A DNA stretch of 64,000 bases, taken from an uncultured Acidobacteriota bacterium. Lineage in GTDB: Bacteria; Acidobacteriota; Thermoanaerobaculia; Thermoanaerobaculales; Sulfomarinibacteraceae. Numbering within the stretch: the stretch's first letter is position 1; every line of letters begins with the position of its first letter. The DNA is taken from positions 190,391 through 254,390 of the forward strand of contig CAWJPW010000003.1 in NCBI GenBank assembly GCA_963844845.1. The letters run 5' to 3'. Below the pieces are notes generated by a model. That model was given only the letters and a program-made list of their open reading frames with translations, was not told the origin of the DNA and ran no database searches. The translations under genes and the position numbers were made by a program. Shown one piece after another: positions 1 through 64,000 of the stretch.

Positions 1-1934
1 TCACCCACGCGGTCACCGAGCGCACCGCCAACCTCAACTACTCGTACGAGTCCGGTGCCCTCAACGAGGCCATGTCCGACATCATGGCGGCCTCGGCCGA
101 GGCCTGGGTGGACGGTGGCGTCAACTCCAACACCTGGAAGATCGGTGAGGACTGCTACACGCCGAGCACCTCGGGTGACGCGCTGCGCTACATGAACAAC
201 CCCACCGCTGACGGGCAGTCCTACGACTACTACCCCGAGCGCTACACCGGCAGCCAGGACAACGGTGGTGTGCACCTCAACTCGGGCATCGCCAACCTCG
301 CCTACTACCTGCTGTCGCAGGGCGGCACCCACCCACGCAACAAGACGACGGTGAACGTCCCGGCGGTTGGCATCAACAAGGCGGAGCAGATCTTCTACCG
401 CGCTCTGGCCAACTACATGACCTCCACCACCGACTTCGAGGGCGCTCGCAACGCCACCGCGCAGGCGGCCACCGACCTGTACGGGACCACCGAGACGAAC
501 GCGGTGCAGGCGACCTGGGACGCTGTGGGTGTACCGGGCGGCGGCGGTAGCGGTGGCGGTACCGTCACCGACCTCTCCAACGGCGTGGCGGTGACCAACC
601 TGTCGGGTTCCACCGGCAGCTGGGCCTACTACAAGATCGCCGTGCCCTCCGGGCAGGACTCGCTGGTGATCGCGATCTCCGGCGGTTCGGGTGACTGCGA
701 CCTCTACGTGAAGCGCGGCTCGCAGCCCTCCAGCTCGTCCTACGACTACCGCCCCTACCTCAACGGCAACAACGAGACCGTCACGGTGACCAGCCCGGCG
801 GCGGGCGACTGGTACGTCGGCCTCAATGCCTACTCGAGCTACTCGGGGCTCACCCTGACGGCGACCTACACGGGCGGCAGCGAGCCGCCGCCGGATCCGG
901 GCGACGGCGTCATCGTTCTCGACAATGGCGTCGCGGTAACCAACCTCTCCGGCGCCAAGGGCGCGGACGCGTTCTACAAGATCGCGGTACCCGCCAGCCA
1001 GACCTCCCTGGAGATCAAGATCTGGGGCGGCAGCGGCGACTGTGACCTCTATGTGAAGCGCGGCTCGCAGCCCACCACCAGCTCCTACGACTACCGGCCG
1101 TACCTGTCGGGCAACAACGAGACCGTCACGGTGACCAATCCGACCTCGGGCGACTGGTACATCATGCTGCACGGCTACGCCGCCTACTCCGGCATGTCGC
1201 TGCAGGCCACCTATGTTGGCAACAGTGAGCCGCCGCCGGACCCGGGCGACGGCGTCACCGAGCTCTCCAACGGGGTGCCGGTAACCAACCTCTCGGGCGC
1301 GCAGGGCTCCGACACCTTCTACAAGATCGTCGTCCCGGCCAGCCAGAGCACCCTGGAGATCAAGACCTACAGCGGCTCGGGTGACTGCGACCTCTACGTG
1401 CGCTTCGGCGCACAGCCCACCACCTCGACCTACGACTACCGGCCGTACCTGTCGGGTAACAACGAGACCGTGACGGTCTCGAACCCGCAGGCGGGGACCT
1501 GGTACATCATGCTGCACGGCTACGCCTCTTTCTCGGGGATGAGCCTGCAGGGCGCCTACAGCGGCGGGGGTGGCGGCTCCACCTCGATGAACGAGTCGGA
1601 GTCCAACAACACCACGTCGTCGGCCGACGTCATTGCCAGCTCGCCGATGAACGTGACCGGCTACATCGGCTCCAGCTCCGACGTCGACTACTTCAAGGTG
1701 AGCCTGGCCGCCGGTCACACGCTCACTCTGGACATGGCGGTGCCGTCGGGCAAGGACTACGACGTCAAGTTCTACAACGCCTCGGGCTCCACCCTGGCCA
1801 CCGGCCAGAACGGCACCGGCCAGTCCGAGCACGTCACCTACACGGCCTCGTCCTCGATGACGGTGTACGTCAAGGTCTATCCCTACTCGGGATCGTCCAC
1901 GACGACGCCGTACACCCTGGACGTGACCTTCTAG
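1..1934 (+). CDS. Thermolysin-family (peptidase M4) secreted metalloprotease, C-terminal portion; 5' end lies outside the window
   Basis: Frame is open from the window edge (codons from nt 3). THAVTERTANLNYSYESGALNEAMSDI aligns with the thermolysin HExxH...GxxNEAxSD zinc-site region, so the window starts inside HExxH. GGVHLNSGI matches the M4 catalytic His region. PPC-type C-terminal domains follow. Stop TAG at 1932-1934. Confidence 0.88.
   Translation, partial: THAVTERTANLNYSYESGALNEAMSDIMAASAEAWVDGGVNSNTWKIGEDCYTPSTSGDALRYMNNPTADGQSYDYYPERYTGSQDNGGVHLNSGIANLAYYLLSQGGTHPRNKTTVNVPAVGINKAEQIFYRALANYMTSTTDFEGARNATAQAATDLYGTTETNAVQATWDAVGVPGGGGSGGGTVTDLSNGVAVTNLSGSTGSWAYYKIAVPSGQDSLVIAISGGSGDCDLYVKRGSQPSSSSYDYRPYLNGNNETVTVTSPAAGDWYVGLNAYSSYSGLTLTATYTGGSEPPPDPGDGVIVLDNGVAVTNLSGAKGADAFYKIAVPASQTSLEIKIWGGSGDCDLYVKRGSQPTTSSYDYRPYLSGNNETVTVTNPTSGDWYIMLHGYAAYSGMSLQATYVGNSEPPPDPGDGVTELSNGVPVTNLSGAQGSDTFYKIVVPASQSTLEIKTYSGSGDCDLYVRFGAQPTTSTYDYRPYLSGNNETVTVSNPQAGTWYIMLHGYASFSGMSLQGAYSGGGGGSTSMNESESNNTTSSADVIASSPMNVTGYIGSSSDVDYFKVSLAAGHTLTLDMAVPSGKDYDVKFYNASGSTLATGQNGTGQSEHVTYTASSSMTVYVKVYPYSGSSTTTPYTLDVTF
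561..1562 (+). repeat. Three tandem ~117-aa (~350-nt) PPC (pre-peptidase C-terminal) domain repeats inside the M4 protease gene; a fourth divergent PPC-like domain follows to the stop
   Basis: The block NGVxVTNLSG..FYKIxVPxxQ..GGSGDCDLYV(K/R)xGxQP..YDYRPYL(N/S)GNNETVTV..GDWY..EPPPDPGDG occurs three times in the translation. Confidence 0.85.
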
Positions 1935-1957
1935 GCTTCGTCGAGGGCGTCTTTTGG

Positions 1958-1993
1958 GAACCCCGCCGCACTTGCGGCGGGGTTCTTCTTCTG
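1958..1993 (+). terminator. Rho-independent terminator after the M4 protease gene
   Basis: Stem gaaccccgccgc / gcggcggggttc with loop actt, followed by ttcttct, 24 nt after the stop codon. Confidence 0.7.
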
Positions 1994-2011
1994 CGTCGGT
2001 AGAATGGGCTC

Positions 2012-4660
2012 GTGAAGGTCATCACGACCCATCTGGCGGCGGACTTCGACGCCTTCGCGGCGGCGGTGTGCGCGCCGCGCCTGTACCCCGACCACCGGGT
2101 GCTCTTCCCCGGCTCGCAGGAGCTCGCGGTGCGGCGCTTCCTGGCCGGCACCAACTGGCCGTTCCCGGAGGTCCGTCTGCGCGAAGCACGCCGCGTCACC
2201 TGGGAGCACGCGGTGGTGGTGGACACCCGCAACCCGCGCCGGCTCGGGGAGGCATGGGAGCTCATCCAGCGCGACGGGTGCCCGGTCACCCTCATCGACC
2301 ACCATGCCACCGAGCCCGAGCAGCTGGGGGCCCGCGAGATCATCTCCCGGCGGGTGGGAGCGACCTGCACCATCCTGGCGACGCTCATGGACGATCGGGA
2401 CCTGCCTCCCTCCCCGGCGGAAGCGTCCCTGATGCTCATGGGCATCTACGAGGACACCGGCGGTCTCTCCTACCGCGAGACCACCCCCGAGGACCTCCGC
2501 AGGGCGGCGTGGCTGATGGACCGGGGCGGCTCGCTGGAGCTGGTCCGGCGCTGGGTGCTCAAGGGTCTGGAGCCGGAGCAGCTCGACCTCCTCAACCGGC
2601 TGGTGGACGCCACCGAGGAGGTCACCGTGCACGGGGTGCCGGTGTCATTGGCAATGGTGGAGGTCGATCGCTACCACGAGGAGGCGGCGTACGTGGTGCA
2701 CCGCTGGATGGAGACCTTCGACATCCCGGTGGGAGTTGTCCTCCTGATCCAGCCGCCCCACGTCAACCTGATCCTGCGTTCCCGGCTGCCGGGCCTGCAC
2801 GCCGGGCGGGTGGCTCAACACTTCGGCGGCGGCGGGCATGCTCCGGCCGCCTCGGCACGGGTCTCCGGCCGCATGCCGGTGGAGCTGCGCGAAGAGCTGC
2901 TGGTGGTGCTCGAGCGCGAGCTGCCGCCCGCCGCCACCGCCGCCGACGTCGCCGTGCGGCGCATCTTCACCATCGACAGCGGCACCTCCGCTGCCAGGGT
3001 CAAGGAGCGCATGAACGAGCTGCGGGTCAACGCCCTGCCCGCCCGGGATGCCGCCAGCGGGGCGCTGGTGGGGCTGCTGACCCGTCAGGTCCTCGACCGC
3101 GCCCTCGCCCTCGGACTCGGCGACCGCCCAGCCGAGGCGGTGATGCTGCCCGGCGTCCCCACAGTCGACAGTGGGACCCCACTGGACGAGCTCCGCGACC
3201 TCTTCCTCGAGCGCTCCCTCCGCTTCGTGGTGGTGGAGGAGGACGGTCACCCCATGGGGATCGTCACCCGCATGGAGCTCTTCCGCCGCATCTTCGAGCG
3301 GCAGTCCAGCGCAGGCGAGGGTCTCGACAACCGCATGCGGGGCGCTCGCCAGGTGACCCATCCGGTGACACGGATGCTCCGTGAGGTTGCGCCGCGCTGG
3401 GTCCAGGACCTCATCGGGGTCGCCCGCCGAGCGGCCGACGCCCAGGAGGTGGATGTCTACCTGGTGGGCGGGCTGGTGCGCGACCTGCTTCTGACGCGAA
3501 TCAACGAGGACGTGGACCTCGTCGTGGAGGGCGACGGGATTGCCTTTGCCGAGCGGCTGGCCGCCGCGGCGGGAGGTACCAGCCATCCACACGTCCCGTT
3601 CCTCACCGCCATCGTGACGCTTCCGGATGGCCACAGGGTGGACGTCGCCTCGGCTCGGACCGAGTTCTACCGTACGCCCGCCGCCCTCCCCGAGGTGGAG
3701 ACATCGCTCATCCGCCAGGATCTCTACCGTCGCGACTTCACGGTCAACGCCCTTGCCGTGGCCATCTCGGGCACCCGCCACGGCCAGCTGGTGGACTTCT
3801 TCGGGGGCCAGAAAGACCTGCAGCGCGGCGAGATCCGCGTGCTCCACTCGCTCTCCTTCATCGATGATCCCACCCGCGCCATCCGCGCCGTGCGCTACGC
3901 TCGCCGCCTCGGATTCGCCATCGCTCCCGACACCCGTCACCTCATCGCGACCGCGGTGGGGGAGGGCGTGTTCGCCCGGCTCTCCGGCCAGCGTCTGCGC
4001 CGCGAGCTGGAGCAGATGCTGGCCGAGCCGCACCCCGCGCCGTCCCTGAGCATGCTGGCGGACCTCGAGCTCCTCGCGGCGATCACGCCGGGGCTTACGT
4101 GGTGCGCCGCAGCTGCCGGCCTCCTGCTCGAGGTGGAGGGGCAGCTGAACTGGTACGTGGTTGAGGAGCTGGGACCGCCGGTGGACGCACTGGTCCTCTT
4201 CCTGGGCGCGCTCACGCTGTGTGCAGATGACGGGGTCGCCGCCGCCCTTGCCGACCGCCTGGCGTTGGCCGGAGCGCGGCGCGAGCTCCTGGCGGGCCTG
4301 CCCGCGGTGGTGGCGGAGCTGCTGCGAACGGCTCAGGAGGAGACCGCGCGCAGCGCCGTGGTCCGCACCGTGGAACGTCACTCCGCCGAGGCGGCTCTCG
4401 TGGCCATGGCCCGCGCCGACCTCGCGGTGCGCCGCCGCCTCGCCGACGCCATGACGGCGTCGGTACGGGTCAAACCGCCGGTGGCCGGAAGGGACCTGCT
4501 GGCGGCGGGAGTCCCGCCCGGCCCCCACGTGGGCGTCGCTCTCAGGAAGACCCGCGACGCCCTGGTGGACGGCGAGGTGACGCCCGCCGAAGCCCGCGAG
4601 TTCGCCGCCAATGCCGCCCGTGAGGAGATGGCCGCCGGACAGGGAGGCGCCCCGTGCTGA
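2012..4660 (+). CDS. DHH-domain / tandem CBS / tRNA nucleotidyltransferase (CCA-adding, poly(A) polymerase family) fusion protein
   Basis: GTG start at 2012. N-terminal DHH-type motif LIDHHAT. CBS-like segments lie mid-protein (VNALPARD.., HPMGIVTRMELF). The nucleotidyltransferase head motif VYLVGGLVRDLLL..DVDLVVEGD and YRRDFTVNALA are typical of the CCA-adding enzyme family. Confidence 0.85.
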   Translation: MKVITTHLAADFDAFAAAVCAPRLYPDHRVLFPGSQELAVRRFLAGTNWPFPEVRLREARRVTWEHAVVVDTRNPRRLGEAWELIQRDGCPVTLIDHHATEPEQLGAREIISRRVGATCTILATLMDDRDLPPSPAEASLMLMGIYEDTGGLSYRETTPEDLRRAAWLMDRGGSLELVRRWVLKGLEPEQLDLLNRLVDATEEVTVHGVPVSLAMVEVDRYHEEAAYVVHRWMETFDIPVGVVLLIQPPHVNLILRSRLPGLHAGRVAQHFGGGGHAPAASARVSGRMPVELREELLVVLERELPPAATAADVAVRRIFTIDSGTSAARVKERMNELRVNALPARDAASGALVGLLTRQVLDRALALGLGDRPAEAVMLPGVPTVDSGTPLDELRDLFLERSLRFVVVEEDGHPMGIVTRMELFRRIFERQSSAGEGLDNRMRGARQVTHPVTRMLREVAPRWVQDLIGVARRAADAQEVDVYLVGGLVRDLLLTRINEDVDLVVEGDGIAFAERLAAAAGGTSHPHVPFLTAIVTLPDGHRVDVASARTEFYRTPAALPEVETSLIRQDLYRRDFTVNALAVAISGTRHGQLVDFFGGQKDLQRGEIRVLHSLSFIDDPTRAIRAVRYARRLGFAIAPDTRHLIATAVGEGVFARLSGQRLRRELEQMLAEPHPAPSLSMLADLELLAAITPGLTWCAAAAGLLLEVEGQLNWYVVEELGPPVDALVLFLGALTLCADDGVAAALADRLALAGARRELLAGLPAVVAELLRTAQEETARSAVVRTVERHSAEAALVAMARADLAVRRRLADAMTASVRVKPPVAGRDLLAAGVPPGPHVGVALRKTRDALVDGEVTPAEAREFAANAAREEMAAGQGGAPC

Positions 4661-5301
4661 CGCAGCTTCTGCTTCTGATCGCCTCGGCTGCCGCGGCCGC
4701 GCCGGAGCCGACGCCGACTCCGGTGACCGCACCGGTCGCTGTGGCCGAGCGCGTCGTCACCAGGGACGGGCGCATCACCCGGTTGTCCCTCTTCAGCAAC
4801 CGCGTGGCGGTGCTTTCTGAGCGCGAAGACGGCCACCCGATCTTCTCCCGCCGCCGCACGCTCACGCACGAGGAGTACGTGGGCTACCTGGCGGCGCTCA
4901 CCCGCGATGCGCCGCTGGTGCTCGGAGACGACCGCGAGCCACCGCCCAGCGATCCGAACAACCGGGCCACCCTCACCCTGCGTGTGGGGTCCGGTCCTCC
5001 CCATACCGTGGAGTACTCGCCGCTCTCCGTGACCCGCCTCGCCCTGTCCCGCCTGAACGCCGCACTTGACGATCTCGAGTCGGTGCTCCGCGACACAAGC
5101 CCATCGCGGGCGGCGTTGGAGAGCTGGCGGCCTGCTCCCGGCGATCGTGTCGAGCTGTGGGGTGGTGAGACCGCCCGGGTGGTGGAGGTGCGCGACGATG
5201 GGGTCGTCGTGATCGAGCACGACAACACGCCGGTGATCGAGGTCCTGGCTGCCGAGCAGCTGGCCCAGCGCGTGCGTCGCGTGCTGCCGTCGACGCCGTG
5301 A
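4654..5301 (+). CDS. Hypothetical protein with N-terminal hydrophobic signal-like segment
   Basis: GTG start overlaps the upstream stop (GTGCTGA). N-terminus MLTQLLLLIASAAAAAPEPTP. The 3' end overlaps rsmD by 4 nt. No recognisable family motif. Confidence 0.5.
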   Translation: MLTQLLLLIASAAAAAPEPTPTPVTAPVAVAERVVTRDGRITRLSLFSNRVAVLSEREDGHPIFSRRRTLTHEEYVGYLAALTRDAPLVLGDDREPPPSDPNNRATLTLRVGSGPPHTVEYSPLSVTRLALSRLNAALDDLESVLRDTSPSRAALESWRPAPGDRVELWGGETARVVEVRDDGVVVIEHDNTPVIEVLAAEQLAQRVRRVLPSTP

Positions 5302-5891
5302 GGATCACCGGCGGAGCGTGGCGTTCGCGCCTGCTGCGCGGCCCGCGCCGTGGCATGCCGCTGCGCCCCACCCCCGACGCCCTGCGCGAGCGCGCTTTCG
5401 CTGTGCTGGGTGATCGCGTGGTGGGCGCCTTTGTCCTGGACCTCTTCGCGGGCACCGGCGCCGTAGGGCTCGAGGCCCTCTCCCGCGGCGCCGCCCACGC
5501 CGTTTTTGTGGAACGGCATCGCGGCGCGGCCGCCTTGGTCGACGCCAACCGCGCGAGCCTGGGGGCCGCCCAGCAGAGCGTGGTGCTCGTGATGCCAGCC
5601 AGCCGCGCCGTGCGTGAGCTGGCGCGGCGCGGTGAGTGCTTCGATCTCGCCTGGGCCGACCCGCCGTTCGAGCGCTGGCAGGAGGGGCTGGAGGCCCTCG
5701 CTCTCGCGTTCGAGCTCGGCGTCCTCGCGTCGGACGCCGTCGCCTGCCTCGAGTGCCCCGCCCGCGTCGCCGTCGAGCACCGGGGCCTGGAGGTGGTCCG
5801 CGACCTCGCCGGCGGCGCCTCGCGGCTGGTGCTGCTGAAGCCCCTCCCAGCGCCCCGGAACACGGAGGAAGGGAGCCGGGAGACGCCCTGA
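5298..5891 (+). CDS. rsmD: 16S rRNA (guanine966-N2)-methyltransferase RsmD
   Basis: SAM-binding motif LDLFAGTGAVGLEALSRGA and the catalytic DPPF motif (WADPPFE); size ~197 aa. Confidence 0.85.
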   Translation: MRITGGAWRSRLLRGPRRGMPLRPTPDALRERAFAVLGDRVVGAFVLDLFAGTGAVGLEALSRGAAHAVFVERHRGAAALVDANRASLGAAQQSVVLVMPASRAVRELARRGECFDLAWADPPFERWQEGLEALALAFELGVLASDAVACLECPARVAVEHRGLEVVRDLAGGASRLVLLKPLPAPRNTEEGSRETP

Positions 5892-5930
5892 TCCCGCGGG
5901 CAAGGGCGCCGCGGCAACCCCGGACGCGGA

Positions 5931-6228
5931 CGCGGTCCCGGACCCCGTGCCGGCTCCTGATGCTCCCGGCACCGGCTCCCGGGCGTCGGCCTTGCCGACG
6001 CCCGTCGGCGCGTTCGCGAAGGGGGCGACGGCAGAAGCTGCCTGGCGGTAACATAGCCCCCTTCGCGCCCGCGCCGAGTCGCCTCCCTGGTCGTTTGGGG
6101 CCACTGCTCCGGGCGCAAAGGGCCGTGGGAGCCCCCCCGGACACTTTTCCCCGGAGCGCGCTGCAAACGAGGAGGTTGTTGGGGAAAAGTGTTCGGGACG
6201 GCACTCCCGCCGGAGGGCACCTGCTCCG
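5931..6228 (+). repeat. Solo copy (B0) of the ~285-bp hairpin-rich 'B' repeat module also present twice at 20589-21400
   Basis: Direct alignment by eye. gtgccggctcctgatgctccc..cgcgttcgcgaagggggcgacg..cccccttcgcgcc..ccggacac..aacgaggagg..aaaagtgt.cggg..ccgccggagggcac.tgctccg matches 20589-20872 and 21117-21400. Confidence 0.85.
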
Positions 6229-6334
6229 CACGGAACTCTGCACCACCGTCGCGCTCGCGTGCGGGACCGTTCTCGCTCCTGTCGTCTTCTCCCATTCGTA
6301 GGCACTCCTCACACCACCCCCGTATACTTGTCGG

Positions 6335-7438
6335 ATGCTGCGCTTCGATCTTTCCCAGCTGCTTCTCGGGATGGCCTCGGTGTCCTCCCGGATCGAGGAC
6401 CTGGTGTTCACCGTCGGCCGGCCTCCCCTGGTGCGCATCGACGGCGAGATCCGCCCGGTAAAGATGGGCTCGTTGGATCGGTTGGCGCCGTTCCATACCG
6501 AGATGGTGGTGCTGCACCTCCTGAGCGCGGCCCCCCAGGCTGCCGCCCGACTGCGCGAGCGCGGCGCTGCCAGCTTCATCTACCCGATCCCCGGGAAATC
6601 ACGCTTCCGTGCCTCTATCTTCAGCCAGCGCGGCAGCTTCGGGGCGGTACTGCGGGCCATCGCCGACGGTGTTCCAACCCTTGCCGACCTGGGGCTCGTG
6701 AAAGAGTTCGAGGACGTGCTCGAGGAGCGGGCCGGCATCATCCTGGTGAACGGTCCCGCCGGCTCGGGGCGGTCCACAACCATGGCGGCGGTACTCAACG
6801 AGCTCAACCAGACTCGTGCCTGCCACATCGTCACGGTGGAAGACCCCATCGAGTTCCTCCACCGTCACGCCCGTGCCGTGGTGCATCAGCGTGAGGTCGG
6901 GCAGGACACTCCCAGCGCGGCCGCCGGGCTCGAGGATGCGCTCTACCAGGGAGCCCAGGTCATCGTGCTGTCCGAGGTGACCGACCGGGATGCCGCGGCC
7001 CTCGCTCTGGAGGCGGCGGAGGCCGGCCATCTCGTGGTGACCTCGGTGCGGGGGCTCGACACGGGCACCGCGCTGGAGCGGTTCGTCGGGTTCTTCGAAG
7101 GCGAGGAGCAGGAGCGCGCCTGCCGGCACCTCACCTTCTCGCTCAAGCTGTGTGTCACCCAGCGACTCGTACCCAAGATTGGTGGCGGCCGGGTGCTCGC
7201 CGCCGAGATCTGGCGCAGCCTGCCCACGACCCGCGAGCTTCTCCAGAACGGACAGCTCGCCTCCCAGGTGATCGCTGACCTGTTGCGCGACGCCAGCGCC
7301 TTTGGATGCTGCCCCCTCGACCTGTCGCTGGAGCGGCTGGTGCGTGAGGGAGGGGTGGAGGCTGGGGCGGCGCTGGCCGAAGCCGTGGCGCCGCGTCAGC
7401 TGGAGCTGCGCCTCATGGGTCTCGAGGGGATGAGCTGA
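6335..7438 (+). CDS. PilT/PilU-family (type IV pilus retraction-type) hexameric ATPase homolog with degenerate catalytic motifs
   Basis: Collinear with PilT. It has the Asp box IVTVEDPIEF. Walker A is GPAGSGRST (Arg where the P-loop Lys is expected; codon 6770-6772). Walker B region is VIVLSEVTD. His-box region is AGHLVVTSVRG instead of GHLVxxTLHT. The GGGRVLAAEIW tail is present. Confidence 0.8.
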   Translation: MLRFDLSQLLLGMASVSSRIEDLVFTVGRPPLVRIDGEIRPVKMGSLDRLAPFHTEMVVLHLLSAAPQAAARLRERGAASFIYPIPGKSRFRASIFSQRGSFGAVLRAIADGVPTLADLGLVKEFEDVLEERAGIILVNGPAGSGRSTTMAAVLNELNQTRACHIVTVEDPIEFLHRHARAVVHQREVGQDTPSAAAGLEDALYQGAQVIVLSEVTDRDAAALALEAAEAGHLVVTSVRGLDTGTALERFVGFFEGEEQERACRHLTFSLKLCVTQRLVPKIGGGRVLAAEIWRSLPTTRELLQNGQLASQVIADLLRDASAFGCCPLDLSLERLVREGGVEAGAALAEAVAPRQLELRLMGLEGMS

Positions 7439-7824
7439 TGGAAGTCCTGGTGTTGGGAGAGGGCGAGATCGTCGAGCACCTGACCGCCCAGCTCGCTGCC
7501 GGCGGGGTCGAGGTGGTGGACGTGGACGGCGTGGAGGACGCGGTGCAGCGGGTGGGAGTCGGCGAGGTCGCCGCGGTCCTCGTGGATGACGGCTCAGAGC
7601 AGGTCGCCTCCCTCAATCTTCTGGCGCCGCGGACCCGGCGGCGCCTGGTGGTGATCCAGGTGGGTGAAAAGCTCACCACCGGCGACGGTAGCGCCGCCTT
7701 CACGCGCGGCGTCAATCTCGTGGTCGCCTCGGCCGATATCGGTCGCCTGCCCGACCTGATCCCCCGCGCGGTGAGGCGCCACCGGGAGCTGGTGGGCCTG
7801 CTCGAGCCGGAGCTGCGCCCGTGA
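7438..7824 (+). CDS. Hypothetical small protein, possibly a CheY-like pseudo-receiver fold
   Basis: ATGA overlap with the upstream stop. Alternating beta/alpha-like pattern (MEVLVLGEGE.., AAVLVDDG.., RLVVIQVG.., VNLVVAS), but the canonical receiver acidic pair and Lys are not evident. Confidence 0.45.
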   Translation: MEVLVLGEGEIVEHLTAQLAAGGVEVVDVDGVEDAVQRVGVGEVAAVLVDDGSEQVASLNLLAPRTRRRLVVIQVGEKLTTGDGSAAFTRGVNLVVASADIGRLPDLIPRAVRRHRELVGLLEPELRP

Positions 7825-8780
7825 CGCCTGTGAGCCCCGGGGTGCTCGCTCGCCTGGAGCGGTTGCACGCCTCGGTGGTGCGGGTGGTACGGGGCAAGGC
7901 CGAGATCGTGGACGCCCTGGTGGCGGCGATGCTGGCCCGGGGCCACGTGCTGCTGGAGGATGTCCCGGGAGTGGGGAAGACCACCCTGGCCCAGGCTCTG
8001 GCGCGCTCCCTGGATCTCAGCTTCCAGCGCATCCAGTTCACCTCCGACACTCTACCCTCCGACATCATCGGGATCTCGGTGTACCGGCAGGCGAACGGAG
8101 ACTTCGAGTTCATTCCCGGGCCGCTGTTCGCCCATGTCGTGCTGGCGGACGAGATCAACCGCGCCACGCCGCGCACCCAGTCCGCCCTGCTGGAGGCCAT
8201 GAGCGAGCACGCGGTCACGGTCGAGCGTGACCGTCACCGCCTTCACGAACCGTTTCTGGTGGTGGCCACCCAGAACCCCGTGGAGTCGACCGGGACCTAC
8301 CCGCTTCCGGAGTCGCAGCTCGATCGCTTTCTGATGCGGCTCTCCATGGGGTACCCGGGGACCGCCGAGGAGCTCGAGCTGGTCCGGTCCGGTGGCGCCG
8401 AGCAGCAGCTGGAGCGCCTCCAGCCGGTGCTCACCGGGGACGAGGTCCGGGACCTCCAGGCCAAGGTGGCGGAGGTCCATGTGGCCGAGCGCCTGCTGGG
8501 CTACCTCATGGAAGTGGTGCAGCGGACCCGCACCCATGAGGCGCTGGCGCTGGGGGTGTCCACGCGGGGGGCGATCCACTGGCATCGCTCGGCCCAGGCC
8601 CTGGCCCTGGTTCGGGGCCGCGCCTACGTGGTTCCCGACGATCTCCAGGACACTGCAGAGCCGGTGCTGGCACATCGCATCATCCTCGCCGATCCCCTGG
8701 CCGGTGACGGTTGGGAGCGCGCCCGGCGGGAGCGCGCGGTGATCCGCGCGCTCCTCGATGCTGTACCGGTGCCACGCTGA
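7821..8780 (+). CDS. MoxR-family AAA+ ATPase
   Basis: GHVLLEDVPGVGKTTLAQALARSL (Walker A), VVLADEINRATPRTQSALLEAM (Walker B/sensor), ~319 aa; 4-nt overlap with the upstream gene. Confidence 0.92.
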   Translation: MTPVSPGVLARLERLHASVVRVVRGKAEIVDALVAAMLARGHVLLEDVPGVGKTTLAQALARSLDLSFQRIQFTSDTLPSDIIGISVYRQANGDFEFIPGPLFAHVVLADEINRATPRTQSALLEAMSEHAVTVERDRHRLHEPFLVVATQNPVESTGTYPLPESQLDRFLMRLSMGYPGTAEELELVRSGGAEQQLERLQPVLTGDEVRDLQAKVAEVHVAERLLGYLMEVVQRTRTHEALALGVSTRGAIHWHRSAQALALVRGRAYVVPDDLQDTAEPVLAHRIILADPLAGDGWERARRERAVIRALLDAVPVPR

Positions 8781-8833
8781 GTGCGGGAAGTCCAGCCGGT
8801 AACCGGATCGTTGGTCGTGGCGAAGGAGTAGCG

Positions 8834-9838
8834 GTGCGGTTCGCACGACGTTTCCCCGGGTTTCGCCTCCGCCTGACGCGGTGGGGTGGCTTCTTCCTCC
8901 TGTGCCTGCTGGTGCTGGGGGCGGCTGCCGTCAACACCGGCAACAACGCCCTCATGATGATGGTGGGCGTGGCCATGGGCAGCTTCGTGGTCTCCGGAGC
9001 CTGGTCCCGCCAGGTGCTCGGCAACCTCGAGGTGGAGGTACGTCCGCCCCGTGAGATGTTCGCCTGCCGCGGCGCCGAGGTGGAGGTGTCACTCGTCAAT
9101 CGCGGCCGGCTGGTGCCGGCATACGGAGTGGTGGTCCGCGACCGTGACGGGTCGGTTCTTCTCACCGAGCCCCTGCTCGCCGCCGGGGAAGCGAGCTGGC
9201 ATGTGGCGCGGATCACCCGCGACCGGCGGGGCTGGCAGCGACTGGGCCCGTGGCGCCTCGAGGTCCTCCTCCCGCTGGGGTTCTTCCTCAAGTCCAAGGA
9301 GGTGGCGCGGGAGGTGGATGTTCTCGTATATCCGGAGCTGATGCCGGCGGCCGCGGTACGCCTGGAGCGTCGGGGTCGCCAGCCCTCCACCACCACCGAG
9401 GCTCGTCGGGGCCGCGAGGGGGAAATTCTGCAGCTGCGCACCTTCCGTGGTGGTGACGAGCGCCGTCACATTCACTGGAAGCAGAGCGCCCGTCAGCAGA
9501 TGCTGATCGTGGCCGACCGCGAGGCGGCGGTGCAGGAGCCGCGCTACCTGGTTGTCGACCTGCGGGTGTCAGACCCCGGCGATCCGGCTGTACTCGAGCG
9601 CTTCGAGCGAATGATCTCAGAGGTCGCCACAGTTGCGGTGGCGCGGCTGCGGCAGCGTGAGCCCGTGGGTCTCGTGCTGGGGGCCCGGGTGGTCCCACCG
9701 GTGGCGGATCTGGCTCGTTCCAGGGTGCTGCTGGCGCCCCTCGCCGCGGCGCTCCCCACCACCCTCGACGAGCCGCCGCCGCGAGGCGCCGCCGAGGCGA
9801 CGGTGCTCGCCAGCTTTCGCCTCGAGGGCGCCGCATGA
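8834..9838 (+). CDS. DUF58-family protein (MoxR-associated, VWA-like)
   Basis: Canonical position after MoxR. Two N-terminal TM segments. Conserved block LRTFRGGDERRHIHWKQSAR. I prefer the GTG start at 8834, preceded by GGAG at 8824-8827; the ORF is open from 8711. Confidence 0.8.
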   Translation: MRFARRFPGFRLRLTRWGGFFLLCLLVLGAAAVNTGNNALMMMVGVAMGSFVVSGAWSRQVLGNLEVEVRPPREMFACRGAEVEVSLVNRGRLVPAYGVVVRDRDGSVLLTEPLLAAGEASWHVARITRDRRGWQRLGPWRLEVLLPLGFFLKSKEVAREVDVLVYPELMPAAAVRLERRGRQPSTTTEARRGREGEILQLRTFRGGDERRHIHWKQSARQQMLIVADREAAVQEPRYLVVDLRVSDPGDPAVLERFERMISEVATVAVARLRQREPVGLVLGARVVPPVADLARSRVLLAPLAAALPTTLDEPPPRGAAEATVLASFRLEGAA

Positions 9839-11829
9839 GCTCATACCGCCGCCTCCTCGCCGGGCTCCTCGCCTGGGCGGTGGTGCCGCTCGCCTTCACC
9901 GGCATCGTGCTGCCGCCGTTCTGGCTGGCCGCCTTGGCCGCCGTCGCGGCTCTCTGGCTCTCGCCGGTGCCGCTCCGTCTGGCCACGGCATGGGAGAACG
10001 TGGCGGGAGTGGCCATCCTCGTCACGGTGGTTGGCGTGGGCGGTTGGCAGGTGGGGCCGCTGCGCCCGCTCGGTCACCTTCTCCTCCTGCTGGCGGTGCT
10101 GCGGGTGCTGGGAGTCCGCGATCGGCGGACCTTCCTGCGTGCCCTGCCCATGGTGGGGCTGGTGTGGGCAGTGGGGGTGGCGTCGTCCACCCACGTGGCC
10201 CTGCTGGGTTACCTGGTGGTCTCGGTGGCGGTGGGATGGTGGGCCGGGCTCCGAGTCCTGCTGCAGGGCCAGCTGGAAGCGGCGGGTGGCATGGTGGCGG
10301 CGCTTCCCAGGCTCCGGCACGTGGCGGTGGCGACGACGGCGGTGCTCCTCCTGGCGGTTCCTTTGTTCGTGGCGATCCCGCGGCTACGCTCACCGTGGGT
10401 GGCGGCCGGCGCGGGGGGGCGGCACAGCGTCTCCGGCTTCTCGGAGGCCGTGGCGCTCAACTCGGTGGGTGCGATCCAGAGCTCGCGACAGGTTGCGCTG
10501 GTGGTGGGCGTGCCGCCCGGAGTGCGGGCGGATCGCGCGGTCGCCCACCTGCGGGGCACCGCCTTCGACCTGTTGCGCACCGGCCAGTGGGTGCCGCGGC
10601 GCGCCGGGACCCGACTGCTGCGGCCCCGAGATGGCGTGGTGTGGTTGCGCGACGACGTCCGCGACCTGAAGGGACTGCCCCTGCTGCGAGTCGAGCAGCT
10701 GGTGCCCGAGCGCTACCTGTTCCTGCCGCCGGGCGCAGTGGCCGTTCGTTCGCCGGTGCCGCTGGCGGTGGACGCCTCCGGCGGGGTGGTCCCCCAGTCG
10801 GGCCGCCGCCGGCCCCTGAGCTTCGACGTCTGGGTGGCGGACGGCCGTCGGGCGCTGCCGCCTCCCCGCGAACGTGACCTCTTCATCCAGGGGCATACCG
10901 ACGACCTGCGGCGCCTGGCGCAGGTGGCCGTGGCCGGGGCCTCCGGAGTCGAGGCCCGGGCCGGAAGCATCGTGCGCTTTCTCCGCGAGCGCTGCCGCTA
11001 CTCCCTCACCGCGGCGCCGCCACGGGGGCGGGACCCGGTGCTGTGGTTCCTGGAGGAGGGGCGGCGCGGCCACTGCGAGTTCTTCGCCGGCTCCATGGTG
11101 CTGCTCCTGCGCGCGCTGGGGGTGCCGGCACGGATGGTGGGAGGGTACGCGGGAGGCAGCTTCTCTCCCCGGGGCGACGAGGTCTTCGTGCGCCAGGCCA
11201 ACGCCCACACCTGGGTCGAGGTCTGGGGTGGCGAGGCGCGTGGCTGGCTCCTGTTCGACCCGACCCCGGCAGAGGGCATCCCTGGCTTGGCGGGAGCAGC
11301 CGGCGGTCTCGAGCGCCTGCGTTGGGCCTGGGAGTCCGTGCAGGTGACGTGGGACCGCTGGATCCTCACTTTCGGTTCGGCCGAGCAGGGCGATCTCCTC
11401 GCCGGCGGTTTCTCGTGGGCGCTGGGCGCCGCGCGCGGGGTCACGCCGGCGCGTGTCGCCGGCGGTCTCCTGGCGGTCGCCCTGGTGATGGCCATGGCCG
11501 TCCTGCTGCGCGTCGGCAAGGGACGGCGCAGACGCCGGCCAGCGGCGGCAGCAGCGGTCCTGGAGCGCCTGGCTATGCGGCTGCATGCGGCCGGGGCCTC
11601 GTTGCCGCGACGGGCCACGGTGCGCCACATCGGGGCTGCGACGGTCCAACGCTGGCCGTGGGTCCGCCCGCAGGTCGTGCGCCTGGTGCACCTCGCAGAG
11701 GAGGAGCTCTACTCGGGCAGAGCACTGGATCGGCAGCGCGAGCTCGAGGCGCGGCGCCTGTGGGGGACGCTGCGGCAGAGCCTGCGGCGACGCCCGCCGG
11801 CCGTCGCGTCCGAAGTCCGCCGAGCCTGA
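9835..11829 (+). CDS. Transglutaminase-like membrane protein (TgpA-type: polytopic N-terminus plus transglutaminase core)
   Basis: Multiple N-terminal TM helices. Transglutaminase core GHCEFFAGSMVLLLRALGVPARMVGGY..AHTWVEVW (Cys/His/Asp-type). 4-nt overlap with DUF58. Confidence 0.88.
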   Translation: MSSYRRLLAGLLAWAVVPLAFTGIVLPPFWLAALAAVAALWLSPVPLRLATAWENVAGVAILVTVVGVGGWQVGPLRPLGHLLLLLAVLRVLGVRDRRTFLRALPMVGLVWAVGVASSTHVALLGYLVVSVAVGWWAGLRVLLQGQLEAAGGMVAALPRLRHVAVATTAVLLLAVPLFVAIPRLRSPWVAAGAGGRHSVSGFSEAVALNSVGAIQSSRQVALVVGVPPGVRADRAVAHLRGTAFDLLRTGQWVPRRAGTRLLRPRDGVVWLRDDVRDLKGLPLLRVEQLVPERYLFLPPGAVAVRSPVPLAVDASGGVVPQSGRRRPLSFDVWVADGRRALPPPRERDLFIQGHTDDLRRLAQVAVAGASGVEARAGSIVRFLRERCRYSLTAAPPRGRDPVLWFLEEGRRGHCEFFAGSMVLLLRALGVPARMVGGYAGGSFSPRGDEVFVRQANAHTWVEVWGGEARGWLLFDPTPAEGIPGLAGAAGGLERLRWAWESVQVTWDRWILTFGSAEQGDLLAGGFSWALGAARGVTPARVAGGLLAVALVMAMAVLLRVGKGRRRRRPAAAAAVLERLAMRLHAAGASLPRRATVRHIGAATVQRWPWVRPQVVRLVHLAEEELYSGRALDRQRELEARRLWGTLRQSLRRRPPAVASEVRRA

Positions 11830-11876
11830 CGATGACGGATGGCGCCTCCGGCTTGCCCGAGTACGGCCGCGCCACT

Positions 11877-13205
11877 ATGATGAGGAGCGACGGTCACATG
11901 CGGCGTACTCTTCTCCTCTTCGCTGCCCTGCTCGCGCTGGGCTTCGCGGCCCCGGCCCATCCCGCCGAGGTGGTGGTGGTTCACATCCACGACACCATCC
12001 AACCGGCCTCCCAGCGCTACCTGGAGCGCGGCCTCGACGAGGCGGCCCGGCGGGATGCCAGCCTCGCCATCGTGGAGCTGGACACCCCCGGCGGGCTCAT
12101 GAGCTCCATGCGCGAGATGGTCACCGCCATCACGACCTCGCCGGTGCCGGTGGCGGTCTACGTGACCCCGGCGGGGGCGCAGGCGGCGTCCGCCGGCTTC
12201 TTCCTCCTCATGGCCGCCGACATCGCCGCGATGGCGCCGGGCACCAACACCGGCGCCGCCCACCCTGTGGGCGGACAGGGCAAGAACCTTCCCGAGGACG
12301 TGCGGCTCAAGGCCACCAACGACGCTGCCGCGATGATCCGCTCCCTGACCAAGCCCCGTGACCGCAATGTGGAGCTCGCCGAGAAGGCGATCACCGAGAG
12401 CCTCTCCTTCAGCGCGGACGAGGCGCATGAGAAGAACCTCGTGGAGGTGGTGGAGCCCGACCTGCCGGCACTGATCAAGGCGCTCGACGGACGCGAGGTC
12501 CACCGCTTCAGCGGCGAGGCCGCGACCCTCGAGCTGAAGGACGCCATTGTCACCGAGGTGCCGCCGAGCCGCGCCGAGGAGCTCCTCTCGGTGCTCGCCA
12601 ACCCCAACATCGCCTACATCCTCATGGCCATCGGCATGCTCGGCATCTACATGGAACTCGCTCACCCCGGTGCGGTGCTGCCCGGCGTGGTGGGGGCCAT
12701 CGCGCTCCTGCTCGCACTCTTCTCCATGTCGGTGCTGCCCGTCAACCTGGTGGGGGTGGCGCTGATGCTCGTCGCCCTCGTTCTGTTCATCCTCGAGGTG
12801 AAGGTCACCAGCTATGGCCTCCTCACCGTTGGTGGACTGATCGCTTTCGTCCTGGGGTCCCTCATGCTCTTCGACGCGCCCATCCCCGACATGCGGGTGA
12901 GCCTTTCGGTGATCCTGCCCACCGCCGTGGTCCTCGCCGGGGTGGTGATCTTCCTCCTCACCCGCGTGGTCCGGGTGCACCGCACCCGGCCCGCCACCGG
13001 CCGGGAAGGCATGGTGGGCGAGGTGGGCGAGGTGCGGGTGGCGCTGGCCCCCGAGGGCACCGTGCGGGTGCACGGGGAGTGGTGGGTCGCCCGGTCTTCG
13101 GGCAGTGAGCTGCCGGTGGGGACCCGCGTTCGGGTGACGAGGGTGGACAGCTTCACCCTCGAGGTAGAGCCGATTGACGGCTCGGAAGGAGAGAGGAGAG
13201 CATGA
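11877..13205 (+). CDS. NfeD-family membrane-bound ClpP-class serine protease
   Basis: Signal-like [22 protein letters not shown]. ClpP-like domain [31 protein letters not shown]. Four TM helices and a C-terminal NfeD OB-fold ([12 protein letters not shown]). Start is uncertain (ATG at 11832, 11877 or 11898). Confidence 0.85.
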
Positions 13206-13963
13206 ATTCCATCGGATCGGGTTTCGCCCTCGCCATCGTGGTGGCGATCTTCATCGTCTTCAAGTGGATCAACATCCTCAACGAGTACGAGCGCGGCGTC
13301 ATCTTCCGCCTTGGCCGAGTGCTGGTGGAGCCCAAGGGACCCGGTTTCGTCTTCGTGTTCTGGCCCTTCGACCGCATGGTGAAGGTCACCCTGCGCACGG
13401 TGGTGCACGACATTCCGCCGCAGGACGTGATCACCCGCGACAACGTTTCGGTGAAGGTCAACGCGGTGGTCTACTTCCGGGTCATGGCCCCGATCAAGAC
13501 GGTGATCGAGGTGGAGAACTACATCTACGCCACCTCGCAGCTCGCCCAGACCACCCTGCGCTCGGTCCTCGGCGAGGCCGAGCTCGATCAGCTGCTGTCC
13601 CAGCGCGAGACCCTCAATCTGCGGCTGCAGACGATCATCGACCAGCACTCCGACCCCTGGGGCGTGAAGGTGTCGATGGTGGAGATCAAGCACGTAGACC
13701 TGCCGCAGGAGATGCAGCGGACGATGGCGCGCCAGGCCGAGGCCGAGCGCGAGAAGCGGGCCAAGATCATCCACGCCGAGGGCGAGCTGGAGGCCTCCGT
13801 GAAGCTGGCTGAGGCGGCCGACGTCATGTCCGCGAACACCGCGACCATGCAGCTGCGCTACCTGCAGACTCTCACCGAGATCTCCACCGAGAACGCCGCC
13901 ACCATCGTCTTCCCGGTGCCGCTCAAGATGTTCGAGGGCCTGTTCGGCGGGAAGCAGGACTAG
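13202..13963 (+). CDS. SPFH/band-7 (stomatin-like) protein
   Basis: [61 protein letters not shown]; classic NfeD-stomatin pairing with a 4-nt overlap. Confidence 0.92.
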
Positions 13964-13971
13964 CCGGGTAC

Positions 13972-14601
13972 ATGGCGCGCACCTACTACCAGATCGAGCT
14001 CACCGCGCGGCAGCTCACCGTGCTCCTGGTGGTCCTGGCCGGGCTCCTGGTGCTGGCCTTCGCGTTGGGCTACGGGGCCGCGTGGTCGGTGCTCGGCGGC
14101 GGCCCGGGCGTCGTCGGGTCCCCCGATACGCCCGGCCCGGGCGGTGGCGCGCCCATGACCGAGACGCGCCTTGAGCCTACGGCAGAGACGGTGCTCAGCA
14201 GCGCCACCCCGGTGGTGCTGGGAGAGCCCACCCGGCCGCCGCTACCGGCGCCCACCGCCAGGCCGCCGCTTCCCACCCCGACTCCCCCGCCCACCGCGCC
14301 GCCCACCCCTGGCCCCACCGCGGTACCTACGGCGGTGCCCACCGCAGTGCCCGAGCGCACCGCGTACTGGGTGCAGGTGCTGGCGGTGGAGCACCGGGCC
14401 ACCGTCGACGATGCGCAGACGCGGCTCGAAGCGCTCCAGTTTCCGGCCTCACACCAGCGTCTCATCCAGGAGCGCACGCGGCGGGGGAATGTGCTTTACA
14501 AGCTGCGCGTTGGCCCCTTCCCGGACCGCGACTCGGCCGCGCGCGTGATGCGCCGGATGCGCGCCGCGGGCTTCCCTGATGCCTGGATGGTGAGCCCATG
14601 A
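13972..14601 (+). CDS. SPOR-domain membrane protein
   Basis: N-terminal TM segment, Pro/Thr-rich linker, and C-terminal SPOR-like domain YWVQVLAVEH..YKLRVGPFPDRDSAARVMRRMRAAGFPDAWMV. Confidence 0.8.
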   Translation: MARTYYQIELTARQLTVLLVVLAGLLVLAFALGYGAAWSVLGGGPGVVGSPDTPGPGGGAPMTETRLEPTAETVLSSATPVVLGEPTRPPLPAPTARPPLPTPTPPPTAPPTPGPTAVPTAVPTAVPERTAYWVQVLAVEHRATVDDAQTRLEALQFPASHQRLIQERTRRGNVLYKLRVGPFPDRDSAARVMRRMRAAGFPDAWMVSP

Positions 14602-15479
14602 GCTTTGGCGGCCACGTTCCCGCACCTTTGCTGCCGGACTGGATTCGGCAGCGCAAGCTGCGCCTGGGTGAGCTTCACGCCATCAAGCGCCGCATGCGCG
14701 AGGGCGGCCTGCACACGGTGTGCGAGGAGGCGCGCTGCCCCAACCGCTCCGAGTGCTTCTCGCGGGGGACTGCCACCTTCCTCATCAACGGCCGGGTGTG
14801 CACCCGCAACTGCGGCTACTGCTCCATCGCCCATGGGCGGCCGCGCCCCCTCGACACCGACGAGCCGGCCCACCTGGTGGAGACTGTGCTCAACATGGAC
14901 CTCAAGCACGTGGTCATCACCGCGGTGGACCGCGACGACCTCGCCGACGGTGGAGCCGGCGGCTTCGTCGAGGCGATCCGCCGCCTGCGCGCGCTACCCG
15001 AATCGCCAACAATCGAAGTGCTCACCCCGGACTTCCGCGGCGACCTCGCCCAGGTGGACCGGATCATTGCCGCCGGGCCTGATGTCTACAACCACAACGT
15101 CGAGACCGTGCCCCGCCTCTACCGCCGGGTGCGCCGCTCCGGGCGCTACCGGTGGGCGCTGGAGGTCCTCGGTCGGGTCGCCGCCACCGCTCCCAGCATG
15201 ATCCGCAAATCCGGGCTCATGGTAGGCCTGGGCGAGACCCACGACGAGCTGGTGGCGGTGCTCGAAGACCTCGCCGCGGCGGGCTGCCAGGTGGTGACCA
15301 TCGGGCAGTACCTGCAGCCGACCCCGCAGCAGGTTCCGGTGGAGCGCTACTGGCACCCCGACGAGTTCGCCGCCCTCGAGGAGGCCGGCCGTCGCCTCGG
15401 CCTCGAGGTCTTCGCCGGCCCCTTCGTGCGCTCCTCGTACCGCGCGGAGGAGGCGTTTCTGAAGGTCGTCGGCAGCTGA
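14598..15479 (+). CDS. lipA: Lipoyl synthase
   Basis: Both Fe-S cysteine motifs are present: CEEARCPNRSEC and CTRNCGYCSI. Confidence 0.95.
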   Translation: MSFGGHVPAPLLPDWIRQRKLRLGELHAIKRRMREGGLHTVCEEARCPNRSECFSRGTATFLINGRVCTRNCGYCSIAHGRPRPLDTDEPAHLVETVLNMDLKHVVITAVDRDDLADGGAGGFVEAIRRLRALPESPTIEVLTPDFRGDLAQVDRIIAAGPDVYNHNVETVPRLYRRVRRSGRYRWALEVLGRVAATAPSMIRKSGLMVGLGETHDELVAVLEDLAAAGCQVVTIGQYLQPTPQQVPVERYWHPDEFAALEEAGRRLGLEVFAGPFVRSSYRAEEAFLKVVGS

Positions 15480-15491
15480 GAAGCCAGGGTA

Positions 15492-15713
15492 GGGAAGAAG
15501 GTAGACGGGAAAGGGAAGACGCTTCCCCCCACCCTCCCCGAGCCGAGCGTGAGGTCAATGTGCCGGCGTTCATGAACAGGTGAGCTGACTCGGAGCTGCA
15601 TTGAGGCCGAGTGAACCTGGGTCGCGGGCAAGCTGTGAAGGGTGATCTCGAGTGTTCGGCGCGTTGGGTGGGAGGGGGAAGAGCCTTTCCCGTTTTCCTT
15701 TTCCCGTTTCCCC
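15492..15713. repeat. Intergenic element X1: ~45-bp imperfect inverted arms flanking a ~125-bp core (lipA-tmk spacer)
   Basis: Left arm gggaagaaggtagacgggaaagggaagacgcttccccccaccctcccc (15492-15539). Right arm gggtgggagggggaagagcctttcccgttttccttttcccgtttcccc (15666-15713) is its imperfect reverse complement. Confidence 0.7.
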
Positions 15714-15740
15714 TGCGCCAGTCTGCGGTATCCTCGCCCA

Positions 15741-16373
15741 ATGGCGACGGGCTTCTTCATCACCTTCGAGGGCGGCGAGGGTACCGGCAAGAGCACCCAG
15801 CTCGAGCTGCTGCGCCGGCACCTGGCGCCGCGTCGCGAGGTGGTGGAGACCCGTGAGCCCGGCGGCACGCCGGTGGCCGAGGCGGCGCGGGCGATCCTCC
15901 TGGATCCCGCCCTCGACCCCGACGCCCTCACCGAGCTCTTCCTCCTGGCCGCTGCCCGCCGCGACCACGTGGAGACGGTGATCCGGCCAGCCATGGCACG
16001 CGGCGCCGTGGTGCTGTGCGACCGGTTCACCGACTCGTCGGTGGTGTACCAGGGGCTCGCCGGGGGCGTCGACGCTGCTGTTGTGGACGAGATCAACCAC
16101 CTCGCCACCGGCGGGCTCTCCCCTGGCCTCACGCTGGTCTTCGACCTCGACCCCGAGGCGGCCCTGCCGCGGGTGCATACGCGCAACGGCGCTGCCGGTG
16201 GCGCCGAGAGCCGCATCGACGAGCGCCCCGCCGAGTTCCACCGGCGGGTGCGCGAGGCCTTCCTCGAGCTCGCCCGGCGTGAGCCAGGGAGGATCCGGGT
16301 GGTGGCGGCCGGGGGGACGCCCGAGGAGATCCACCAGCGCGTTCGCGCCTGCCTCCCGGAGGCCCTCGGGTGA
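15741..16373 (+). CDS. tmk: Thymidylate kinase
   Basis: GFFITFEGGEGTGKSTQ P-loop and DRFTDSSVVYQG motif. Start taken at ATG 15741 (MATGFFITFEG); the ORF is open further upstream. Confidence 0.92.
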   Translation: MATGFFITFEGGEGTGKSTQLELLRRHLAPRREVVETREPGGTPVAEAARAILLDPALDPDALTELFLLAAARRDHVETVIRPAMARGAVVLCDRFTDSSVVYQGLAGGVDAAVVDEINHLATGGLSPGLTLVFDLDPEAALPRVHTRNGAAGGAESRIDERPAEFHRRVREAFLELARREPGRIRVVAAGGTPEEIHQRVRACLPEALG

Positions 16374-17266
16374 GCCCGGCCGAGACCGCCGCGTGGCTGC
16401 CCGGCGCCGACCTCGACGCCGGCCGCTGGGGCGAGCTGGCCCGGCCGGTGGTGGAGCGTGCCGCCCGCGCCCACGCCGCCGGCGTCATGCCGCACGCGCT
16501 CCTGCTGGTGGGCCCGCCCCACCTGGGACGGGAGCTGGCGGCGGTGGAGCTGGCGGCGCTCCTCACCTGCCCCGAGCGCGCCGGCACCGGCTGCTCGTGC
16601 GCCAGCTGCCAACGGGTGCGCCGCGGCCTCCACCCTGACGTGCAGCTGGTGAGCCCGGCTGCCTCCATCATCACCATCGCCCAGATCCGCGAGGTGGTGG
16701 TCGCCGCCCCCGGGCGACCCTACGAGGGCGTCGGCCGGGTTTGGATCCTGGAAGGCGCCGAGGCCGGTCAGCTGGGGCGCGAGGCGGCCAACGCCTTCCT
16801 CAAGACCCTCGAGGAGCCGGCCTCCCACGTTCACTTCATCCTCCTGGCGGGCAACCCCGATGCGGTCCTCCCCACCGTGCGCTCGCGCTGTCAGCAGCTG
16901 GTGCTGCCCGGCCCCCTGGCCGCCGCCCGCGTCCTCGGCGAGGAGGTGGCGGCGCCCGGCCTCGCCGGCGCCGTCCTCGCCGGCCGCGACGTGGTCGAGG
17001 CGGTGGCAGTGGCGCAAAGCGCGCTTTCCGGCGGCGAGGTGCTCCAGCTGGTGCGGGCCGCCCGCGCCCTGGGCGACCTCCCGGACGGCTATCAGGCGGC
17101 GGCGGCGGCCGCCCTCGGGCTCGCCGCCGAGGACGATGCGGTGGCCCCGGAGCTCACCGTCCTCGCGGGCGAGCTGCTCGCCGCCGAGGGCCGCGCCCGC
17201 GCCCTCAACCTCTCGGCCGAGCGGCAGATCCTCGCCTGCCTCCTGAGCTGGCACACGCGGCGGTGA
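16370..17266 (+). CDS. holB: DNA polymerase III subunit delta'
   Basis: HALLLVGPPHLGRE, Cys cluster C..GCSCASCQRV, FLKTLEEPASHVHFIL, and TVRSRCQ sensor motif; 4-nt overlap with tmk. Confidence 0.88.
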   Translation: MSPAETAAWLPGADLDAGRWGELARPVVERAARAHAAGVMPHALLLVGPPHLGRELAAVELAALLTCPERAGTGCSCASCQRVRRGLHPDVQLVSPAASIITIAQIREVVVAAPGRPYEGVGRVWILEGAEAGQLGREAANAFLKTLEEPASHVHFILLAGNPDAVLPTVRSRCQQLVLPGPLAAARVLGEEVAAPGLAGAVLAGRDVVEAVAVAQSALSGGEVLQLVRAARALGDLPDGYQAAAAAALGLAAEDDAVAPELTVLAGELLAAEGRARALNLSAERQILACLLSWHTRR

Positions 17267-17271
17267 GCGGG

Positions 17272-18099
17272 ATGGCGCCGGGACGCGGGCTGACGCGGTG
17301 GGTGGGGGAGGGTCGCTTTGCGTTGCTGGGAATGGTCCACCTCGAGCCGCTGCCCGGGAGCCCCCGCTGGGGCGGCACGATGACGGCGGTGGTCGAAGCG
17401 GCCCGGCGCGACGCCCGGATCCTCCGCGACGCCGGCTTCGCCGGGGTGATCGTCGAGAACTTCGGTGACGCGCCCTTCGAGCCTGGCGCGCTGCCCCCCG
17501 ACACGGTGGCGGCGCTGACGGTGTGCGCCGGGGCGGTGGCCGAGGAGCTCGCCGGCGCCGGCATGCTGCTGGGGGTCAACGCCCTGCGCAACGACGCCGC
17601 GGCGGCGCTCGGGATCGCGGTGGCGGTGGGGGCGGACCTGATCCGGGTGAACGTCCACGCCGGCGCCATGTGGACGGACCAGGGGCTGATCACGGGTCGG
17701 GCCCACGACACCCTGCGCCGGCGGCGGCTGCTGGGCGCCGAGGTGGCGATCCTCGCCGATGTGCTGGTGAAGCACGCCGAGCCGCCGGCACCGGTGGACC
17801 CGGCGGCCGCGGCCCGCGAGCTGGTGGGGCGCGCCCTGGCCGACGGCCTGGTGGTTACCGGCCGCGCCACCGGCTCAGCGGTCGATTTCGCACGCCTCGA
17901 GGCAGTGGCGGCAGCGGTGCCGGGTACGCCGGTGCTTGTGGGCTCGGGCGTCAACGCCGAGAGCCTTACCCAGCTGGTTGGCTGTGCCGGCGGCGCCATC
18001 GTCGGCACCTGGCTCAAGGTCGGCGGCGACGTCACCGCCCCGGTGGACCCGGAGCGTGCCCGCGCCCTGGTCGCCGCGCGCGACCAGCTCCGAGGCTGA
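17272..18099 (+). CDS. BtpA/SgcQ-family TIM-barrel protein
   Basis: LLGMVHLEPLPGSPRWGG N-terminal signature and size ~275 aa. Start is ATG 17272, 6 nt after the holB stop. Confidence 0.7.
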   Translation: MAPGRGLTRWVGEGRFALLGMVHLEPLPGSPRWGGTMTAVVEAARRDARILRDAGFAGVIVENFGDAPFEPGALPPDTVAALTVCAGAVAEELAGAGMLLGVNALRNDAAAALGIAVAVGADLIRVNVHAGAMWTDQGLITGRAHDTLRRRRLLGAEVAILADVLVKHAEPPAPVDPAAAARELVGRALADGLVVTGRATGSAVDFARLEAVAAAVPGTPVLVGSGVNAESLTQLVGCAGGAIVGTWLKVGGDVTAPVDPERARALVAARDQLRG

Positions 18100-18290
18100 G
18101 TCCCGGTCGGCATCCCGGGGACTCACTCCGGACGACGGCTCCCGGCATCCGGTCGCTGGGGGAGAAGAAAACGCAAAGACGTCAAGGCGCGAAGCCGCCA
18201 CCCACCCGGCCAAGACGACATCCACGTGCAGAGCCGCTCTCCGATCGAGGTCGTTGCACGTGACACCGTCGCGGAGCGGTGCCGGGGCGC

Positions 18291-19022
18291 TCAGGGCGGT
18301 GGCAGCCGCAGCCGGAGCTCGCCGCCGGGCGGGAGGGTACCGGTAGCGCAGACCAGGCCCGAGGTCGGCGGCTCCAGGTAGGCTCCGGCCGTGCAGACGC
18401 TGTAGTCGCCCGGAGCCATCGCGGGGAGGTTGAGGGCGGACCCGGCCAGGAACGGGACGCCGTGCGCGCGGGCCCAGCCGCTGAGGTCGGTGGCCGGCGC
18501 CATGGCCCCGTCGTGCGCCACCATCGTGCGCAGAGGGTCGGCGACCCCGTCGCCGAGCTCCACCGCGAGCGTGCCGCCGGCGCCGCCGACGGCGACGTCG
18601 AGATCCGAGCCCGGGTCCAGGACCACCTGGCGGAGCACGGCCGGGAAGCCCGGCGCCTGCACCAGGAGGTTCGCCAGGCTCGCCGCCGAGGGCTGCTCGA
18701 TCTCGAAGCGTCCCTGGATGTCCGTGCTCACGGGGATCGTCACCGAGAGGCCCGTGACCTGCGGGGTGAGCTGGACGGAGGCCCCGACCACGGGGCCCTG
18801 CGGCGACAGCACGTGGCCCACGATGAGCTGGTTGCGCTCCAGCACCAGGGTCACCTCGGGCGGCTCGCCGTCCTCCGGCAGCTGCACCTGCAGGGGCCGG
18901 CTGGTGCGCTCGCCGTCGGGAAGCAGCCGCGACACCGTGACGGGAGTTGCGGCGGCGTAGACGGATGATGCGCCGGCCATCACAAGGGCCGTCGCCACGT
19001 TGAGTCGCTGCTTCCGAATCAT
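18291..19022 (-). CDS. Secreted hypothetical protein with carboxypeptidase-regulatory-like beta-sandwich segment
   Basis: Start ATG at 19022 is preceded by GGAGGTGGAGG. Signal peptide MIRKQRLNVATALVMAGASSVYAA. Segment GHVLSPQGPVVGASVQL..DIQGRFEI resembles CarboxypepD_reg-type domains. Confidence 0.55.
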   Translation of the reverse strand: MIRKQRLNVATALVMAGASSVYAAATPVTVSRLLPDGERTSRPLQVQLPEDGEPPEVTLVLERNQLIVGHVLSPQGPVVGASVQLTPQVTGLSVTIPVSTDIQGRFEIEQPSAASLANLLVQAPGFPAVLRQVVLDPGSDLDVAVGGAGGTLAVELGDGVADPLRTMVAHDGAMAPATDLSGWARAHGVPFLAGSALNLPAMAPGDYSVCTAGAYLEPPTSGLVCATGTLPPGGELRLRLPPP

Positions 19023-19264
19023 CCTCCACCTCCCGTGACGCTCGGCGAAGCGATCACGAAGAACAGCACGAGAGGACACATGCGCTGGGCAGGACTTCGG
19101 CCTCGCCTGGTCACCCGGGCCTGTGAGAATCTCATCTCGAAGACCAAATCAAGAGTGGCATCTCAGAGGTGCAGGCCGACGCTACAGAACGAAAAGTCAG
19201 CTGGAGCGATCGCGGCGGAGGCGCTACCCTGAGAGCGTCCGAGCCCGCGAATGGAGGGAAGAGC

Positions 19265-20344
19265 ATGCGCAGAACGATCATCCTCGTTGCGATCGTGGCC
19301 ATCGTGGTCGCCGTCGCCGGCACCGCCCTGGCCGGTGAGCCGGACACCGCGGCGCAGCTGAAGCAGCTGCAGCAGGCCAACGAGAGCCTCAACCACCGCC
19401 TCGACCAGCTCGCCAAGGGGATCGACGACGTGCTCTGGTTCGACCGGGTGGGCGACGTGGCGGTGGTGGACAAGATCCGCATCTACGGCCCGCCCCGCGC
19501 CAACGTACCGAACCCCGACGCCATCGGCGCCACCAACCACCTCAAGTTCTACGCCTACGTGTTTACCCCGCGCGAGGACTTCGGCGGCGCCAAGCTGCCG
19601 CTCCTGCTGCTGCCCCACGGCGGGGTGCACGGCGACTTCACCACCTACTACGCCCACATCGTGCGCGAGCTCGTGGCCCAGGGCTACGTGGTGGTGGCGC
19701 CAGAGTACCGCGGCTCCACCGGCTACGGCGAGGGGATGTACAAGGATATCGACTACGGCGGCCGCGAGGTCGGCGACGTGCTGGCCGCGCGCGACTGGGC
19801 GGTAGCCAACCACCCGCGGGTGGATCCCGAGCGGGTCGGGCTCATCGGCTGGAGCCACGGCGGCCTCATCACCCTCATGAGCCTCATGGACCATCCCGAC
19901 AAGTACGTGTGCGGCTTCGCCGGCGTGCCGGTGTCCGACCTCGTGATGCGCATGGGCTACTGGGGCCCCGACTACCAGAAGTACTACGACGCGCCCTACC
20001 ACATCGGCCAGACGCCGGCGGAGAACCTCGAGGCCTACAAGGGGCGTTCGCCGGTGTGGAACGTGGACAAGCTGAAGAGGCCGGTGCGCATCCACACCAA
20101 CGTGCACGACGAGGACGTCAACTACATCGAGGTCCAGCACCTGATCCAGGCGCTCAAGGCGGCGGGCAAGAAGTTCGAGTACGAGGTCTCGGACGTGCCC
20201 GGCGGGCACAGCTTCGACCGCCTCGACACCGCCGAGGCGTGGGGCTACCGCAAGAAGGCGTACGCGTTCCTGGCGCGCTACCTCAAGCCGCCGCGGCCGG
20301 ACATCGAGCTCGGCGTGAGCGAAGAGGGCGTGGCGGCGCCGTAG
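19265..20344 (+). CDS. S9-family (prolyl oligopeptidase / dipeptidyl-peptidase type) alpha/beta-hydrolase peptidase
   Basis: Start ATG 19265 after GGAGGGAAGAG. N-terminal TM/signal segment. Nucleophile elbow GWSHGG. PEYRGSTGYG; C-terminal D..H (VHDEDVN.., GGHSF). Confidence 0.85.
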   Translation: MRRTIILVAIVAIVVAVAGTALAGEPDTAAQLKQLQQANESLNHRLDQLAKGIDDVLWFDRVGDVAVVDKIRIYGPPRANVPNPDAIGATNHLKFYAYVFTPREDFGGAKLPLLLLPHGGVHGDFTTYYAHIVRELVAQGYVVVAPEYRGSTGYGEGMYKDIDYGGREVGDVLAARDWAVANHPRVDPERVGLIGWSHGGLITLMSLMDHPDKYVCGFAGVPVSDLVMRMGYWGPDYQKYYDAPYHIGQTPAENLEAYKGRSPVWNVDKLKRPVRIHTNVHDEDVNYIEVQHLIQALKAAGKKFEYEVSDVPGGHSFDRLDTAEAWGYRKKAYAFLARYLKPPRPDIELGVSEEGVAAP

Positions 20345-20346
20345 GT

Positions 20347-21600
20347 GCGGCCTCGACCCCGGCAGACGCAGATCCGGCAGAGGGAGGGGACGTGGAGGCG
20401 CGAGGCCTCTTCGCGCCCCCATTGTCTCTCCAGAGCACGTGGGAACCCCTGCCGGACGGCGTAGGTACCCGAACGAAGCTGCGCCAGCGAACGCGCTCGT
20501 GGCGCGCGTAGGACGCGCGCCTACAAGGCCATGGGATTGCATCACCTGCCGCTGCGCCCGGCCCGTGACGCTCCAGGTCCCGGCCAGCGTGCCGGCTGCT
20601 GATGCTCCCAACCCCGGCTCCCGGGCGGCGGCGTTGCCGCCGCCCGTCGGCGCGTTCGCGAAGGGGGCGACGACGGAGGCTGCCTGACGGCAACGCGGCC
20701 CCCTTCGCGCCCTGCGCCGAGTCGCCTGCCCGGTTGTTCGGGGCCACTACTCCGGGCGCCAAGGGCCGTGGGAGCCCCCCCGGACACTGTTTCCGCGATC
20801 GCGCTACGAACGAGGAGGTCGTTCGGGAAAAGTGTCCGGGACGGCACGCCCGCCGGAGGGCACGTGCTCCGGGGCGGCCGCGGCCTCGGCAGACGCAGAT
20901 CCGGCAGAGGGAGGGGACGTGGAGGCGCGAGGCCTCTTCGCGCCCCCACTGCAGCTTCAGAGCAGGTGGGAAACCCCGCCGGACGGCGAAGGTGCCCGAA
21001 CGAAGCTGCGCCAGCGAACGCGCTCGTGGCGCGCGAAGGTCGCGCGCCTACAACGCCATGGGATTGCATCACACGCTGCTACGCCCGGGCCGCGACGGTT
21101 CCCGCGGCCGGCCGGCGTGCCGGCTCCTGATGCTCCCAACCCCGGCTCCCGGGCGGCGGCGTTGCCGCCGCCCGTCGGCGCGTTCGCGAAGGGGGCGTCG
21201 GCGGAGGCTGCCTGACGGCAACGCGGCCCCCTTCGCGCCCTGCGCCGAGTCGCCTGCCTGGTGGTTTGGGGCCAGTACTCTGAATGCCAAGGGCCGTGAG
21301 AGCCCCCCCGGACACTGTTTCCGCGATCGCGCTACAAACGAGGAGGCTGTTCAGGAAAAGTGTCCGGGACGGCACGTCCGCCGGAGGGCATGTGCTCCGG
21401 GGCATCCCCCGCAGACGCACATGCGGTAGGGGGGAGGGGGCGTGTAGGCGCGAAGCCTCTTCGCGCCCCCACCGCCGCTTCAGAGCACGTGGGAACCCCT
21501 GCCGGACGGCCCTAGGTACCCGAACGGATCTCCTCCACCTAACGCGTTCGTGGCGCGCGAAGGTCGCGCGCCTACAAGGAATCCATCGCGCCGAGGTTGT
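20347..21600 (+). repeat. Tandem composite repeat: [A1-B1][A2-B2][A3], period ~527/522 bp, hairpin-rich, apparently non-coding
   Basis: ggcagacgcag(a/c) recurs at 20361, 20888 and ~21410. A modules: 20347-20588, 20878-21116, ~21405-21600. B modules: 20589-20872 and 21117-21400. The first 62 nt of A1 and A2 are identical. The block starts 3 nt after the peptidase stop codon. Confidence 0.9.
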
Positions 21601-21603
21601 GAG

Positions 21604-22333
21604 GGCACGCCGCCGTGGCGCAGCCACGGCCGGACGCGCACTGGTCGCCGGCGGATGCGTGCATCCGGCCGGCGGCCGGGGCGTGGCCGGGTGGCCGCGA
21701 AGCGGCCGGCGTGCCCCGGAGGAACCCCGGCCCTTCGGGCCTCCGCTTGCTCAGGATGACAGGTGATGGTTGGAGCGCCGTTCTCCGTCGCCGTAGGCGA
21801 CGGCACCGGGTGGGCGGGTGGGACACGGCGTCGACGAGGGGGACGGCGTCGCCTTCGTCGCGAGGGCCGCGAGGTGGCGTTCCCCGTGGCGGCGCAGCCG
21901 CCGCGGGGGGCGCCGCATCGCGGGCCGCAGCAGAAGGCGCTCGAGCCGTCCCCCGGCGGGACGCAGCTTCGCTGCGTTCCGGCCGCCGTCAGGCGGCAGA
22001 CGCTTCTATGGCGCTTGCCGAGCCCACGAGTCGCGCCGCCGTCGGTTCTCTGGGTGCGATTCGCGACCGAGGCGAGGAGGCATTGGCCTCGTGGCCATGC
22101 CGACGAAGCCGACCGAGCGAAGCGCGGCCAGAGGGCCGGCGCCGGCGCGACCCCTACATTTCAGAGAGAGCGGGCTTCCCCTATCCTCCCGGAGCATGCT
22201 CCCGGGCGTACCGGGCCGCCGGGGCACGCCGCCGTGGCGCAGCCACGGCCGGACGCGAGGGAGGGACCCGGCGCGCGCTGGCGTGCGCTCGGGGCCCGAC
22301 CGAGTGGCCGTAGGCCGCGAAGCGGCCGGTGTG
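21604..22333 (+). repeat. Mosaic repeat block D1 - C1 - D2: D modules at 21604-21713 and 22223-22333 flank the 394-bp C1 module (21802-22195)
   Basis: ggcacgccgccgtggcgcagccacggccggacgcg and ggccgcgaagcggccgg(c/t)gtg each occur twice, 619 bp apart. C1 matches the reverse complement of 63624-64000. Confidence 0.85.
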
Positions 22334-22353
22334 TACCGGTGGCGAGCCTCTTG

Positions 22354-22920
22354 CTACAGAGAATCTCCCGGGCGGTCGACGTCGACCTCGCCGCCCGGGA
22401 GCGGGACGACGACAACGCGGCTCGGGTCGCGGCGGAGGACGGTTCGGGCGCCGGTGTCTCCCTTTACCGCCAGGAGTTCGGCGAAGAGGGCGCGGTCGAG
22501 CACCGCCGGGACGCCGACGACGCCGGCGTACGCCGAGGCGGCGGCGGGCAGGGTGCTCGCCGCGTGCGCGGCGAGGAGGCGGCGGAGGTGGTCCGCGGTG
22601 ACCGCCGGTTGGTCGCACACCATGAGTAGGGCCGCGCCGGCGCCCTCCGGCACCGCGGCGATGCCTGCTCGCAGCGAGGCGCTCATGCCCTCCTCCCAGT
22701 CGCCGGCCGTCACCACCCGCACCGCGAGGTCGTCCACCTCGGCGGCGAGGCGGTCGGCGTCGTGGCCCAGCACCACCAGCACCGGGTCGCAGCCGGCGGC
22801 GATAGCCGCCTCGGCGGCGCGGCGCATGAGGCTCTCGCCGCCCACCCTTTCGAGCTGCTTGGGCCGGCCGAGGCGCCGGGAGGCCCCGGCGGCGAGGACC
22901 ACCGCCGCCGTCGCGCTCAT
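22354..22920 (-). CDS. MobA/MocA-like nucleotidyltransferase (molybdenum cofactor cytidylyl/guanylyl-transferase family)
   Basis: N-terminal AVVLAAGASRRLGRPKQL signature and size 188 aa; 4-nt overlap with the upstream XdhC gene. Confidence 0.8.
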   Translation of the reverse strand: MSATAAVVLAAGASRRLGRPKQLERVGGESLMRRAAEAAIAAGCDPVLVVLGHDADRLAAEVDDLAVRVVTAGDWEEGMSASLRAGIAAVPEGAGAALLMVCDQPAVTADHLRRLLAAHAASTLPAAASAYAGVVGVPAVLDRALFAELLAVKGDTGARTVLRRDPSRVVVVPLPGGEVDVDRPGDSL

Positions 22921-24065
22921 GGGCGGCCTGCCGCCGCGGTCGTGCGCGGGTGGATGGCCGCGTCGCGCTCGCGGAGCGGCCCCCCGGACCGTTTCGTGAG
23001 CACCGCCTGGACCTCGGCGATGACGGCGACGGCGATCTCCGCCGCCGTCTCTGCGCCGATGTCGAGCCCGATGGGCCCGTAGAGTCGCTCGAGCTGCCCC
23101 AGGGTGGGCTCGAAGCCCTCCTCGGCGAGATCCTTGAGGAGTGCATCTCGTCGGCGACGAGGCCCGATGAGGCCTACGTAGAAGGCGGGGGAAGGCAGCA
23201 GCATCCGCAGCAGCTCGCCGTCGTGGCGGTAGCTGTGGGTGAGCACGACCGCCGCAGTGCGGGGTCCGATGGGGACCCGCCCCGGCAGCTCGGCCGGCTC
23301 GGTGAGGAGCACCGCATGGGCGGCCGGGAATCGCTCGGAGAGTGCGAAGGCGGGGCGGTGGTCGGCCACGGTAACCCGCCAGCCGAGCCCGGCGGCGAGC
23401 TCCACCAGCGGCGTGGCGTCGGCGCCGGCGCCGATGACCAGAAGCTCCACGGGCGGCTGGATCAGCTCGAGAAAGACCCTGACCTCACCATCCGGAACCG
23501 GGTAGGTGCGCGCCTGCGACCCGGCACCGCCGAGGACCTCGGCGGCCGTGGCCAGGACGGCAGCGCTGAGGGAGGGATCCCCCAGCTCGTCGATCACCGC
23601 CCGGCTTCCGCTCGTCACCAGGTGCTGGGCCTGCAGCACCGGCCCGGCCTGCGGGGCCTCGACCACCGTGGCGAGGACGGCGGGGCGGTCCGCGTCGGCG
23701 GCAGCGCCGGCGGCGGTGAGCGCCGGCGGAGGGCCGTCCGAGGGCAGCGGTTCAAGGACGATCTCCACCACCCCGTTGCAGCCCAGCCCGAGCCCCCATA
23801 CCAGGTCGTCGGGAGCCGTGGTGTCGTAGACAACCCGCTCCGGGTGGCCGCTCGCGAGGACCCGGCGGGCCCGTTCCATCAGGTCGGTGTCGGCGCAGCC
23901 GCCGCCCACCATCCCCCAGCTGGCGCCGTCCTCGGCGACGACCATGCGGGCGCCGGCACGGCGGTAGGTGGACCCACGGGTCGCCACCAGCGTGGCGAGG
24001 ACCCCGCGGCGGCCGCTGACGGTCAGCTGCGCACAGGCGGCGAGGGCGTCGGCCAGGTCCTTCAT
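22917..24065 (-). CDS. XdhC/CoxI-family molybdoenzyme maturation protein
   Basis: N-terminal XdhC_CoxI-like region (GVLATLVATRGSTYRRAGARMVV) and C-terminal Rossmann-like LLVIGAGADATPLVELAAGLGWRVTVADHR..GPIGLDIGAETAAEIAVAV. Confidence 0.85.
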   Translation of the reverse strand: MKDLADALAACAQLTVSGRRGVLATLVATRGSTYRRAGARMVVAEDGASWGMVGGGCADTDLMERARRVLASGHPERVVYDTTAPDDLVWGLGLGCNGVVEIVLEPLPSDGPPPALTAAGAAADADRPAVLATVVEAPQAGPVLQAQHLVTSGSRAVIDELGDPSLSAAVLATAAEVLGGAGSQARTYPVPDGEVRVFLELIQPPVELLVIGAGADATPLVELAAGLGWRVTVADHRPAFALSERFPAAHAVLLTEPAELPGRVPIGPRTAAVVLTHSYRHDGELLRMLLPSPAFYVGLIGPRRRRDALLKDLAEEGFEPTLGQLERLYGPIGLDIGAETAAEIAVAVIAEVQAVLTKRSGGPLRERDAAIHPRTTAAAGRP

Positions 24066-24091
24066 GGTAGCCTCCTCCGGCGAGTATAGCG

Positions 24092-25003
24092 GTGGGGAGG
24101 ATCGGGGTGCCTCACGACAGTCGCGATCGCGGAATCGGAGACCAGGATGAGCCGGTGAGTGGTCCCGGCCGGCTCTGTCGGGACTGGGGCGGTGCCGGGC
24201 CGATGCTGCACCTCGCCCACGGCAACGGCTTTCCGCCCGGGACCTACCGCCAGCTTGCCGAGGACCTTCGCCCTGACTGGCATCCTGTCGCCCTGTGCAC
24301 GCCGCCGCTGCGCCCGGGCTGCAGTCCCGCTGCGATGAGGAGCTGGCGCGACCTTGCCGTCGATCTCGAGGACGGGTTGCGGGCGCTGGAAGCGGGGCCG
24401 GTGGTCGGTCTCGGGCACAGCGTGGGCGCGGTGGCGACCCTCCTGGTGGCGGCGCGATCCCCGGAGCTTTTCCGTGCGCTGGTGCTGGTGGACCCGGTGC
24501 TGTTCACCGGACCGCGGGCCAGGCTCTGGGGAGTGATGAAGACACTCGGGCTGGGACACCGCTTCCACCTTGCGCGCGCCGCTGCGGGTCGCCGGGAGGT
24601 TTGGGAGGGGCGTGCGCAGGTCCATGAGGCCTATGCGGGCAAGCCGCTCTTCGCCGTCTGGGCGCCCGACGTCCTCGACGACTACCTCGACGCTGGTTTG
24701 GTCACGGACGAGAACGGCGGAGTCCGCCTCCGCTACCCCACCGCCTGGGAGGAGCGCATCTTCGTCACCACCCCCCACGACGTGTGGTCCGAGGTGCGCC
24801 GCCTCGCGGTGCCCACCCTGGTGGTGCGCGGCGCCGCCTCCGACACCTTCACACCGCAGGCGGCGGCGCGCCTCACCCGGGAGCTGCCGGCCGCAACCAT
24901 GGTGGAGGTGCCGGGGACCTCACACCTGCTGCCCATGGAGCGGCCGCACGATGTGGCGGAGGTGGCGCGCCGCTTCCTTGCCGGTCACAGTGCCGGAAGC
25001 TGA
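24092..25003 (+). CDS. Alpha/beta-fold hydrolase
   Basis: HLAHGNGF oxyanion-region motif, nucleophile elbow GLGHSVGA, and C-terminal GTSHLLPMERP. Start is uncertain (ATG 24092 or in-frame GTG 24155). Confidence 0.8.
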   Translation: MGRIGVPHDSRDRGIGDQDEPVSGPGRLCRDWGGAGPMLHLAHGNGFPPGTYRQLAEDLRPDWHPVALCTPPLRPGCSPAAMRSWRDLAVDLEDGLRALEAGPVVGLGHSVGAVATLLVAARSPELFRALVLVDPVLFTGPRARLWGVMKTLGLGHRFHLARAAAGRREVWEGRAQVHEAYAGKPLFAVWAPDVLDDYLDAGLVTDENGGVRLRYPTAWEERIFVTTPHDVWSEVRRLAVPTLVVRGAASDTFTPQAAARLTRELPAATMVEVPGTSHLLPMERPHDVAEVARRFLAGHSAGS

Positions 25004-25018
25004 GGTACAATCCCGCTC

Positions 25019-25402
25019 ATGCACGTTGATGTACGCAAGGTCGAGGACGTGATCATCGTGGACCTCAGCGGCCGCCTCATCGCCGGTGTGGGCGATGTGC
25101 TGCTGCGTGATGTCATGAACGAGCTGCTGGCCGAGGACTGGAAGAAGATCCTCCTCAACCTCGGCGACGTCACCATCATCGACAGCTCCGGTATCGGCGA
25201 GGTGGTGGCGAGCTGGAAGATCGGCAAGAGCTTCGGAAGCCGGGTGTGGATCCTCCGGCCCGGCGACCGAGTGCGGCACAGCTTGCACCTCAGCCAGATC
25301 CTCCCCCTGCTGCGCGTTTTCGAGGACGAGGCTCAGGCCATTGCCGCCTTCGCCTCCGAGGACGCCGGCACCGAGGCCTCTGCTGCGCCGGGCGGAGACT
25401 GA
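25019..25402 (+). CDS. STAS-domain protein (anti-sigma-factor antagonist, SpoIIAA-like)
   Basis: VIIVDLSGRLIAG..KKILLNLGDVTIIDSSGIGEVV..LHLSQILPLLRVFEDE; size 127 aa. Confidence 0.85.
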   Translation: MHVDVRKVEDVIIVDLSGRLIAGVGDVLLRDVMNELLAEDWKKILLNLGDVTIIDSSGIGEVVASWKIGKSFGSRVWILRPGDRVRHSLHLSQILPLLRVFEDEAQAIAAFASEDAGTEASAAPGGD

Positions 25403-25891
25403 GTGATGGCGGCTGCCGGCGAGGGGGCTCCCGCCGGGAACCTCCAGGACCGTTTCGCCCCGGCGTCCGTCTGTTTCGGTTGCGGCCCGGCCAACGCCAA
25501 GGGTTTGCACATCAAGAGTGTGCCCGGCGACGGCGAGGTAGTCTGCACGTTCCGGCCTGCCAAGCACCACGAGGCATTCGACGGCGCGCTCAACGGCGGC
25601 ATCATCGGCACCCTCTTCGACTGCCACTGCAACTGGACGGCCGCCTACCACCTGATGCAGCGGAACGGCTTCGAAGGGCCGCCCTGTACGGTCACTGCGG
25701 AGTACTCGGTGAGCCTCAGGCGACCGACCCCCTCGGGTGGGCCGGTGACGGTGCGGGCGCGGGTCGTGGAGTCGAGCCCCGAGCGTGCGGTCGTGGAAGC
25801 GACGCTCGAAGCCGGCGGCAAGGTCACCGCGACCGGCCGCGGCGTCTTCGTCGCCGTCGGCGAGGGGCATCCCGCGTTCCATCGCTGGTAG
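25403..25891 (+). CDS. Hotdog-fold (PaaI-like) thioesterase with N-terminal CxxC motif
   Basis: CFGCGPANAKGLHI followed by HHEAFDGALNGGIIGTLFDCH, typical of PaaI/4HBT-type thioesterases. Confidence 0.7.
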   Translation: MMAAAGEGAPAGNLQDRFAPASVCFGCGPANAKGLHIKSVPGDGEVVCTFRPAKHHEAFDGALNGGIIGTLFDCHCNWTAAYHLMQRNGFEGPPCTVTAEYSVSLRRPTPSGGPVTVRARVVESSPERAVVEATLEAGGKVTATGRGVFVAVGEGHPAFHRW

Positions 25892-25908
25892 CCTCCCGCC
25901 CTCTTTCC

Positions 25909-26084
25909 CGATTCAAAGATGTGAAGATTCAAAGATTTGTGCGCTTCTAGGGAGAGTGCGGAGACCGAGAGAGGAGGACAGGCCTCTCGATTCAGAGCTC
26001 TCGTCGGCGGAGGCCCGCTGAGACTGGCAGGGACCTTCCAGCGGACGAGTGCCCCAGTCTTCGAATCTTCGAATCTTTGAATCG
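25909..26084. repeat. Intergenic element X3: AT-rich ~27-bp inverted arms flanking a ~120-bp GC-rich core (between convergent thioesterase and isocitrate dehydrogenase genes)
   Basis: Left arm cgattcaaagatgtgaagattcaaagat (25909-25936). Right arm tcttcgaatcttcgaatctttgaatcg (26058-26084) is its imperfect reverse complement. Each arm is itself a tandem of TTC(A/G)AAGAT units. Confidence 0.75.
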
Positions 26085-26095
26085 CCGCGTGACCC

Positions 26096-27094
26096 CTACT
26101 CCAGCCGTGCCACCACCGCCTCGGTGTACTCGGTCGTCGAGGCGGTGCCGCCCACGTCTCGGGTCCGGACGCCGTCGACCAGGGTACGGCAGACGGCATT
26201 CATGACGCGGTCGGCCACCGCCTCCTGGCCGAGGTGGCGGAGCATGAGCACCGCCGAGATGAGCAGTGCCGTGGGGTTGGCCAGGTTCTTGCCGGCGATG
26301 TCGGGAGCGGAGCCGTGCACCGCCTCGAAGACCGCCACTCCGTCGCCCATGTTGGCGCCGGGCGTGACCCCGAGGCCGCCCACCAGGCCGGAGCAGAGAT
26401 CCGAGAGAATGTCGCCGTAGAGATTCTCCATCACCACCACGTCGAACTGATGCGGGTCCATGACCAGCTTCATGCAGGCGGCATCGACGATGGTGTCGGT
26501 GGCCTCGATGTCCGGAAAGTCCGTCGCAACCGTACGGAAGCTGTCGAGGAAGAGCCCGTCGGCCAGCTTCATGATGTTGGCCTTGTGGACGGCGGTGACC
26601 TTGCGGCGGCCGCGGGCGCGCGCGTACTCGAAGGCGAAACGACAGATGCGGTCGCAGGCGGTGCGGGTCATGATCTTGAGCGACTCGACCACGCCCGGGA
26701 CCACCTCGTGCTCGATGCCCGAGTAGAGCCCCTCGGTGTTCTCCCGCACCACCACCAGGTCGACGTCCTCGTACCGGCTCGGCACGTTGGGCAGCGACTG
26801 CACGGGGCGGAGGTTGGCATAGAGGTTCAGCGCCTTGCGCAGGCGCACGTTGACCGAGGTGAACCCCTTACCCACCGGGGTGGTGATCGGCGCCTTGAGG
26901 GCGACGCCGGCCTCGCGGATCGCCTGCAGTGTGCTCTCGGGGAGGGTGTCGCCGTGGCTGGCGATGGTCTCGGCGCCGGCGTGGTGGAACTCCCACTCCA
27001 CCTCGGCCCGCGCCACCTCGAGGATGCGCACGACACTGTCCGAGATCGACGGCCCGATGCCGTCGCCGGGGATCAGAACGACCTTTCGAGTCAT
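26096..27094 (-). CDS. NAD-dependent isocitrate dehydrogenase (IDH3-like member of the isocitrate/isopropylmalate dehydrogenase family)
   Basis: IPGDGIGP.., LRKALNLYANLRPV, VVVRENTEGLYSGIEH, AVHKANIMKLADGLF, NLYGDILSDLCSGLVGGLGVTPGAN, FEAVHGSAPDIAGKNLANPTALLISAVLMLRHLG; closely collinear with mitochondrial-type IDH3 subunits as I recall them. Confidence 0.85.
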   Translation of the reverse strand: MTRKVVLIPGDGIGPSISDSVVRILEVARAEVEWEFHHAGAETIASHGDTLPESTLQAIREAGVALKAPITTPVGKGFTSVNVRLRKALNLYANLRPVQSLPNVPSRYEDVDLVVVRENTEGLYSGIEHEVVPGVVESLKIMTRTACDRICRFAFEYARARGRRKVTAVHKANIMKLADGLFLDSFRTVATDFPDIEATDTIVDAACMKLVMDPHQFDVVVMENLYGDILSDLCSGLVGGLGVTPGANMGDGVAVFEAVHGSAPDIAGKNLANPTALLISAVLMLRHLGQEAVADRVMNAVCRTLVDGVRTRDVGGTASTTEYTEAVVARLE

Positions 27095-27167
27095 GACACC
27101 TCCGCCTCAGTCGCGGCTCGTGCCGAGCGCGTATCGAGGGCGGGCGACCGAGTCGCCGGCGCCCGCC

Positions 27168-27503
27168 TCAGTCGGCCAGTAGAGCGTCCACCCGGGCGGC
27201 ACAGATGAAGTCGTTGCGGGAGAGCCCGCCGATGGAGTGGGTGGAGTAGCGGATGTCGCAGGTGTTGTAGCCAACGTGCAGGTCCGGATGGTGGTCCTCG
27301 CGGTGCGAGATCCACGCCACCGCGTTGACGAAGGCCATGGTCTGGTAGTGATCCGGGAACTCGAAGCTCTTGGTCAGCTCGGAGCCCTCCAGCTCCCAGC
27401 CCTCCACGTGTGAGAGCAGGTGCTCGAGGTCGTGACCGGAAAGGGGATCAGCGCCTTTGGAAAGCGGCTGGCAGTGCTCCATCAGCAGTTCGTTGTCACA
27501 CAT
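27168..27503 (-). CDS. Pterin-4-alpha-carbinolamine dehydratase
   Basis: 111-aa product from ATG at 27503. FEFPDHYQTMAFVNAVAWISHREDHHPDLHVGYNTCDIRYSTHSIGGLSRNDF matches the PCD/DCoH signature (E..HHP). Confidence 0.88.
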   Translation of the reverse strand: MCDNELLMEHCQPLSKGADPLSGHDLEHLLSHVEGWELEGSELTKSFEFPDHYQTMAFVNAVAWISHREDHHPDLHVGYNTCDIRYSTHSIGGLSRNDFICAARVDALLAD

Positions 27504-27596
27504 CAGAGCCTCCTCGTCAGACTTGGTCTCCACGGTAACACGAGGCGCCGAGAGGTGTAGCGTTACAATGCATCGGGACCCCCAAGGGAGGATCAA

Positions 27597-29321
27597 ATGG
27601 CCAGGAGCACGGGAGTGGCGGGAGGGCGCGCCGAGCTGGTTGCCTGGAGGCGCGCGCGGCCCAACAACGCTTTCGATGCCGACGCCTTCGCCCGCAGGGT
27701 GCTGCGCCGCCACCTGGGCGAGCGCTTCGCGGTCGAGGAGGCGCCGCTGGGCGAGCTGGGCGCAGCGGTGGCGGGGCCGCTCGAGGAGGTGGTGGCGGAG
27801 AGCTCCCGCGACGAGCACCTGCCTGTGCTGCGGCGCTTCGACGGCATCGGCCGCTGCACCGAGGAGGTGGTCTTCCATCCCGCGTACCACCAGGCCGGGC
27901 GTGGGTACTGGAGCAGCGAGGTGCTCACGGTGCTGGGCGAGCCCGGGCAGGAGGTGCGCGCCGGCGCCCGCGCTTATCTCCTCGGGAACCTGGGCGAGGG
28001 CGGCCACCTGTGTCCGGTTGCCTGCACGGCGGGCTGCATCAAGCTGCTCCAGGCGGTGGGCAGCGAGGAGCAGCGCCGGCGGTACCTGCCCCGGCTTCTC
28101 GACCCCGACTACGACGGCCGGCTGCACGCCTCGCAGTTCGTCACCGAGGTGCAGGGGGGCTCCGACGTGGGCGCCAACGACTGCCGCGCGGTGCCGGATC
28201 CCGAGCGCCCGGGTTGGTACCGCATGCACGGCGAGAAGTGGTTCTGCTCGGTGGCCGACGCCGGCATCTTCGTGCTCAGCGCGCGGCCCGAGGGGGCGTC
28301 CGCCGGCACCCGCGGCCTCAGCCTCTTCCTCATGCCGCGCCTCGTGGACGGCGAGCCCAACGGGTTCCGGCTGCGGCGGCTCAAGAGCAAGCTCGGCACA
28401 CGCTCCATGGCGACCGGCGAGATCGAGCTGGAGGGCGCCCTGGCCGAGCCCGTGGGACCTCCGGGCGACGGCTTTCGCAACCTGGTTGGCATCGTCCTCG
28501 ATACCTCGCGGGTGTTCAACGCCCTGGGGTGCGCCGGGCTCATGCGGCGGGCCTTCGTGGAGGCGCAGGTGTACGCCGCCCACCGCAGCGCCTTCGGCAG
28601 CGCGATCCTCGACTTCCCCAGCACCCGGCGGCTGGTGGCGGGGATGCGGTTGCGCGCCGAGGCAGCCCTGCTCACGACGTTCCGTATCCTCGCGGCCAGC
28701 GATCGCCTCGCCCGCGGCGAGGGCGGCGACGATCTCGCCGCCGCTCGTCGGGTGGCGGTGATGCTCAACAAGTACTGGACGGCGGTGGCGGCCACCCGCA
28801 CCGCGCGGGACGCCATCGAGGTGCTGGGCGGCAACGGTACCATCGAGGAGTTCTCACCGCTGCCGCGCCTGTACCGCGACGCCATGGTGCTGGAGAGTTG
28901 GGAGGGCACCCACAACACCCTGTGCGCCCAGGTGCTGCGCGACTTCGCCCAGCGCAGGCTGCACGTGCCCTTCCTCGAACTTCTCGAGGACGAGCTCGGC
29001 GCGGTGCGCCAGCCGCGGCTGGCCGCGCACGTGCGCGCCGTGGCCCGCCTGCTGGAGGGCTGCCGGCGCCGGGTGGAGCGCCTGCTCGAAGGCGGCGAAG
29101 GCTACGCTGCCGCCCACGTGCGCCAGGTGGTGGACGCACTCTGCCGAGTGACCGACCTCGTCGCGTTCCTCGAGCAGGCGCGGTGGGAGCTGGAGGTGGG
29201 AGAGGAGCCGCTGACCCTGGCCAGCCTCGAGCTCTACCGCCTCGCCGAGGTGGAGGGCGCCGACCCCATGGACACGCCCCGGATCGGAGCGCTGGTGGAC
29301 TCGCTGAGCGCCTCCCTGTGA
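27597..29321 (+). CDS. AidB-like acyl-CoA dehydrogenase family protein
   Basis: 574 aa. CPVACTAG.., FVTEVQGGSDVGAN, GEKWFCSVADA, FRLRRLKSKLGTRSMATGEIEL, VLGGNGTIEEFSPLPRLYRDAMVLESWEGTHN; typical of AidB-type ACADs. Confidence 0.85.
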   Translation: MARSTGVAGGRAELVAWRRARPNNAFDADAFARRVLRRHLGERFAVEEAPLGELGAAVAGPLEEVVAESSRDEHLPVLRRFDGIGRCTEEVVFHPAYHQAGRGYWSSEVLTVLGEPGQEVRAGARAYLLGNLGEGGHLCPVACTAGCIKLLQAVGSEEQRRRYLPRLLDPDYDGRLHASQFVTEVQGGSDVGANDCRAVPDPERPGWYRMHGEKWFCSVADAGIFVLSARPEGASAGTRGLSLFLMPRLVDGEPNGFRLRRLKSKLGTRSMATGEIELEGALAEPVGPPGDGFRNLVGIVLDTSRVFNALGCAGLMRRAFVEAQVYAAHRSAFGSAILDFPSTRRLVAGMRLRAEAALLTTFRILAASDRLARGEGGDDLAAARRVAVMLNKYWTAVAATRTARDAIEVLGGNGTIEEFSPLPRLYRDAMVLESWEGTHNTLCAQVLRDFAQRRLHVPFLELLEDELGAVRQPRLAAHVRAVARLLEGCRRRVERLLEGGEGYAAAHVRQVVDALCRVTDLVAFLEQARWELEVGEEPLTLASLELYRLAEVEGADPMDTPRIGALVDSLSASL

Positions 29322-29364
29322 GCCACACCCGGCTGTCGGGATCGATCCGCGTCGGGTCAGCGCC

Positions 29365-29904
29365 GTGACCACCACGCAGCTTCTTGCCTGGGGTCTCTGG
29401 GCCGTGATTCTCGCCGAACGGTTGGTCGAGACGCTGCGGGCACGGCGCAACCTGCGGTGGGCGCTCGCTCACGGCGGCGTCGAGCACGACCGTGCCTTCA
29501 CCCGGGTGCTCCACGTCTTCCACGCCGCATGGTTCACCGGGTGGGCTGCGGAGCTGTGGATGCGCCCGGGCGGTCTCATGGTGGCGTGGTGGTTGACGGC
29601 GGTGGTGCTGCTCGTCCTGCAGGGAGGCCGCGCCTGGGTGCTCGTCACTCTCGGGCGGCGCTGGAACACCCGCATCGTCACCCTTCCCGGCGCGCCGCCG
29701 CTCGGCACCGGCCCCTACCGGCGCCTACGTCACCCCAACTACCTGGTGGTGGCCGTGGAGCTCGTCGCCTACCCCGCTCTGTGCGGCTGCTGGTGGACGG
29801 CTGGCGTGGGAGGGGTGGTCAATCTCGCGGTGCTCGCGCGCCGTATCCGCGCTGAGAACGAAGCGCTGGGCGGGGCGTCGGCCGTGCCGGGTCGGGTAGG
29901 ATGA
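29365..29904 (+). CDS. Isoprenylcysteine carboxyl methyltransferase (ICMT/PEMT-like) family membrane protein
   Basis: Four TM helices and the C-terminal signature GPYRRLRHPNYLVVAVELVAYPAL. Confidence 0.8.
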   Translation: MTTTQLLAWGLWAVILAERLVETLRARRNLRWALAHGGVEHDRAFTRVLHVFHAAWFTGWAAELWMRPGGLMVAWWLTAVVLLVLQGGRAWVLVTLGRRWNTRIVTLPGAPPLGTGPYRRLRHPNYLVVAVELVAYPALCGCWWTAGVGGVVNLAVLARRIRAENEALGGASAVPGRVG

Positions 29905-29920
29905 GCGAGGGAGGTGGGCG

Positions 29921-30241
29921 ATGGCGGAGAGGCTCACGCGGGAGACCTTTGCTGCGCTCGAGGGCGAATGCTTCCGGCTGCAGGCCGACGAGGCCGAGGT
30001 CGAGTGGGTGCTCGTGGAGGTGAGCGGGCGAGGGCCGCGCGCCGCCGCGACTCCGATCGTGCCCAGCGATGGCGTACTCCAGCGGGAGCCTTTTGCTCTC
30101 CTCTTCCGCGCGCCGCGGCAGCCGGCGTTGCCGCAGCGCATCTACCCGCTGGTCCACGACCGCCTCGGAACCCTCGAGCTCTTCCTGGTGCCGGTGGGCG
30201 AGGACGATGACGCTCGTTACTACGAGGCCGTCTTCACCTAG
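29921..30241 (+). CDS. Small hypothetical protein (106 aa)
   Basis: Clean ORF with gene-like codon bias (G/C at most third positions). FRLQADEAEVEWVLVEV..EPFALLFRAP..LELFLVPVGEDDDARYYEAVFT. Family not recognised with certainty. Confidence 0.55.
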   Translation: MAERLTRETFAALEGECFRLQADEAEVEWVLVEVSGRGPRAAATPIVPSDGVLQREPFALLFRAPRQPALPQRIYPLVHDRLGTLELFLVPVGEDDDARYYEAVFT

Positions 30242-30728
30242 GCGTCCACTCCATGAAGACGTAGACGCCCGCCTCGCCGATCTCGGTGAAGCCGAGTCTC
30301 CGGTAGAGGCCCAAAGCGCGGTTGAAGCGCTCCACGTGGATGCGCACCGGCACGCCTCGGGCCGCCCCCTCCTCGAGGACCCGGCGGAGCAGGTGTGCGC
30401 CGACGCCGTGTCCTCGAGCTTCCGGCAGCAGGGCGATGTCGACGATGCGGACCTCGTCGGCGCGCCGATCGAGATACAGTCGCCCCACCGGCGCACCGTC
30501 GGCCTCGATCACCGCCTGGTCGGCGTCGGGGTAGTGCTCCCGGTAGTGGGCGGCCTGGGCCGCGAACTGCATGGTGACGAACGCCGCCTTGTCGGCGTCG
30601 GGCCAGTCCACCAGCGCCAGCTCGTCGGCCCGGGTGCTGGCGTAGACCGCGCGCAGGAAGCCCTCATCACTGTCTACCACGGGCCTCAGCCCGACCCGCC
30701 AGGAGGGCTCGGCCTCGGCTGGCTTCAC
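30234..30728 (-). CDS. GNAT-family N-acetyltransferase
   Basis: IALLPEARGHGVGAHLLRRVLEEGAARGVPVRIHVERFNRALGLYRRLGF is the acetyl-CoA binding Q/RxxGxG/A motif context. Confidence 0.85.
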   Translation of the reverse strand: MKPAEAEPSWRVGLRPVVDSDEGFLRAVYASTRADELALVDWPDADKAAFVTMQFAAQAAHYREHYPDADQAVIEADGAPVGRLYLDRRADEVRIVDIALLPEARGHGVGAHLLRRVLEEGAARGVPVRIHVERFNRALGLYRRLGFTEIGEAGVYVFMEWTPR

Positions 30729-31579
30729 TCCGTCTCCGCGGCGAGCGGTGCCACCGAGTAGGCGAGAAACAGCAGGTCGTTGGGAACCAGATAGTCGTAG
30801 CTCGCTGCCATCGGCATCGCCCGCTCGGAGGCTCCGTCCAGCGGCAGCAGGTAGAGCCCGGCGCGCAGGGACGGGGCGCCGCCCACCGGACGATCGCCGA
30901 GGGTCACCGCGAGACGGTCGTCGCCGGCTGTGGCGCTGCGGGCATCGTCGCCCGCCGCGACCGGCTTGGAGGGTGAGGTCACGCCGTTGGGACGCCGGAC
31001 GAGGTCGAGGTGCAGCCGCACCGTCACGTCACTCGCCACGGGAATGACGAACTGGGTCGGCGAGCTCGACGGCCCCGAGACCGACGCTGCGAAGCTCCAC
31101 GCGTGGAAGCTGAACGGAGCGCCCTGCCCCGCCGGTGAGGTCATCGCCGTCAGTATGAGCGAGTGGAGGTCGATGAGACGCGGCGGCCGCGGCGGCGGCA
31201 GCAGACCGTGCACCCATACCCGTGCCTGCGGGGTGGTGATCTCCCCGGCGCTGCCGCCCACCGCGCCGGTGGGGACCACTGCCAGCGGGTACTCCTCGGG
31301 CAGGGCCGCCCGAAAGGCCTCGGCCAGCGGCTCCCGCGGGTCGTTGAGGCGCCGGCGCAGTGCAGGGTCCTCGACCACGAGGTGGCTGCCCAGCAGGTAG
31401 CCCGGCTCGAGGGCGATGGCCGAGTCGTCGCCGATTGCCACCGCCGCAGCCAGGGCGCGTGGTGCCCCCAACATGACCGGTACGGCGGCGGCGGAGAGGA
31501 GAGCGAGGGCCTCGCGCCGGTTGAGGTCGGCTCGCTGCACCGGGCTCGAAGGAAGGGATCCGGAGGGCTGTGGGGTCAT
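30725..31579 (-). CDS. Hypothetical exported protein with Tat-like signal
   Basis: N-terminus ..DLNRREALALLSAAAVPVMLGAPRALAAA has a twin-Arg plus hydrophobic core plus AxA. No recognisable domain. 4-nt overlap with the downstream GNAT gene. Confidence 0.55.
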   Translation of the reverse strand: MTPQPSGSLPSSPVQRADLNRREALALLSAAAVPVMLGAPRALAAAVAIGDDSAIALEPGYLLGSHLVVEDPALRRRLNDPREPLAEAFRAALPEEYPLAVVPTGAVGGSAGEITTPQARVWVHGLLPPPRPPRLIDLHSLILTAMTSPAGQGAPFSFHAWSFAASVSGPSSSPTQFVIPVASDVTVRLHLDLVRRPNGVTSPSKPVAAGDDARSATAGDDRLAVTLGDRPVGGAPSLRAGLYLLPLDGASERAMPMAASYDYLVPNDLLFLAYSVAPLAAETE

Positions 31580-31675
31580 GGTAGTGCTCCTGGACGGCTC
31601 GTAGCCGGCACCGCGGCGGACGGCTGACCGGATCCACCGCTATACTCCGCTTCATCGACGAGCGGGGAGAGGTGG

Positions 31676-33103
31676 ATGCTGCAAGGATGCCGTTGGATCG
31701 ATGTGCTCGGCCCGTGGCTGCTGCTCTGCGCGGCGGCCCTGCCGGCCGCCGAACCGGGGGGGCTGGAGACGGTGGCCGATCTGACGGTGGTTCCCGGGAG
31801 CCGAGCCGGGTGTGGCACCGTGGACTCGGCGCAGATCGGCACAGGCGAGCCGGCCACGTGCTCCCTGCAGGCCGCACTCGACTGGGCCGCCGGGCACGGC
31901 GATCCGAGCCCCGGCGATGGCCGTGTGGTCATCACGGTGCGGCCCGGAAGCGGCGTGGTGGCCACGCCGATCGTCGTGCGTGGCGTGCAAGGGGTCACAT
32001 TGGAACTGGAAGCGGAGGGCGTGGTGGTGGCGCCCGCCGAGCCCGGCCGCCCGGCGGTCCTCGTGCGGACGCAGGGGTCGCCGGTGGCGATCCGGGGTCT
32101 TGCGGTCCGCGCCGCGGACGAGGCGATCGCCATCGAAGGTGACGCCGCCAGGGTCGAGCTCGCCGGGATCGTGGTAACGGGCGGTGGGGGTATCCGGGCG
32201 ACGGATGTGCCGGACCTCTCGCTCCGCGACGTGGGGGTTGCAGGCGCCCTCGCCGACGGCCTCGTGGTGGAGGCCTGCGGCCGGGTGCAGCTGGAGGACG
32301 TGCGGCTGGAGGCGAACGCCGGGAACGGCCTCCGGTTGCGCGTCAAGGGACGATCACGAACCGCCGCCCGGCTGGTGCGGATCACGGCGGAGCGCAACGG
32401 CGCGGCGGGGATCGCGGCCGAGGTGGCGGATGACGCCCGCCTCGAGCTTCGTCTCACCGGCAGCCGGCTGTCTGCCAACAACGTCGGCGTGAGCCTGGTG
32501 GCCGAGGGCGGCGAGCTGGCTTTCGACGTCATCGACAACGGCGAGATCGCCGGGCAGCGCAGCCACGCCGTCAACATCTTCAGCTCGGCCGCCTCCGATG
32601 CCCTCGTGGCGGGACGGATCATCGGCAATCGGGTGGTCGGCTCACGCCTCGGGGCCGGGATCCGTGTGGCGCTGGGTGGCGCGGTGGATGCCGACCTGGA
32701 GGTCAGCGCCAACCACGTCTCGGATATTGCCGGGGATGCGGGGATCACGCTGTCTGCACGAAACGGGAGCGGGCGGCTCACAGCCGTCATCGCCGGCAAC
32801 CAGGTGCAGATGGATCCGGGCGGTTTTGAAGGGATCACGATCACCGCCGGCGGCGCCCCGGGAGATGCCTGGCGGGTGTGTGCCGCTTTAAGCGGTAACC
32901 GGGCGCGCGGCGGCGCCGGGCAGGACGGGATTCGTGTGTGGCAGCGGCGTGGCTCGGAGCTGTTCCTTGACGGCGTCAGCGGCAGCGGGGTGGCGGCTGC
33001 CGCTGCGGCGACCAGCCTGCAGGCGCGCAACCCGGGCTCCACTGTCGCCGCCCGAGCTGACGATGGCTTCACCGGCGCGCCGGCCGGCTGCCGGGGGTGG
33101 TGA
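31676..33103 (+). CDS. Secreted right-handed parallel beta-helix repeat protein
   Basis: Signal-like N-terminus (WLLLCAAALPAAEP). There are ~20-25-residue repeats rich in G/V/I/A/N (e.g. GIRATDV.., NAGNGLRL.., GAAGIAAEV.., NNVGVSLVA.., SHAVNIFS..), typical of pectate-lyase-fold proteins. Confidence 0.65.
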   Translation: MLQGCRWIDVLGPWLLLCAAALPAAEPGGLETVADLTVVPGSRAGCGTVDSAQIGTGEPATCSLQAALDWAAGHGDPSPGDGRVVITVRPGSGVVATPIVVRGVQGVTLELEAEGVVVAPAEPGRPAVLVRTQGSPVAIRGLAVRAADEAIAIEGDAARVELAGIVVTGGGGIRATDVPDLSLRDVGVAGALADGLVVEACGRVQLEDVRLEANAGNGLRLRVKGRSRTAARLVRITAERNGAAGIAAEVADDARLELRLTGSRLSANNVGVSLVAEGGELAFDVIDNGEIAGQRSHAVNIFSSAASDALVAGRIIGNRVVGSRLGAGIRVALGGAVDADLEVSANHVSDIAGDAGITLSARNGSGRLTAVIAGNQVQMDPGGFEGITITAGGAPGDAWRVCAALSGNRARGGAGQDGIRVWQRRGSELFLDGVSGSGVAAAAAATSLQARNPGSTVAARADDGFTGAPAGCRGW

Positions 33104-33140
33104 GCCCCTCGCGGGGCGGCGGTGGGGAGTGCCGGCCACA

Positions 33141-33668
33141 TCAGCTGCGCGAGGGGTAGAGCCCCTCCAGGGCAATGATGAAGTTGAGGGTCAGGTAGGG
33201 CTGCAGGTTGTTGTGCGCCTGGCTACCGCCGGTGTTGGGCAGCGAGCGGGCGTCCATGTCGACCAGGTTGGCGGAGGTGCTGCTCTGGTATGGCGCGCCG
33301 CCGCGGGCGCGGGCCAACGTCACCGCAGAGGTCAGCGAGCCCTGCTCGCCGTTCTCGGCGGTCGCCCGCAGCGTGTGGGTATGGTTGGGCATCTGGTCCT
33401 CGCTGAGGGTGACGGTCTCGACGCCGCCGTGCTCTCCCAGGCGGCGGTCGGTGAGGCCCGGTCCGCGCCCGGGATGCATGGGGGCACGGCCTTGGAGGTT
33501 GGGCAGGCCGAAGGTCGTGCGGCCATCGCCGCCGTAGGTGGTCCCGACGAGGGAGAACAGCGCGGTGTTCTGTGAGACGGGGAGCAGCTGGCCGTTGCAG
33601 AAGGCCCAGCTGCGGGGCGCGAAGTTGCCGGCGAAGATGCGGATCTCGGCGACGAAAGGCTCGCTCAT
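33141..33668 (-). CDS. Phage-tail-collar-domain protein (MdpB-like), paralog 3 of 3
   Basis: MSEPFVAEIRIFAGNFAPRSWAFCNGQLLPVSQNTALFSLVGTTYGGDGRTTFGLPNLQGRAP..NNLQPYLTLNFIIALEGLYPSR is the collar-domain signature. Confidence 0.9.
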   Translation of the reverse strand: MSEPFVAEIRIFAGNFAPRSWAFCNGQLLPVSQNTALFSLVGTTYGGDGRTTFGLPNLQGRAPMHPGRGPGLTDRRLGEHGGVETVTLSEDQMPNHTHTLRATAENGEQGSLTSAVTLARARGGAPYQSSTSANLVDMDARSLPNTGGSQAHNNLQPYLTLNFIIALEGLYPSRS

Positions 33669-33676
33669 GGCGTCTC

Positions 33677-34195
33677 CTAGTGCCGCGACGGGTAGATGCC
33701 GACGAGCGCAACGATGAAGTGAACGCAGAGGTACGGCATCAGGTTGGTGTGCGACCGGCTCCCTCCCACCGCGGCGATGGCGGTGGCCGCCATGTTGGTG
33801 TCGGGCGGACCGTTGTAGTACGGCTCCAGCACCGTCGAGCCGGCGAGCACATCGCCGGCGGGGTTGGCGTCGGAGGCGTTGTCGGAGGATCCGGTGAGGG
33901 GGTGGCCGTGGGACGGGAGCTGGTTGACGGTGAGCGTCACCTTCTCGCTGCCCCCCTGGCTGCCCAGCCGGCGCTGGCTCAGCCCCGGGCCCTGCCCGGC
34001 GTGGACCGGTACCCTCCCACGCAGGTCGGGCAGGCCGAAGGTCGTCCGTCCGTCACCGCCGTAAATGGTCCCGAGAAGGGAGAAGAGAGCGTCGTTCTGG
34101 GATACCGCCAGCAGCTGACCGTCGCAGAACGCCCAGCTCCGCGGCGCGAAGTTCCCGGCGAACATGCGGATCTCGCCGACAAACGGCTCGGACAT
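33677..34195 (-). CDS. Phage-tail-collar-domain protein (MdpB-like), paralog 2 of 3
   Basis: Start ATG at 34195 is preceded by GAGGAGG. MSEPFVGEIRMFAGNFAPRSWAFCDGQLLAVSQNDALFSLLGTIYGGDGRTTFGLPDLRGRVP..TNLMPYLCVHFIVALVGIYPSR. Confidence 0.9.
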   Translation of the reverse strand: MSEPFVGEIRMFAGNFAPRSWAFCDGQLLAVSQNDALFSLLGTIYGGDGRTTFGLPDLRGRVPVHAGQGPGLSQRRLGSQGGSEKVTLTVNQLPSHGHPLTGSSDNASDANPAGDVLAGSTVLEPYYNGPPDTNMAATAIAAVGGSRSHTNLMPYLCVHFIVALVGIYPSRH

Positions 34196-34208
34196 CTCGA
34201 CCTCCTCG

Positions 34209-34712
34209 TCAGTTGCGTGAGGGGAACAGCCCCTGCAGGGCGATGCAGAAGTTGACGGCCAGGTACGGCTGCATGTTCTCGTGCGTCTGCCCGCCGCCGA
34301 CATTCGTCACCGAGCCGGCGCCCAGAGCCACCAGCGACGAGGGATACTGGCGGTAGAGGCCGCCGACCTCGCGGGCGAGTACCCGTCCGTCGGGTCGGTT
34401 GGCGTCGCCGTCGTTGCCGGAACCGCGCAGGGTGTGGGAGTGTTGCGGCATCTCGTTCGCCGCCACGGTGTGCGTCTCCTCCCCCGAGCGGCCACCCAGG
34501 GCGAACCCGAACCCGGCGTGGATCGGTACGCGGCCGCGCAGGTCGGGCAGCGCGAAGCTGGTCCGCCCGTCGCCGCCATAGGTGGTGCCGAGCAGGGAGT
34601 AGAGGCTCTGGTTCTGGTTGATGGGCAGGATCTGCCCGTCGCAGAAGGCCCAGCCGCGCGGCGCGAAGTTGAAGCCCACGATTCGGATCTCCGCGAGGAA
34701 TGGCTCTGACAC
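34209..34712 (-). CDS. Phage-tail-collar-domain protein (MdpB-like), paralog 1 of 3
   Basis: MSEPFLAEIRIVGFNFAPRGWAFCDGQILPINQNQSLYSLLGTTYGGDGRTSFALPDLRGRVP..ENMQPYLAVNFCIALQGLFPSR. Confidence 0.9.
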   Translation of the reverse strand: MSEPFLAEIRIVGFNFAPRGWAFCDGQILPINQNQSLYSLLGTTYGGDGRTSFALPDLRGRVPIHAGFGFALGGRSGEETHTVAANEMPQHSHTLRGSGNDGDANRPDGRVLAREVGGLYRQYPSSLVALGAGSVTNVGGGQTHENMQPYLAVNFCIALQGLFPSRN

Positions 34713-34783
34713 CGGTGGTCCCCCCTTCTCGGCCTCCGCTCAGTCTCTCAGCGCAATGGCGGACCGACAGCCCTCTGCGAGCC

Positions 34784-37700
34784 TTACGGCTGCGGGCAGG
34801 CGCCGGCGTTGAAGTTGATCGTTCCCGCCACGCTCACCGCGACCCCGCCGTTGATCGTGTCGAGGCGGTTGGGGTCCGCCGATCCGGCGGGGTCGAGCTG
34901 ACGCACGTTGTGGGTTCCCGCCGTCTGGCGGACCCGGATCGGAGTCGGGCTGTAGATGTTGGTCAGCGTGTTGTTGGCGATGTCCGAGCACAGGGTGGCG
35001 CCGGCGATGATGACCTGACAGTTGATGCCGCGGTCGTCACGGATCTGGTCGAGGGTATTGTTGGTGATGGTGGCGTTGGTGGTGCCGCCTCCCACCGCCT
35101 CGTTGACGTACACGCCCTCGAAGCCGCTGCCAGTCCCGTCGCCGATCTCCCGGATGGTGTTGCCGGTGACGAGCACGGTCGTCGTTCCGGTGCCCTCGTT
35201 GCTGATCCTCACGCCCTCGCCGAGCAGGCACCCCGAGCCCGTCACGCCGCTGCTGCCGATTACGTTGTTCTCGATGTGGCCCGACATCGTGCCAGTGTGA
35301 CTGGCATTGGTGAACACGTTGATCGCGTTCGAGCGGCTGCTCGTGATCACCGGGTTGTCGTGGATGTTGAACGTCATGCTCCCTGCGCCCGACGCCGAGA
35401 CGCCGACACCGACGTTGTTGCTCTGGAAGGTGCTGCTCGTGACCTCCACGCTCATGGTGCCGCCGGCGGTGTCAGCCAAGATGCCGTTGGCGGTGAGAGC
35501 TCCGGGGGTGATGCTGCCGGTGAAGGTGCTGCCCGACACGTTGAGCGTCATGTCGGCGGTGGCTGCGCCGGAGAAGAGCAGGTCGTGCCCGGCGACGGTC
35601 GACGCCCCGCTGTTCTGCAGGGTACTGCCGGCGACGGTCATGGTGAGGGGAGTGGCCAGCGTGTTCGCCACCTTGATGTTGTTCTCGAAGGAGTTGCTCA
35701 CCGTGGTGCCGGTGAGGGTCACCGCGCCCGTGGCCTCCTCCAGCAGAATGCCGGCCTCGTCGGGCGATACCTGGTCGGCGTTGCCGGCGAGCGAGCAGTA
35801 GCTCAGCGTCAGACCAGCCACGTTGCTGCCGTAGACCCCGTTGCGGCTGTTGTTGTTGATGTTCATGCGCGCCAGGGTGACGTTGGCGGCGTTGCTGAGC
35901 ATCACGCCATCCACGTTACCCGTCGTGTTGGCGATGGTGCCGCCGGTGCCGTTGGCGGCGGCGGCGCCATCGCCGGTCACCGAAAACGGCCCCGTCGTGC
36001 CGGTGTTGGTGAGGGTGAGGCCGGGGGTGGTTCCCCCGCTCGACGACAGGCTCTCGAAGGTCACGCCGCTGGCGCCGATGGTGGTGCCGGTGATGCTCAC
36101 CGCGGCCCCGGTGGTGGCGGTGACGGTGTTGCCGGTGCCGGTGACGATCACGGTGCCGCCGCCGGAGGCGGTGAAGCCGGCCGCGGTGGTGGACGTGACG
36201 GCGAGGCCGCCGCCGGTGAAGCTCATGGTGTGGCCGGTGTTGCCGGTGAGGGTGACCCCCGGGTGTCCGGGGGTGCTGATGGTCTTGGTCGAGCCGCTGA
36301 AGGTGGTCGAGCCGCCGCTGTTGCCGTTCACCACGACACCGCTTCCGCTTCCGCCGGTGACAGCGAGCGTCCCGAAGGTCCGCACGCCCGCCGAGTTGTT
36401 CTGCAGCGAGATCCCGTCGGTGCCGCCGGTCACCTGCGTGTTGCCGAACGCCACGGTGCCGGTGGAGGTGTCCACCAGGATCCGCTGTGTGCCGGTGCCC
36501 GTCACCTGAGTGGTGCCCGACTGGGAGAACGTGGCGTTTGCACTCGTCGCGGTGACCGCGATCCCCTGGAGCGTGGGATTGGTCACCGTGGTGCCCCCGC
36601 TCACCGTGAGGCTCCCCGCGACACCGTCGAGGGTGAGACCGGCGCCGGGGCTCGAGGCGCTCGACAGGTTGGAGAAAGCGGTGCCGATGGCGGCGTTGAC
36701 GACGTGCAGCGCCTCACCGCTCGCAGTGGTGATCGCGCCACCCGTGGTCTGGAGGCGGAAGCCGCTCCCGGTCGCGGGGTTGAAGCTGGCGTCGGGGGTG
36801 GAGACCAGCAGGCCCGTGCCCGACTGGTTGCCGATGGTGAGGGTGTCGAGCTGCAGGTCGCCGCGCACGGCCGCGAGGTGGAGCCCGTCGCCCTGGATGT
36901 CGCCCGGTGAGGAGGTGCTTCCCACGGACAGGGCGCCCCCGGCTACCGTATCGAAGGTCGGGGTGGCCGGGTCCGCGTCGAACACGACGTCGTCCAGCAC
37001 CAACCCGCCGCCGCCCCCTGCCGCGCTGGCCGTGAGGGCGGCGAGGTCGGTGACGGCGACCGCGCCGGTGGTGCCGGTCCCGTCCACCACCAGGCCGGCG
37101 CCGCTGCCGCCGGCGAGGGCACAGCTTGTGAGCCCGACGTCCAGGCTCGCGGCGTCGGTGGCGGCGATGGCGACGGCGTGGCGGTCACCGGAGATGGTGA
37201 GGCCGCGCACGGCCATCCCGTTGCGGTCGCCGTTGGCGGTGCTCGCCGTCACGGTGACGCCGTCGCCACCGGCGTTCGTGTTTGCGATCCGCGGCCGGGT
37301 GCCGGCCGTGACGAGGGTGAGCGGCGTGCCGTTCACCGTGGCCACCAGCGGGACGCCCTGGCCGATGAGGTGCTGGCCGTCGAGCAGGGCGACGCCCTGA
37401 TCCTGGCCGACGCTCGTGCCGTCACCGGTGAACACGTAGAGGATCTCACCTGCGGACGAGGACGAGGCCGCCGCCGCCAGGGTGTCGAAGGGCGTCGTCG
37501 AGGTGCCGTCGCCGCCGGCGGCCTCGTCGTTCTTCACGTACCAGATCATCTGCTCGATCACCACGCTGACGGTGCCGGCGACGGTGTTGGTGCCGTCGCT
37601 GAGGGCGTAGGTGAAGGTGTCGGGGTCGGCAATCGTCGCGTCGACTCCGGGCGGCGGCGTGTACACGAAGGACCCGTTCGCCGCAATGTCGACGGTTCCG

Positions 37701-39967
37701 CCCTTGCTGGTCGCCACCCCGCTGGCAGCGACCACCGACAGGGTGTTGAAGGCCGGCACCGTGTCCGGGTCGGAGTCGTTGGCCAGCACGTTGGTCGCCG
37801 CAGTCGCAGCTGCCAGCGCTGTCGGTGTCGCACCGCCCGCCGCCAGCTGGGTGTTGCCGGCGGTGTAGTAGGTGTCGGGCGCCGCGCTCGGCGGCTCGTT
37901 GACGTCCAGGACGGTGATCGTGACGGTGGCCGTGTCGGACAGCGGGGGAGTGCCGTCGTCGGTGATCTGGACGGTAAGAGAGAAGCTGGGGGTGGCCTCG
38001 AAGTTCACGGCCGCGGCGTTGGCCACGGTGATCTGGCCGGAGGTGGCGCCGATGGTGAAGGCGCCGCCGGTGTTGCCTGCGGTGATGGACCAGGCGTAGG
38101 TCTCGCCGGCGTCGGGGTCGGTGAACGCCAGGGTGCCGAGCACGGTGGCGTTGGGGCTGTTCTCGGCGATGGAGAAGCCCTGGTCCGCCAGCACTGGTGG
38201 CTCGTTGGCGTTGGCGAGATTGACGGTGATGGTGGCGCTGCCCGAAAGCGGCGGCGAGCCGTTGTCGGTGACCTGGACGGTGAGGGAGAAGCTGGGGTTG
38301 GTCTCGAAGTCGAGGGCAGAGGCGTTGGCGACGGTGATCTGCCCGGTGGCCGGGCCGATGGTGAAGGCGCCGGCGGTGTTGCCGGCGGTGATGGCGTAGC
38401 TGAGGGCCTGTGTCGGCACGTCCTGGTCGCTGGTGCTGACAGTGCCCACCACCGTCGCGGCCGGGCTGTTCTCGGGCAGGCTGAAGGTCGCCGGCGTGAC
38501 CACCGGCGCGTCGTTGACGTCGTTGAGGTTCACGGTGACGGTGGCAGTGCCCGAAAGCGGCGGCGAGCCGTTGTCGGTGACCTGGACGGTGAGGGAGAAG
38601 CTGGGGGTGGTCTCGAAGTCCACCGCGGCGGCGTTAGCGACGGTGATCTGGCCTGAGGCGGCGCCGATGGTGAAGGCGCCGCCGGTGTTGCCAGCGGTGA
38701 TGGCGTAGGTGAAGCTCTCGCTCGCCTGCTCGGGGTCGCTGAAGCCGATGGGGGCGCCCACCGGGGTCGCGGCGGGGCTGTTCTCGTCGATGGCGAAGGT
38801 AGCCCCAGTCACCGCCGGCGGGTCGTTGACGCCGCTCACCGTGACCGTCACGGTGCCGGTGTCGCTCGCGCCGTTGCCGTCGTCGATGGTGTAGGTGAAG
38901 GTGTCGTCGATACTGTCGCCGGCGCTGAGGGCCTGCAGGGAGGAAGCGCCGGTGGGGTCGTAGGTGAGGTCGCCGTTGGCGGCGACCGTGACGGCCGCGC
39001 CCTCGGCGCTGGTGGCGTCGAAGGCGCTCACGGTAAGCGGGTCGCTGTCGGGGTCGGAGTCGACCCCGGAGCCGTTGTCGGCGAGCACGTTGACGCTGCT
39101 GAGCACGGTGTCCTCGTCGGTGGCGAAGCTGTCGGGCTCGGCCAGCGGAGGAGCGTTGGGGGTGAGGTCGAAACGGAAGACCAGGATGGCGCCGGCCCCC
39201 GCCCGGGCGGCGACACCGTAGGCGGCGAGGATGTCCACCTGGCTCGGTGCGTCACCCGAGGGGTCGGTGGCGAGCGGTGAGATGCCGGCCCAGTCCGAGG
39301 CGTCGCCGTCGGGCGTGGGCAGGAAGGCGGCCCAGGCGGCGCCGATTCCCCCGACCAGCAGCACGACCCCCAACACTGCGGCGACGCGGCTCGAGCGCCG
39401 CCGCAGCACCAGCACGCCGGCGCCGGAGAGTAGCGCCGCCAGGAGTAGGAGGCCCCAGGTGCCGACGGTTGGGATGCCCGCCGCCTGGCCGAGGTCGAGG
39501 ATGATGGCGTTGCCGCCCGGACTCCCGGTGGTGGAGAGCAGGGCGTCGCCGCTTGCGCCCACGAGGAGCGAGGCGAAGCCGAGCCGAAGAGTGCCGGCGG
39601 CCGGTGGCGGCAGCTCGAGGCCGGTCTCGAGCACCGTGGGGGTACTGCTGGCGCCGGGCGCGAGCGGCCACGGGGGTGCGGCGGGCGAGGTCACCGCGAC
39701 CGGAGCGCCGAGGCTTCCGCCGCTGCACTCCTGGACCACCACGGAGGTGACGGTCTTGCTGTCGAGGTCGACGGTGGTGACGAGCACCCGTTCGACGCCG
39801 GTGAACGGTCCGTCGGCCGTGGCGATCGTGCATCCGGTGCCGGCGTTGTCGTCGGCGTCCACCAGCACCCGAAAATCCCCGGTGGCGGCGGCCGCGGGGC
39901 GCGGGACCAGGACCAGAGCGAGGGTGAGGGCGGCGAGAACGGGGAGCACGCGGTGGCGGGGCATCAT
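34784..39967 (-). CDS. Giant (1727 aa) surface adhesin-like protein. Domain order: signal peptide, ~160-aa N-domain, internal IPTL-CTERM-like segment plus a second TM, VCBS/cadherin-like repeats, then a long parallel beta-helix region
   Basis: Signal peptide MMPRHRVLPVLAALTLALVLVPRPAAAA. GIPTVGTWGLLLLAALLSGAGVLVLRRR at residues ~164-191. Three ~104-aa cadherin-type repeats (..ENSPxxTxVGT..YAITAGNTxGAFTIxxxxGQITVANxxxxDFExxPSFSLTVQVTDNGSPPLS..VNDAP). LANDSDPD-type modules. More than 800 aa of G/T/S/N/V-rich beta-helix-like repeats. Confidence 0.85.
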   Translation of the reverse strand: MMPRHRVLPVLAALTLALVLVPRPAAAATGDFRVLVDADDNAGTGCTIATADGPFTGVERVLVTTVDLDSKTVTSVVVQECSGGSLGAPVAVTSPAAPPWPLAPGASSTPTVLETGLELPPPAAGTLRLGFASLLVGASGDALLSTTGSPGGNAIILDLGQAAGIPTVGTWGLLLLAALLSGAGVLVLRRRSSRVAAVLGVVLLVGGIGAAWAAFLPTPDGDASDWAGISPLATDPSGDAPSQVDILAAYGVAARAGAGAILVFRFDLTPNAPPLAEPDSFATDEDTVLSSVNVLADNGSGVDSDPDSDPLTVSAFDATSAEGAAVTVAANGDLTYDPTGASSLQALSAGDSIDDTFTYTIDDGNGASDTGTVTVTVSGVNDPPAVTGATFAIDENSPAATPVGAPIGFSDPEQASESFTYAITAGNTGGAFTIGAASGQITVANAAAVDFETTPSFSLTVQVTDNGSPPLSGTATVTVNLNDVNDAPVVTPATFSLPENSPAATVVGTVSTSDQDVPTQALSYAITAGNTAGAFTIGPATGQITVANASALDFETNPSFSLTVQVTDNGSPPLSGSATITVNLANANEPPVLADQGFSIAENSPNATVLGTLAFTDPDAGETYAWSITAGNTGGAFTIGATSGQITVANAAAVNFEATPSFSLTVQITDDGTPPLSDTATVTITVLDVNEPPSAAPDTYYTAGNTQLAAGGATPTALAAATAATNVLANDSDPDTVPAFNTLSVVAASGVATSKGGTVDIAANGSFVYTPPPGVDATIADPDTFTYALSDGTNTVAGTVSVVIEQMIWYVKNDEAAGGDGTSTTPFDTLAAAASSSSAGEILYVFTGDGTSVGQDQGVALLDGQHLIGQGVPLVATVNGTPLTLVTAGTRPRIANTNAGGDGVTVTASTANGDRNGMAVRGLTISGDRHAVAIAATDAASLDVGLTSCALAGGSGAGLVVDGTGTTGAVAVTDLAALTASAAGGGGGLVLDDVVFDADPATPTFDTVAGGALSVGSTSSPGDIQGDGLHLAAVRGDLQLDTLTIGNQSGTGLLVSTPDASFNPATGSGFRLQTTGGAITTASGEALHVVNAAIGTAFSNLSSASSPGAGLTLDGVAGSLTVSGGTTVTNPTLQGIAVTATSANATFSQSGTTQVTGTGTQRILVDTSTGTVAFGNTQVTGGTDGISLQNNSAGVRTFGTLAVTGGSGSGVVVNGNSGGSTTFSGSTKTISTPGHPGVTLTGNTGHTMSFTGGGLAVTSTTAAGFTASGGGTVIVTGTGNTVTATTGAAVSITGTTIGASGVTFESLSSSGGTTPGLTLTNTGTTGPFSVTGDGAAAANGTGGTIANTTGNVDGVMLSNAANVTLARMNINNNSRNGVYGSNVAGLTLSYCSLAGNADQVSPDEAGILLEEATGAVTLTGTTVSNSFENNIKVANTLATPLTMTVAGSTLQNSGASTVAGHDLLFSGAATADMTLNVSGSTFTGSITPGALTANGILADTAGGTMSVEVTSSTFQSNNVGVGVSASGAGSMTFNIHDNPVITSSRSNAINVFTNASHTGTMSGHIENNVIGSSGVTGSGCLLGEGVRISNEGTGTTTVLVTGNTIREIGDGTGSGFEGVYVNEAVGGGTTNATITNNTLDQIRDDRGINCQVIIAGATLCSDIANNTLTNIYSPTPIRVRQTAGTHNVRQLDPAGSADPNRLDTINGGVAVSVAGTINFNAGACPQP
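37892..38830 (-). repeat. Three tandem ~309-312-nt cadherin-like coding repeats within the adhesin gene
   Basis: A 57-nt stretch gcccgaaagcggcggcgagccgttgtcggtgacctggacggtgagggagaagctgggg is identical at 38240-38296 and 38549-38605 (offset 309). The third unit is more diverged. Confidence 0.85.
39323..39478 (-). other. Internal IPTL-CTERM-like exosortase recognition segment (motif + TM + Arg cluster) followed by a second TM helix, inside the adhesin ORF
   Basis: Translation of 39478->39389 gives GIPTVGTWGLLLLAALLSGAGVLVLRRRSS. Translation of 39385->39323 gives VAAVLGVVLLVGGIGAAWAAF. There is no in-frame stop between them. Confidence 0.7.
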
Positions 39968-40140
39968 GACTCCGATCGGAAGCTCGTCATGGCAGTGCGA
40001 GAAGGGCCAGGGCAGGGCTCAAGGCCCGGCGACAGCGAGCAACTGACGCAAGGAGCGTGGTCGCGGCCATGACCCTCTCCCTCTGACGATCGATGAAGGC
40101 CCGTGATTGCAAGCTCTCCATGGTACTACGGACCAGTCTG

Positions 40141-40692
40141 TCAAGGCGAGCCGGCGGCCTCGACCTGAGGAGCGGGCCGCTTGGGGGCGAAGTAGCCGTG
40201 GTACTGCTGCCGGACCTCCTGCACCGAGGAGATTGCATCGGGGTCCACGTCACGGATGCGCTCGAGCAGCTCCGGCAGGCGGCGCCGGTGGGCCACCGAG
40301 AAGACGACCCCCACCTCGGAGCCGCGGCCGCCGCGGGCCTCCACGTAGGTCACGCCGAAACCCGCCGAGGTGAGCGGGTCCACCATCGCGTTGTGGTTTC
40401 GCGTGATCACCCGCACCACCACGTCGCCGAGGCGAAGGCGGCGGTCGAGGGTCAGCCCGATGTAGGTGCCGGCGGCGAAGCCGGCGCCGTAGCCGAGGAT
40501 GCGATAGACGTCGAGAGGGCCGCTCACCACCCCGGCAACGGCGGTGATGAACACCGAGACCTCGACGAAGCCGATGAGCGCCGAGAGCGTCCGGCGTCCC
40601 TGGATGGTGAGGATGAGCCGCAGTGTGCCCAGTGACACGTCGACGCAGCGCAGGCAGAAGATGACCAGAGCGGCGATAAGGGAAGCGACCAT
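40141..40692 (-). CDS. UPF0316/DUF2179-family membrane protein
   Basis: Start ATG at 40692 (MVASLIAALVIF..). Three TM helices, then a C-terminal DUF2179-like soluble domain (GFGVTYVEARGGRGSEVGVVFSVAHRRRLPELLERIRDVDPDAISSV). Confidence 0.7.
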   Translation of the reverse strand: MVASLIAALVIFCLRCVDVSLGTLRLILTIQGRRTLSALIGFVEVSVFITAVAGVVSGPLDVYRILGYGAGFAAGTYIGLTLDRRLRLGDVVVRVITRNHNAMVDPLTSAGFGVTYVEARGGRGSEVGVVFSVAHRRRLPELLERIRDVDPDAISSVQEVRQQYHGYFAPKRPAPQVEAAGSP

Positions 40693-40796
40693 GACAGACC
40701 CCCAGGGCCCCGATTGTACGCATGCCGCGGCTGCAGTCACCGGCGGAGCGTCGTAGAATCAGACAACGCCCACAAGGCATCGACCGGGGAGGGATC

Positions 40797-41867
40797 GTGT
40801 TCCGTCGTTTCAAGCGTTACAGCCCGCCGGGGACTGCACCCGGCACGATGCAGCGGCCGGAGGGCCCGCCGGTCGCTTCGACCTTGGAGCTCATCGGGTA
40901 TGACTCTGAGCGCTACGAGGCCATCCAGCTCGCAGGAGTCGGCGAGCTGCCGCGTCCGGAGGGCCGAGGAGTGGCGTGGCTCAACGTCGTCGGCCACGAC
41001 CCCGATGTCCTGGAGGAGCTGCGCGGCCGGCTCGACATCCATCCGCTCGTGATGGAGGACGTGGTCAACGTGGGCCAGCGGCCCAAGATGGAGGACTACG
41101 GGAGTTACCTGTTCATCATCGTCGACCTCCTGCGCCGGAGCGAAGGTGACAACGGCCTCGACAAGGAGCAGGTGAGTCTGATCCTGGCGCCCGGCCTGCT
41201 GGTGTCCATCCAGGAGCGCCCCGGCGACGTCTTCGAGCCGGTGCGCGCACGCCTGCGGGCGAGCAAGGGGCGCATTCGTGGGGCCGGCACCGACTACCTG
41301 GCCTACGCCCTCATCGACGCCGTCGTCGATCATTTCTTCCCGCTGCTGGAGGACATGGGCGAGGACGTCGAGGAGCTCGAGGAGAGGCTGGTGGAGGAGT
41401 CGGACACCCACGACATGGCGGCGCTGCACCGTCTGCGGCGGAGCCTGCTGGCGCTGCGCAAGTCCGCATGGCCACTGCGCGAGATGTTGAGCGCGCTGCT
41501 GCGGCCCGACACCGAGCTCGTTACCGACGACACCCGCGTCTTCCTGCGCGACGTGTATGACCATGCGGTGCAGGTCATCGACATGATCGAGACCTACAGG
41601 GAGATGGTGTCCAGCCTCATCGACCTCTACCTGTCGAGCCTCTCAAACCGGCTCAACGAGGTGATGAAGGTGCTCACGGTGATCGCCACGATCTTCATCC
41701 CGCTTTCCTTCATCGCCGGCGTCTACGGCATGAACTTCAGCCACGACGCGAGCCCGTTCAACATGCCCGAGCTGGAGTGGCGCTACGGCTACTTCTTCGC
41801 CCTCGGCATCATGGCGGCGGTGGCGATAGGCTTGCTCGGGTTCTTCCGCCGGCGGAGGTGGATCTGA
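40797..41867 (+). CDS. corA: CorA-family magnesium/cobalt transporter
   Basis: C-terminal TM pair with the YGMNF signature (AGVYGMNFSH). The GTG start at 40797 is preceded by GGGGAGGG. Confidence 0.92.
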   Translation: MFRRFKRYSPPGTAPGTMQRPEGPPVASTLELIGYDSERYEAIQLAGVGELPRPEGRGVAWLNVVGHDPDVLEELRGRLDIHPLVMEDVVNVGQRPKMEDYGSYLFIIVDLLRRSEGDNGLDKEQVSLILAPGLLVSIQERPGDVFEPVRARLRASKGRIRGAGTDYLAYALIDAVVDHFFPLLEDMGEDVEELEERLVEESDTHDMAALHRLRRSLLALRKSAWPLREMLSALLRPDTELVTDDTRVFLRDVYDHAVQVIDMIETYREMVSSLIDLYLSSLSNRLNEVMKVLTVIATIFIPLSFIAGVYGMNFSHDASPFNMPELEWRYGYFFALGIMAAVAIGLLGFFRRRRWI

Positions 41868-41897
41868 GGCCGACCGCCCGGATGCCGCCTCCTCGAG

Positions 41898-43061
41898 CTA
41901 CCGTCCTGTGTCGTCCGGCGGCTGCGCCTTCTCCTCGATCTCCTCACCCTTCTTGCGCCGGTTACGGATGAACCACGACATGACCTTCGACGACTTGACG
42001 CCGCGGACGACGTTCTCCAGGTCCTGGTAGATCTGCGGGTCGTTGATGAAGGCGCCAGCCGTGCCCTGGCCCTCGTCGAGCTTGGCCGAGACCGAGCGAA
42101 GGTGGGCCATGAGGCCCTCGAGGTCGCCCAGGAAATCATCGGCGTACTTCCTGTCGGAGAGCAGCCGGGGCAGCGTGCCCTGGCCCGAGGAGAGCTCCTC
42201 GGCGGCGGCTTCGAGGGCGAGGCTCGCCTCATGCACCGCCTCCAGCGTCTCCTCGATCCGCTTGCGGCCCTCGGGGTCGCGCATGAGTGCGGCGTAGGTG
42301 GACTCCGGGTTGTCCATGTCCTTGCGCACCCGAAGTGAGACCTGCCGCAAGGTGCGCACCGTGTCCTCGAGCTCTGCGAGCATGCTCTTCACTCTCGGAT
42401 CGTCGGTGACGAGCATGCCGAGCAGGCCCTGTCCCTTCTCGATCCGGTCGAGGATCGTGTTGGTGGTGTCCAGCGTGCGCCGCATGGTCTCACCGATGGG
42501 CTCGCCGTGCTCGGGGTTTCGGGTGAGGTCGCCGAGGAGGCCCTCGCCCGCCTCGACCCGCTGCAGGATCACGCGCAGGCTCGCCGAGATGGCGAGGAGG
42601 TTGTCCATGAGGTCCTCGCCTCCGGCGAGGAACTGGCTGATCTCCGGTGGGCTCTGGCCCTGCACCAGGCCACCGGGGGGTACCGGCGGCTGGTCAGCCG
42701 AACCGGCGGTGAGGGCGAGGTACTTCTCTCCCAGCAGACCGAGGGTCTTCACCGTCGCCCGCGTGTCCTGGCGGATGCGGCTGTCGTACACCTTCTGGAC
42801 GCTGAAGGTGACCCGAATGAGAGGGTTGGCCGGGTCGCGCGGCAGCGTGATCCGCTTGACAAAGCCCACCTTGACGCCGTCCATGTTGACCGCCGCGCCG
42901 TCGGTCAGCCCCTCCACGTTGGCGAGGCTGGTGTGGTACTCGAGGTGGGGGCTGAGGAGCTGCTGGCGCTTGCCGATGAGGAGGATGGCGGCACCCAGCA
43001 GGACCAACGCGGTGGCCGCGAGCATCCCGACCCTGATCGTGTGCCGTGTCTCGTCACGCAT
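41898..43061 (-). CDS. MCE/MlaD-family substrate-binding component of an Mla-type ABC transporter
   Basis: N-terminal TM, MCE domain (LEYHTSLANVEGLTDGAAVNMDGVKVGFVKRITL), and a long helical C-terminal region; overlaps the upstream ATPase gene by 8 nt. Confidence 0.85.
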   Translation of the reverse strand: MRDETRHTIRVGMLAATALVLLGAAILLIGKRQQLLSPHLEYHTSLANVEGLTDGAAVNMDGVKVGFVKRITLPRDPANPLIRVTFSVQKVYDSRIRQDTRATVKTLGLLGEKYLALTAGSADQPPVPPGGLVQGQSPPEISQFLAGGEDLMDNLLAISASLRVILQRVEAGEGLLGDLTRNPEHGEPIGETMRRTLDTTNTILDRIEKGQGLLGMLVTDDPRVKSMLAELEDTVRTLRQVSLRVRKDMDNPESTYAALMRDPEGRKRIEETLEAVHEASLALEAAAEELSSGQGTLPRLLSDRKYADDFLGDLEGLMAHLRSVSAKLDEGQGTAGAFINDPQIYQDLENVVRGVKSSKVMSWFIRNRRKKGEEIEEKAQPPDDTGR

Positions 43062-43803
43062 GATGTCCTCCCGCTAAGAAGAACTCGCGCACCTGGGGGG
43101 GGCTCTCCGAACCCGCCTCCCGTACCGTGCCCGAGAAGATGAACGACCCCTCGTGAAGGAAAACCACGCGCTGTGCGACCCTTTCAACCAGCGAAACCTC
43201 GTGGGTCACCACCACCGAGGTCGTGCCGAGGCGGCGGTCGAGGTCGATGATGAGCTCGGCGATGGCTCGCCCGGTCACCGGATCGAGGCCAGTGGTGGGC
43301 TCGTCGTAGAGGATGACCTCGGGCTCCAGCGCCAGGGCCCGTGCGAGAGCCACACGCTTGCGCATGCCGCCTGACAGCTCCGGCGGCATCAGCTCCTCGA
43401 TCCCCTCGAGCTGGACCATTCCGAGGAGCTCGCTGGCGCGGACGCGGATCTCGCTCTCGGACAGCCGCCGGTGCTCGCGCAGGGGGAATGCGACGTTGTC
43501 GAGGACGGTCATCGAGTCGAACAGGGCTCCCCATTGAAAGAGATAGCTCACGCGCCGGCGCAGGTCGACGAGGTTCTTCTCGGCCAGCTCCGATACCGGC
43601 TGGTCGAGCACAACCACTCGTCCGCTGTCGATCTGGACGAGCCCGTTGATGGTCTTCAGCGTGACCGACTTGCCCGAGCCCGAGGCGCCGAGGATGGCGA
43701 CCGTCTCGCCGCGCACCACTTCGAGCCGGACGTCGCGGAGCACCTGGTGGGAGCCGAACGACTTGCTGACCCCGTCGAGGAGGATGGCTGGGGTGTCGCT
43801 CAT
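43054..43803 (-). CDS. ABC transporter ATP-binding protein (MlaF-like)
   Basis: Start ATG at 43803 ([17 protein letters not shown]). Walker A GASGSGKSV, signature LSGGMRKRVALARAL, Walker B ILYDEPTTGLD. Confidence 0.92.
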   Translation of the reverse strand: MSDTPAILLDGVSKSFGSHQVLRDVRLEVVRGETVAILGASGSGKSVTLKTINGLVQIDSGRVVVLDQPVSELAEKNLVDLRRRVSYLFQWGALFDSMTVLDNVAFPLREHRRLSESEIRVRASELLGMVQLEGIEELMPPELSGGMRKRVALARALALEPEVILYDEPTTGLDPVTGRAIAELIIDLDRRLGTTSVVVTHEVSLVERVAQRVVFLHEGSFIFSGTVREAGSESPPQVREFFLAGGHHA

Positions 43804-44576
43804 AGGCTGAGGAACAGGCGTGTGACGAAGAAGTCCACGACCAGGACGCCGATGGCCGCCGCGTGGACGGTGTTGGTGGTCGCCTTGCCGACACCGTCGG
43901 CGCCGCCTGACGCGTTGAGCCCGTTGTAGCAGCCGACGATGGCGATGAGGAAGGCGAAGAAGAAGGTCTTGCCGAGGCCCGAGGCGAGGTCGTGGAAGGT
44001 CAGAAGCCGGAAGGAGTGCTGGAGGTAGAACGTTGCGGTGAGCCCCTCCTGGTACACGCCGATGAGCATGCCGCCGAGGATTCCCAGGGTGTCGGCCAGA
44101 ATGGTGAGTAGCGGGAGGGCGATCAGCACCCCCCACACCCGCGGGACCACGAGCTTGCGGACCGGATCGGCGCCCATCGAGCGGAGTGCATCCACCTGCT
44201 CGGTCACCTGCATGCTGCCGAGCTCGGCGGTGATGCCGGCGCCGACTCGTCCACCGACCATCAGTGCCGTGAGCACCGGGCCGAGCTCGCGGACCAGCGA
44301 GATGGCCACCACCTCGGCCACGTACATCCTGCCGCCGAACTGGGCCAGCGCGTAGCCGGTCTGCAGCGCCAGCACCATGCCGGTGAACACGGCGATGACG
44401 TTGGTCAGGTTGAGGGTGCCGAGGCCGATCCGGTCGAGCTGGCGCAGGCTCTCGCGGAGCTCGAAGGGCGGCGTCACCATGCGAACGAGCACCTGCCCCG
44501 AGAGGCGAACGGCACCCCCGAGGTGGAGGATTGGTCCCTCCACGAAGTTCAGGGCAGCGGTTGTCGCCATATTCAT
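43800..44576 (-). CDS. ABC transporter permease (MlaE-like)
   Basis: 258 aa polytopic protein. [38 protein letters not shown] is the MlaE family signature. 4-nt overlap with the ATPase gene. Confidence 0.9.
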
Positions 44577-44668
44577 GGATGGTAGCGCAGCCGGAAAGGG
44601 CCGGGCAACCGAGCGTTGTCCGGCTCTCCGCGAGAGACTACAATCGAACCCTCGAAAGGAGGCCCGCC

Positions 44669-45142
44669 GTGCACGTCGAAGAAGGAATCCTGGATGCCGC
44701 GGGGCTCAAGATCGCGCTGGTGGTGAGCCGCTTCAACGAGGCGATCACGTCGCGGCTGGAATCGGGGGCGGTGGACTGCCTCCTTCGGCATGGCAGCAAA
44801 GACGACGACCTCACCATCTTCAGGGTGCCCGGGGCGTGGGAAATCCCCATTGTCGCCGCCAAGCTGGCCACCACCGCCCGCTTCGATGCCGTCGTCTGCC
44901 TGGGGGCCCTCATCCGCGGCGGAACCGCTCACTTCGACCTCATCGCCGCCGAGGTGGCCAAGGGCGTGGCGCAGGCGGCGATGGCCTCGCAGGTTCCGGT
45001 GACCTTCGGTGTGATCACCGCCGAGACTCTGGAGCAGGCGGTTGAGCGAGCCGGCAGCAAGCAGGGGAACAAGGGCTGGGACGCGGCGCTGGCCGCCATC
45101 GAGATGGCCCGGCTTTTCCGCGGTCTCGACGGGAGGGTGTGA
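44669..45142 (+). CDS. ribH: 6,7-dimethyl-8-ribityllumazine synthase
   Basis: GTG start at 44669 after [56 protein letters not shown]. Confidence 0.92.
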
Positions 45143-45556
45143 ATGGGTGTGCGCCGTCGTGCGCGCGAGCTGGCCCTGCAGCTGCTCTACCGCCACGAAC
45201 TCACCGGCGCGCCACCCGGGGCGATGCAGGGCGACTTCGAGGAGTGGCAGCGGGCCCCAGACGAGGTGCGCAGCTTCGCAGGCCAGCTGCTTGACGGCAC
45301 GCTTGCCCACCTCGACGAGATCGACCGCGAGCTCACCGAGCAGACAGCACACTGGCGCCTCGAGAGGCTGGCCGCGGTGGACCGCAACATCCTCCGCGTG
45401 GCCATGTACGAGCTCCTCCATCATCCTGACACTCCCCCCGCCGTGGTGATCGACGAGGCCATCGAGATCGCCAAGCGCTACGGTGCCGAGGACTCCGCCC
45501 GCTTCGTCAACGGCGTTCTGGACGGCTTCGTCAAGCGGCGGAGCCACGTATCGTGA
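45143..45556 (+). CDS. nusB: Transcription antitermination factor NusB
   Basis: RRRARELALQLLY..WRLERLAAVDRNILRVAMYELLH..P.VVIDEAIEIAKRYG..SARFVNGVLD. Confidence 0.92.
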   Translation: MGVRRRARELALQLLYRHELTGAPPGAMQGDFEEWQRAPDEVRSFAGQLLDGTLAHLDEIDRELTEQTAHWRLERLAAVDRNILRVAMYELLHHPDTPPAVVIDEAIEIAKRYGAEDSARFVNGVLDGFVKRRSHVS

Positions 45557-46491
45557 GGTTGCTCGCGGCGGCGGCGTCGATTCTCGTCGCCACGACAGCA
45601 CTGGCCCAGGATGCTACCTACCTCGTGCGCTCCCTGCAGCCGCCGGTACCGGTGAGCTGCAATGGCTACCAGCAGACAGTCACGCAACGACCCGACGGCG
45701 CGTTCCTCGTCCACGTCGCCGTCGAGCTCGACCCCATCGGGAGCGTGGGGAGCTACAGGAGCCTGCCACCCATCCGCGAGGTGATTCCCGCGAGCTTCCG
45801 GCTCCCCCGGGCGCTCCTGCCGGCACTCCGCCACGAAGCGTCCGCCTGGGACGTGGCCACTGACGTGCTGCGGTACGCCGCCCGACATCTCGAGGTGATT
45901 CCCGAGGATGAGCGTCCGCAGGACGCGGGCTCGGTGCTCGCCCGCGGCGGCGGGCGGTGCTCGGGTGTCGCCAACGCCACCGTCGCCCTCCTTCTGGCCT
46001 CCCGCTTCGAGGCACACACGGTAAGCGGGGTGCTGGTGGGGCCCGCTCGCACCGTTGCGCACCGCTGGCTAGAGTGTCGTCTGCCCGGCGCTGGCTGGGT
46101 GCCCACCGATCCCACCCTGGGATTGTGGGTGGTCACCCCGCGGCATCTCACATTCGCTGCGCCCCTCGAGGCAACGCCGGCTGTCGAGGTGCGCGCCGCA
46201 CCCGCCGACGTCGTGGCACCACTGCGGGTGGCGGACGGGCTTCCCGTACGTCCCAATCGCGGCGCCGAGCTGGTGTGCCGGGTTGTCGGTGCGCCCTCGG
46301 GCGCGATGGTTGAGCTCGAAGGTCCGGGTGGTCAGGTGCGCAGGATCTGGGCGGCTCCCGAGGGTCGGGTGCGGGGGCTGCTGCCGGGCCGGTGGCGCGT
46401 GGCGGTGCTCAGCGGCGGTCGAGTGGTGAGCCGAGCGACTGTGAGCCTCGAGAGCGGAGGCGCTCACAGCTTGGCACTGCGCGTACCGTAG
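45553..46491 (+). CDS. Secreted transglutaminase-like (cysteine-protease fold) domain protein
   Basis: Signal peptide MRLLAAAASILVATTALAQ. Core GGGRCSGVANATVALLLASRFEAHTVSG..HRWLECRLPGAGWVPTDP (Cys/His/Asp). C-terminal beta-sandwich-like region. Confidence 0.75.
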   Translation: MRLLAAAASILVATTALAQDATYLVRSLQPPVPVSCNGYQQTVTQRPDGAFLVHVAVELDPIGSVGSYRSLPPIREVIPASFRLPRALLPALRHEASAWDVATDVLRYAARHLEVIPEDERPQDAGSVLARGGGRCSGVANATVALLLASRFEAHTVSGVLVGPARTVAHRWLECRLPGAGWVPTDPTLGLWVVTPRHLTFAAPLEATPAVEVRAAPADVVAPLRVADGLPVRPNRGAELVCRVVGAPSGAMVELEGPGGQVRRIWAAPEGRVRGLLPGRWRVAVLSGGRVVSRATVSLESGGAHSLALRVP

Positions 46492-46688
46492 AGTGCGGGC
46501 GCGGGTTCCTGGGCCGGTCGCTGCGTCACAGAGGGGCGCGGGTTGCCGAGGGACTGAGCAGCCGTACCGGTGTTGAGCCGTCCCAGCATGCGGCGGATGG
46601 TAGGGGCCGGCCAGGGGCGTCCGATGGCGTCTGTTTGTCCTCTCGCATGACGTATCCGGGGGGTTGCTGGCCCATCTGTGTGTCGACA

Positions 46689-46717
46689 ATTGACATGATG
46701 TTCACCAGGGTTTATAG
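46689..46717 (+). promoter_or_regulatory. Near-consensus sigma70-type promoter (TTGACA - 17 nt - TATAGT) upstream of the FHA regulator gene
   Basis: ttgaca at 46689-46694, 17-nt spacer, tatagt at 46712-46717. It sits in a locally AT-rich island. The downstream gene starts at 46857 with GAAGGAG at 46843-46849. Confidence 0.55.
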
Positions 46718-46856
46718 TTTTTGCATGGTGAGCGCACTCGGCGTTCTGGTTCGAGAAAGCAGGAACGACCGATCCGACGGAAGATCCGCAGTACCCGTCA
46801 ACCGGTGAGCGGCGTGTCTCAGCCGCCACGCTCGTGACCCCCGAAGGAGCATCGTC

Positions 46857-48692
46857 ATGGTTACCCTCGCTATTGAAGGGAGCGGCGGCTCCGAGCTGAC
46901 GTATCACCTCACCAAGGACACCGTCTCGGTGGGGGCGTCCAGCCAGAACGACGTGGTCCTGCGCGCGCCGGGCGTGGCCCCCAGACACATCGTCATCCAG
47001 CGCAACGGCCGTGTCTACACCTTCGTCTGCCAACACCGACAGGTTGTGGTGCTCAACGGCGAACGGCGGGCGCGAGGCGTGCTGCGTCTCGATGACCGCA
47101 TTCGCATCGGTACGGCGACGCTGGTGTTCAAGGGGCTGAGCGACGGTGAGGTTGAGGTGGAGGAAGCGCCGCCAACCGGGGTCGGGGCCGACGGCTCCGA
47201 GAGCGAGGCCGAGGGCGCCATCGCCGAGCCCAAGCAGCGGCCGGTGCGCGCCCGCGCCGAGGTGGCGCTGTACAGAGAGTCGCCCAGGTTGGCCGAAGCA
47301 CGTCAGCAGATGGTGGAGATCTTCCGATCGGGCTTGCGGTCGGACCTTGTGCCTTCGCTGCGGACGTTTTTGGGTGGTGTCTTCGGTGAGCGGCCGGCGC
47401 TGCTGGCATGGCTCGACGACGAGGGTCATCTTCAGCCGGTGGTTTCACAGTGGGTGGGGGACGTTCCCAACCTCCCCGCGCGTACCTTCCAGGAGCTCGC
47501 GGCCGGCGGGCGCTATGCCCAGCTCCGCCTCGGTACACGACGCATCTTCATCTACCCGGTGGAAACGGGTCAGCTGCGCGCCCAGGCCTACCTGCTGCTC
47601 GAGACCCGTGGTGAGGAGGACGACGAGGATCAGGTTCTGCTCGCCGAGCTGGCGCGTATGCTCGCCGTGCACTGGGAGCGCATCGAGCGCTCGGGTAGCC
47701 TCTTCGGTCAGTGGGAGGCGTCCGCGCGGCGCACCGTGGAGACCCGCATGCCGGGCAGCTCCCATGCCATTCGCGTGCTCCGCGACAGTGTGATCCCGGC
47801 TGCGCGCAGTGCCCAACCGGTGCTGGTGAGCGGGCGTTCCGGGAGCGGTCGCACCACGGTCGCCGCACTCATCGCCTCGCTCCACCCCCGAGGGCCGCTT
47901 CCGGTCCAGATCTACCAGGGGCAGCCGGGTGAGGATGGCATCCTGCGCGCATCACTGCTCGGGGGCGAGACCGAGGGCTCCGCCGGCGTGATGGAGCGTG
48001 CGCGCGGTGGTGTCCTGATCGTGCGCGACGTGCATCTCCTGCCAGCGAGCGTGCAGCGGGAGGTGGCGGCAGCCATCCGCCACGACCTGGCGGCGGGTTA
48101 CGGTCCATCCGTGCGTTGGATGGCCACCACCGGCGAGGATGCCCTCAAGCTCCTCAACGACGGAGCCCTCGACGAGGCTCTCTTCGGACTGTTCCAGAAC
48201 CACCTCATGCGCGTGCCTGCCCTCGAGGAGCGGCGCGAGGATCTGCCGCTCCTCATCGTGAGGCTGCTCGACTCGGTGGCGTCGGAGCAGGGTAAGGAGA
48301 TCCGCGGCATCGAGCTGGAGACCCTCAACTCACTCATCGTGCATCCCTTCCCTGGTCAGATGACGGAGCTGCTCGCAGAGCTGCGCCGGCTGGTGTCGGC
48401 CACGCCCAGCGGCGAAATGGTGCGCGGGCGCGTGCCAGTGGGCGAGGCGTCGGCCGCCGGGGGCGCCGCCGAGGCTGCGGCGGTGGGTACTGCGGACCTG
48501 CTCTCGCTGGACGACCTCAAGGTGGTCATCCCCGGGGTCGAGCGACTGGTGATCGACCGTGTGCTGCGGCGCACCAAAGGGAACCAGAGCAAGGCGGCGC
48601 GAATCCTCAACCTCTCGCGAGGGGCCCTCATCGCCAAGATGAAGGAGTACGAGATCTCCGACTACCGCTATCTGCGGCGGCGTGGACGCTGA
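46857..48692 (+). CDS. FHA domain - central (GAF-like) region - degenerate sigma54-type AAA+ domain - Fis-type HTH regulator
   Basis: The N-terminal FHA domain reads SVGASSQNDVVLRAPGVAPRHIVIQRNGRVYTF..LNGERR..RIRIGTATLVF. In the AAA+ region, Walker A is VLVSGRSGSGRTT (Arg codon 47850-47852), the Walker B position is VLIVRDVH, no GAFTGA loop is present, and ERREDLPLLI is present. The C-terminal HTH reads KGNQSKAARILNLSRGALIAKMKEY. Confidence 0.8.
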   Translation: MVTLAIEGSGGSELTYHLTKDTVSVGASSQNDVVLRAPGVAPRHIVIQRNGRVYTFVCQHRQVVVLNGERRARGVLRLDDRIRIGTATLVFKGLSDGEVEVEEAPPTGVGADGSESEAEGAIAEPKQRPVRARAEVALYRESPRLAEARQQMVEIFRSGLRSDLVPSLRTFLGGVFGERPALLAWLDDEGHLQPVVSQWVGDVPNLPARTFQELAAGGRYAQLRLGTRRIFIYPVETGQLRAQAYLLLETRGEEDDEDQVLLAELARMLAVHWERIERSGSLFGQWEASARRTVETRMPGSSHAIRVLRDSVIPAARSAQPVLVSGRSGSGRTTVAALIASLHPRGPLPVQIYQGQPGEDGILRASLLGGETEGSAGVMERARGGVLIVRDVHLLPASVQREVAAAIRHDLAAGYGPSVRWMATTGEDALKLLNDGALDEALFGLFQNHLMRVPALEERREDLPLLIVRLLDSVASEQGKEIRGIELETLNSLIVHPFPGQMTELLAELRRLVSATPSGEMVRGRVPVGEASAAGGAAEAAAVGTADLLSLDDLKVVIPGVERLVIDRVLRRTKGNQSKAARILNLSRGALIAKMKEYEISDYRYLRRRGR

Positions 48693-49306
48693 GCACGTCC
48701 CTCGACGGCGTGTGAGCGTGCGCCGAGCACGAGCCTCGACACCACGTCCCAGTTGAAGGCCAGCCACAGCAGGAACGGGAAGCTGAACCGCCCCGGCAGG
48801 TCGGTGAAGTAGCGCAGGAAGCTCCAGAGGTTGCGGGAGACCTCGCCGTAGTGCTGCTGGCTCCAGTCACCCATATCGAGGGCGTACGCCGTCTTAACGT
48901 GGAACAGCAGGTTGAGCCCCTGGGTTACCCACAGGAGGCTCCACGCCATGACGAGGCGCTCCAGACGCAGTCGTGACAGGATACTGGGCAGCGCGAAGCA
49001 CAGGGCGAAAAGGACGATGGTGTTGAAGTGCACTTCGGTGAGGGCGACGGTGGGAATCGCGGAGCCCGAGCGGAAGTCCGCTCGACGGATCTCGGCCAGG
49101 TGGTCGACCGCCACGAGGCGTGTCACCCGCGGGTACTCGAACGCCCGGATCAGGGTCTCAGCCAGCCACGTCACCGACGCGTCCAGGAGCGGCCGCAGGA
49201 GAAGCCAGGCGGCCATGGCAACGAGCAGTGCCAGCGGCAACCGTCGCATGAAGCGGCGATAGAGCTCGTCCTCGCCGAGCTCGCGCGGCGGTCGGGACGG
49301 GCTCAC
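48668..49306 (-). CDS. Polytopic membrane protein immediately downstream of xrtH (exosortase H-associated membrane protein candidate)
   Basis: Four or five predicted TM helices (LPLALLVAMAAWLLL, FNTIVLFALCFALPSIL, LVMAWSLLWVTQGLNLLF, FSFPFLLWLAFNW). A possible GTG start at 49306 overlaps the xrtH stop (GTGA). Alternative ATG start at 49249. Confidence 0.6.
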   Translation of the reverse strand: MSPSRPPRELGEDELYRRFMRRLPLALLVAMAAWLLLRPLLDASVTWLAETLIRAFEYPRVTRLVAVDHLAEIRRADFRSGSAIPTVALTEVHFNTIVLFALCFALPSILSRLRLERLVMAWSLLWVTQGLNLLFHVKTAYALDMGDWSQQHYGEVSRNLWSFLRYFTDLPGRFSFPFLLWLAFNWDVVSRLVLGARSHAVEGRAQRPRRRR

Positions 49307-49818
49307 GCCTCCGGCCTCGGCGCCCCCCAGCGATGCGCCCAGTACACCCAAAGTGCGACCCCGGCGAGAATCACGATGGACTGCCAGACGAAGATGTGTG
49401 ACTGGTTGAAGAACTGGGGGATGAACACGCCCACGTAGAACAGCGAGACGATGCGCACCAGATTGATGAGCTGAATGGCGACCAGCCCGCCGAGTACTCC
49501 TAGGAGCTTGGCGGGCCAGCGCGCGGGAAAGGCGAGCACACCTGAGATAAAGATCAGGCTGGTGATGAGCCCGTTGCAGCCGTTGTAGATGGTCACCGCA
49601 AAGCGAGGAGACGACACGACGCAGCCCTGCACGGTGGCGTTTTCGCCGAGGAGGTCCAAGGTGGCGGCCGACGCCCGCGCCACCTGCGTGGTGTACGGGA
49701 CCACGACCTTGTCGTTCACCGGTCTGAGAGCGAGAACGGTGAAGCTGGCGCCAAGCAGGACGAGGAACAACACGAGGAAGCGAACCTCGGCGCGCCGCCA
49801 GAGCGCCCTGAGCCTCAT
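49303..49818 (-). CDS. xrtH: Exosortase family protein, small exosortase H-like (IPTL-CTERM-specific class)
   Basis: 171 aa with ~5 TM helices. Exosortase-type catalytic constellation: Cys in IYNGCNGLITS, Arg in QLINLVRIVSL, His in FNQSHIFVWQS. A protein with an IPTL-type signal is encoded ~9 kb away. Confidence 0.75.
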   Translation of the reverse strand: MRLRALWRRAEVRFLVLFLVLLGASFTVLALRPVNDKVVVPYTTQVARASAATLDLLGENATVQGCVVSSPRFAVTIYNGCNGLITSLIFISGVLAFPARWPAKLLGVLGGLVAIQLINLVRIVSLFYVGVFIPQFFNQSHIFVWQSIVILAGVALWVYWAHRWGAPRPEA

Positions 49819-49846
49819 TCAGCACCTCCGCCGCGACATCATACCG

Positions 49847-52360
49847 TCATGGCGTTCCGGTCCCGATCTTCACGTCGCGGAGCGCGACAGCCAGCTCGCC
49901 CGCGTTGGCGAACCGTGCGCTGGCCTCCTTGGCCAGGCAGCGCAGGATGATCTCTCCCAGGCGCGGCGGCAGCTCGGGCACGATTTCGATGGGGTTGGGC
50001 GGAGCCATGTCGAGGTGTGCGGCGATCACGTTGCCGCGTGCGAACGGCGGGCGTCCGGTGGCGAGGTGGAAGAACGTAGCTCCCAGGGAGTAGACGTCAG
50101 AAGACGGGTCGGGAGCGTGTCCCCGGATCTGCTCGGGGGCCATGTAGAAGGGAGTGCCGCAGGCACCGCTCGAGCTGCTGTCGCCCCTCCCGAGGCGGGC
50201 GGCAATGCCGAAGTCGTAGATCTTCACCTTGCCGCGTTCGGTGAGCAGGATATTGCCGGGCTTGAGGTCGCGGTGGATCACGCCTTTGGAGTGGGCATAG
50301 GCGACCGCTTCGGTGACGCGCAGGAGGATCGACAGCAGGTCGGCGCGCACGCGCTCCGGATCGGTGCGGATCACCTTGTCGAGCGGCTCGCCGTCCACCA
50401 GCTCCATGGCGATGAAATGACCGCCGAAACCCGCCTCGAAGTCGTACACGGTGACGATCCCGGGGTGGCTGAGAGTGGCGGCCGCCCTGGCCTCGGCCTC
50501 CAGCCTTGCGATCTCCTCCCGGGACGTGGTGCGCAGGATCTTGACGGCGACGTCGCGATCGAGGCGGTGATCGTGGGCACGGTACACGACCCCCATGCCG
50601 CCGCGACCGAGCTCGGTGAGAATCTCGTAGCGCTCCTCGGCCAGACTGGACGGCCGGCCTTCCCCGGCGACGGTGGGAGTGGTCTGCTCGGCCAATAGCT
50701 CCTGGCGGAGGCGCTGGGCGGGCGCGAATGCAAAGTCGAACTCGAGCACGCGGTCGAGCTGGGTGAGGGCAGCCCGCGGCTCTCCTGCCTCGACGAGGAG
50801 GCGGGCCAGCGCGACGGCGGTGTCCAGTCGCCCGGGTCCCAGGGCCACCCCCACCACGGTGCGCTGGAGGCACGAGATGGCCTCCTCGAGGCTGCGTTCC
50901 TGCCGCAACCAGCCCGCGAGGTCGAGAAGCACGTCGGGGATGTCCGGCACCGGGCCGGGCTGGCTGCGGATGAGCTCCCAGGCATCTCCGAGGAGCTCTG
51001 CCCGGTGCAGCTCGGTCACCGCGTCCTGGAGTCGGCCGGTGCGGGCCATACAGCGCGCCATCTCAGGGATGTGGCCGGATGAGCGGAAGAGCTCGACCGC
51101 GCGCTCGTCCTCGCCGGCCCGCTCGGCACAGCGTGCCGCGGCCTCCAGTCGCCCCCCCTGCTCGTAGACGTCGCTGGCCTCTCCCCAGCGACCGGCCCGC
51201 TCGAGAAGCGGGCCGGCGAGGTCCCACCGTTGGTGGTGGACCGCGAGCTGAGCCGCCTCCAGCTCGTCGCCGCCCTGGACGAGCAGGTCGACGGCCTCGG
51301 CGACCCGACCGGACAGGGTGAGAGCTTCGACTCGCTCCGCATGGAGTCCGAGCGCCTCCAGCTGGGGGAGCAACGACCCGGCCAAGGCTTCGAGCTCCTT
51401 GACCTGCTCCGGCTTGAGCTGGTCCCGGGCCCAACGCTCGCCGAGGCGCCGCAGCTGCTGCAGGCGGACCAGAGCGGCCGCGCGGGAATTGCCGGCTGCG
51501 CTCCAGGCGGCGGCCGCCTGGGAGAGCTCGTCGGCGCGGTGGTGGCACTCTGCGGCGCGCTTGGGGTTGCCGACGCGGTGCCAGCAGCGCGCAGCGGCGC
51601 TCCACGCTCCGTCGAGCTCGTTGAGTCGGCCGAGAAGAGCGTAGTCACGCGCCTCCTCGGCGGCGTGCCGGGCGGAGGGGAAGGCTGGGTGAGCCGGAGA
51701 CAGCTGGCCCTCTGAGAGGGCGAGGCTGGCGGCGCGTGCCGCACGCACCGGTTCGCCCGCTTTGAGCCACTCCGCAATGGCTTCGACCAGCCGGTTTTCG
51801 CGGCTGCTCCACTCGGCGAGCTCGGCGTGGCAACGCCGGGCGGAGTCGGTGTCGCCCAGACGGCGGTAGATGCGAGCAGCTTCGGTGAGGTGGGCGCCGC
51901 CGGCGCGTCGGAGGGCATCGGCGGCCTCCAGATCGCGGCCGAGGTCGAGGGCGACCTCGGCGGCCTTGGGCCATGCTCTGCCCTTGCGGTAGTGGCGCAG
52001 GGCGCGGGTGGCGAGCCCTGCGCGCAGGTAGATCTCGGCGGCTCCCGCGTGGTCACCGCGGCGAGCGAGCGAGCGCGCCAGGCCGGAGGTGGTATCGGTG
52101 CGCGTGAGCACACGAACCAGGCCGACGGCCAGCAGCCCGAGGGCGAGGAGATTGCCGATCACTACGAGCGAGGGATGCTCGAGGATGAAGAGCTCGTGCC
52201 CGGGCCAGGGGTCGAAGTGGAGACCGCGCCGGGCCACCCACCCGAAGTTGGTGACGACGGCGAGCAGTGACCCGATGACGATGAAACGCGCCCAGGCCTT
52301 TCGCTCCCCAGCGACCACGGCCATCCCGACCGTCAGCAACCCTAGTACCGTCGGCTCCAC
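49847..52360 (-). CDS. Membrane-anchored TPR-repeat Ser/Thr protein kinase (Hanks type, kinase domain C-terminal)
   Basis: N-terminal TM helices, ~450 aa of TPR-like Ala/Leu/Arg-rich helical repeats, then a kinase domain: YEILTELGRGGMGVVYRAHD..VAVKIL, HRDLKPGNILL, DFGIA, YMAPEQ. Confidence 0.88.
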   Translation of the reverse strand: MEPTVLGLLTVGMAVVAGERKAWARFIVIGSLLAVVTNFGWVARRGLHFDPWPGHELFILEHPSLVVIGNLLALGLLAVGLVRVLTRTDTTSGLARSLARRGDHAGAAEIYLRAGLATRALRHYRKGRAWPKAAEVALDLGRDLEAADALRRAGGAHLTEAARIYRRLGDTDSARRCHAELAEWSSRENRLVEAIAEWLKAGEPVRAARAASLALSEGQLSPAHPAFPSARHAAEEARDYALLGRLNELDGAWSAAARCWHRVGNPKRAAECHHRADELSQAAAAWSAAGNSRAAALVRLQQLRRLGERWARDQLKPEQVKELEALAGSLLPQLEALGLHAERVEALTLSGRVAEAVDLLVQGGDELEAAQLAVHHQRWDLAGPLLERAGRWGEASDVYEQGGRLEAAARCAERAGEDERAVELFRSSGHIPEMARCMARTGRLQDAVTELHRAELLGDAWELIRSQPGPVPDIPDVLLDLAGWLRQERSLEEAISCLQRTVVGVALGPGRLDTAVALARLLVEAGEPRAALTQLDRVLEFDFAFAPAQRLRQELLAEQTTPTVAGEGRPSSLAEERYEILTELGRGGMGVVYRAHDHRLDRDVAVKILRTTSREEIARLEAEARAAATLSHPGIVTVYDFEAGFGGHFIAMELVDGEPLDKVIRTDPERVRADLLSILLRVTEAVAYAHSKGVIHRDLKPGNILLTERGKVKIYDFGIAARLGRGDSSSSGACGTPFYMAPEQIRGHAPDPSSDVYSLGATFFHLATGRPPFARGNVIAAHLDMAPPNPIEIVPELPPRLGEIILRCLAKEASARFANAGELAVALRDVKIGTGTP

Positions 52361-52461
52361 CGGGTCATTCTACCGATTCCGCGGCCTCTGGCGATGCCTG
52401 GAGGTGCTCTTGTGTGGGTGGGGGCCCGGGTCTGAGCGTGCCAGCCTTCATGACTGCGGTG

Positions 52462-52490
52462 TTGAAATTTTATAACGTTTCGCTCATATT
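52462..52490 (+). promoter_or_regulatory. Candidate promoter upstream of the DnaJ-like gene (TTGAAA ... CTCATATT; sigma32-like or sigma70-like)
   Basis: gTTGAAA at 52461-52467 and ctCATATT at 52483-52490, in the most AT-rich stretch of this spacer. It resembles CTTGAAA-N13-15-CCCCATNT heat-shock promoters, or TTGAAA-17-CATATT. Confidence 0.35.
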
Positions 52491-52508
52491 TGTTTGGCGG
52501 AGGACGAG

Positions 52509-53540
52509 GTGGCAGGAGACTACTACGAGATTCTGGGGGTCGGCCGCAGCGCCGAGGCCGCCGAGATCAAGAAGGCCTACCGCAAGCTGGCGCGGAAGTA
52601 CCACCCGGACGTCAACCCGGGCAACGCCGAAGCAGAGAGGCGCTTCAAGGAGATCCAGGAGGCGTACGCGGTGCTCTCGGACCCCGAGAAGCGCAAGCAG
52701 TACGACACCTTCGGCCGGGTCGAAGGCGAGCCTGGCGTGGACTTCGATCCATTCGGCCGGCGCGGACGCCGGAGCTCGTGGGGGAGTGGGCCGGTGCATG
52801 TGGACTTCGGCGATGCCGGAGGGGTCGGGGGCTTTCAGGACCTCGGAGACCTCTTCGGCGAGATCTTCGGCCGCAGCCACCGGGGTGAGCCACGCGGATC
52901 GCGGCCTCGGCCAGGCGCCAACCAGGAGGTTGCCGTTGAGATCGAGTTCGCCGCGGCGGTGCGTGGCACGGCGGTCACGCTACCGATACAGCGCCAGGTG
53001 CAGTGCACGTCGTGTGGGGGAAGCGGTGGCACGGGTGGCCGGGCGTGCCCGTCCTGCCACGGCGCCGGGGTGGTGATCTCCACCGAACGGCTCCGGGTGA
53101 AGATTCCCGAGGGCGTCCATGACGGAGCGCGCGTTCGGGTGTCCGGCAAGGGGGGCGAGGGCGCCGCCGGTGGCCCGCCCGGTGACCTCTACGTCCGCGT
53201 CCGGGTGCCGCCTCATCCCTACTTCAAGCGGGACGGCGACAGCATAAGGAGCACGGTCCCTATCACCTTCGCCGAGGCCTACCGTGGCGCCGAGATCGAG
53301 GTGGGTACCGTTCATGGCCCGGTGCGTGCCAAGGTGCCGGCCGGCACCCAGTCGGGCCAGACCTTCAGGCTGCGCGGCAAGGGCGTGCGGAACATGAAGA
53401 CCCGTGCCTACGGTGACCACCTCTACACGGTGCAGGTGACGGTGCCCAAAGTGATTTCGCCGGCCGGACAGGAGCTCGCCCGGCGGGTGGCGGAGCTGTA
53501 CACGGGCAACCCGCGCGACGAGCTGCCGAAGTCGCTCTGA
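52509..53540 (+). CDS. DnaJ-family J-domain co-chaperone with Cys-rich zinc-finger segment
   Basis: [36 protein letters not shown] (HPD motif), [18 protein letters not shown], and C-terminal substrate-binding domains. I prefer the GTG start at 52509 after GGAGG (52499-52503); the ORF track starts at TTG 52494. Confidence 0.88.
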
Positions 53541-53605
53541 GAAGGGGCAGGGGATCGGGGCCGGGATCGGCACAGGGACAGGGGCAGGTTCAGAGGTAGG
53601 GCAGG

Positions 53606-54133
53606 TCAGCCCGGGGGGCTTGGCCAGGCGCCGGTCCTGCGCATCTTCTCCACCCGGCGCAGGAACATGGTGCGCTTGAGCCCGCGCAGGTGGTGGACGA
53701 GGAGAACGCCGTTGAGGTGGTCGAGCTCGTGGCAGAAGGCCCGAGCGAGGAGGTCGTCGGCGGTGCGCTCCCGCCATTCGCCGGCGAGGTCCTGGTGGCG
53801 CACCCGCACTTTCTGGGGCCGCGCGATGGCGGCGTAGAGGCCGGGTAGGGAGAGGCACCCCTCGTCGGCGGTGCTGCTCCCCTCGCTCCAGATGATTTCG
53901 GGGTTGGCCAGGACCAGGGGCGTGTCGTCCCCGAGCACGGCGAGGTCCACCACCGCGAGCCGCAGGTTGACGCCGACCTGGGGCGCGGCCAGCCCCAGCC
54001 CCGGCGCCGCCCGGCAGGTGTCGAGCATGTCGGTCACCAAGCCGGCGAGGCCGGCTCCGAAGTCCTCCACCGGGCCGTTGACCGCCTCGAGGGCGGGTTC
54101 GCCATACTGGAGAATCCGGCGGACCGCCATCAC
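53606..54133 (-). CDS. def: Peptide deformylase
   Basis: GLAAPQVG, EGCLS (DEGCLSLPG) and HELDHLNG motifs are all present. Confidence 0.95.
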   Translation of the reverse strand: MMAVRRILQYGEPALEAVNGPVEDFGAGLAGLVTDMLDTCRAAPGLGLAAPQVGVNLRLAVVDLAVLGDDTPLVLANPEIIWSEGSSTADEGCLSLPGLYAAIARPQKVRVRHQDLAGEWRERTADDLLARAFCHELDHLNGVLLVHHLRGLKRTMFLRRVEKMRRTGAWPSPPG

Positions 54134-55011
54134 TCCTGCTCGCGCATCCGGCGGATGACCGCCTCTACGGTGTCCTGCGCCCGGTGCTCGTAGAACCGCT
54201 CGAGCACCGTGCGCACCTCGGGATGGCGGGCGGCGATGTCGTCCAGGGCCGCACGGTCCAACTCGATGGCGAGCACGAAGTCGCGGGCGGTGATGGTCGC
54301 CGTGCGGGGGCGGCCGGTGAGCAGCGAAACCTCGCCGAAGAAATCGCCCGGGCCGAGCTCGGCCAGCGGCAGGGGCTCGTCACCCTGCCCGCGGGTCACG
54401 ACGTCAACCTCGCCGGATACTAGGAGGAAGAGGCTCGCCCCGTCCTCCCCCTCGGTGACAATGACATTCCCCGGCTCGTATGAGCGCAGAGCAGTGGACG
54501 CGAGGATCTCTTCGAGGGCGGCCGCGGGGAACTCGGCGAACAGCTCCGAGGCCTGCAGCTCCTTGAGCGCCTGCGCGTCCGGCCGGCGTTCGGTCTGGGG
54601 GTTCCCGTCCTGAGCCGGCTCCGTCACCGTCGTGGCGGCGTGGCCGTTGTGCACAGACAGTCGCTCCTCCAGAGGGCGGTGGGCGCGCTGATCCTCCTCG
54701 ATGAGACGGGCAAGCTCCCCGTGCACGTCCTCGAGCGTGGGGTCGAGACGCAGCACCTTCTTGTACAGTGCGATGGCCTTGGCGTAGAAGCCCTTGCCGG
54801 CGAAGCGCTCGGCCAGCTCGCGGTAGGTGGCGACGGCACGTTCCCGGTTACCCGCGAGCCCGAGAAGCTCCGCCTGCCGGAGGAGAAGGTTGAACTGGGC
54901 AGGGTGATGCTTGAGCTCGGCGGCCACCGCTTCGAGCGCCTTGTCGTACTCGCCTCGCGCCACGTAGTGGTCGAGCTCGCTGATCTTCGGCTTTGAGAAC
55001 GGGAGCTTCAT
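54130..55011 (-). CDS. TPR-repeat plus cyclic-nucleotide-binding (cNMP/CAP effector) domain protein
   Basis: Start ATG at 55011 (ATGA overlap with the upstream gene). The N-terminal TPRs read YDKALEAVAAELKHHP, AVATYRELAERFAGKGFYAKAIALYKKVLRLDP. The C-terminal cNMP-binding fold reads GNVIVTEGEDGASLFLLVSGEVDVV..LGPGDFFGEVSLLTGRPRTATITA. Confidence 0.8.
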   Translation of the reverse strand: MKLPFSKPKISELDHYVARGEYDKALEAVAAELKHHPAQFNLLLRQAELLGLAGNRERAVATYRELAERFAGKGFYAKAIALYKKVLRLDPTLEDVHGELARLIEEDQRAHRPLEERLSVHNGHAATTVTEPAQDGNPQTERRPDAQALKELQASELFAEFPAAALEEILASTALRSYEPGNVIVTEGEDGASLFLLVSGEVDVVTRGQGDEPLPLAELGPGDFFGEVSLLTGRPRTATITARDFVLAIELDRAALDDIAARHPEVRTVLERFYEHRAQDTVEAVIRRMREQE

Positions 55012-56366
55012 GGCAGAGCCTCCTCGAGGCGGGATCGAGTCGCCGTCCATGCCTGGCTGATGCGCTGCCGCATCCCGCCGGCGTCCAACTCGTCGATCAG
55101 GCGGCCGTCGCGTACCAGGAGACGGCCGTCCACCACCACGTGCCGGACGTCGGCGGCGGTGGCGCCGTGCACTAGCCGCGAGGCTGGGTCACCACCGGGA
55201 AGCATCGCCCAGGCGGTGGTTCCCACGATCACGAGGTCGGCGGCCTTGCCGGGTTCGAGAGTGCCGATCTCGGAGGCGAGGTGCAGGGCCTTCGCCCCCT
55301 CGCGGGTGGCCATCGCCAGGACTGTCCAGGGGCTCATGGCTCGTGGGCCGTGCCGCAATGTGTGGATGGTGCCTGCGAGGCTCATCTCGTGGAAGACCGA
55401 GAGGCGGTTGTTACAGGGCGGACCGTCGGCCCCCAGCATCACCGGAACCCCGGCACGCAGCAGTCCAGGCACGTCGGCGATCCCGGAGGCGAGCTTGAGG
55501 TTGGCTCCGGGACAGTGGCAGATGCGCGTACGGGTGGCCGCAAGCAGCTCCACCTCGGCGGGGCTGAGGTGTACGCCGTGGGCCAGTACCACGTCCTCGC
55601 CGGTGAGGCCGACCTGATGAAGGTAGGTGATGTTGTCGTGACCGGTGAGCCGGCGCACCGCGGTGACCTCGGCGCGGTTCTCGGACGCGTGGGAATGCAG
55701 GAGCCAGCCGTGCTGCCGCGCCATGGCGGCGCACCCCTCGAGGAGCGGTCGGCTGCACGACAGCGCGAAGCGCGGTTCCACTGCAGCGCCCAGGCGCCCT
55801 CCGGCGGCCCCGTGCCACCTGAGCCCGAGCGCCTCGGTATCGGCGAGCGCGCGGTCCGCGTCCTCCAGGAGCCTGGGCGGCGTGCCCTCGCCGCTGTCCA
55901 TCAGCGTGCGGCCGGAGATCAACCGGATACCGAGGCGCTCGGCGGTCTCGAACACTCGGTGGTGGTCATGCGTCGTGCCGAAGTCCAGGGCGGTGGTGGT
56001 ACCGCCAGCGAGGAGCTCGGCGATCCCCAGCTCGGCGGCGGCGGCCACGCCGTCGCCATCGAGGGCGGCCTCGTAGGGCAGGGTGCGGCGGTACAGCCAG
56101 TCGAGGAGTTCGAGCCCGTCGGCCTGATGGCGCAGCAGCGACTGCACCACGTGGACGTGACCCTGCACGAAGCCGGGCAGGACCAGTGCGTCATCGGCGT
56201 CGATGGTGGCGGCGGCGTTCACGTCAGACGCCGGGCCGGTGGTCACCGCGGCGATCCTCCCGTCACGGACCAGGACGTCCCCTCGGTACCACACCTCATC
56301 CCGCGTCATCGGGACGACGGTACCGCCACGCACGAGGAGGTCGCATGAGGTTTCCATCCGAGACAT
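55008..56366 (-). CDS. Amidohydrolase-superfamily deaminase (MTA/SAH deaminase / chlorohydrolase-like)
   Basis: LVLPGFVQGHVHVVQSLLR (HxH metal site), HSHASEN, VLAHGVH, and GADG motifs typical of the MtaD/TrzA/guanine-deaminase clade. Confidence 0.8.
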   Translation of the reverse strand: MSRMETSCDLLVRGGTVVPMTRDEVWYRGDVLVRDGRIAAVTTGPASDVNAAATIDADDALVLPGFVQGHVHVVQSLLRHQADGLELLDWLYRRTLPYEAALDGDGVAAAAELGIAELLAGGTTTALDFGTTHDHHRVFETAERLGIRLISGRTLMDSGEGTPPRLLEDADRALADTEALGLRWHGAAGGRLGAAVEPRFALSCSRPLLEGCAAMARQHGWLLHSHASENRAEVTAVRRLTGHDNITYLHQVGLTGEDVVLAHGVHLSPAEVELLAATRTRICHCPGANLKLASGIADVPGLLRAGVPVMLGADGPPCNNRLSVFHEMSLAGTIHTLRHGPRAMSPWTVLAMATREGAKALHLASEIGTLEPGKAADLVIVGTTAWAMLPGGDPASRLVHGATAADVRHVVVDGRLLVRDGRLIDELDAGGMRQRISQAWTATRSRLEEALP

Positions 56367-56416
56367 CGTCCCATTCTGCTGTGGAGCGTGTCAACGCAAG
56401 GGGTTGCGGGTCAGGC

Positions 56417-56989
56417 TCACCAGTCGGTCTCGGCGGCGGGGAAGAGCGGGAGGTTGGGGTCGAGCCGGGGAACGAGGGCGTCGAGGATGAGGTGACCCCA
56501 GCGGTCGCGCATGTCGGGAGCGAGCCGCAGAGGTTCGAGGCCCCGCGCCGTCAGGAGCCCGTCCAGCAGTACCTCGATCTCGTTCTGGAAGCTGGGGTCC
56601 ACCGCGCGCACCCCGTCGAAGCGGGGCCGTTCGCAGACCGGCACGTGGACAAGCAGATCGTAGGTGGGGATCCAACGGTCGAGCAGGACGTCCCAGACCG
56701 GCGAGGATCCCTGGGCATGAACCAGGTAGCAGTAGTTGTCCAGCACCGAGCGGTCGCACAGCACGAGGTCGTGGCGGGCTGCAGCCTCCAGCTCCCAGGC
56801 CATCTGGGTGTGGAGGATCCACTCCTGCGCCTGGGTGGTGGTGGCCTGGTTGATGGGGAGAGGGCAGCGGCGCGCCACCTCGCGCACGATCTCCACGTCG
56901 ACGTCACGGCGTTTGAGCCGTGCCGCAAGCTCGTAGCACAGGGTGGTCTTGCCGACCCCGTGCGTGCCGATGAGGGCGATCTTCATCAC
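56417..56989 (-). CDS. Small P-loop NTPase (AAA_28/NadR-kinase-like ATP-binding protein)
   Basis: MKIALIGTHGVGKTTLCYELAARL Walker A and LVLCDRSVLD Walker-B-like motif; 190 aa. Confidence 0.65.
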   Translation of the reverse strand: MMKIALIGTHGVGKTTLCYELAARLKRRDVDVEIVREVARRCPLPINQATTTQAQEWILHTQMAWELEAAARHDLVLCDRSVLDNYCYLVHAQGSSPVWDVLLDRWIPTYDLLVHVPVCERPRFDGVRAVDPSFQNEIEVLLDGLLTARGLEPLRLAPDMRDRWGHLILDALVPRLDPNLPLFPAAETDW

Positions 56990-57064
56990 GAGATCTTACC
57001 TCGGACCCTGGGCAGGTGATTGGAGGGCGGCTTGGAAGGCGCGGGAGGTGTTGTGGAGTAAGGA

Positions 57065-57228
57065 GTGAAGAGTGAAGAGACGGGGGCGTGGGCGCTCCAG
57101 TCGTGCGGCGCCCCCCGCTCGACTTCGCCCCCGAAGGGTAGGCGACGGTGAAGACGCGGCGTGCCGTGATGCTCGCCAGTCGCGGGGGAGGGCGGGGAAC
57201 CCTTTACCCTCTACTCTTCACTCTTCAC
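57065..57228. repeat. Intergenic element X2: perfect 15-bp inverted repeat of a tandem GTGAAGA heptamer flanking a 134-bp GC-rich core
   Basis: gtgaagagtgaagag at 57065-57079 and ctcttcactcttcac at 57214-57228. The core contains the hairpins gggggcg..cgccccc and cttcgcccccgaag. Confidence 0.8.
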
Positions 57229-57235
57229 CAACGTA

Positions 57236-57949
57236 CTACCGGCCGGTGGGCTCGCCGCTGGGCTTGAGCGAGGACGGCAACGCCGCAGCCCCCTCCAGCA
57301 ACGCCGCATGGATCTCCTGGGCATCCTCGGCCTCCAGCAGGCGCGCGAGCCGGCCGGGGTTGCGTACGATCCAGGCCATGCGCGACAGCCAGCGCAGGTG
57401 GAGTGCGTCGTTGCGGAGCACGAGGAGGAAGAAGAGCTGGGTTTTGCCCATATCGGGCGATCCGAAGACCACCCCCTCGCGCGAGCGTCCCAGGGCGATG
57501 AACTGCTTGGGGAACTTGTCGGGCGAGCGGCGACGCGCGTGCAGGAAGGCGACGCCCTCGGGCACGGCGGTGGGCACCAGGCGCTCGCGCGCGGCGAGGG
57601 CGGCCTCGAGCCACGCGGCATCCTTGACCAGCCCGAGCGACGTGACCTGCTCGACCATCGAATGAATCACCTCGCTGCGGTCGCGTGCAGAGAGGTTCGG
57701 GATGACCTGGTCGGGGGTGAAGATCTCCTCGAGGGGGAGGTCCACGCTCTGGTTCGGAGTGACGCCCGAGGAGGCCACCGACTCGGCGGCGAGGGTGTCG
57801 AGATACTCGTCCAGGAGCGCGCGCCGGAACCGCCACTGGCCTCCGATCTTGACGCCGGGTATCTTGCCCTCGTGGGCGAGACGAACCAGGGTCCTTTCGG
57901 CAAGCTTGAGATACTCTGCGGCCTCTTTGGCGGTCATGTACGCTTCCAT
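57236..57949 (-). CDS. Excisionase/MerR-type HTH fused to a PTS EIIA type-2 (PtsN-like) domain
   Basis: Start ATG at 57949 after GGAGG. The HTH reads MTAKEAAEYLKLAERTLVRLAHEGKIPGVKIGGQWRF. The EIIA-2 fold has the candidate phospho-His context in PEGVAFLHARR. Confidence 0.78.
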   Translation of the reverse strand: MEAYMTAKEAAEYLKLAERTLVRLAHEGKIPGVKIGGQWRFRRALLDEYLDTLAAESVASSGVTPNQSVDLPLEEIFTPDQVIPNLSARDRSEVIHSMVEQVTSLGLVKDAAWLEAALAARERLVPTAVPEGVAFLHARRRSPDKFPKQFIALGRSREGVVFGSPDMGKTQLFFLLVLRNDALHLRWLSRMAWIVRNPGRLARLLEAEDAQEIHAALLEGAAALPSSLKPSGEPTGR

Positions 57950-58109
57950 CCACGAACCTCCGGATTCCAGGCCGAGTGCGGCCTTGAATGGCTGAGTACC
58001 CCTTTTTGACGGTGATGTCAAGGGAAGCTGGGTGGGCTTGCGCCGGGCTTGCGCTGTATGCTATCTACGTGAGCGCTTAGAGAGTGCCGAACTCGAGGAG
58101 GAAAATGCT

Positions 58110-58352
58110 ATGGATGTGGAAGCCAAGGTGAAGGAGATTATTGTCCAGCAGCTCGGCGTGGACGCCGAGAAGGTGACGCTCGACGCGTCGTTCGTCGACG
58201 ACCTCGGCGCCGACTCGCTGGATACGGTGGAGCTGGTGATGGCCTTCGAAGAGGAGTTCGGGGTGGAGATCCCCGACGAGGCGGCGGAGAAGATCGCCAC
58301 CGTGCGCAACGCCGTCGACTACCTCAAGGAGCACGCGGAGGGCGCCAGTTGA
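58110..58352 (+). CDS. acpP: Acyl carrier protein
   Basis: 80 aa from ATG 58110; [20 protein letters not shown] phosphopantetheine attachment motif (DSL). Confidence 0.95.
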
Positions 58353-59587
58353 GCCGACGGGTGGTGGTGACCGGGCTCGGCCTGGTGTCGCCCCTCGGGA
58401 ACGACACCAGGAGCACCTGGGACGGGCTGCTGGCTGGCCGAAGCGGGGTCGGTCCCATCACCCATTTCGACGCCACTGACTGGTCCGCCCGCATCGCCGC
58501 CGAGGTGAAGGGGTTTGACGTCGAGCAGCTGATGCCCGCCAAGGAGGCGCGCAAGTTCGACGTCTTCGTTCACTACGCGGTGGCGGCCTCGGATCAGGCG
58601 GTGGCGTCGTCGGGGCTCGAGATCACCGATGAGAACGCCCACCGGGTGGGGGTCGTCATCGGCTCCGGGATCGGCGGCCTGCCGCTCATTGAAGACACCC
58701 ACTCGGTCCTGATTGAGAAGGGCCCACGCCGGGTCTCGCCCTTCTTCATCCCGGGCGCCATCATCAACATGTCGGCAGGGGTGGTGAGCATTCGCACCGG
58801 CGCCAAGGGTCCCAACATGGCGACCTGCACTGCCTGCTCGACCTCAGCCCACGCCATTGGCGACGCCCTGCTGTACATTCGCCACGGCTACGCCGACGCG
58901 ATTATCGCCGGCGGCGCCGAAGCGGTGATCAGCCCCATGACGCTGGCGGGCTTCGCGTCCATGCGCGCCCTCTCCACCCGCAACGACGAGCCCGAGCGGG
59001 CGTCGCGCCCCTGGGACAAGGACCGGGACGGCTTCGTCATCGGTGAGGGAGCCGGCGTCGTAATGCTGGAGGAGCTCGAGCATGCGCTCCGGCGGGGCGC
59101 GCCGATTCTCGCGGAGGTACTGGGCTTTGGCATGTCGGGCGACGCCCACCACATCTCGGCTCCGGCCGAGGACGGCGATGGCGCGGTTCGCGTGATCCTC
59201 GCCGCCCTCGCCGACGCCGGCCTCAACCCCGGCGAGATCGACTATGTCAATGCCCACGGCACCTCCACGCCGCACGGGGACCGGGTGGAGACCATCGCCC
59301 TCAAGCGGGCGTTCGGCGAGCACGCCCACCGCCTCGCGGTGTCGTCCACCAAGTCGATGACCGGCCACCTGCTGGGTGCGGCCGGCGGCCTGGAGTTCGG
59401 CGTCACGGTGATGGCGGCCAAACATGGGGTGGTGCCGCCCACAATCAACCTGGACGAGCCCGACCCCGAGAACGACCTAGATTATGTGCCGCACACCGCT
59501 CGGGAGATGCCCGTGCGCCGGGCGGTGACCAACTCGTTCGGGTTCGGTGGGACCAACGCGTGCCTGGTGGTGGGCCGGTTCGAGTGA
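58349..59587 (+). CDS. fabF: Beta-ketoacyl-ACP synthase II
   Basis: RRVVVTGLG.., active-site Cys context [23 protein letters not shown] and SFGFGGTN motifs; 4-nt overlap with acpP. Confidence 0.95.
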
Positions 59588-59816
59588 CCAGCGCCCGTCG
59601 GCGGTTGGCGGCATCCGAGAGTAGGAGAGGAGCACGACGCTGACCGCCAGCCCGCACTACTCACCGGGATTCGTGATGAGGGCGGCGAGGTGGCACGCGC
59701 ACCGGCGAGCCCGATCCGAGGCGTGCAGCGACGAGGGTGCACGTGTGCCGAGCACAGCAGCGCGCGAAGGCACCCCCGGGGGCGGCACGGCGCAGGCCGC
59801 AGTAGAAGTCCGGTGA

Positions 59817-61655
59817 ATGGTAGAAACTGAGCCTCGTCCGTCCACGCTGCACGGCTGGGCCGCACGGATGGCCCGGGTTGCAGGCCGCTTCGAGCTCTAC
59901 GACTTCGGACGCTGGCTCGTGATGGCGTCGCTCATCGGCGTGGTGGCCGGGCTCGGGGCCGCCTTCCTCACCTGGGGGATCAACGGCATCGCGTGGCTTC
60001 TCCACCACGAAGCGGTAGGGTTCGTGGCGCCGGGCCACGGCTCCCTCGAGGCGCCGGTGTGGACGCCTCCCCAGAGACCGTGGCTGCTGCTGCTCATCCT
60101 CCCCGCTGCCGGGCTGGTGGTGGGATGGCTGGTGCAGACCTTTGCCCCCGAGGCCGAGGGACACGGCACCGACGCGGTGATCCGAGCCTTCCATCGCGAG
60201 AGCTCCCGGATCCGCAAGCGGGTGGTTCCGGTGAAGTTGCTGGCCTCGATGCTCACCATCGGGTCGGGCGGTTCGGCGGGCCGCGAGGGGCCCGTGGCCC
60301 AGGTGGGCGCCGGCTTCGGCAGCTACCTTTCGGAGCTCCTTCACCTGCCGCTGCAGGACCGCCGCATCATGGTGGTGGCGGGGGTGGCCGCCGGTATCGG
60401 CGGCATGTTCCGTGCCCCCCTGGGTGGCGCGCTCTTCGCCATCGAGGTGCTCTACTCAGAGAACGAGTACGAGTCGGAGGCCCTCATCCCCTCCATCATC
60501 GCCTCGATCATCGCGTACGTGGTGAACGCGTCACTCACCGGCTGGGGGGTCATCTTCCGCAGCGCACCGGTGAGCTTCAGCCACCCCCTCGAGCTGCTCT
60601 CCTACCTGGTGTTGGGGATGATCCTGGCGGTGGTCGGGTTGCTGTACGTGAAGGTCTTCTACGGCACCCGCGACCGCTTCAAGGCGCTGCCGGTGCCCGA
60701 GTGGACGAAGCCCGCCATTGGCGCCTTCCTGGTGGGCCTCATCGCGCTGGCCCTGCCCCAGGTGCTGGGCGGCGGCTATGGTTGGATCCAGCTCACTCTG
60801 GACGCACAGCTGCCGCTCAAGCTCCTTCTCCTCCTCCTGCCGGCGAAGATCCTCGCCACCGCCTTCACCATCGCCTCAGGGGGCTCGGGTGGCGTGTTCG
60901 CGCCCTCGCTCATCATCGGTGGCATCACCGGTGCGGTGTTCGCCGAGCTTGTGGCCAGGGTGGCTCCGATAGCGGCACCGAACCCCACCGCCTGCGTCCT
61001 GGTGGGCATGGGGGCGTTCTTCGCCGGCGTCGCCAAGGTGCCCATCGCCTCGCTCATTCTGGTCGCCGAGATGAGCGGTTCGTACCGGCTCCTGGTGCCC
61101 ATGATGCTGGCCGGCTCGGTGGCGTTCCTGCTCACCCGCGGAGTGAGCATCTACGAGCAGCAGGTCCCTGGGCGTATCGACTCGCCCACCCACCTGGGCG
61201 AGTTCCAGGTGGATGTGCTCGAGCAGCTCCAGGTGCGGCAGGTCCTCAAACCCGCCTCTGAGGTCGTCACCCTCGCCCCCGGGACTCCTTTCCACACCGT
61301 GCTCGAGATCGTCGCCGCCTCCGAGCAGGATTATTTCCCGGTGGTCAACGGCGAGGACAACCTGGTGGGGATGTTCTCGGTCTCGGACGTGCGCCGGGTG
61401 ATGGCCTCCCCCGAGGTGTGGTCGGTGCTGGTGGCGGGCGACCTGGGGGCCGACGCCTCTGCCGTCGTCTACGTGCACCCCGACGACGACCTCCACACCG
61501 CGCTGCGTCGCTTCACGGGATTCGAGGTAAGCGTGCTGCCGGTGTTGGAGGGCCCACCGCCGGCACCGTTGGTGGGGATGGTGAGCCACCACCGCGTCAT
61601 GGAGAAGTACGTCGAGGCCATGCGACGCCTGCAGCGCGACTCAGCGACGGCATGA
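59817..61655 (+). CDS. ClC-family voltage-gated chloride channel/antiporter with C-terminal CBS pair
   Basis: Selectivity motifs GSGGSAGREGP, GGMFRAPLGG and GGSGGVFAPS. C-terminal CBS-like segments (FPVVNGEDNLVGMFSVSDV.., LPVLEG..LVGMVSHHRV). Alternative in-frame start at 59868. Confidence 0.9.
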   Translation: MVETEPRPSTLHGWAARMARVAGRFELYDFGRWLVMASLIGVVAGLGAAFLTWGINGIAWLLHHEAVGFVAPGHGSLEAPVWTPPQRPWLLLLILPAAGLVVGWLVQTFAPEAEGHGTDAVIRAFHRESSRIRKRVVPVKLLASMLTIGSGGSAGREGPVAQVGAGFGSYLSELLHLPLQDRRIMVVAGVAAGIGGMFRAPLGGALFAIEVLYSENEYESEALIPSIIASIIAYVVNASLTGWGVIFRSAPVSFSHPLELLSYLVLGMILAVVGLLYVKVFYGTRDRFKALPVPEWTKPAIGAFLVGLIALALPQVLGGGYGWIQLTLDAQLPLKLLLLLLPAKILATAFTIASGGSGGVFAPSLIIGGITGAVFAELVARVAPIAAPNPTACVLVGMGAFFAGVAKVPIASLILVAEMSGSYRLLVPMMLAGSVAFLLTRGVSIYEQQVPGRIDSPTHLGEFQVDVLEQLQVRQVLKPASEVVTLAPGTPFHTVLEIVAASEQDYFPVVNGEDNLVGMFSVSDVRRVMASPEVWSVLVAGDLGADASAVVYVHPDDDLHTALRRFTGFEVSVLPVLEGPPPAPLVGMVSHHRVMEKYVEAMRRLQRDSATA

Positions 61656-61758
61656 TCCACTGGTGAATGGCCATTCAGTCTGGTACACTCGGGTTGACTG
61701 AATGACGGTTCAGTCACTTTTTGGCGAGTCTTTCAACTTCCACTCGAGGGGAGGCCCA

Positions 61759-62550
61759 ATGAAGTGCATCGTATGTATGACCCACGTGCCCGACACGGCG
61801 TCGGTCATCAAGGTGGGGCCGGACGGTAAGCACATCGACGAGACCGGCATCAAGTGGATCGTGTCGCCGTACGACGAATACGCCCTGGAGGAAGCTCTCA
61901 AGATCACCGAGGCGCAGGGCGGCGAGGTGACGGTGATCAGCTACGGTCCGGCGCGGGCTGAGCAGGGCCTGCGCGAGTGCCTGGCGCGAGGCGCAGGTGC
62001 GGCCGTCCACGTGGTGGGTGGCGAGGGCACGCTCGGCGACGCCTTTAGCATCGCCAAGGTCCTCGCGGCCGCCATCAAGGGGCGCGAGTTCGACCTTGTG
62101 CTGTGCGGCGTCGAGGGTGTCGGCACCGACAACGCCATGGTGGGACCCATGCTCGCGGAGCTCCTCGATCTGCCGCACGTCTCGGGGATCATCAAGCTCG
62201 AGCTGGGCGACGGCTCGCTCACCGCCGAGCGCGAGATTGAAGGCGGCCACGAGGTCTACACCGCGCCGCTGCCAGCGCTGCTGACGGCGCAAAAGGGCCT
62301 CAACGAGCCGCGCTACTCCTCGCTCAAGGGGATCATGGCGGCCAAGCGCAAGCCGGTGGAGAGCACGACGCCCGGCGACCTCGGCCTCGACGAGGCCCAG
62401 CTCGCGGGTGCCGAGGCGTGCTACCAGGTGCGCAGCCTCGAGCTGCCGCCGCCCAAGGAGGCGGGAACCATCATCAACGGGGAGGACGATCCCAAGGCGG
62501 CGGCTAGCCAGCTGGTCAAGCTCCTCCACGAAGAGGCCAAGGCGGTATAG
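61759..62550 (+). CDS. etfB: Electron transfer flavoprotein beta subunit
   Basis: Start ATG 61759 after GAGGGGAGG. MKCIVCMTHVPDTA..VSPYDEYALEEALKI..DLVLCGVEGVGTDNAMVGPMLAELLDLP. Confidence 0.93.
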   Translation: MKCIVCMTHVPDTASVIKVGPDGKHIDETGIKWIVSPYDEYALEEALKITEAQGGEVTVISYGPARAEQGLRECLARGAGAAVHVVGGEGTLGDAFSIAKVLAAAIKGREFDLVLCGVEGVGTDNAMVGPMLAELLDLPHVSGIIKLELGDGSLTAEREIEGGHEVYTAPLPALLTAQKGLNEPRYSSLKGIMAAKRKPVESTTPGDLGLDEAQLAGAEACYQVRSLELPPPKEAGTIINGEDDPKAAASQLVKLLHEEAKAV

Positions 62551-62559
62551 GAGGGCGGC

Positions 62560-63531
62560 ATGGCGGGAATCCTCGTTTTCATCGAGCAGCGCGACGGCAC
62601 CATCCGCAAAGGCTCCCTCGAGGCGCTCAGCGAAGCGCGACGGCACGCCGGCACGGCTGATTGGCCGGTGGCGGCGGTCCTGGTGGGCCACGGCATCGCC
62701 GACCAGGCGGCCGGGCTCGGCAGCTACGGCGCCCAGGCGGTCTACGTCGCCGACGACCCAAACCTCAAGCTTTACTCCGCCGAGGGCTACGCCGAGGCGG
62801 TGGTGGCGGCGGCCAGGGACTTCGACCCCGATGCGGTCTTTTTCTCGGCCACCGCCATGGGCGCCGACCTGATGCCGCGGGCGGCGGCGCGGCTCGGCAT
62901 CGGCGGCCTCGCCGATGTCACCGAACTGAAGCTCGACGGTGGCGCCTTCGTGGTCACTCGTCCGGTGTACTCCGCCAAGGCCTTCGCCACGGTGGACGCC
63001 GCCGGCAAGAAACCCCAGGTCGTCAGCCTGCGGCCGAACGTGTTCGGCGCCGAGGAGGTGGGGGGCACCGCCGAGGTCAAGAAGCTCGACGGGCTCTCGC
63101 TCTCCATCCGCGGGATGGTCAAGGAGCTGGCGGCCTCCGAGGGCGGCGAGCTGGACGTGGCCGAGGCCGACGTCATCATCTCCGGTGGGCGCGGCATCAA
63201 GGGCCCGGAGAACTGGGACTTGATCCGCGAGCTGGCCGGGCTGCTCGGCGCCGCGGTCGGCGCCTCCCGCGCGGTGGTGGACGCCGGCTGGATCGAGCAC
63301 TCGCACCAGGTCGGCCAGACCGGCAAGGTGGTGAGCCCCTCGCTGTACGTGGCTGTGGGGATCTCGGGCGCCATCCAGCACCTCGCTGGGATGAGTTCTT
63401 CCAAGATCATCGTCGCCGTCAACAAGGACCCCGACGCACCGATCTTCAAGGTGGCGGACTATGGGGTGGTGGGCGACCTCTTCCAGGTTCTCCCGCCCAT
63501 GATCGAGGAGATCAAGAAGCTCAAGGCGTGA
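62560..63531 (+). CDS. etfA: Electron transfer flavoprotein alpha subunit
   Basis: ILVFIEQRDG.. N-terminus and C-terminal FAD-binding signature ISGGRGIKGPENW..VGASRAVVDAGW..QVGQTGKVVSPSLYVAVGISGAIQHLAGM. Confidence 0.93.
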   Translation: MAGILVFIEQRDGTIRKGSLEALSEARRHAGTADWPVAAVLVGHGIADQAAGLGSYGAQAVYVADDPNLKLYSAEGYAEAVVAAARDFDPDAVFFSATAMGADLMPRAAARLGIGGLADVTELKLDGGAFVVTRPVYSAKAFATVDAAGKKPQVVSLRPNVFGAEEVGGTAEVKKLDGLSLSIRGMVKELAASEGGELDVAEADVIISGGRGIKGPENWDLIRELAGLLGAAVGASRAVVDAGWIEHSHQVGQTGKVVSPSLYVAVGISGAIQHLAGMSSSKIIVAVNKDPDAPIFKVADYGVVGDLFQVLPPMIEEIKKLKA

Positions 63532-63557
63532 CGCCCCAGCGCGCACCGAGTAGAACC

Positions 63558-63591
63558 GAGCGCCCCGGGCAACCGGGGCGCTCTTCTTTGG
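63558..63591 (+). terminator. Rho-independent terminator after etfA
   Basis: Stem gagcgccccgg / ccggggcgctc with loop gcaa, followed by ttctttgg, 27 nt after the stop codon. Confidence 0.75.
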
Positions 63592-63623
63592 ATTCTGCGG
63601 GTGGTGCACGGCCGCCGGGGCAC

Positions 63624-64000
63624 GCTCCGGGAGGGTAGGGGAAACCGCTCTCTCTGAAATGTATGGGTCGCGCCGGCGCCGGCCCTCTGGCCGCGCTTCG
63701 CTTGGTCGCCTTCGTCGGCATGACCACGAGGTCAGTGCCTCCTCGGCTCGGTCGCGAATCGCACCCAGGGACCTCTGGTGGAGCGACTCGTGCCGTTGCT
63801 GAACGCCATGGGGAGAGGTGCCAGGTTGAAACCTGGCACCGTCCGCCGGGGGACGGCTCGAGCGCCTTCTGCTACGGCCCGCGATGCGGCGCCCCCCGCG
63901 GCGGCTGCGCCACCATGGGGAACGCCACCTCGCGGCCCTCGCGACGAAGGCGACGCCGTCCCCCTCGTCGACGCCATGTCCCACCCACCCACCCGGTGCC
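63624..64000 (-). repeat. C2: inverted copy of repeat module C1 (21802-22195), truncated by the window edge
   Basis: The reverse complement of 64000-63843 matches 21802-21959 with only a handful of substitutions (ggcaccgggtggg.gggtgggaca.ggcgtcgacgagggggacggcgtcgccttcgtcgcgagggccgcgaggtggcg...). The reverse complement of 63768-63624 matches 22050-22195. The centre differs. Confidence 0.88.

Follow-up and report, generated by a model that had tools for sequence, protein, structure and literature searches.

The non-coding block at positions 20345-22353 of the window, by which the whole analysed stretch of 64,000 nucleotides is meant, is probably a cluster of a lineage-specific, dispersed and hairpin-rich repeat family of selfish or near-neutral character, belonging to the kind represented by REP/BIME, BOX and RIME elements. 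At the sensitivity of each search, this family appears to be previously undescribed and specific to its genome, the host being a member of a deep, uncultured Acidobacteriota lineage without close sequenced relatives. The original prediction had considered a lineage-specific family of structured repeats, and this view is borne out by further copies within the window, by at least eight loci outside it, by compensatory changes in the stems and by the lack of any comparable find in the other public collections searched.

A non-coding block between convergent genes

The block is a convergent spacer of 2009 nt, bounded by the genes for an S9 peptidase and a MobA/MocA-like protein (Table 1). It is the largest spacer among the 53 genes called by GC3 in the 64-kb window, for which the median spacer amounts to approximately 10 nt, in agreement with the short spacers originally described. 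Between about 20330 and 22350 the GC3 frame plot runs flat, with strong periodicity on either side, the four longest chance ORFs of the block gave no Pfam match, and copy alignments revealed the module copies to be separated by 1-nt indels; the absence of coding sequence that had been read from the DNA is thus confirmed. As copies that are 75-95% identical differ by 1-nt indels, the modules are not coding, and neither codon periodicity nor frame-preserving indels nor homology to real proteins, the features of a coding gene or pseudogene family, were found in them. The apparent homologues present in protein databases, which hold billions of proteins, are solely read-through ORFs of these repeats. 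Likewise, the Pfam-assigned flanks and the repeat layout substantiate that the spacer is filled by repeats over its whole length, as module A1 begins 3 nt past the peptidase stop and D2 together with a remnant of module L reaches the stop of the MobA/MocA-like gene. Neither of the two convergent genes possesses a canonical terminator.

Table 1. Features of the block, its flanking genes and the additional module copies of the window
Feature	Position	Strand	Remarks
Solo module B (B3)	5934-6228	+	between RsmD-like gene (stop 5891) and pilT (start 6335)
Peptidase_S9 gene	19169-20344	+	Pfam; real product 359 aa
Module A copy 1 (A1)	20347-20575	+	core approximately 20361-20528; A-to-B linker 20529-20575
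Module B copy 1 (B1)	20576-20873	+	approximately 298 nt; multi-branch fold closed by CGTGCCG...CGGCACG
Module A copy 2 (A2)	20874-21102	+	second tandem unit, period 527
Module B copy 2 (B2)	21103-21401	+	period 528
Module A copy 3 (A3)	21402-21581	+	core only
Module D copy 1 (D1)	21603-21722	+	single long near-perfect hairpin, approximately 120 nt
Module L (linker)	21723-21801	+	79 nt, conserved; between D1 and C1
Module C copy 1 (C1)	21802-22205	+	approximately 404 nt; most strongly structured module
Module D copy 2 (D2)	22206-22353	+	hairpin 22222-22342, plus truncated L-start remnant GAGCCTCTTGCT
MobA-like NTP_transf_3 gene	22354-22920	-	Pfam; XdhC next
Module C copy 2 (C2)	63615-64000	-	reverse orientation; cut by window end; directly downstream of etfA terminator

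Modular architecture

Repeat search and BLAST resolved the block into the arrangement [A B][A B][A] D L C D, in which A is present three times and B and D twice each, and whose modules have discrete ends and sizes of approximately 170-230 nt (A), 298 nt (B), 120 nt (D), 79 nt (L) and 404 nt (C). The tandem periods are 527/528 and 522-524, and the segments 20344-21053 and 20871-21577 share 88.5% identity. Layout and periods therewith correspond to the order [A1 B1][A2 B2][A3]-D1-C1-D2 that had been proposed, from which, however, module L was missing. The hairpins named at that time were all found in the sequence, although the last string was slightly mis-transcribed and actually reads cccggagcatgctcccggg, a near-palindrome.

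Module A1 (90% identity to A2, 86% to A3) contains the hairpins ggcgcga-ggcctct-tcgcgcc and GGCGCGCG-TAGGA-CGCGCGCC-TAC. The hairpins of B1 (93% identity to B2, 87.5% to B3) are GGGCGGCGGC-GTT-GCCGCCGCCC, GCGAAGGGGGC...GCCCCCTTCGC and CCGGACACT...AGTGTCCGG, the latter formed around a GGAGG loop. CACGTG cores in A and B resembling parS were discarded by inspection, as they do not fit the parS consensus. Module A3 is followed not by B but, across a unique junction of approximately 20 nt (21582-21602), by D1, and this type of junction between the A 3' end and D is also found in P0003. Within module D, a 36-nt 5' arm and a 30-nt 3' arm are conserved, while the apex is variable yet self-complementary. 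Module L consists of the hairpin GGCCC-TTC-GGGCC and a subsequent conserved, largely unpaired motif, GCTTGCTCAGGATGAC; it is always placed ahead of C and recurs in P0002, P0004, P0005 and P0008 with 88-100% identity over the known bases. C1 starts with the G-quadruplex motif GGGTGGGCGGGTGGG (21808-21822), as predicted from sequence, and ends with the near-palindrome CCCGGAGCATGCTCCCGGG.

The window apparently derives from an 886-kb long-read MAG contig and the block is unspanned by short-read contigs, which would suit a tandem and mosaic structure created by long-read mis-assembly. This explanation is nevertheless highly improbable: with an identity of only 88.5% the tandem units are not an assembler duplication, the 11.5% of differences and the indels that separate them keep the stems paired, and at least seven other contigs carry these modules in differing arrangements. 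Furthermore, short-read contigs from an independent run show 100% agreement that extends into the modules, whereby Logan contig L001 corresponds to 22300-25630 and breaks inside D2, and Logan contig L002 matches the flank and breaks inside B3.

Dispersal of the modules and conservation of their order

The possibility that the modules are unique to this locus, raised with the original prediction, does not hold, as B3 and C2 are present in the window and at least eight further loci were identified on seven other large contigs (1,024,467; 967,976; 534,217, with two loci; 412,277; 329,790; 254,651; and 71,349 bp), which probably belong to the same MAG as the window. These dispersed copies within the window had been overlooked, as had the conserved order of the modules. 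The loci on other contigs were recognised by spurious-ORF translations of the copies, and a search of 1.84 billion protein representatives returned six matches only. Mapping was carried out by back-translation and nucleotide-level alignment, since aligning the spurious ORFs to the block with tblastn was too noisy owing to low complexity and frameshifts; as most of the extra copies are known via back-translation alone, every third base is unknown in these. The arrangements thus obtained are A-B-L-C-D, B-L-C, B-B-..-D-..-C, ..-C-D and D-..-C, meaning that the order A-B-(D)-L-C-D is kept across at least nine loci, while the numbers of A, B and D vary and modules occur singly, in duplicate or with large internal deletions (P0008). 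The modules are confined to intergenic DNA, and the family apparently comprises about a dozen loci.

The ends of B3 match the B boundaries identified in the block, and the copy starts approximately 43 nt past the rsmD stop and sits upstream of a conserved CCGTATACT box. Here the spacer upstream of pilT measures 443 nt as compared to 89-100 nt in three related lineages, a context which appears insertion-like from the sequences compared. As the nearest sampled relatives are distant (62-77% protein identity) and the gene order beside the elements differs, this comparison provides spacer lengths and not a true empty site. No direct repeat indicative of a target-site duplication was found beside B3, the single solo copy, for which detection power is low, and no terminal inverted repeats linking the ends of any module or composite were found. 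C2, whose G-quadruplex motif GGGTGGGTGGGTGGG was located from sequence at 63980-63994, lies antisense to its neighbour gene.

REPs are reported to lie for the most part behind coding regions, in the spacers of convergent or unidirectional ORFs (PMC3733652), and the context of the block fits these positions. Considering this, the modules might be domesticated cis elements, i.e., bidirectional insulators or terminators, stabilisers of mRNA 3' ends, or nucleoid or topoisomerase binding arrays, as proposed for REP/BIME. The block fills a convergent spacer whose genes both lack canonical terminators, its two ends lie at the respective stop codons, and B3 follows closely on rsmD. Such a function is unlikely, however, as etfA possesses its own canonical terminator directly before C2, so that the element is not needed there, 2 kb by far exceed what termination needs, related lineages manage with spacers of 90-220 nt at comparable genes, and the copy number is apparently low.

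Searches for known families and relatives

With Rfam 15, no family reached its gathering score in the whole window, and group II introns, omega RNA, retrons and similar elements gave no Rfam signal. At E<=1, the sole match in the region of the block was narK with 22.2 bits as against a gathering score of 43.2, covering the D2 flank and the 3' end of the mocA gene; this weak match aligns to the TGGCGAGCCTCTTGCT stretch of the D2 flank. Neither a sigma-70-like promoter nor an intrinsic terminator was found in the block, and sigma-54 promoter candidates in L and in the D2 flank (TGGCGAGCCTCTTGCT) were rejected, their site counts being equal to or below those of shuffles.

Copies beyond the genome were likewise not encountered: an exact 20-mer of the B core gave 13 matches in 185,579 species genomes, all of which were seed-only and none a real copy, viral contigs gave no match to an exact 20-mer, and no module copy was found in approximately 70 kb sampled from the nearest relatives. 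JGI metagenomes yielded no copy either, including with an exact 25-mer, a probe that is brittle because the B copy of P0002 carries a different, still self-complementary stem at this position. As had been stated originally, the window lacks a transposase or RAYT, and integrases and reverse transcriptases were also absent when all 53 called genes were compared to Pfam, six of these genes being without a match.

Folding and compensatory change

Relative to dinucleotide shuffles, folding of the module strand yielded z values of -2.3 to -5.9 for B, -6.9 to -8.1 for L+C and -3.8 to -5.3 for D, whereas coding controls from the same window gave -0.37 +/- 0.86 (n=24 segments). The claim of structure beyond chance therefore holds for B, L+C and D, which lie far outside the coding controls, while whole module A is only marginal (z -1.0 to -2.1, with -2.1 for A1; opposite strand -1.5 to -2.8). 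D1 folds with -98.6 kcal/mol (z -6.1). In all of their copies, C and D have one strand that folds better than the other, as illustrated by C1 (z -7.7 on the + strand, -5.1 on the - strand) and C2 (module strand -6.9 versus -3.3 for its complement); for L+C, with z values of -8.1 and -6.9 in two copies, the module strand is consistently favoured by 25-38 kcal/mol. For B, the opposite strand folds as well or better in two of three copies.

Comparison of the copies revealed the stems to be conserved by compensatory change. Pairing was kept in 30 of the 34 cells in which both sides had changed (9/10 in B, 11/12 in C) as compared to 27/91 in slid controls for B, C and D. Since the reference copy served to predict the structures used in this test, the share of paired positions is inflated. 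In B, the site change rate is lower at paired (0.122) than at unpaired positions (0.208). One-sided transitions, counted as G.U versus A.C pairs, amounted to 24:21 and hence reveal no strand bias overall, the outcome to be anticipated for DNA palindromes; in module D, the one-sided changes were 5:0 in favour of G.U over A.C on the + strand. The G-quadruplex motif at the C 5' end is specific to the + strand and conserved, with invariant G-tracts and variable loops.

These properties bear on the array of structured ncRNA genes that had also been considered originally. According to this reading, L-C-D, and perhaps A-B, would represent paralogous genes transcribed from the module + strand into stable and highly folded RNAs of approximately 400-1200 nt, or else a mobile, ORF-less RNA of the retroelement type. 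The one-strand fold of C and D speaks for it, together with the strand preference of L+C, the one-sided changes of D, the + strand G-quadruplex motif, the conserved unpaired L motif, the compensatory changes and the conserved module order. Nonetheless it is considered rather unlikely, given that the block belongs to no Rfam family even at E<=1, lacks a sigma-70-like promoter and an intrinsic terminator, has its sigma-54-like site at chance level and displays no overall G.U/A.C asymmetry. In addition, the B fold does not favour the module strand in two of its three copies, single, duplicated and internally deleted modules (P0008) are unusual for functional RNA genes, C2 is placed antisense to its neighbour and past the terminator of that gene, and no member of the family turned up in the sequence sampled from the nearest relatives. 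It is quite unlikely that L-C-D (approximately 600 nt) or A-B-L-C-D (approximately 1.2 kb) constitutes a multi-copy, strand-specifically folded large ncRNA or ORF-less mobile RNA, in which case the 5' G-quadruplex, the single-stranded L motif and the terminal D hairpin would be the functional parts and the DNA repeats its genes or insertions.

Proposed origin of the clusters

A selfish or near-neutral repeat family, which is the preferred reading, would spread by placing copies at new intergenic sites with the help of an activity whose gene lies elsewhere in the genome. Clusters would then enlarge by insertion beside existing copies and by unequal recombination, which would have produced the tandem [A B][A B][A] with its 527-bp period. 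The hairpins could persist because recognition and propagation act on the folded single strand, or else through quasi-palindrome correction. As a likely side effect, the cluster would stop read-through between the two convergent genes. The order of the modules, the one-strand-biased fold of C and D and the unpaired L motif suit a transcribed RNA equally well, and these observations count against the selfish-repeat reading, as do the negative results for terminal inverted repeats and target-site duplications and, among the genes of the window, for a transposase, RAYT, integrase or reverse transcriptase.

If the family is mobile, this points to a mobilising activity capable of acting on long substrates with many hairpins. 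Transcription of C and D, should it occur, would make them a new large structured RNA. Repeats of this kind break short-read assemblies and yield spurious 200-400-aa proteins in public databases, as was the case here, and such spurious proteins can in turn be used to trace a repeat family where its DNA is inaccessible.

Comparison with known repeat systems

The large structured RNAs GOLLD, ROOL, OLE and HEARO/omega RNA (Rfam) resemble the present modules in length (400-1200 nt), in very negative z values and in compensatory changes. The modules described here are in contrast multi-copy, shuffled, duplicated and truncated, match no Rfam family at E<=1 and are not associated with a protein gene such as IscB or TnpB. 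MITEs, Correia/NEMIS, ERIC and RIME elements (Delihas, PMC3184786) share a non-autonomous, dispersed, intergenic and structured nature as well as the ability to nest or cluster; unlike MITEs, the modules have no detectable terminal inverted repeats or target-site duplications.

With the BOX elements of Streptococcus pneumoniae (boxA-boxB(n)-boxC; PMC3049150) the family has in common distinct modules in a fixed order with variable internal number, an intergenic location, a stable predicted fold, a non-coding nature and the lack of an identified dedicated transposase. BOX modules, however, measure approximately 45-60 nt, are AT-rich and occur in a Firmicute host in more than 100 copies (PMC3049150), whereas the modules reported here are 5-8 times larger, of five types and joined into a composite of approximately 1.2 kb. 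The BOX-like order is consequently a matter of architecture only, without any sequence relationship to BOX.

REPs are imperfect palindromes of 20-40 bp whose stems comprise 5-13 bp (PMC3733652, Table 1), BIMEs are built from REP units, and REPINs are mobilised by RAYT transposases (PMC3333891, PMC3116915, PMC3733652). REPs of the RAYT-associated type carry GTAG (or CGTC) at one end as a tetranucleotide that stays unpaired, and the RAYT gene, which encodes a Y1 HUH transposase, typically has such repeats on its flanks. At 120-404 nt the modules exceed the size of a REP, and only sub-elements such as the 9-bp stem with 5-nt loop of A are REP-sized. On its opposite strand, the conserved hairpin of module A reads as GTAG joined to a GC-rich stem; it ends with ...CGCGCGCC-TAC in all copies, and in the predicted fold CTAC is paired with the 5' GTGG, so that the tag is not free. 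D2 carries a GTAG beside GGCCGC-GAA-GCGGCC, which D1 does not. The density of GTAG/CTAC is 3-4 per kb in the block as compared to 2-3 per kb elsewhere, and no enrichment of GTAG/CGTC tags was found in the block. Module D, with its conserved inverted arms, variable centre and single long hairpin, is built like a REPIN or a dimer of REPs joined head to head.

As a whole, the block shares with BIMEs and REPINs its intergenic location, GC-richness, palindromic character and assembly into mosaic clusters of few unit types and linkers (PMC3333891, PMC3116915, PMC3733652). Further common traits are the frequent position behind genes or in convergent spacers and the lineage specificity. Differences concern the units, which are multi-hairpin modules of 120-400 nt here and single palindromes of 20-40 nt there, the apparent copy number (about a dozen loci versus hundreds), the directional order A-B-L-C-D in place of alternating orientation, and the window being without a RAYT. 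The block is thus a BIME-type mosaic cluster in architecture only, its units not being REPs. To date, mosaic intergenic repeats have been described chiefly in Proteobacteria and Firmicutes, with units of 20-60 nt. The comparison to REP/BIME with its caveat of size, as drawn in the original prediction, is apt: the same organisational logic of discrete modules, fixed order, clustering and compensated stems recurs here with modules approximately ten times larger.

The repeat block and its modules

The block (20345-22353) takes up all of the spacer that separates a Peptidase_S9 gene from two genes convergent to it (table). A GC3 frame plot is flat over the block and strongly periodic on either side, a very sharp contrast between coding and non-coding DNA in this 73%-GC sequence; together with module copies separated by single-nucleotide indels and with block ORFs lacking any Pfam match, this bears out the original prediction of a 2-kb coding-free block. 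The predicted shortness of spacers elsewhere holds as well, the median among the 53 GC3-called genes of the window being ~10 nt and the largest spacer being the 2009-nt gap of the block. The second-largest apparent gap of the GC3 gene map (17255-18290, 1036 nt) contains a candidate ORF (17205-18113, minus strand) with neither a Pfam match nor similarity to the modules; it could be a gene that is novel or was overlooked, as opposed to non-coding DNA.

Repeat search and BLAST revealed that 20344-21053 recurs at 20871-21577 with 88.5% identity and reproduced the order first read from the sequence, [A1 B1][A2 B2][A3], then D1, C1, D2, with its tandem periods (527/528, then 522-524). The module types A, B, C and D were retained, whereas a fifth conserved piece, L, had not been separated at that time. 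Two further copies, a solo B (B3) and a reverse C (C2), lie within non-coding DNA, and an nhmmer profile search of the window identified no copies beyond these and the block. An assembly artefact as the origin of this arrangement is very improbable, considering that the tandem units diverge by 11.5%, that the modules occur in different arrangements on other contigs and that short-read contigs agree. The latter (Logan contigs, run ERR11523667) are 100% identical to the flanks and end inside D2 and inside B3; such breaks inside copies are the expected effect of a multi-copy repeat on de Bruijn assembly.

Coordinates and properties of modules, copies and neighbouring features (module limits from alignments among copies; folding z computed for the module strand relative to dinucleotide shuffles)
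Feature	Position	Strand	Description	Folding z
Module A			core ~170 nt + 60-nt linker to B	-1.0 to -2.1
Module B			~298 nt	-2.3 to -5.9
Module C			~404 nt	
Module D			~120 nt	-3.8 to -5.3
Module L	21723-21801		between D1 and C1	
L+C				-6.9 to -8.1
Coding controls			n=24, 290 nt	-0.37 +/- 0.86, minimum -2.67
B3	5934-6228	+	87.5% identity to B1 (BLAST); between RsmD-like gene and pilT	
C2	63615-64000	-	85% identity; directly past etfA terminator; cut by window end	
G-quadruplex motif of C	21808-21822	+		
G-quadruplex motif of C	63980-63994	-		
P0002			A-B-L-C-D (back-translated, as P0003-P0009)	
P0003			B-B-..-D-..-C	
P0004			(A 3' end)-B-L-C	
P0005			split B ... L	
P0006			..-C-D	
P0007			D-..-C	
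P0008			B-L-..	
P0009			diverged B	
Peptidase_S9 gene	19169-20344	+	real product 359 aa	
MobA/MocA-like NTP_transf_3 gene	22354-22920	-	convergent to peptidase gene	
XdhC gene	22917-24065	-	partner of NTP_transf_3 gene	
etfA terminator	63560-63592		GAGCGCCCCGG-GCAA-CCGGGGCGCTC, then TTCTTTGG	
CCGTATACT box, window	6318-6337			
CCGTATACT box, L016	9985-10000			
CCGTATACT box, L018	1143-1158			
CCGTATACT box, L020	916-931			
M4 peptidase gene	3-1934	+	thermolysin-like; cut by window start	
345-bp tandem repeat	563-1560		encodes three tandem PPC domains of M4 peptidase	
Tail Collar genes	33141-34712	-	three consecutive small paralogues (PF07484)	
Cadherin/Big_9-repeat gene	34784-39967	-	1727 aa	
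309-bp tandem repeats	37920-38743		in cadherin/Big_9 gene	
FHA-domain sigma-54 activator, TPR Ser/Thr kinase	46857-48692, 49847-52360	+, -	near exosortase fragment	

Copies on other contigs

In high-GC DNA, gene callers predict ORFs across such repeats, and for this reason a 275-aa chance ORF (20602-21429) was searched as protein. It recovered itself on an 886,246-bp contig and matched four further proteins in part, two on a 534,217-bp contig and one each on contigs of 967,976 and 329,790 bp. With P0002, a protein from this set, as the query, an exhaustive phmmer search of 1.84 billion protein representatives returned six proteins in total, four of them new, on contigs of 71,349, 254,651, 412,277 and 1,024,467 bp. 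As all these proteins are singletons in the NCBI- and ENA-derived collections, the contigs carrying them probably belong to one long-read MAG. Public databases carry the repeat clusters as 207-390-aa Arg/Gly/Pro/Ala-rich 'proteins' (P0001-P0009, all singleton clusters), which are spurious read-through ORFs.

Back-translated to IUPAC DNA and aligned at the nucleotide level, these ORFs tile cleanly onto the modules with 77-95% identity at known bases. Considering this and the window copies, the family comprises 11 or more loci, spread over no fewer than 8 contigs, with the directional order A-B-(D)-L-C-D; uniqueness of the modules to one locus is contradicted by B3, C2 and the copies on other contigs. 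The 3' end of B is identical whether A, L or unique DNA comes next, hence the modules are discrete units. Stretches matching none of the five module types were found in P0005 (112-294 and 362-601, back-translated positions) and P0003 (595-744), one of ~180 nt splitting a single B copy in P0005; this hints at additional module types, or at nested insertions, that the window lacks.

Known RNAs and regulatory signals

The sole protein 'homologues' of the block ORFs are other read-throughs of module repeats. Rfam at gathering score gave no match anywhere in the window, the only match at E<=1 in the block region (narK) being chance-level; a tRNA search found none, and neither sigma-70-like promoters nor intrinsic terminators were found in the block region. 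A sigma-54-like site at 22340 and in L was rejected, its frequency being no higher than in shuffles, and GTAG and CGTC tags were dropped as a lead as they are not enriched. By size the modules fall outside the REP elements (PMC3733652), and the GTAG-tag data lend no support to REP membership. The textbook intrinsic terminator following etfA documents that the organism does use U-tract terminators; despite this, the block is flanked by no such terminator.

Folding, compensatory change and strand

D forms one long hairpin with conserved basal arms, whose apex varies between copies but remains self-complementary. In the count of compensatory changes, which took all copies (from back-translated ones, unambiguous bases only), pairing was kept in 30 of 34 cells changed on both sides (A 4/5, B 9/10, C 11/12, D 6/7) versus 27/91 in slid controls, for which the 3' partner was shifted by 1-3 columns (B, C, D), the counted cells being non-independent events and the structures predicted from the reference copy. 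The percentage paired amounted to 88-92% versus 27-57% in the slid controls, and in B the change rate was 0.122 at paired versus 0.208 at unpaired positions. Quasi-palindrome correction can yield 'compensatory' changes without selection.

Among pairs of Watson-Crick type in the reference, one-sided transitions yielded G.U versus A.C pairs at 24 versus 21 on the plus and 24 versus 29 on the minus strand, hence no overall strand asymmetry; for D alone the one-sided cells were 5:0 favouring plus. B revealed no consistent strand preference in folding, and both copies of C fold 25-38 kcal/mol better, with a much lower z, on their own plus strand. Both C copies of the window begin, at the 5' start, with a tight G-quadruplex motif (GGGnGGGnGGGTGGG / GGGnGGGnGGGnGGG) that has no other occurrence on either strand of the 64 kb; its G-tracts are invariant across seven copies, its loop bases variable. 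In the MFE fold, this stretch has the C-rich 3' end of C as its pairing partner, G.U pairs being numerous. The main alternative, that L-C-D and possibly also A-B are transcribed structured RNAs, is considered unlikely; it retains some weight from three features, namely a fold biased to one strand in C and D, the conservation of the G-quadruplex, and a conserved single-stranded motif in L. A domesticated insulator or terminator role, which could coexist with the RNA as well as the repeat reading, is held to be quite unlikely.

Genomic context and distribution

The surroundings are ordinary chromosome (tmk, holB, lipA, nusB, ribH, def, dnaJ, icd, etfAB, fabF/acpP, Mla system), and in line with the original prediction none of the called genes of the window encodes a transposase, integrase, RAYT or reverse transcriptase. 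The Tail Collar genes lie directly downstream of the cadherin/Big_9 gene on the same strand. A Myxococcota-like reading of the FHA/kinase/exosortase gene content was rejected, as protein neighbours point to Acidobacteriota.

The closest PilT shares 66% identity, named matches at ~50% being from Acidobacteriota, and S9-peptidase homologues at 70-77% belong to Acidobacteriota or Gemmatimonadota MAGs. By these neighbours the host represents a deep, sparsely sampled lineage that is probably Acidobacteriota-like; plasmid and literature searches yielded no taxon. In three related lineages (contigs L016, L018 and L020) the genes downstream of pilT keep their order and the spacer upstream of it measures 89-100 nt versus 443 nt here, B3 accounting for ~297 nt, as would fit an insertion of B3; as the gene upstream of pilT differs in the relatives, there is no true empty site. 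The CCGTATACT box adjoining the pilT start by a few bases on its 5' side is common to all four lineages, with PilT only 62-66% identical; this conservation suggests a -10 element with a very short or absent leader. In the relatives a different gene follows the S9 peptidase after 107-219 nt, and ~70 kb from them contained no module-like sequence. Among 185,579 species genomes, a B-core 20-mer turned up no genuine copy, JGI metagenomes gave no match by exact pattern or degenerate multi-pattern scan, and the pattern searches of viral contigs gave none.

Interpretation

On balance, the modules probably constitute a lineage-specific, selfish or near-neutral intergenic repeat family organised like BIME or BOX mosaics. 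This reading is based on their dispersal as discrete modules, on solo copies and variable duplication in intergenic DNA only, on 5-25% divergence between copies with conserved palindromes but without overall strand bias, and on the lack of detection outside the source genome in the searches run. The 'lineage-specific family of structured repeats' initially proposed is thereby supported by dispersed copies and conserved stems. We infer that the modules are mobile by some mechanism; terminal inverted repeats, target-site duplications and a mobilising gene were not found for them. Compared with BIME and BOX mosaics, the organisation is alike, whereas the module scale is about ten-fold larger.

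Follow-up and report, generated by a model that had tools for sequence, protein, structure and literature searches.

A structured, mosaic intergenic repeat with a variable junction hairpin in an uncultured high-GC, Acidobacteria-like genome

The window, by which we mean the whole stretch of 64,000 nucleotides that was analysed, has a GC content of 70% and is densely packed with housekeeping genes, among them those for thymidylate kinase, the Pol III delta' subunit, an S9 peptidase, a MobA-like protein, XdhC, isocitrate dehydrogenase, NusB, DnaJ, a CLC channel and EtfBA. Its EtfA is identical to a protein encoded on an 886-kb contig, and the named relatives of this EtfA are from Acidobacteria or Thermoanaerobaculales MAGs. 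Four repeated modules, A, B, C and D, are confined to three intergenic regions between Pfam-supported genes (5891-6335, 20344-22354 and 63531 onwards). Module B stands alone at 5907-6228, flanked by an rsmD-like gene and a gene for a T2SSE ATPase. The second region is an unusually long gap of 2 kb between convergent genes and consists wholly of repeats, in the order A + B in tandem (20344-21579), module D, the module C copy termed C1 and a second module D. The A + B unit is non-coding, 527 bp long and present in 2.3 tandem copies with 88% identity. In the third region the other copy of module C, C2, abuts the intrinsic terminator of etfA (63558-63583), the last gene of the series HTH_17/PTS_EIIA_2, ACP, KAS, CLC channel, EtfB and EtfA (57236-63531). 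No tRNA was found in the 64-kb window, nor did its about 55 ORFs yield a gene for a transposase, a reverse transcriptase, an integrase or an HUH protein.

A third copy for which DNA is available lies on the contig of the closest EtfA relative (L003, GCA_975902885.1; EtfA 88% identical), where modules D and C, a fragment of A and module B follow etfA in series, with C oriented as C2. The more distant EtfA relatives at ~80% identity (L007-L010) share the gene order of 57236-63531, with two extra genes after the PTS_EIIA_2 gene in L007, and carry none of the four modules. The gap after etfA is short and repeat-free in these relatives, and the repeat arrays have therefore been added recently to a stable backbone.

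Module C, roughly 400-480 nt long and non-coding, has at least eight copies in a single uncultured genome of high GC content (Acidobacteria-like) and one copy in a sister genome. The first-pass annotation had described C1 and C2 as two conserved flanks around an unrelated centre, each opening with its own hairpin. An inverted-repeat search recovered both flanks, a left block of 158 nt (21802-21959 against 63843-64000, 97% identical) and a right block of 134 nt (22047-22180 against 63638-63771, 92% identical). In the pairwise alignment the left blocks differ by five transitions and the centre aligns poorly. Both hairpins were found as described: GGGACGCAGC-TTC-GCTGCGTTCC in C1 (21958-21980), with 10 bp including one G.T, and GGTGCCAGGT-TTCA-ACCTGGCACC in C2 (reverse complement of 63817-63840), with 10 perfect bp. 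The centre is indeed very different in the two copies, but it is not unrelated, with CATGGCG and CACGAGTCGC kept in both. With an identity of roughly 55-60% by eye, it looks like a strongly diverged homologue. The idea that the centre is one exchangeable cassette did not survive either, as its 3' third (22030-22049) forms the base of the right long hairpin on the 5' side. What had been called the cassette is the variable hairpin (H2), a further hairpin (H3), a spacer and the base of a stem, not a single unit. The left edge at 21802 proved to be an artefact, C2 being cut by the end of the window. L003 and the ORF translations P0121-P0125 of the further copies described below show the conserved unit starting ~80 nt earlier, near 21723. 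The parts of each copy are listed in Table 1.

Table 1. Parts of the module C copies and positions of the module D copies, in window coordinates unless L003 is named.
Feature	Position	Strand	Remarks
C1	21802-22205	+	shares left and right blocks with C2
C1, 5' extension of the module	21723..21801	+	conserved with L003:2473-2545 and in translations P0121-P0125 (...GPSGLRLLRMTG.GWSAV...)
C1, small hairpin in 5' extension	21729-21741	+	GGCCC-TTC-GGGCC
C1, motif in 5' extension	21749-21760	-	GTCATCCTGAGC
C1, hairpin in 5' extension	21786-21802	+	CGTCGCC-GTA-GGCGACG
C1, closing stem, G-rich 5' strand	21802..21837	+	GGCACCGGGTGGGCGGGTGGG...; pairs with C-rich 3' tail (C1 and C2 folds)
C1, long hairpin I	21838..21954	+	left conserved block; apex GGCGGC-GCA-GCCGCC; predicted fold
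C1, H2, variable 'cassette' hairpin	21957..21981	+	10-11 bp, loop TTC; other sequence in C2 and L003
C1, H3	21982..21997	+	GCCGCC-GTCA-GGCGGC; compensated in L003; absent from C2
C1, spacer / H4 region	21998..22029	+	conserved CATGGCG and CACGAGTCGC, variable middle
C1, long hairpin II	22030..22151	+	right conserved block and last 20 nt of the 'variable' centre; apex GGCC-TCGT-GGCC
C1, 3' tail	22152..22205	+	less GC-rich patch (TACATTTCAGAGAGAGC) and C-rich 3' strand of closing stem
C2	64000-63615	-	shares left and right blocks with C1
C2, closing stem, 5' strand	63965..64000	-	cut by window end
C2, long hairpin I	63848..63964	-	predicted fold
C2, H2, variable hairpin	63810..63847	-	perfect 10-bp core 63817-63840, loop TTCA
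C2, H4b, small hairpin	63791..63808	-	TGGCGTT-CAGC-AACGGCA; C2 is without H3
C2, long hairpin II	63665..63789	-	basal stem weakened by divergent centre
C2, 3' tail and closing strand	63615..63664	-	abuts etfA intrinsic terminator
Module D, copy 1	21603..21722	+	immediately upstream of C1; closed structure, roughly 120 nt
Module D, copy 2	22222..22342	+	immediately downstream of C1; 75% identical to copy 1, other central hairpin
Module D in L003	L003:1946-2067		

Module C folds into a terminal stem, hairpin I of ~117 nt, one to three short perfect hairpins at the junction and hairpin II of ~122 nt. In all three DNA copies the better-folding strand is the C1(+)-type strand, with folding z-scores of -8.4 for C1, -6.2 for C2 and -5.8 for the L003 copy, against -3.9, -3.3 and -1.7 respectively on the opposite strand. 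The consensus structure on the three-sequence alignment has 144 pairs with 94.4% of cells paired. The structure is preserved among copies and between two species by compensatory changes: 13 pairs are changed on both sides, compared with 5.7 +/- 1.8 in shuffles (0/500 reaching this value) and with 1-4 in slid controls. Hairpin I of L003, for example, is kept by multi-base replacements such as UCCCC/GGGGG to CGGAG/CUCCG and GCCUUC/GAAGGC to GGCUCC/GGAGCC, while the apex stem of hairpin II shows a compensatory G-C to A-U change in C2 (columns 370/379). H3 reads CCCGCC-GCA-GGCGGG in L003 and GCCGCC-GTCA-GGCGGC in C1. The long hairpin of module B is likewise kept through compensatory changes in L003 (2683-3035). 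A comparison of the hairpin arms made without a folding program gave 23 G.T-type and 14 A.C-type mismatches, a weak strand bias.

Seven C-GNA-G loop cores (GCGAAGC or GCGCAGC) lie within 21600-22350, six of them on the plus strand; the density of these heptamers in the window would predict about 0.9. The two heptamers are the cores of very stable C-GNA-G triloop mini-hairpins. Module D also folds clearly better on one strand and combines a conserved closing stem (GGGCACGCCG/CGGCGTGCCC) and GNA-loop mini-hairpins with a central hairpin that varies between copies. As it shares the closing stem and the variable central hairpin with module C, the variable hairpin is a property of a repeat superfamily and not of a special cassette site in C. 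No additional copies of module D were recovered with a covariance model from the sequence examined. Pairing between the ends of module C is possible (GGCACCGGGTGGG... with ...CCCTCCCGGAGCRTGCC), with no more than about 14 of 21 positions matching by eye, and an alternative pairing of the ends is predicted once the 5' extension is included in the fold. Within that extension, the motif GTCATCCTGAGC, of which the window holds one exact copy, reads GTCACCCTGAGC in L003 (about 2505-2516). It resembles a palindromic repeat that is frequent in the genomes of soil bacteria.

Further copies were sought by using the spurious ORF at 21615-22310 as a query against 1.8 billion representative proteins. The matches comprised the L003 ORF and six further copies (P0121-P0125 and P0127), which are read as spurious ORF translations, the DNA-level comparison resting on C1, C2 and L003 (n=3). 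At least six further copies are thereby placed in the window's own assembly, on contigs of 967976, 412277, 534217, 886246 and 329790 bp whose NCBI/ENA sources are those of the window's contig; one of the six is on the window's own contig, and none maps identically to the window. A masked alignment query of the protein set recovered four ORFs, all already known, while a chimeric six-frame 'protein' query gave no match, its low-complexity words having probably swamped the candidates. Scans of genome_contigs with TACATTTCAGAGAGAGCGG and of metagenome_contigs with CTCGGTCGCGAATCRCACCC returned chance matches only, to unrelated contigs of 61-64% GC or from gut and rumen, and nothing similar was found in a scan of viral_contigs or by BLAST against plasmids and phages.

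With these copies the picture of a conserved scaffold carrying different short hairpins at one fixed position was borne out and extended. H2 has three sequences as DNA, the third being GGCCGCGGC-CTA-GCCGCGGCC on the C1(+)-type strand of L003 (the plus strand of L003 reads -TAG-), and two new variants at the cassette site are seen at the translation level in P0122 and P0127. Among the DNA copies each H2 is private to its copy, and no H2 or H3 hairpin or arm recurs elsewhere in the window or the fetched loci (roughly 160 kb). The C1-type H2 occurs in four copies (C1, P0121, P0123 and P0124), with changes limited to the loop. Sub-modules are combined differently among copies: P0121 joins a C1-type H2 to a C2-like H4, the type of right block, alpha or beta, does not follow the type of H2, P0125 lacks the whole centre and P0123 lacks half of hairpin I. 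This mosaic structure points to recombination among the sub-modules.

The module C copies are not protein-coding. The reading frame is not kept from copy to copy, and the C1 and C2 centres differ in length by 16 nt. None of the ORFs in 20344-22354 shows a gene-like GC1/2/3 pattern, and the spurious ORFs of module C have no Pfam match; on the same three grounds a gene or pseudogene was rejected. Nor do known RNA families account for the module, as Rfam 15 (4227 families) gave no match at the gathering threshold over the window, and in 20300-22450 only chance-level scores of at most 22 bits, compared with gathering scores of 43-80, and none even at E < 10. A group II intron or another known RNA was set aside for want of an Rfam match, a retron or DGR because the window has no reverse transcriptase gene, an integron attC site because there is neither an integrase nor any cassette ORF, and a CRISPR array because the spacing is not regular. 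Neither end of module C has a sigma-70-like promoter or an intrinsic terminator.

We consider it probable that module C is an interspersed repeat, non-coding and specific to this lineage, which forms mosaic intergenic arrays with modules A, B and D, and it is likewise probable that these arrays are limited to a few intergenic regions of the window's genome and of its closest relative. On this evidence module C looks like a member of a new lineage-specific family of structured intergenic repeats and not like a new kind of gene. The flanks of C1 and C2 are 92-97% identical, which exceeds both the 73% identity of the positional orthologues C2 and L003 and the 87.5% of the adjacent etfBA coding DNA. 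This points to a recent duplication within the genome, or to gene conversion there. Such events between copies would keep the long flanks near-identical, would stop at the heterologous centre and would also shuffle its sub-modules. Turnover of the junction hairpins may come from a mechanism that creates or mends perfect inverted repeats, for example template switching during replication, by which a hairpin would be kept while its sequence changes; the same outcome would be expected if selection favoured a hairpin whatever its sequence. We infer gene conversion and template switching from the three DNA copies, and neither arm of any H2 could be traced to a neighbouring template. Template switching has been described as a source of perfect stems and of multi-base compensatory change (PMC8794818). 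The element would need no host function, and any effect might be indirect, through its stable structure in DNA or in read-through transcripts; comparable repeats are structural and parasitic in nature (PMC3049150, PMC3733652).

The folding bias towards one strand in all three copies and in module D does not sit easily with an interspersed repeat of this kind, since a purely double-stranded, functionless repeat does not predict it, and it hints that a single-stranded form, RNA or DNA, may matter. The retention of structure across species by compensation could also reflect real purifying selection. Together, the strand asymmetry and the preserved structure keep a role as RNA or single-stranded DNA alive as a minority reading. 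In one version modules C and D would be multi-copy genes for structured non-coding RNAs, transcribed from the better-folding strand, with H2 as a variable peripheral helix (compare an expansion segment) or as a determinant read by a protein partner. We regard this as unlikely. It is consistent with the very negative strand-specific z-scores, with compensatory pairs in excess of both controls, with the surplus of G.U-type over A.C-type mismatches obtained without a folding program and with the position of six of the seven C-GNA-G cores on the better-folding strand. Against it stand the failure to match Rfam even at high E-values, the want of promoter and terminator at the ends, the large deletions in P0123 and P0125 and the confinement of the family to two close genomes, and the structured strand of the C2 and L003 copies runs antisense to the genes on either side. 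Near-perfect stems of at least 50 bp are, moreover, unusual in stable bacterial RNAs and typical of DNA repeats. The earlier suggestion of a structured RNA with a variable specificity loop is unlikely too. Like the RNA-gene reading it has against it the missing Rfam match, the missing promoter and terminator and the large deletions, and in addition the variable bases sit in perfect stems closed by loops of 3-4 nt and are therefore not free to pair with a target, which speaks against a guide function. It is distinctly less probable that C and D are substrates or products of an undescribed single-strand-specific system, either as RNAs with a diversified junction helix or as a DNA element that rewrites its junction hairpin at each copying event; as such an element it could be mobilised or copied by way of a single-stranded intermediate and leave a private perfect palindrome as its signature.

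The first-pass annotation also raised the possibility that small palindromic units are inserted at a preferred site. In its explicit form pre-existing REP-like palindromes would be inserted or exchanged at the C site by a RAYT/HUH-like enzyme, or C itself would be a trans-mobilised MITE/REPIN-like element. Different perfect hairpins do lie 0-2 nt from the same conserved ...GTCCCCCGGCGG, an intermediate of single-stranded DNA would fit the strand asymmetry, and the spacers of REP dimers are variable and carry small stem-loops (PMC3733652). The idea of reusable units nevertheless finds no support, the hairpins and their arms being absent from the rest of the roughly 160 kb available. Neither GTAG nor CGTC stands as a tag beside the hairpins when their flanks are read from the sequence, the candidate terminal inverted repeat is the weak end pairing described above and comes without a target-site duplication in the copies examined, and no gene for a transposase, an HUH protein or another mobilising enzyme was identified in the 64-kb window. 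In C2 the divergence extends well past H2 with residual homology, which fits divergence or recombination better than a clean insertion, and we hold insertion or mobilisation of this kind to be improbable. The opposite extreme, that the centre merely reflects relaxed constraint, random decay or an assembly artefact, its hairpins being coincidental in sequence of 75-80% GC, is the least credible of the explanations and very unlikely. It is true that GC-rich sequence forms hairpins easily, that the basal stem of hairpin II is degraded in C2 and that the test of hairpin potential in the protein-only copies P0122 and P0127 is without power, random peptides reaching equally long stems under codon degeneracy. 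Against this, all three independent DNA copies carry a perfect or near-perfect stem of 9-10 bp with a loop of 3-4 nt at the same position, H3 is kept in L003 by compensatory change and four copies have stably inherited the C1-type H2, with differences in its loop only. An assembly error is also an unlikely source of the difference between C1 and C2, as several independent copies on separate contigs, and another genome, differ at the same site, for which mis-assembly would be insufficient.

As interspersed repeats, the modules share features with several known systems. Like REP/BIME elements and REPINs they are extragenic, GC-rich and palindromic and form mosaic clusters of several motifs in variable order and orientation (PMC3733652; PMC3116915). 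REP dimers also fold into larger stem-loops, with variable spacers bearing small stem-loops between conserved parts, and REPs too are mostly found downstream of genes, between convergent or co-directional ORFs. A REP unit is, however, only 20-40 nt long and present in hundreds of copies, whereas module C measures roughly 400-480 nt and has about 10 known copies, its short hairpins are not repeated, and its sequence is not similar to that of REPs. The GTAG/CGTC tag found at the end of REP palindromes (PMC3733652) is absent from H2 and H3 of C1, C2 and L003, GTAG occurring only as a loop at 21793-21796 when these flanks are read, and no RAYT (Y1/HUH transposase) gene was found among the about 55 ORFs of the window. 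By unit size, by tag and by the want of a repeated short palindrome, module C falls outside the REP elements. With regard to MITEs, no direct target-site duplication flanks C1, C2 or the L003 copy, and the window contains no IS that could be a parent with matching ends.

The BOX elements of Streptococcus pneumoniae (PMC3049150) are likewise modular and non-coding, with conserved ends, a variable middle and extensive predicted structure; they occur only in a single species and its nearest relative, have been judged parasitic and slow-moving and are sometimes mis-called as ORFs. Module C, with conserved terminal modules, a variable interior and a similarly narrow lineage, resembles them by analogy only, with no homology implied: the two come from unrelated phyla, differ in base composition and show no similarity in sequence. 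Variation among BOX elements lies in how many copies of a single boxB module they contain, whereas the middle of module C is made of private, unrelated hairpins. ERIC/IRU sequences are imperfect palindromic intergenic repeats whose copies differ, as those of module C do, by internal indels at specific sites within conserved flanks. An ERIC sequence is ~127 bp long with one hairpin and few recurrent inserts, and module C differs from it in its private hairpins. These enterobacterial sequences were reportedly treated by Sharp and Leach in 1996 and by Wilson and Sharp in 2006. The multi-helix junction, the compensatory changes and the variable peripheral helix also recall structured multi-copy bacterial RNAs such as the large non-coding RNA families of Rfam, from which module C is set apart by its lack of a match and of transcription signals, by its degenerate copies and by its very long near-perfect stems.

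The modules make up a well-delimited family of structured mosaic repeats in an uncultured lineage of high GC content, and we know of no earlier description of such elements in this lineage. The analysis is descriptive and opens no long-standing question, though it does offer a small natural test case in which perfect hairpins are replaced while the neighbouring sequence is homogenised. Gene calls on the repeats (21615-22313 on the plus strand and P0121-P0128) appear as 'hypothetical proteins' of 190-325 aa that are rich in Arg, Gly and Ala and have no Pfam domain; in this way gene callers turn the repeats into spurious Arg-rich protein families that pollute databases (P0121-P0128).

An M4 (thermolysin-like) peptidase at 72-1934 on the plus strand, its start probably cut by the left end of the window, has four PPC pre-peptidase C-terminal domains, which account for the 345-bp direct repeats at 563-1552. 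On the minus strand, three tandem paralogous genes for phage tail collar domain proteins of about 175-208 aa, spaced about 520 bp apart (33141-34739), adjoin a gene for a cadherin/Big_9-repeat protein of 1727 aa (34784-39967) with internal repeats of ~306 bp.
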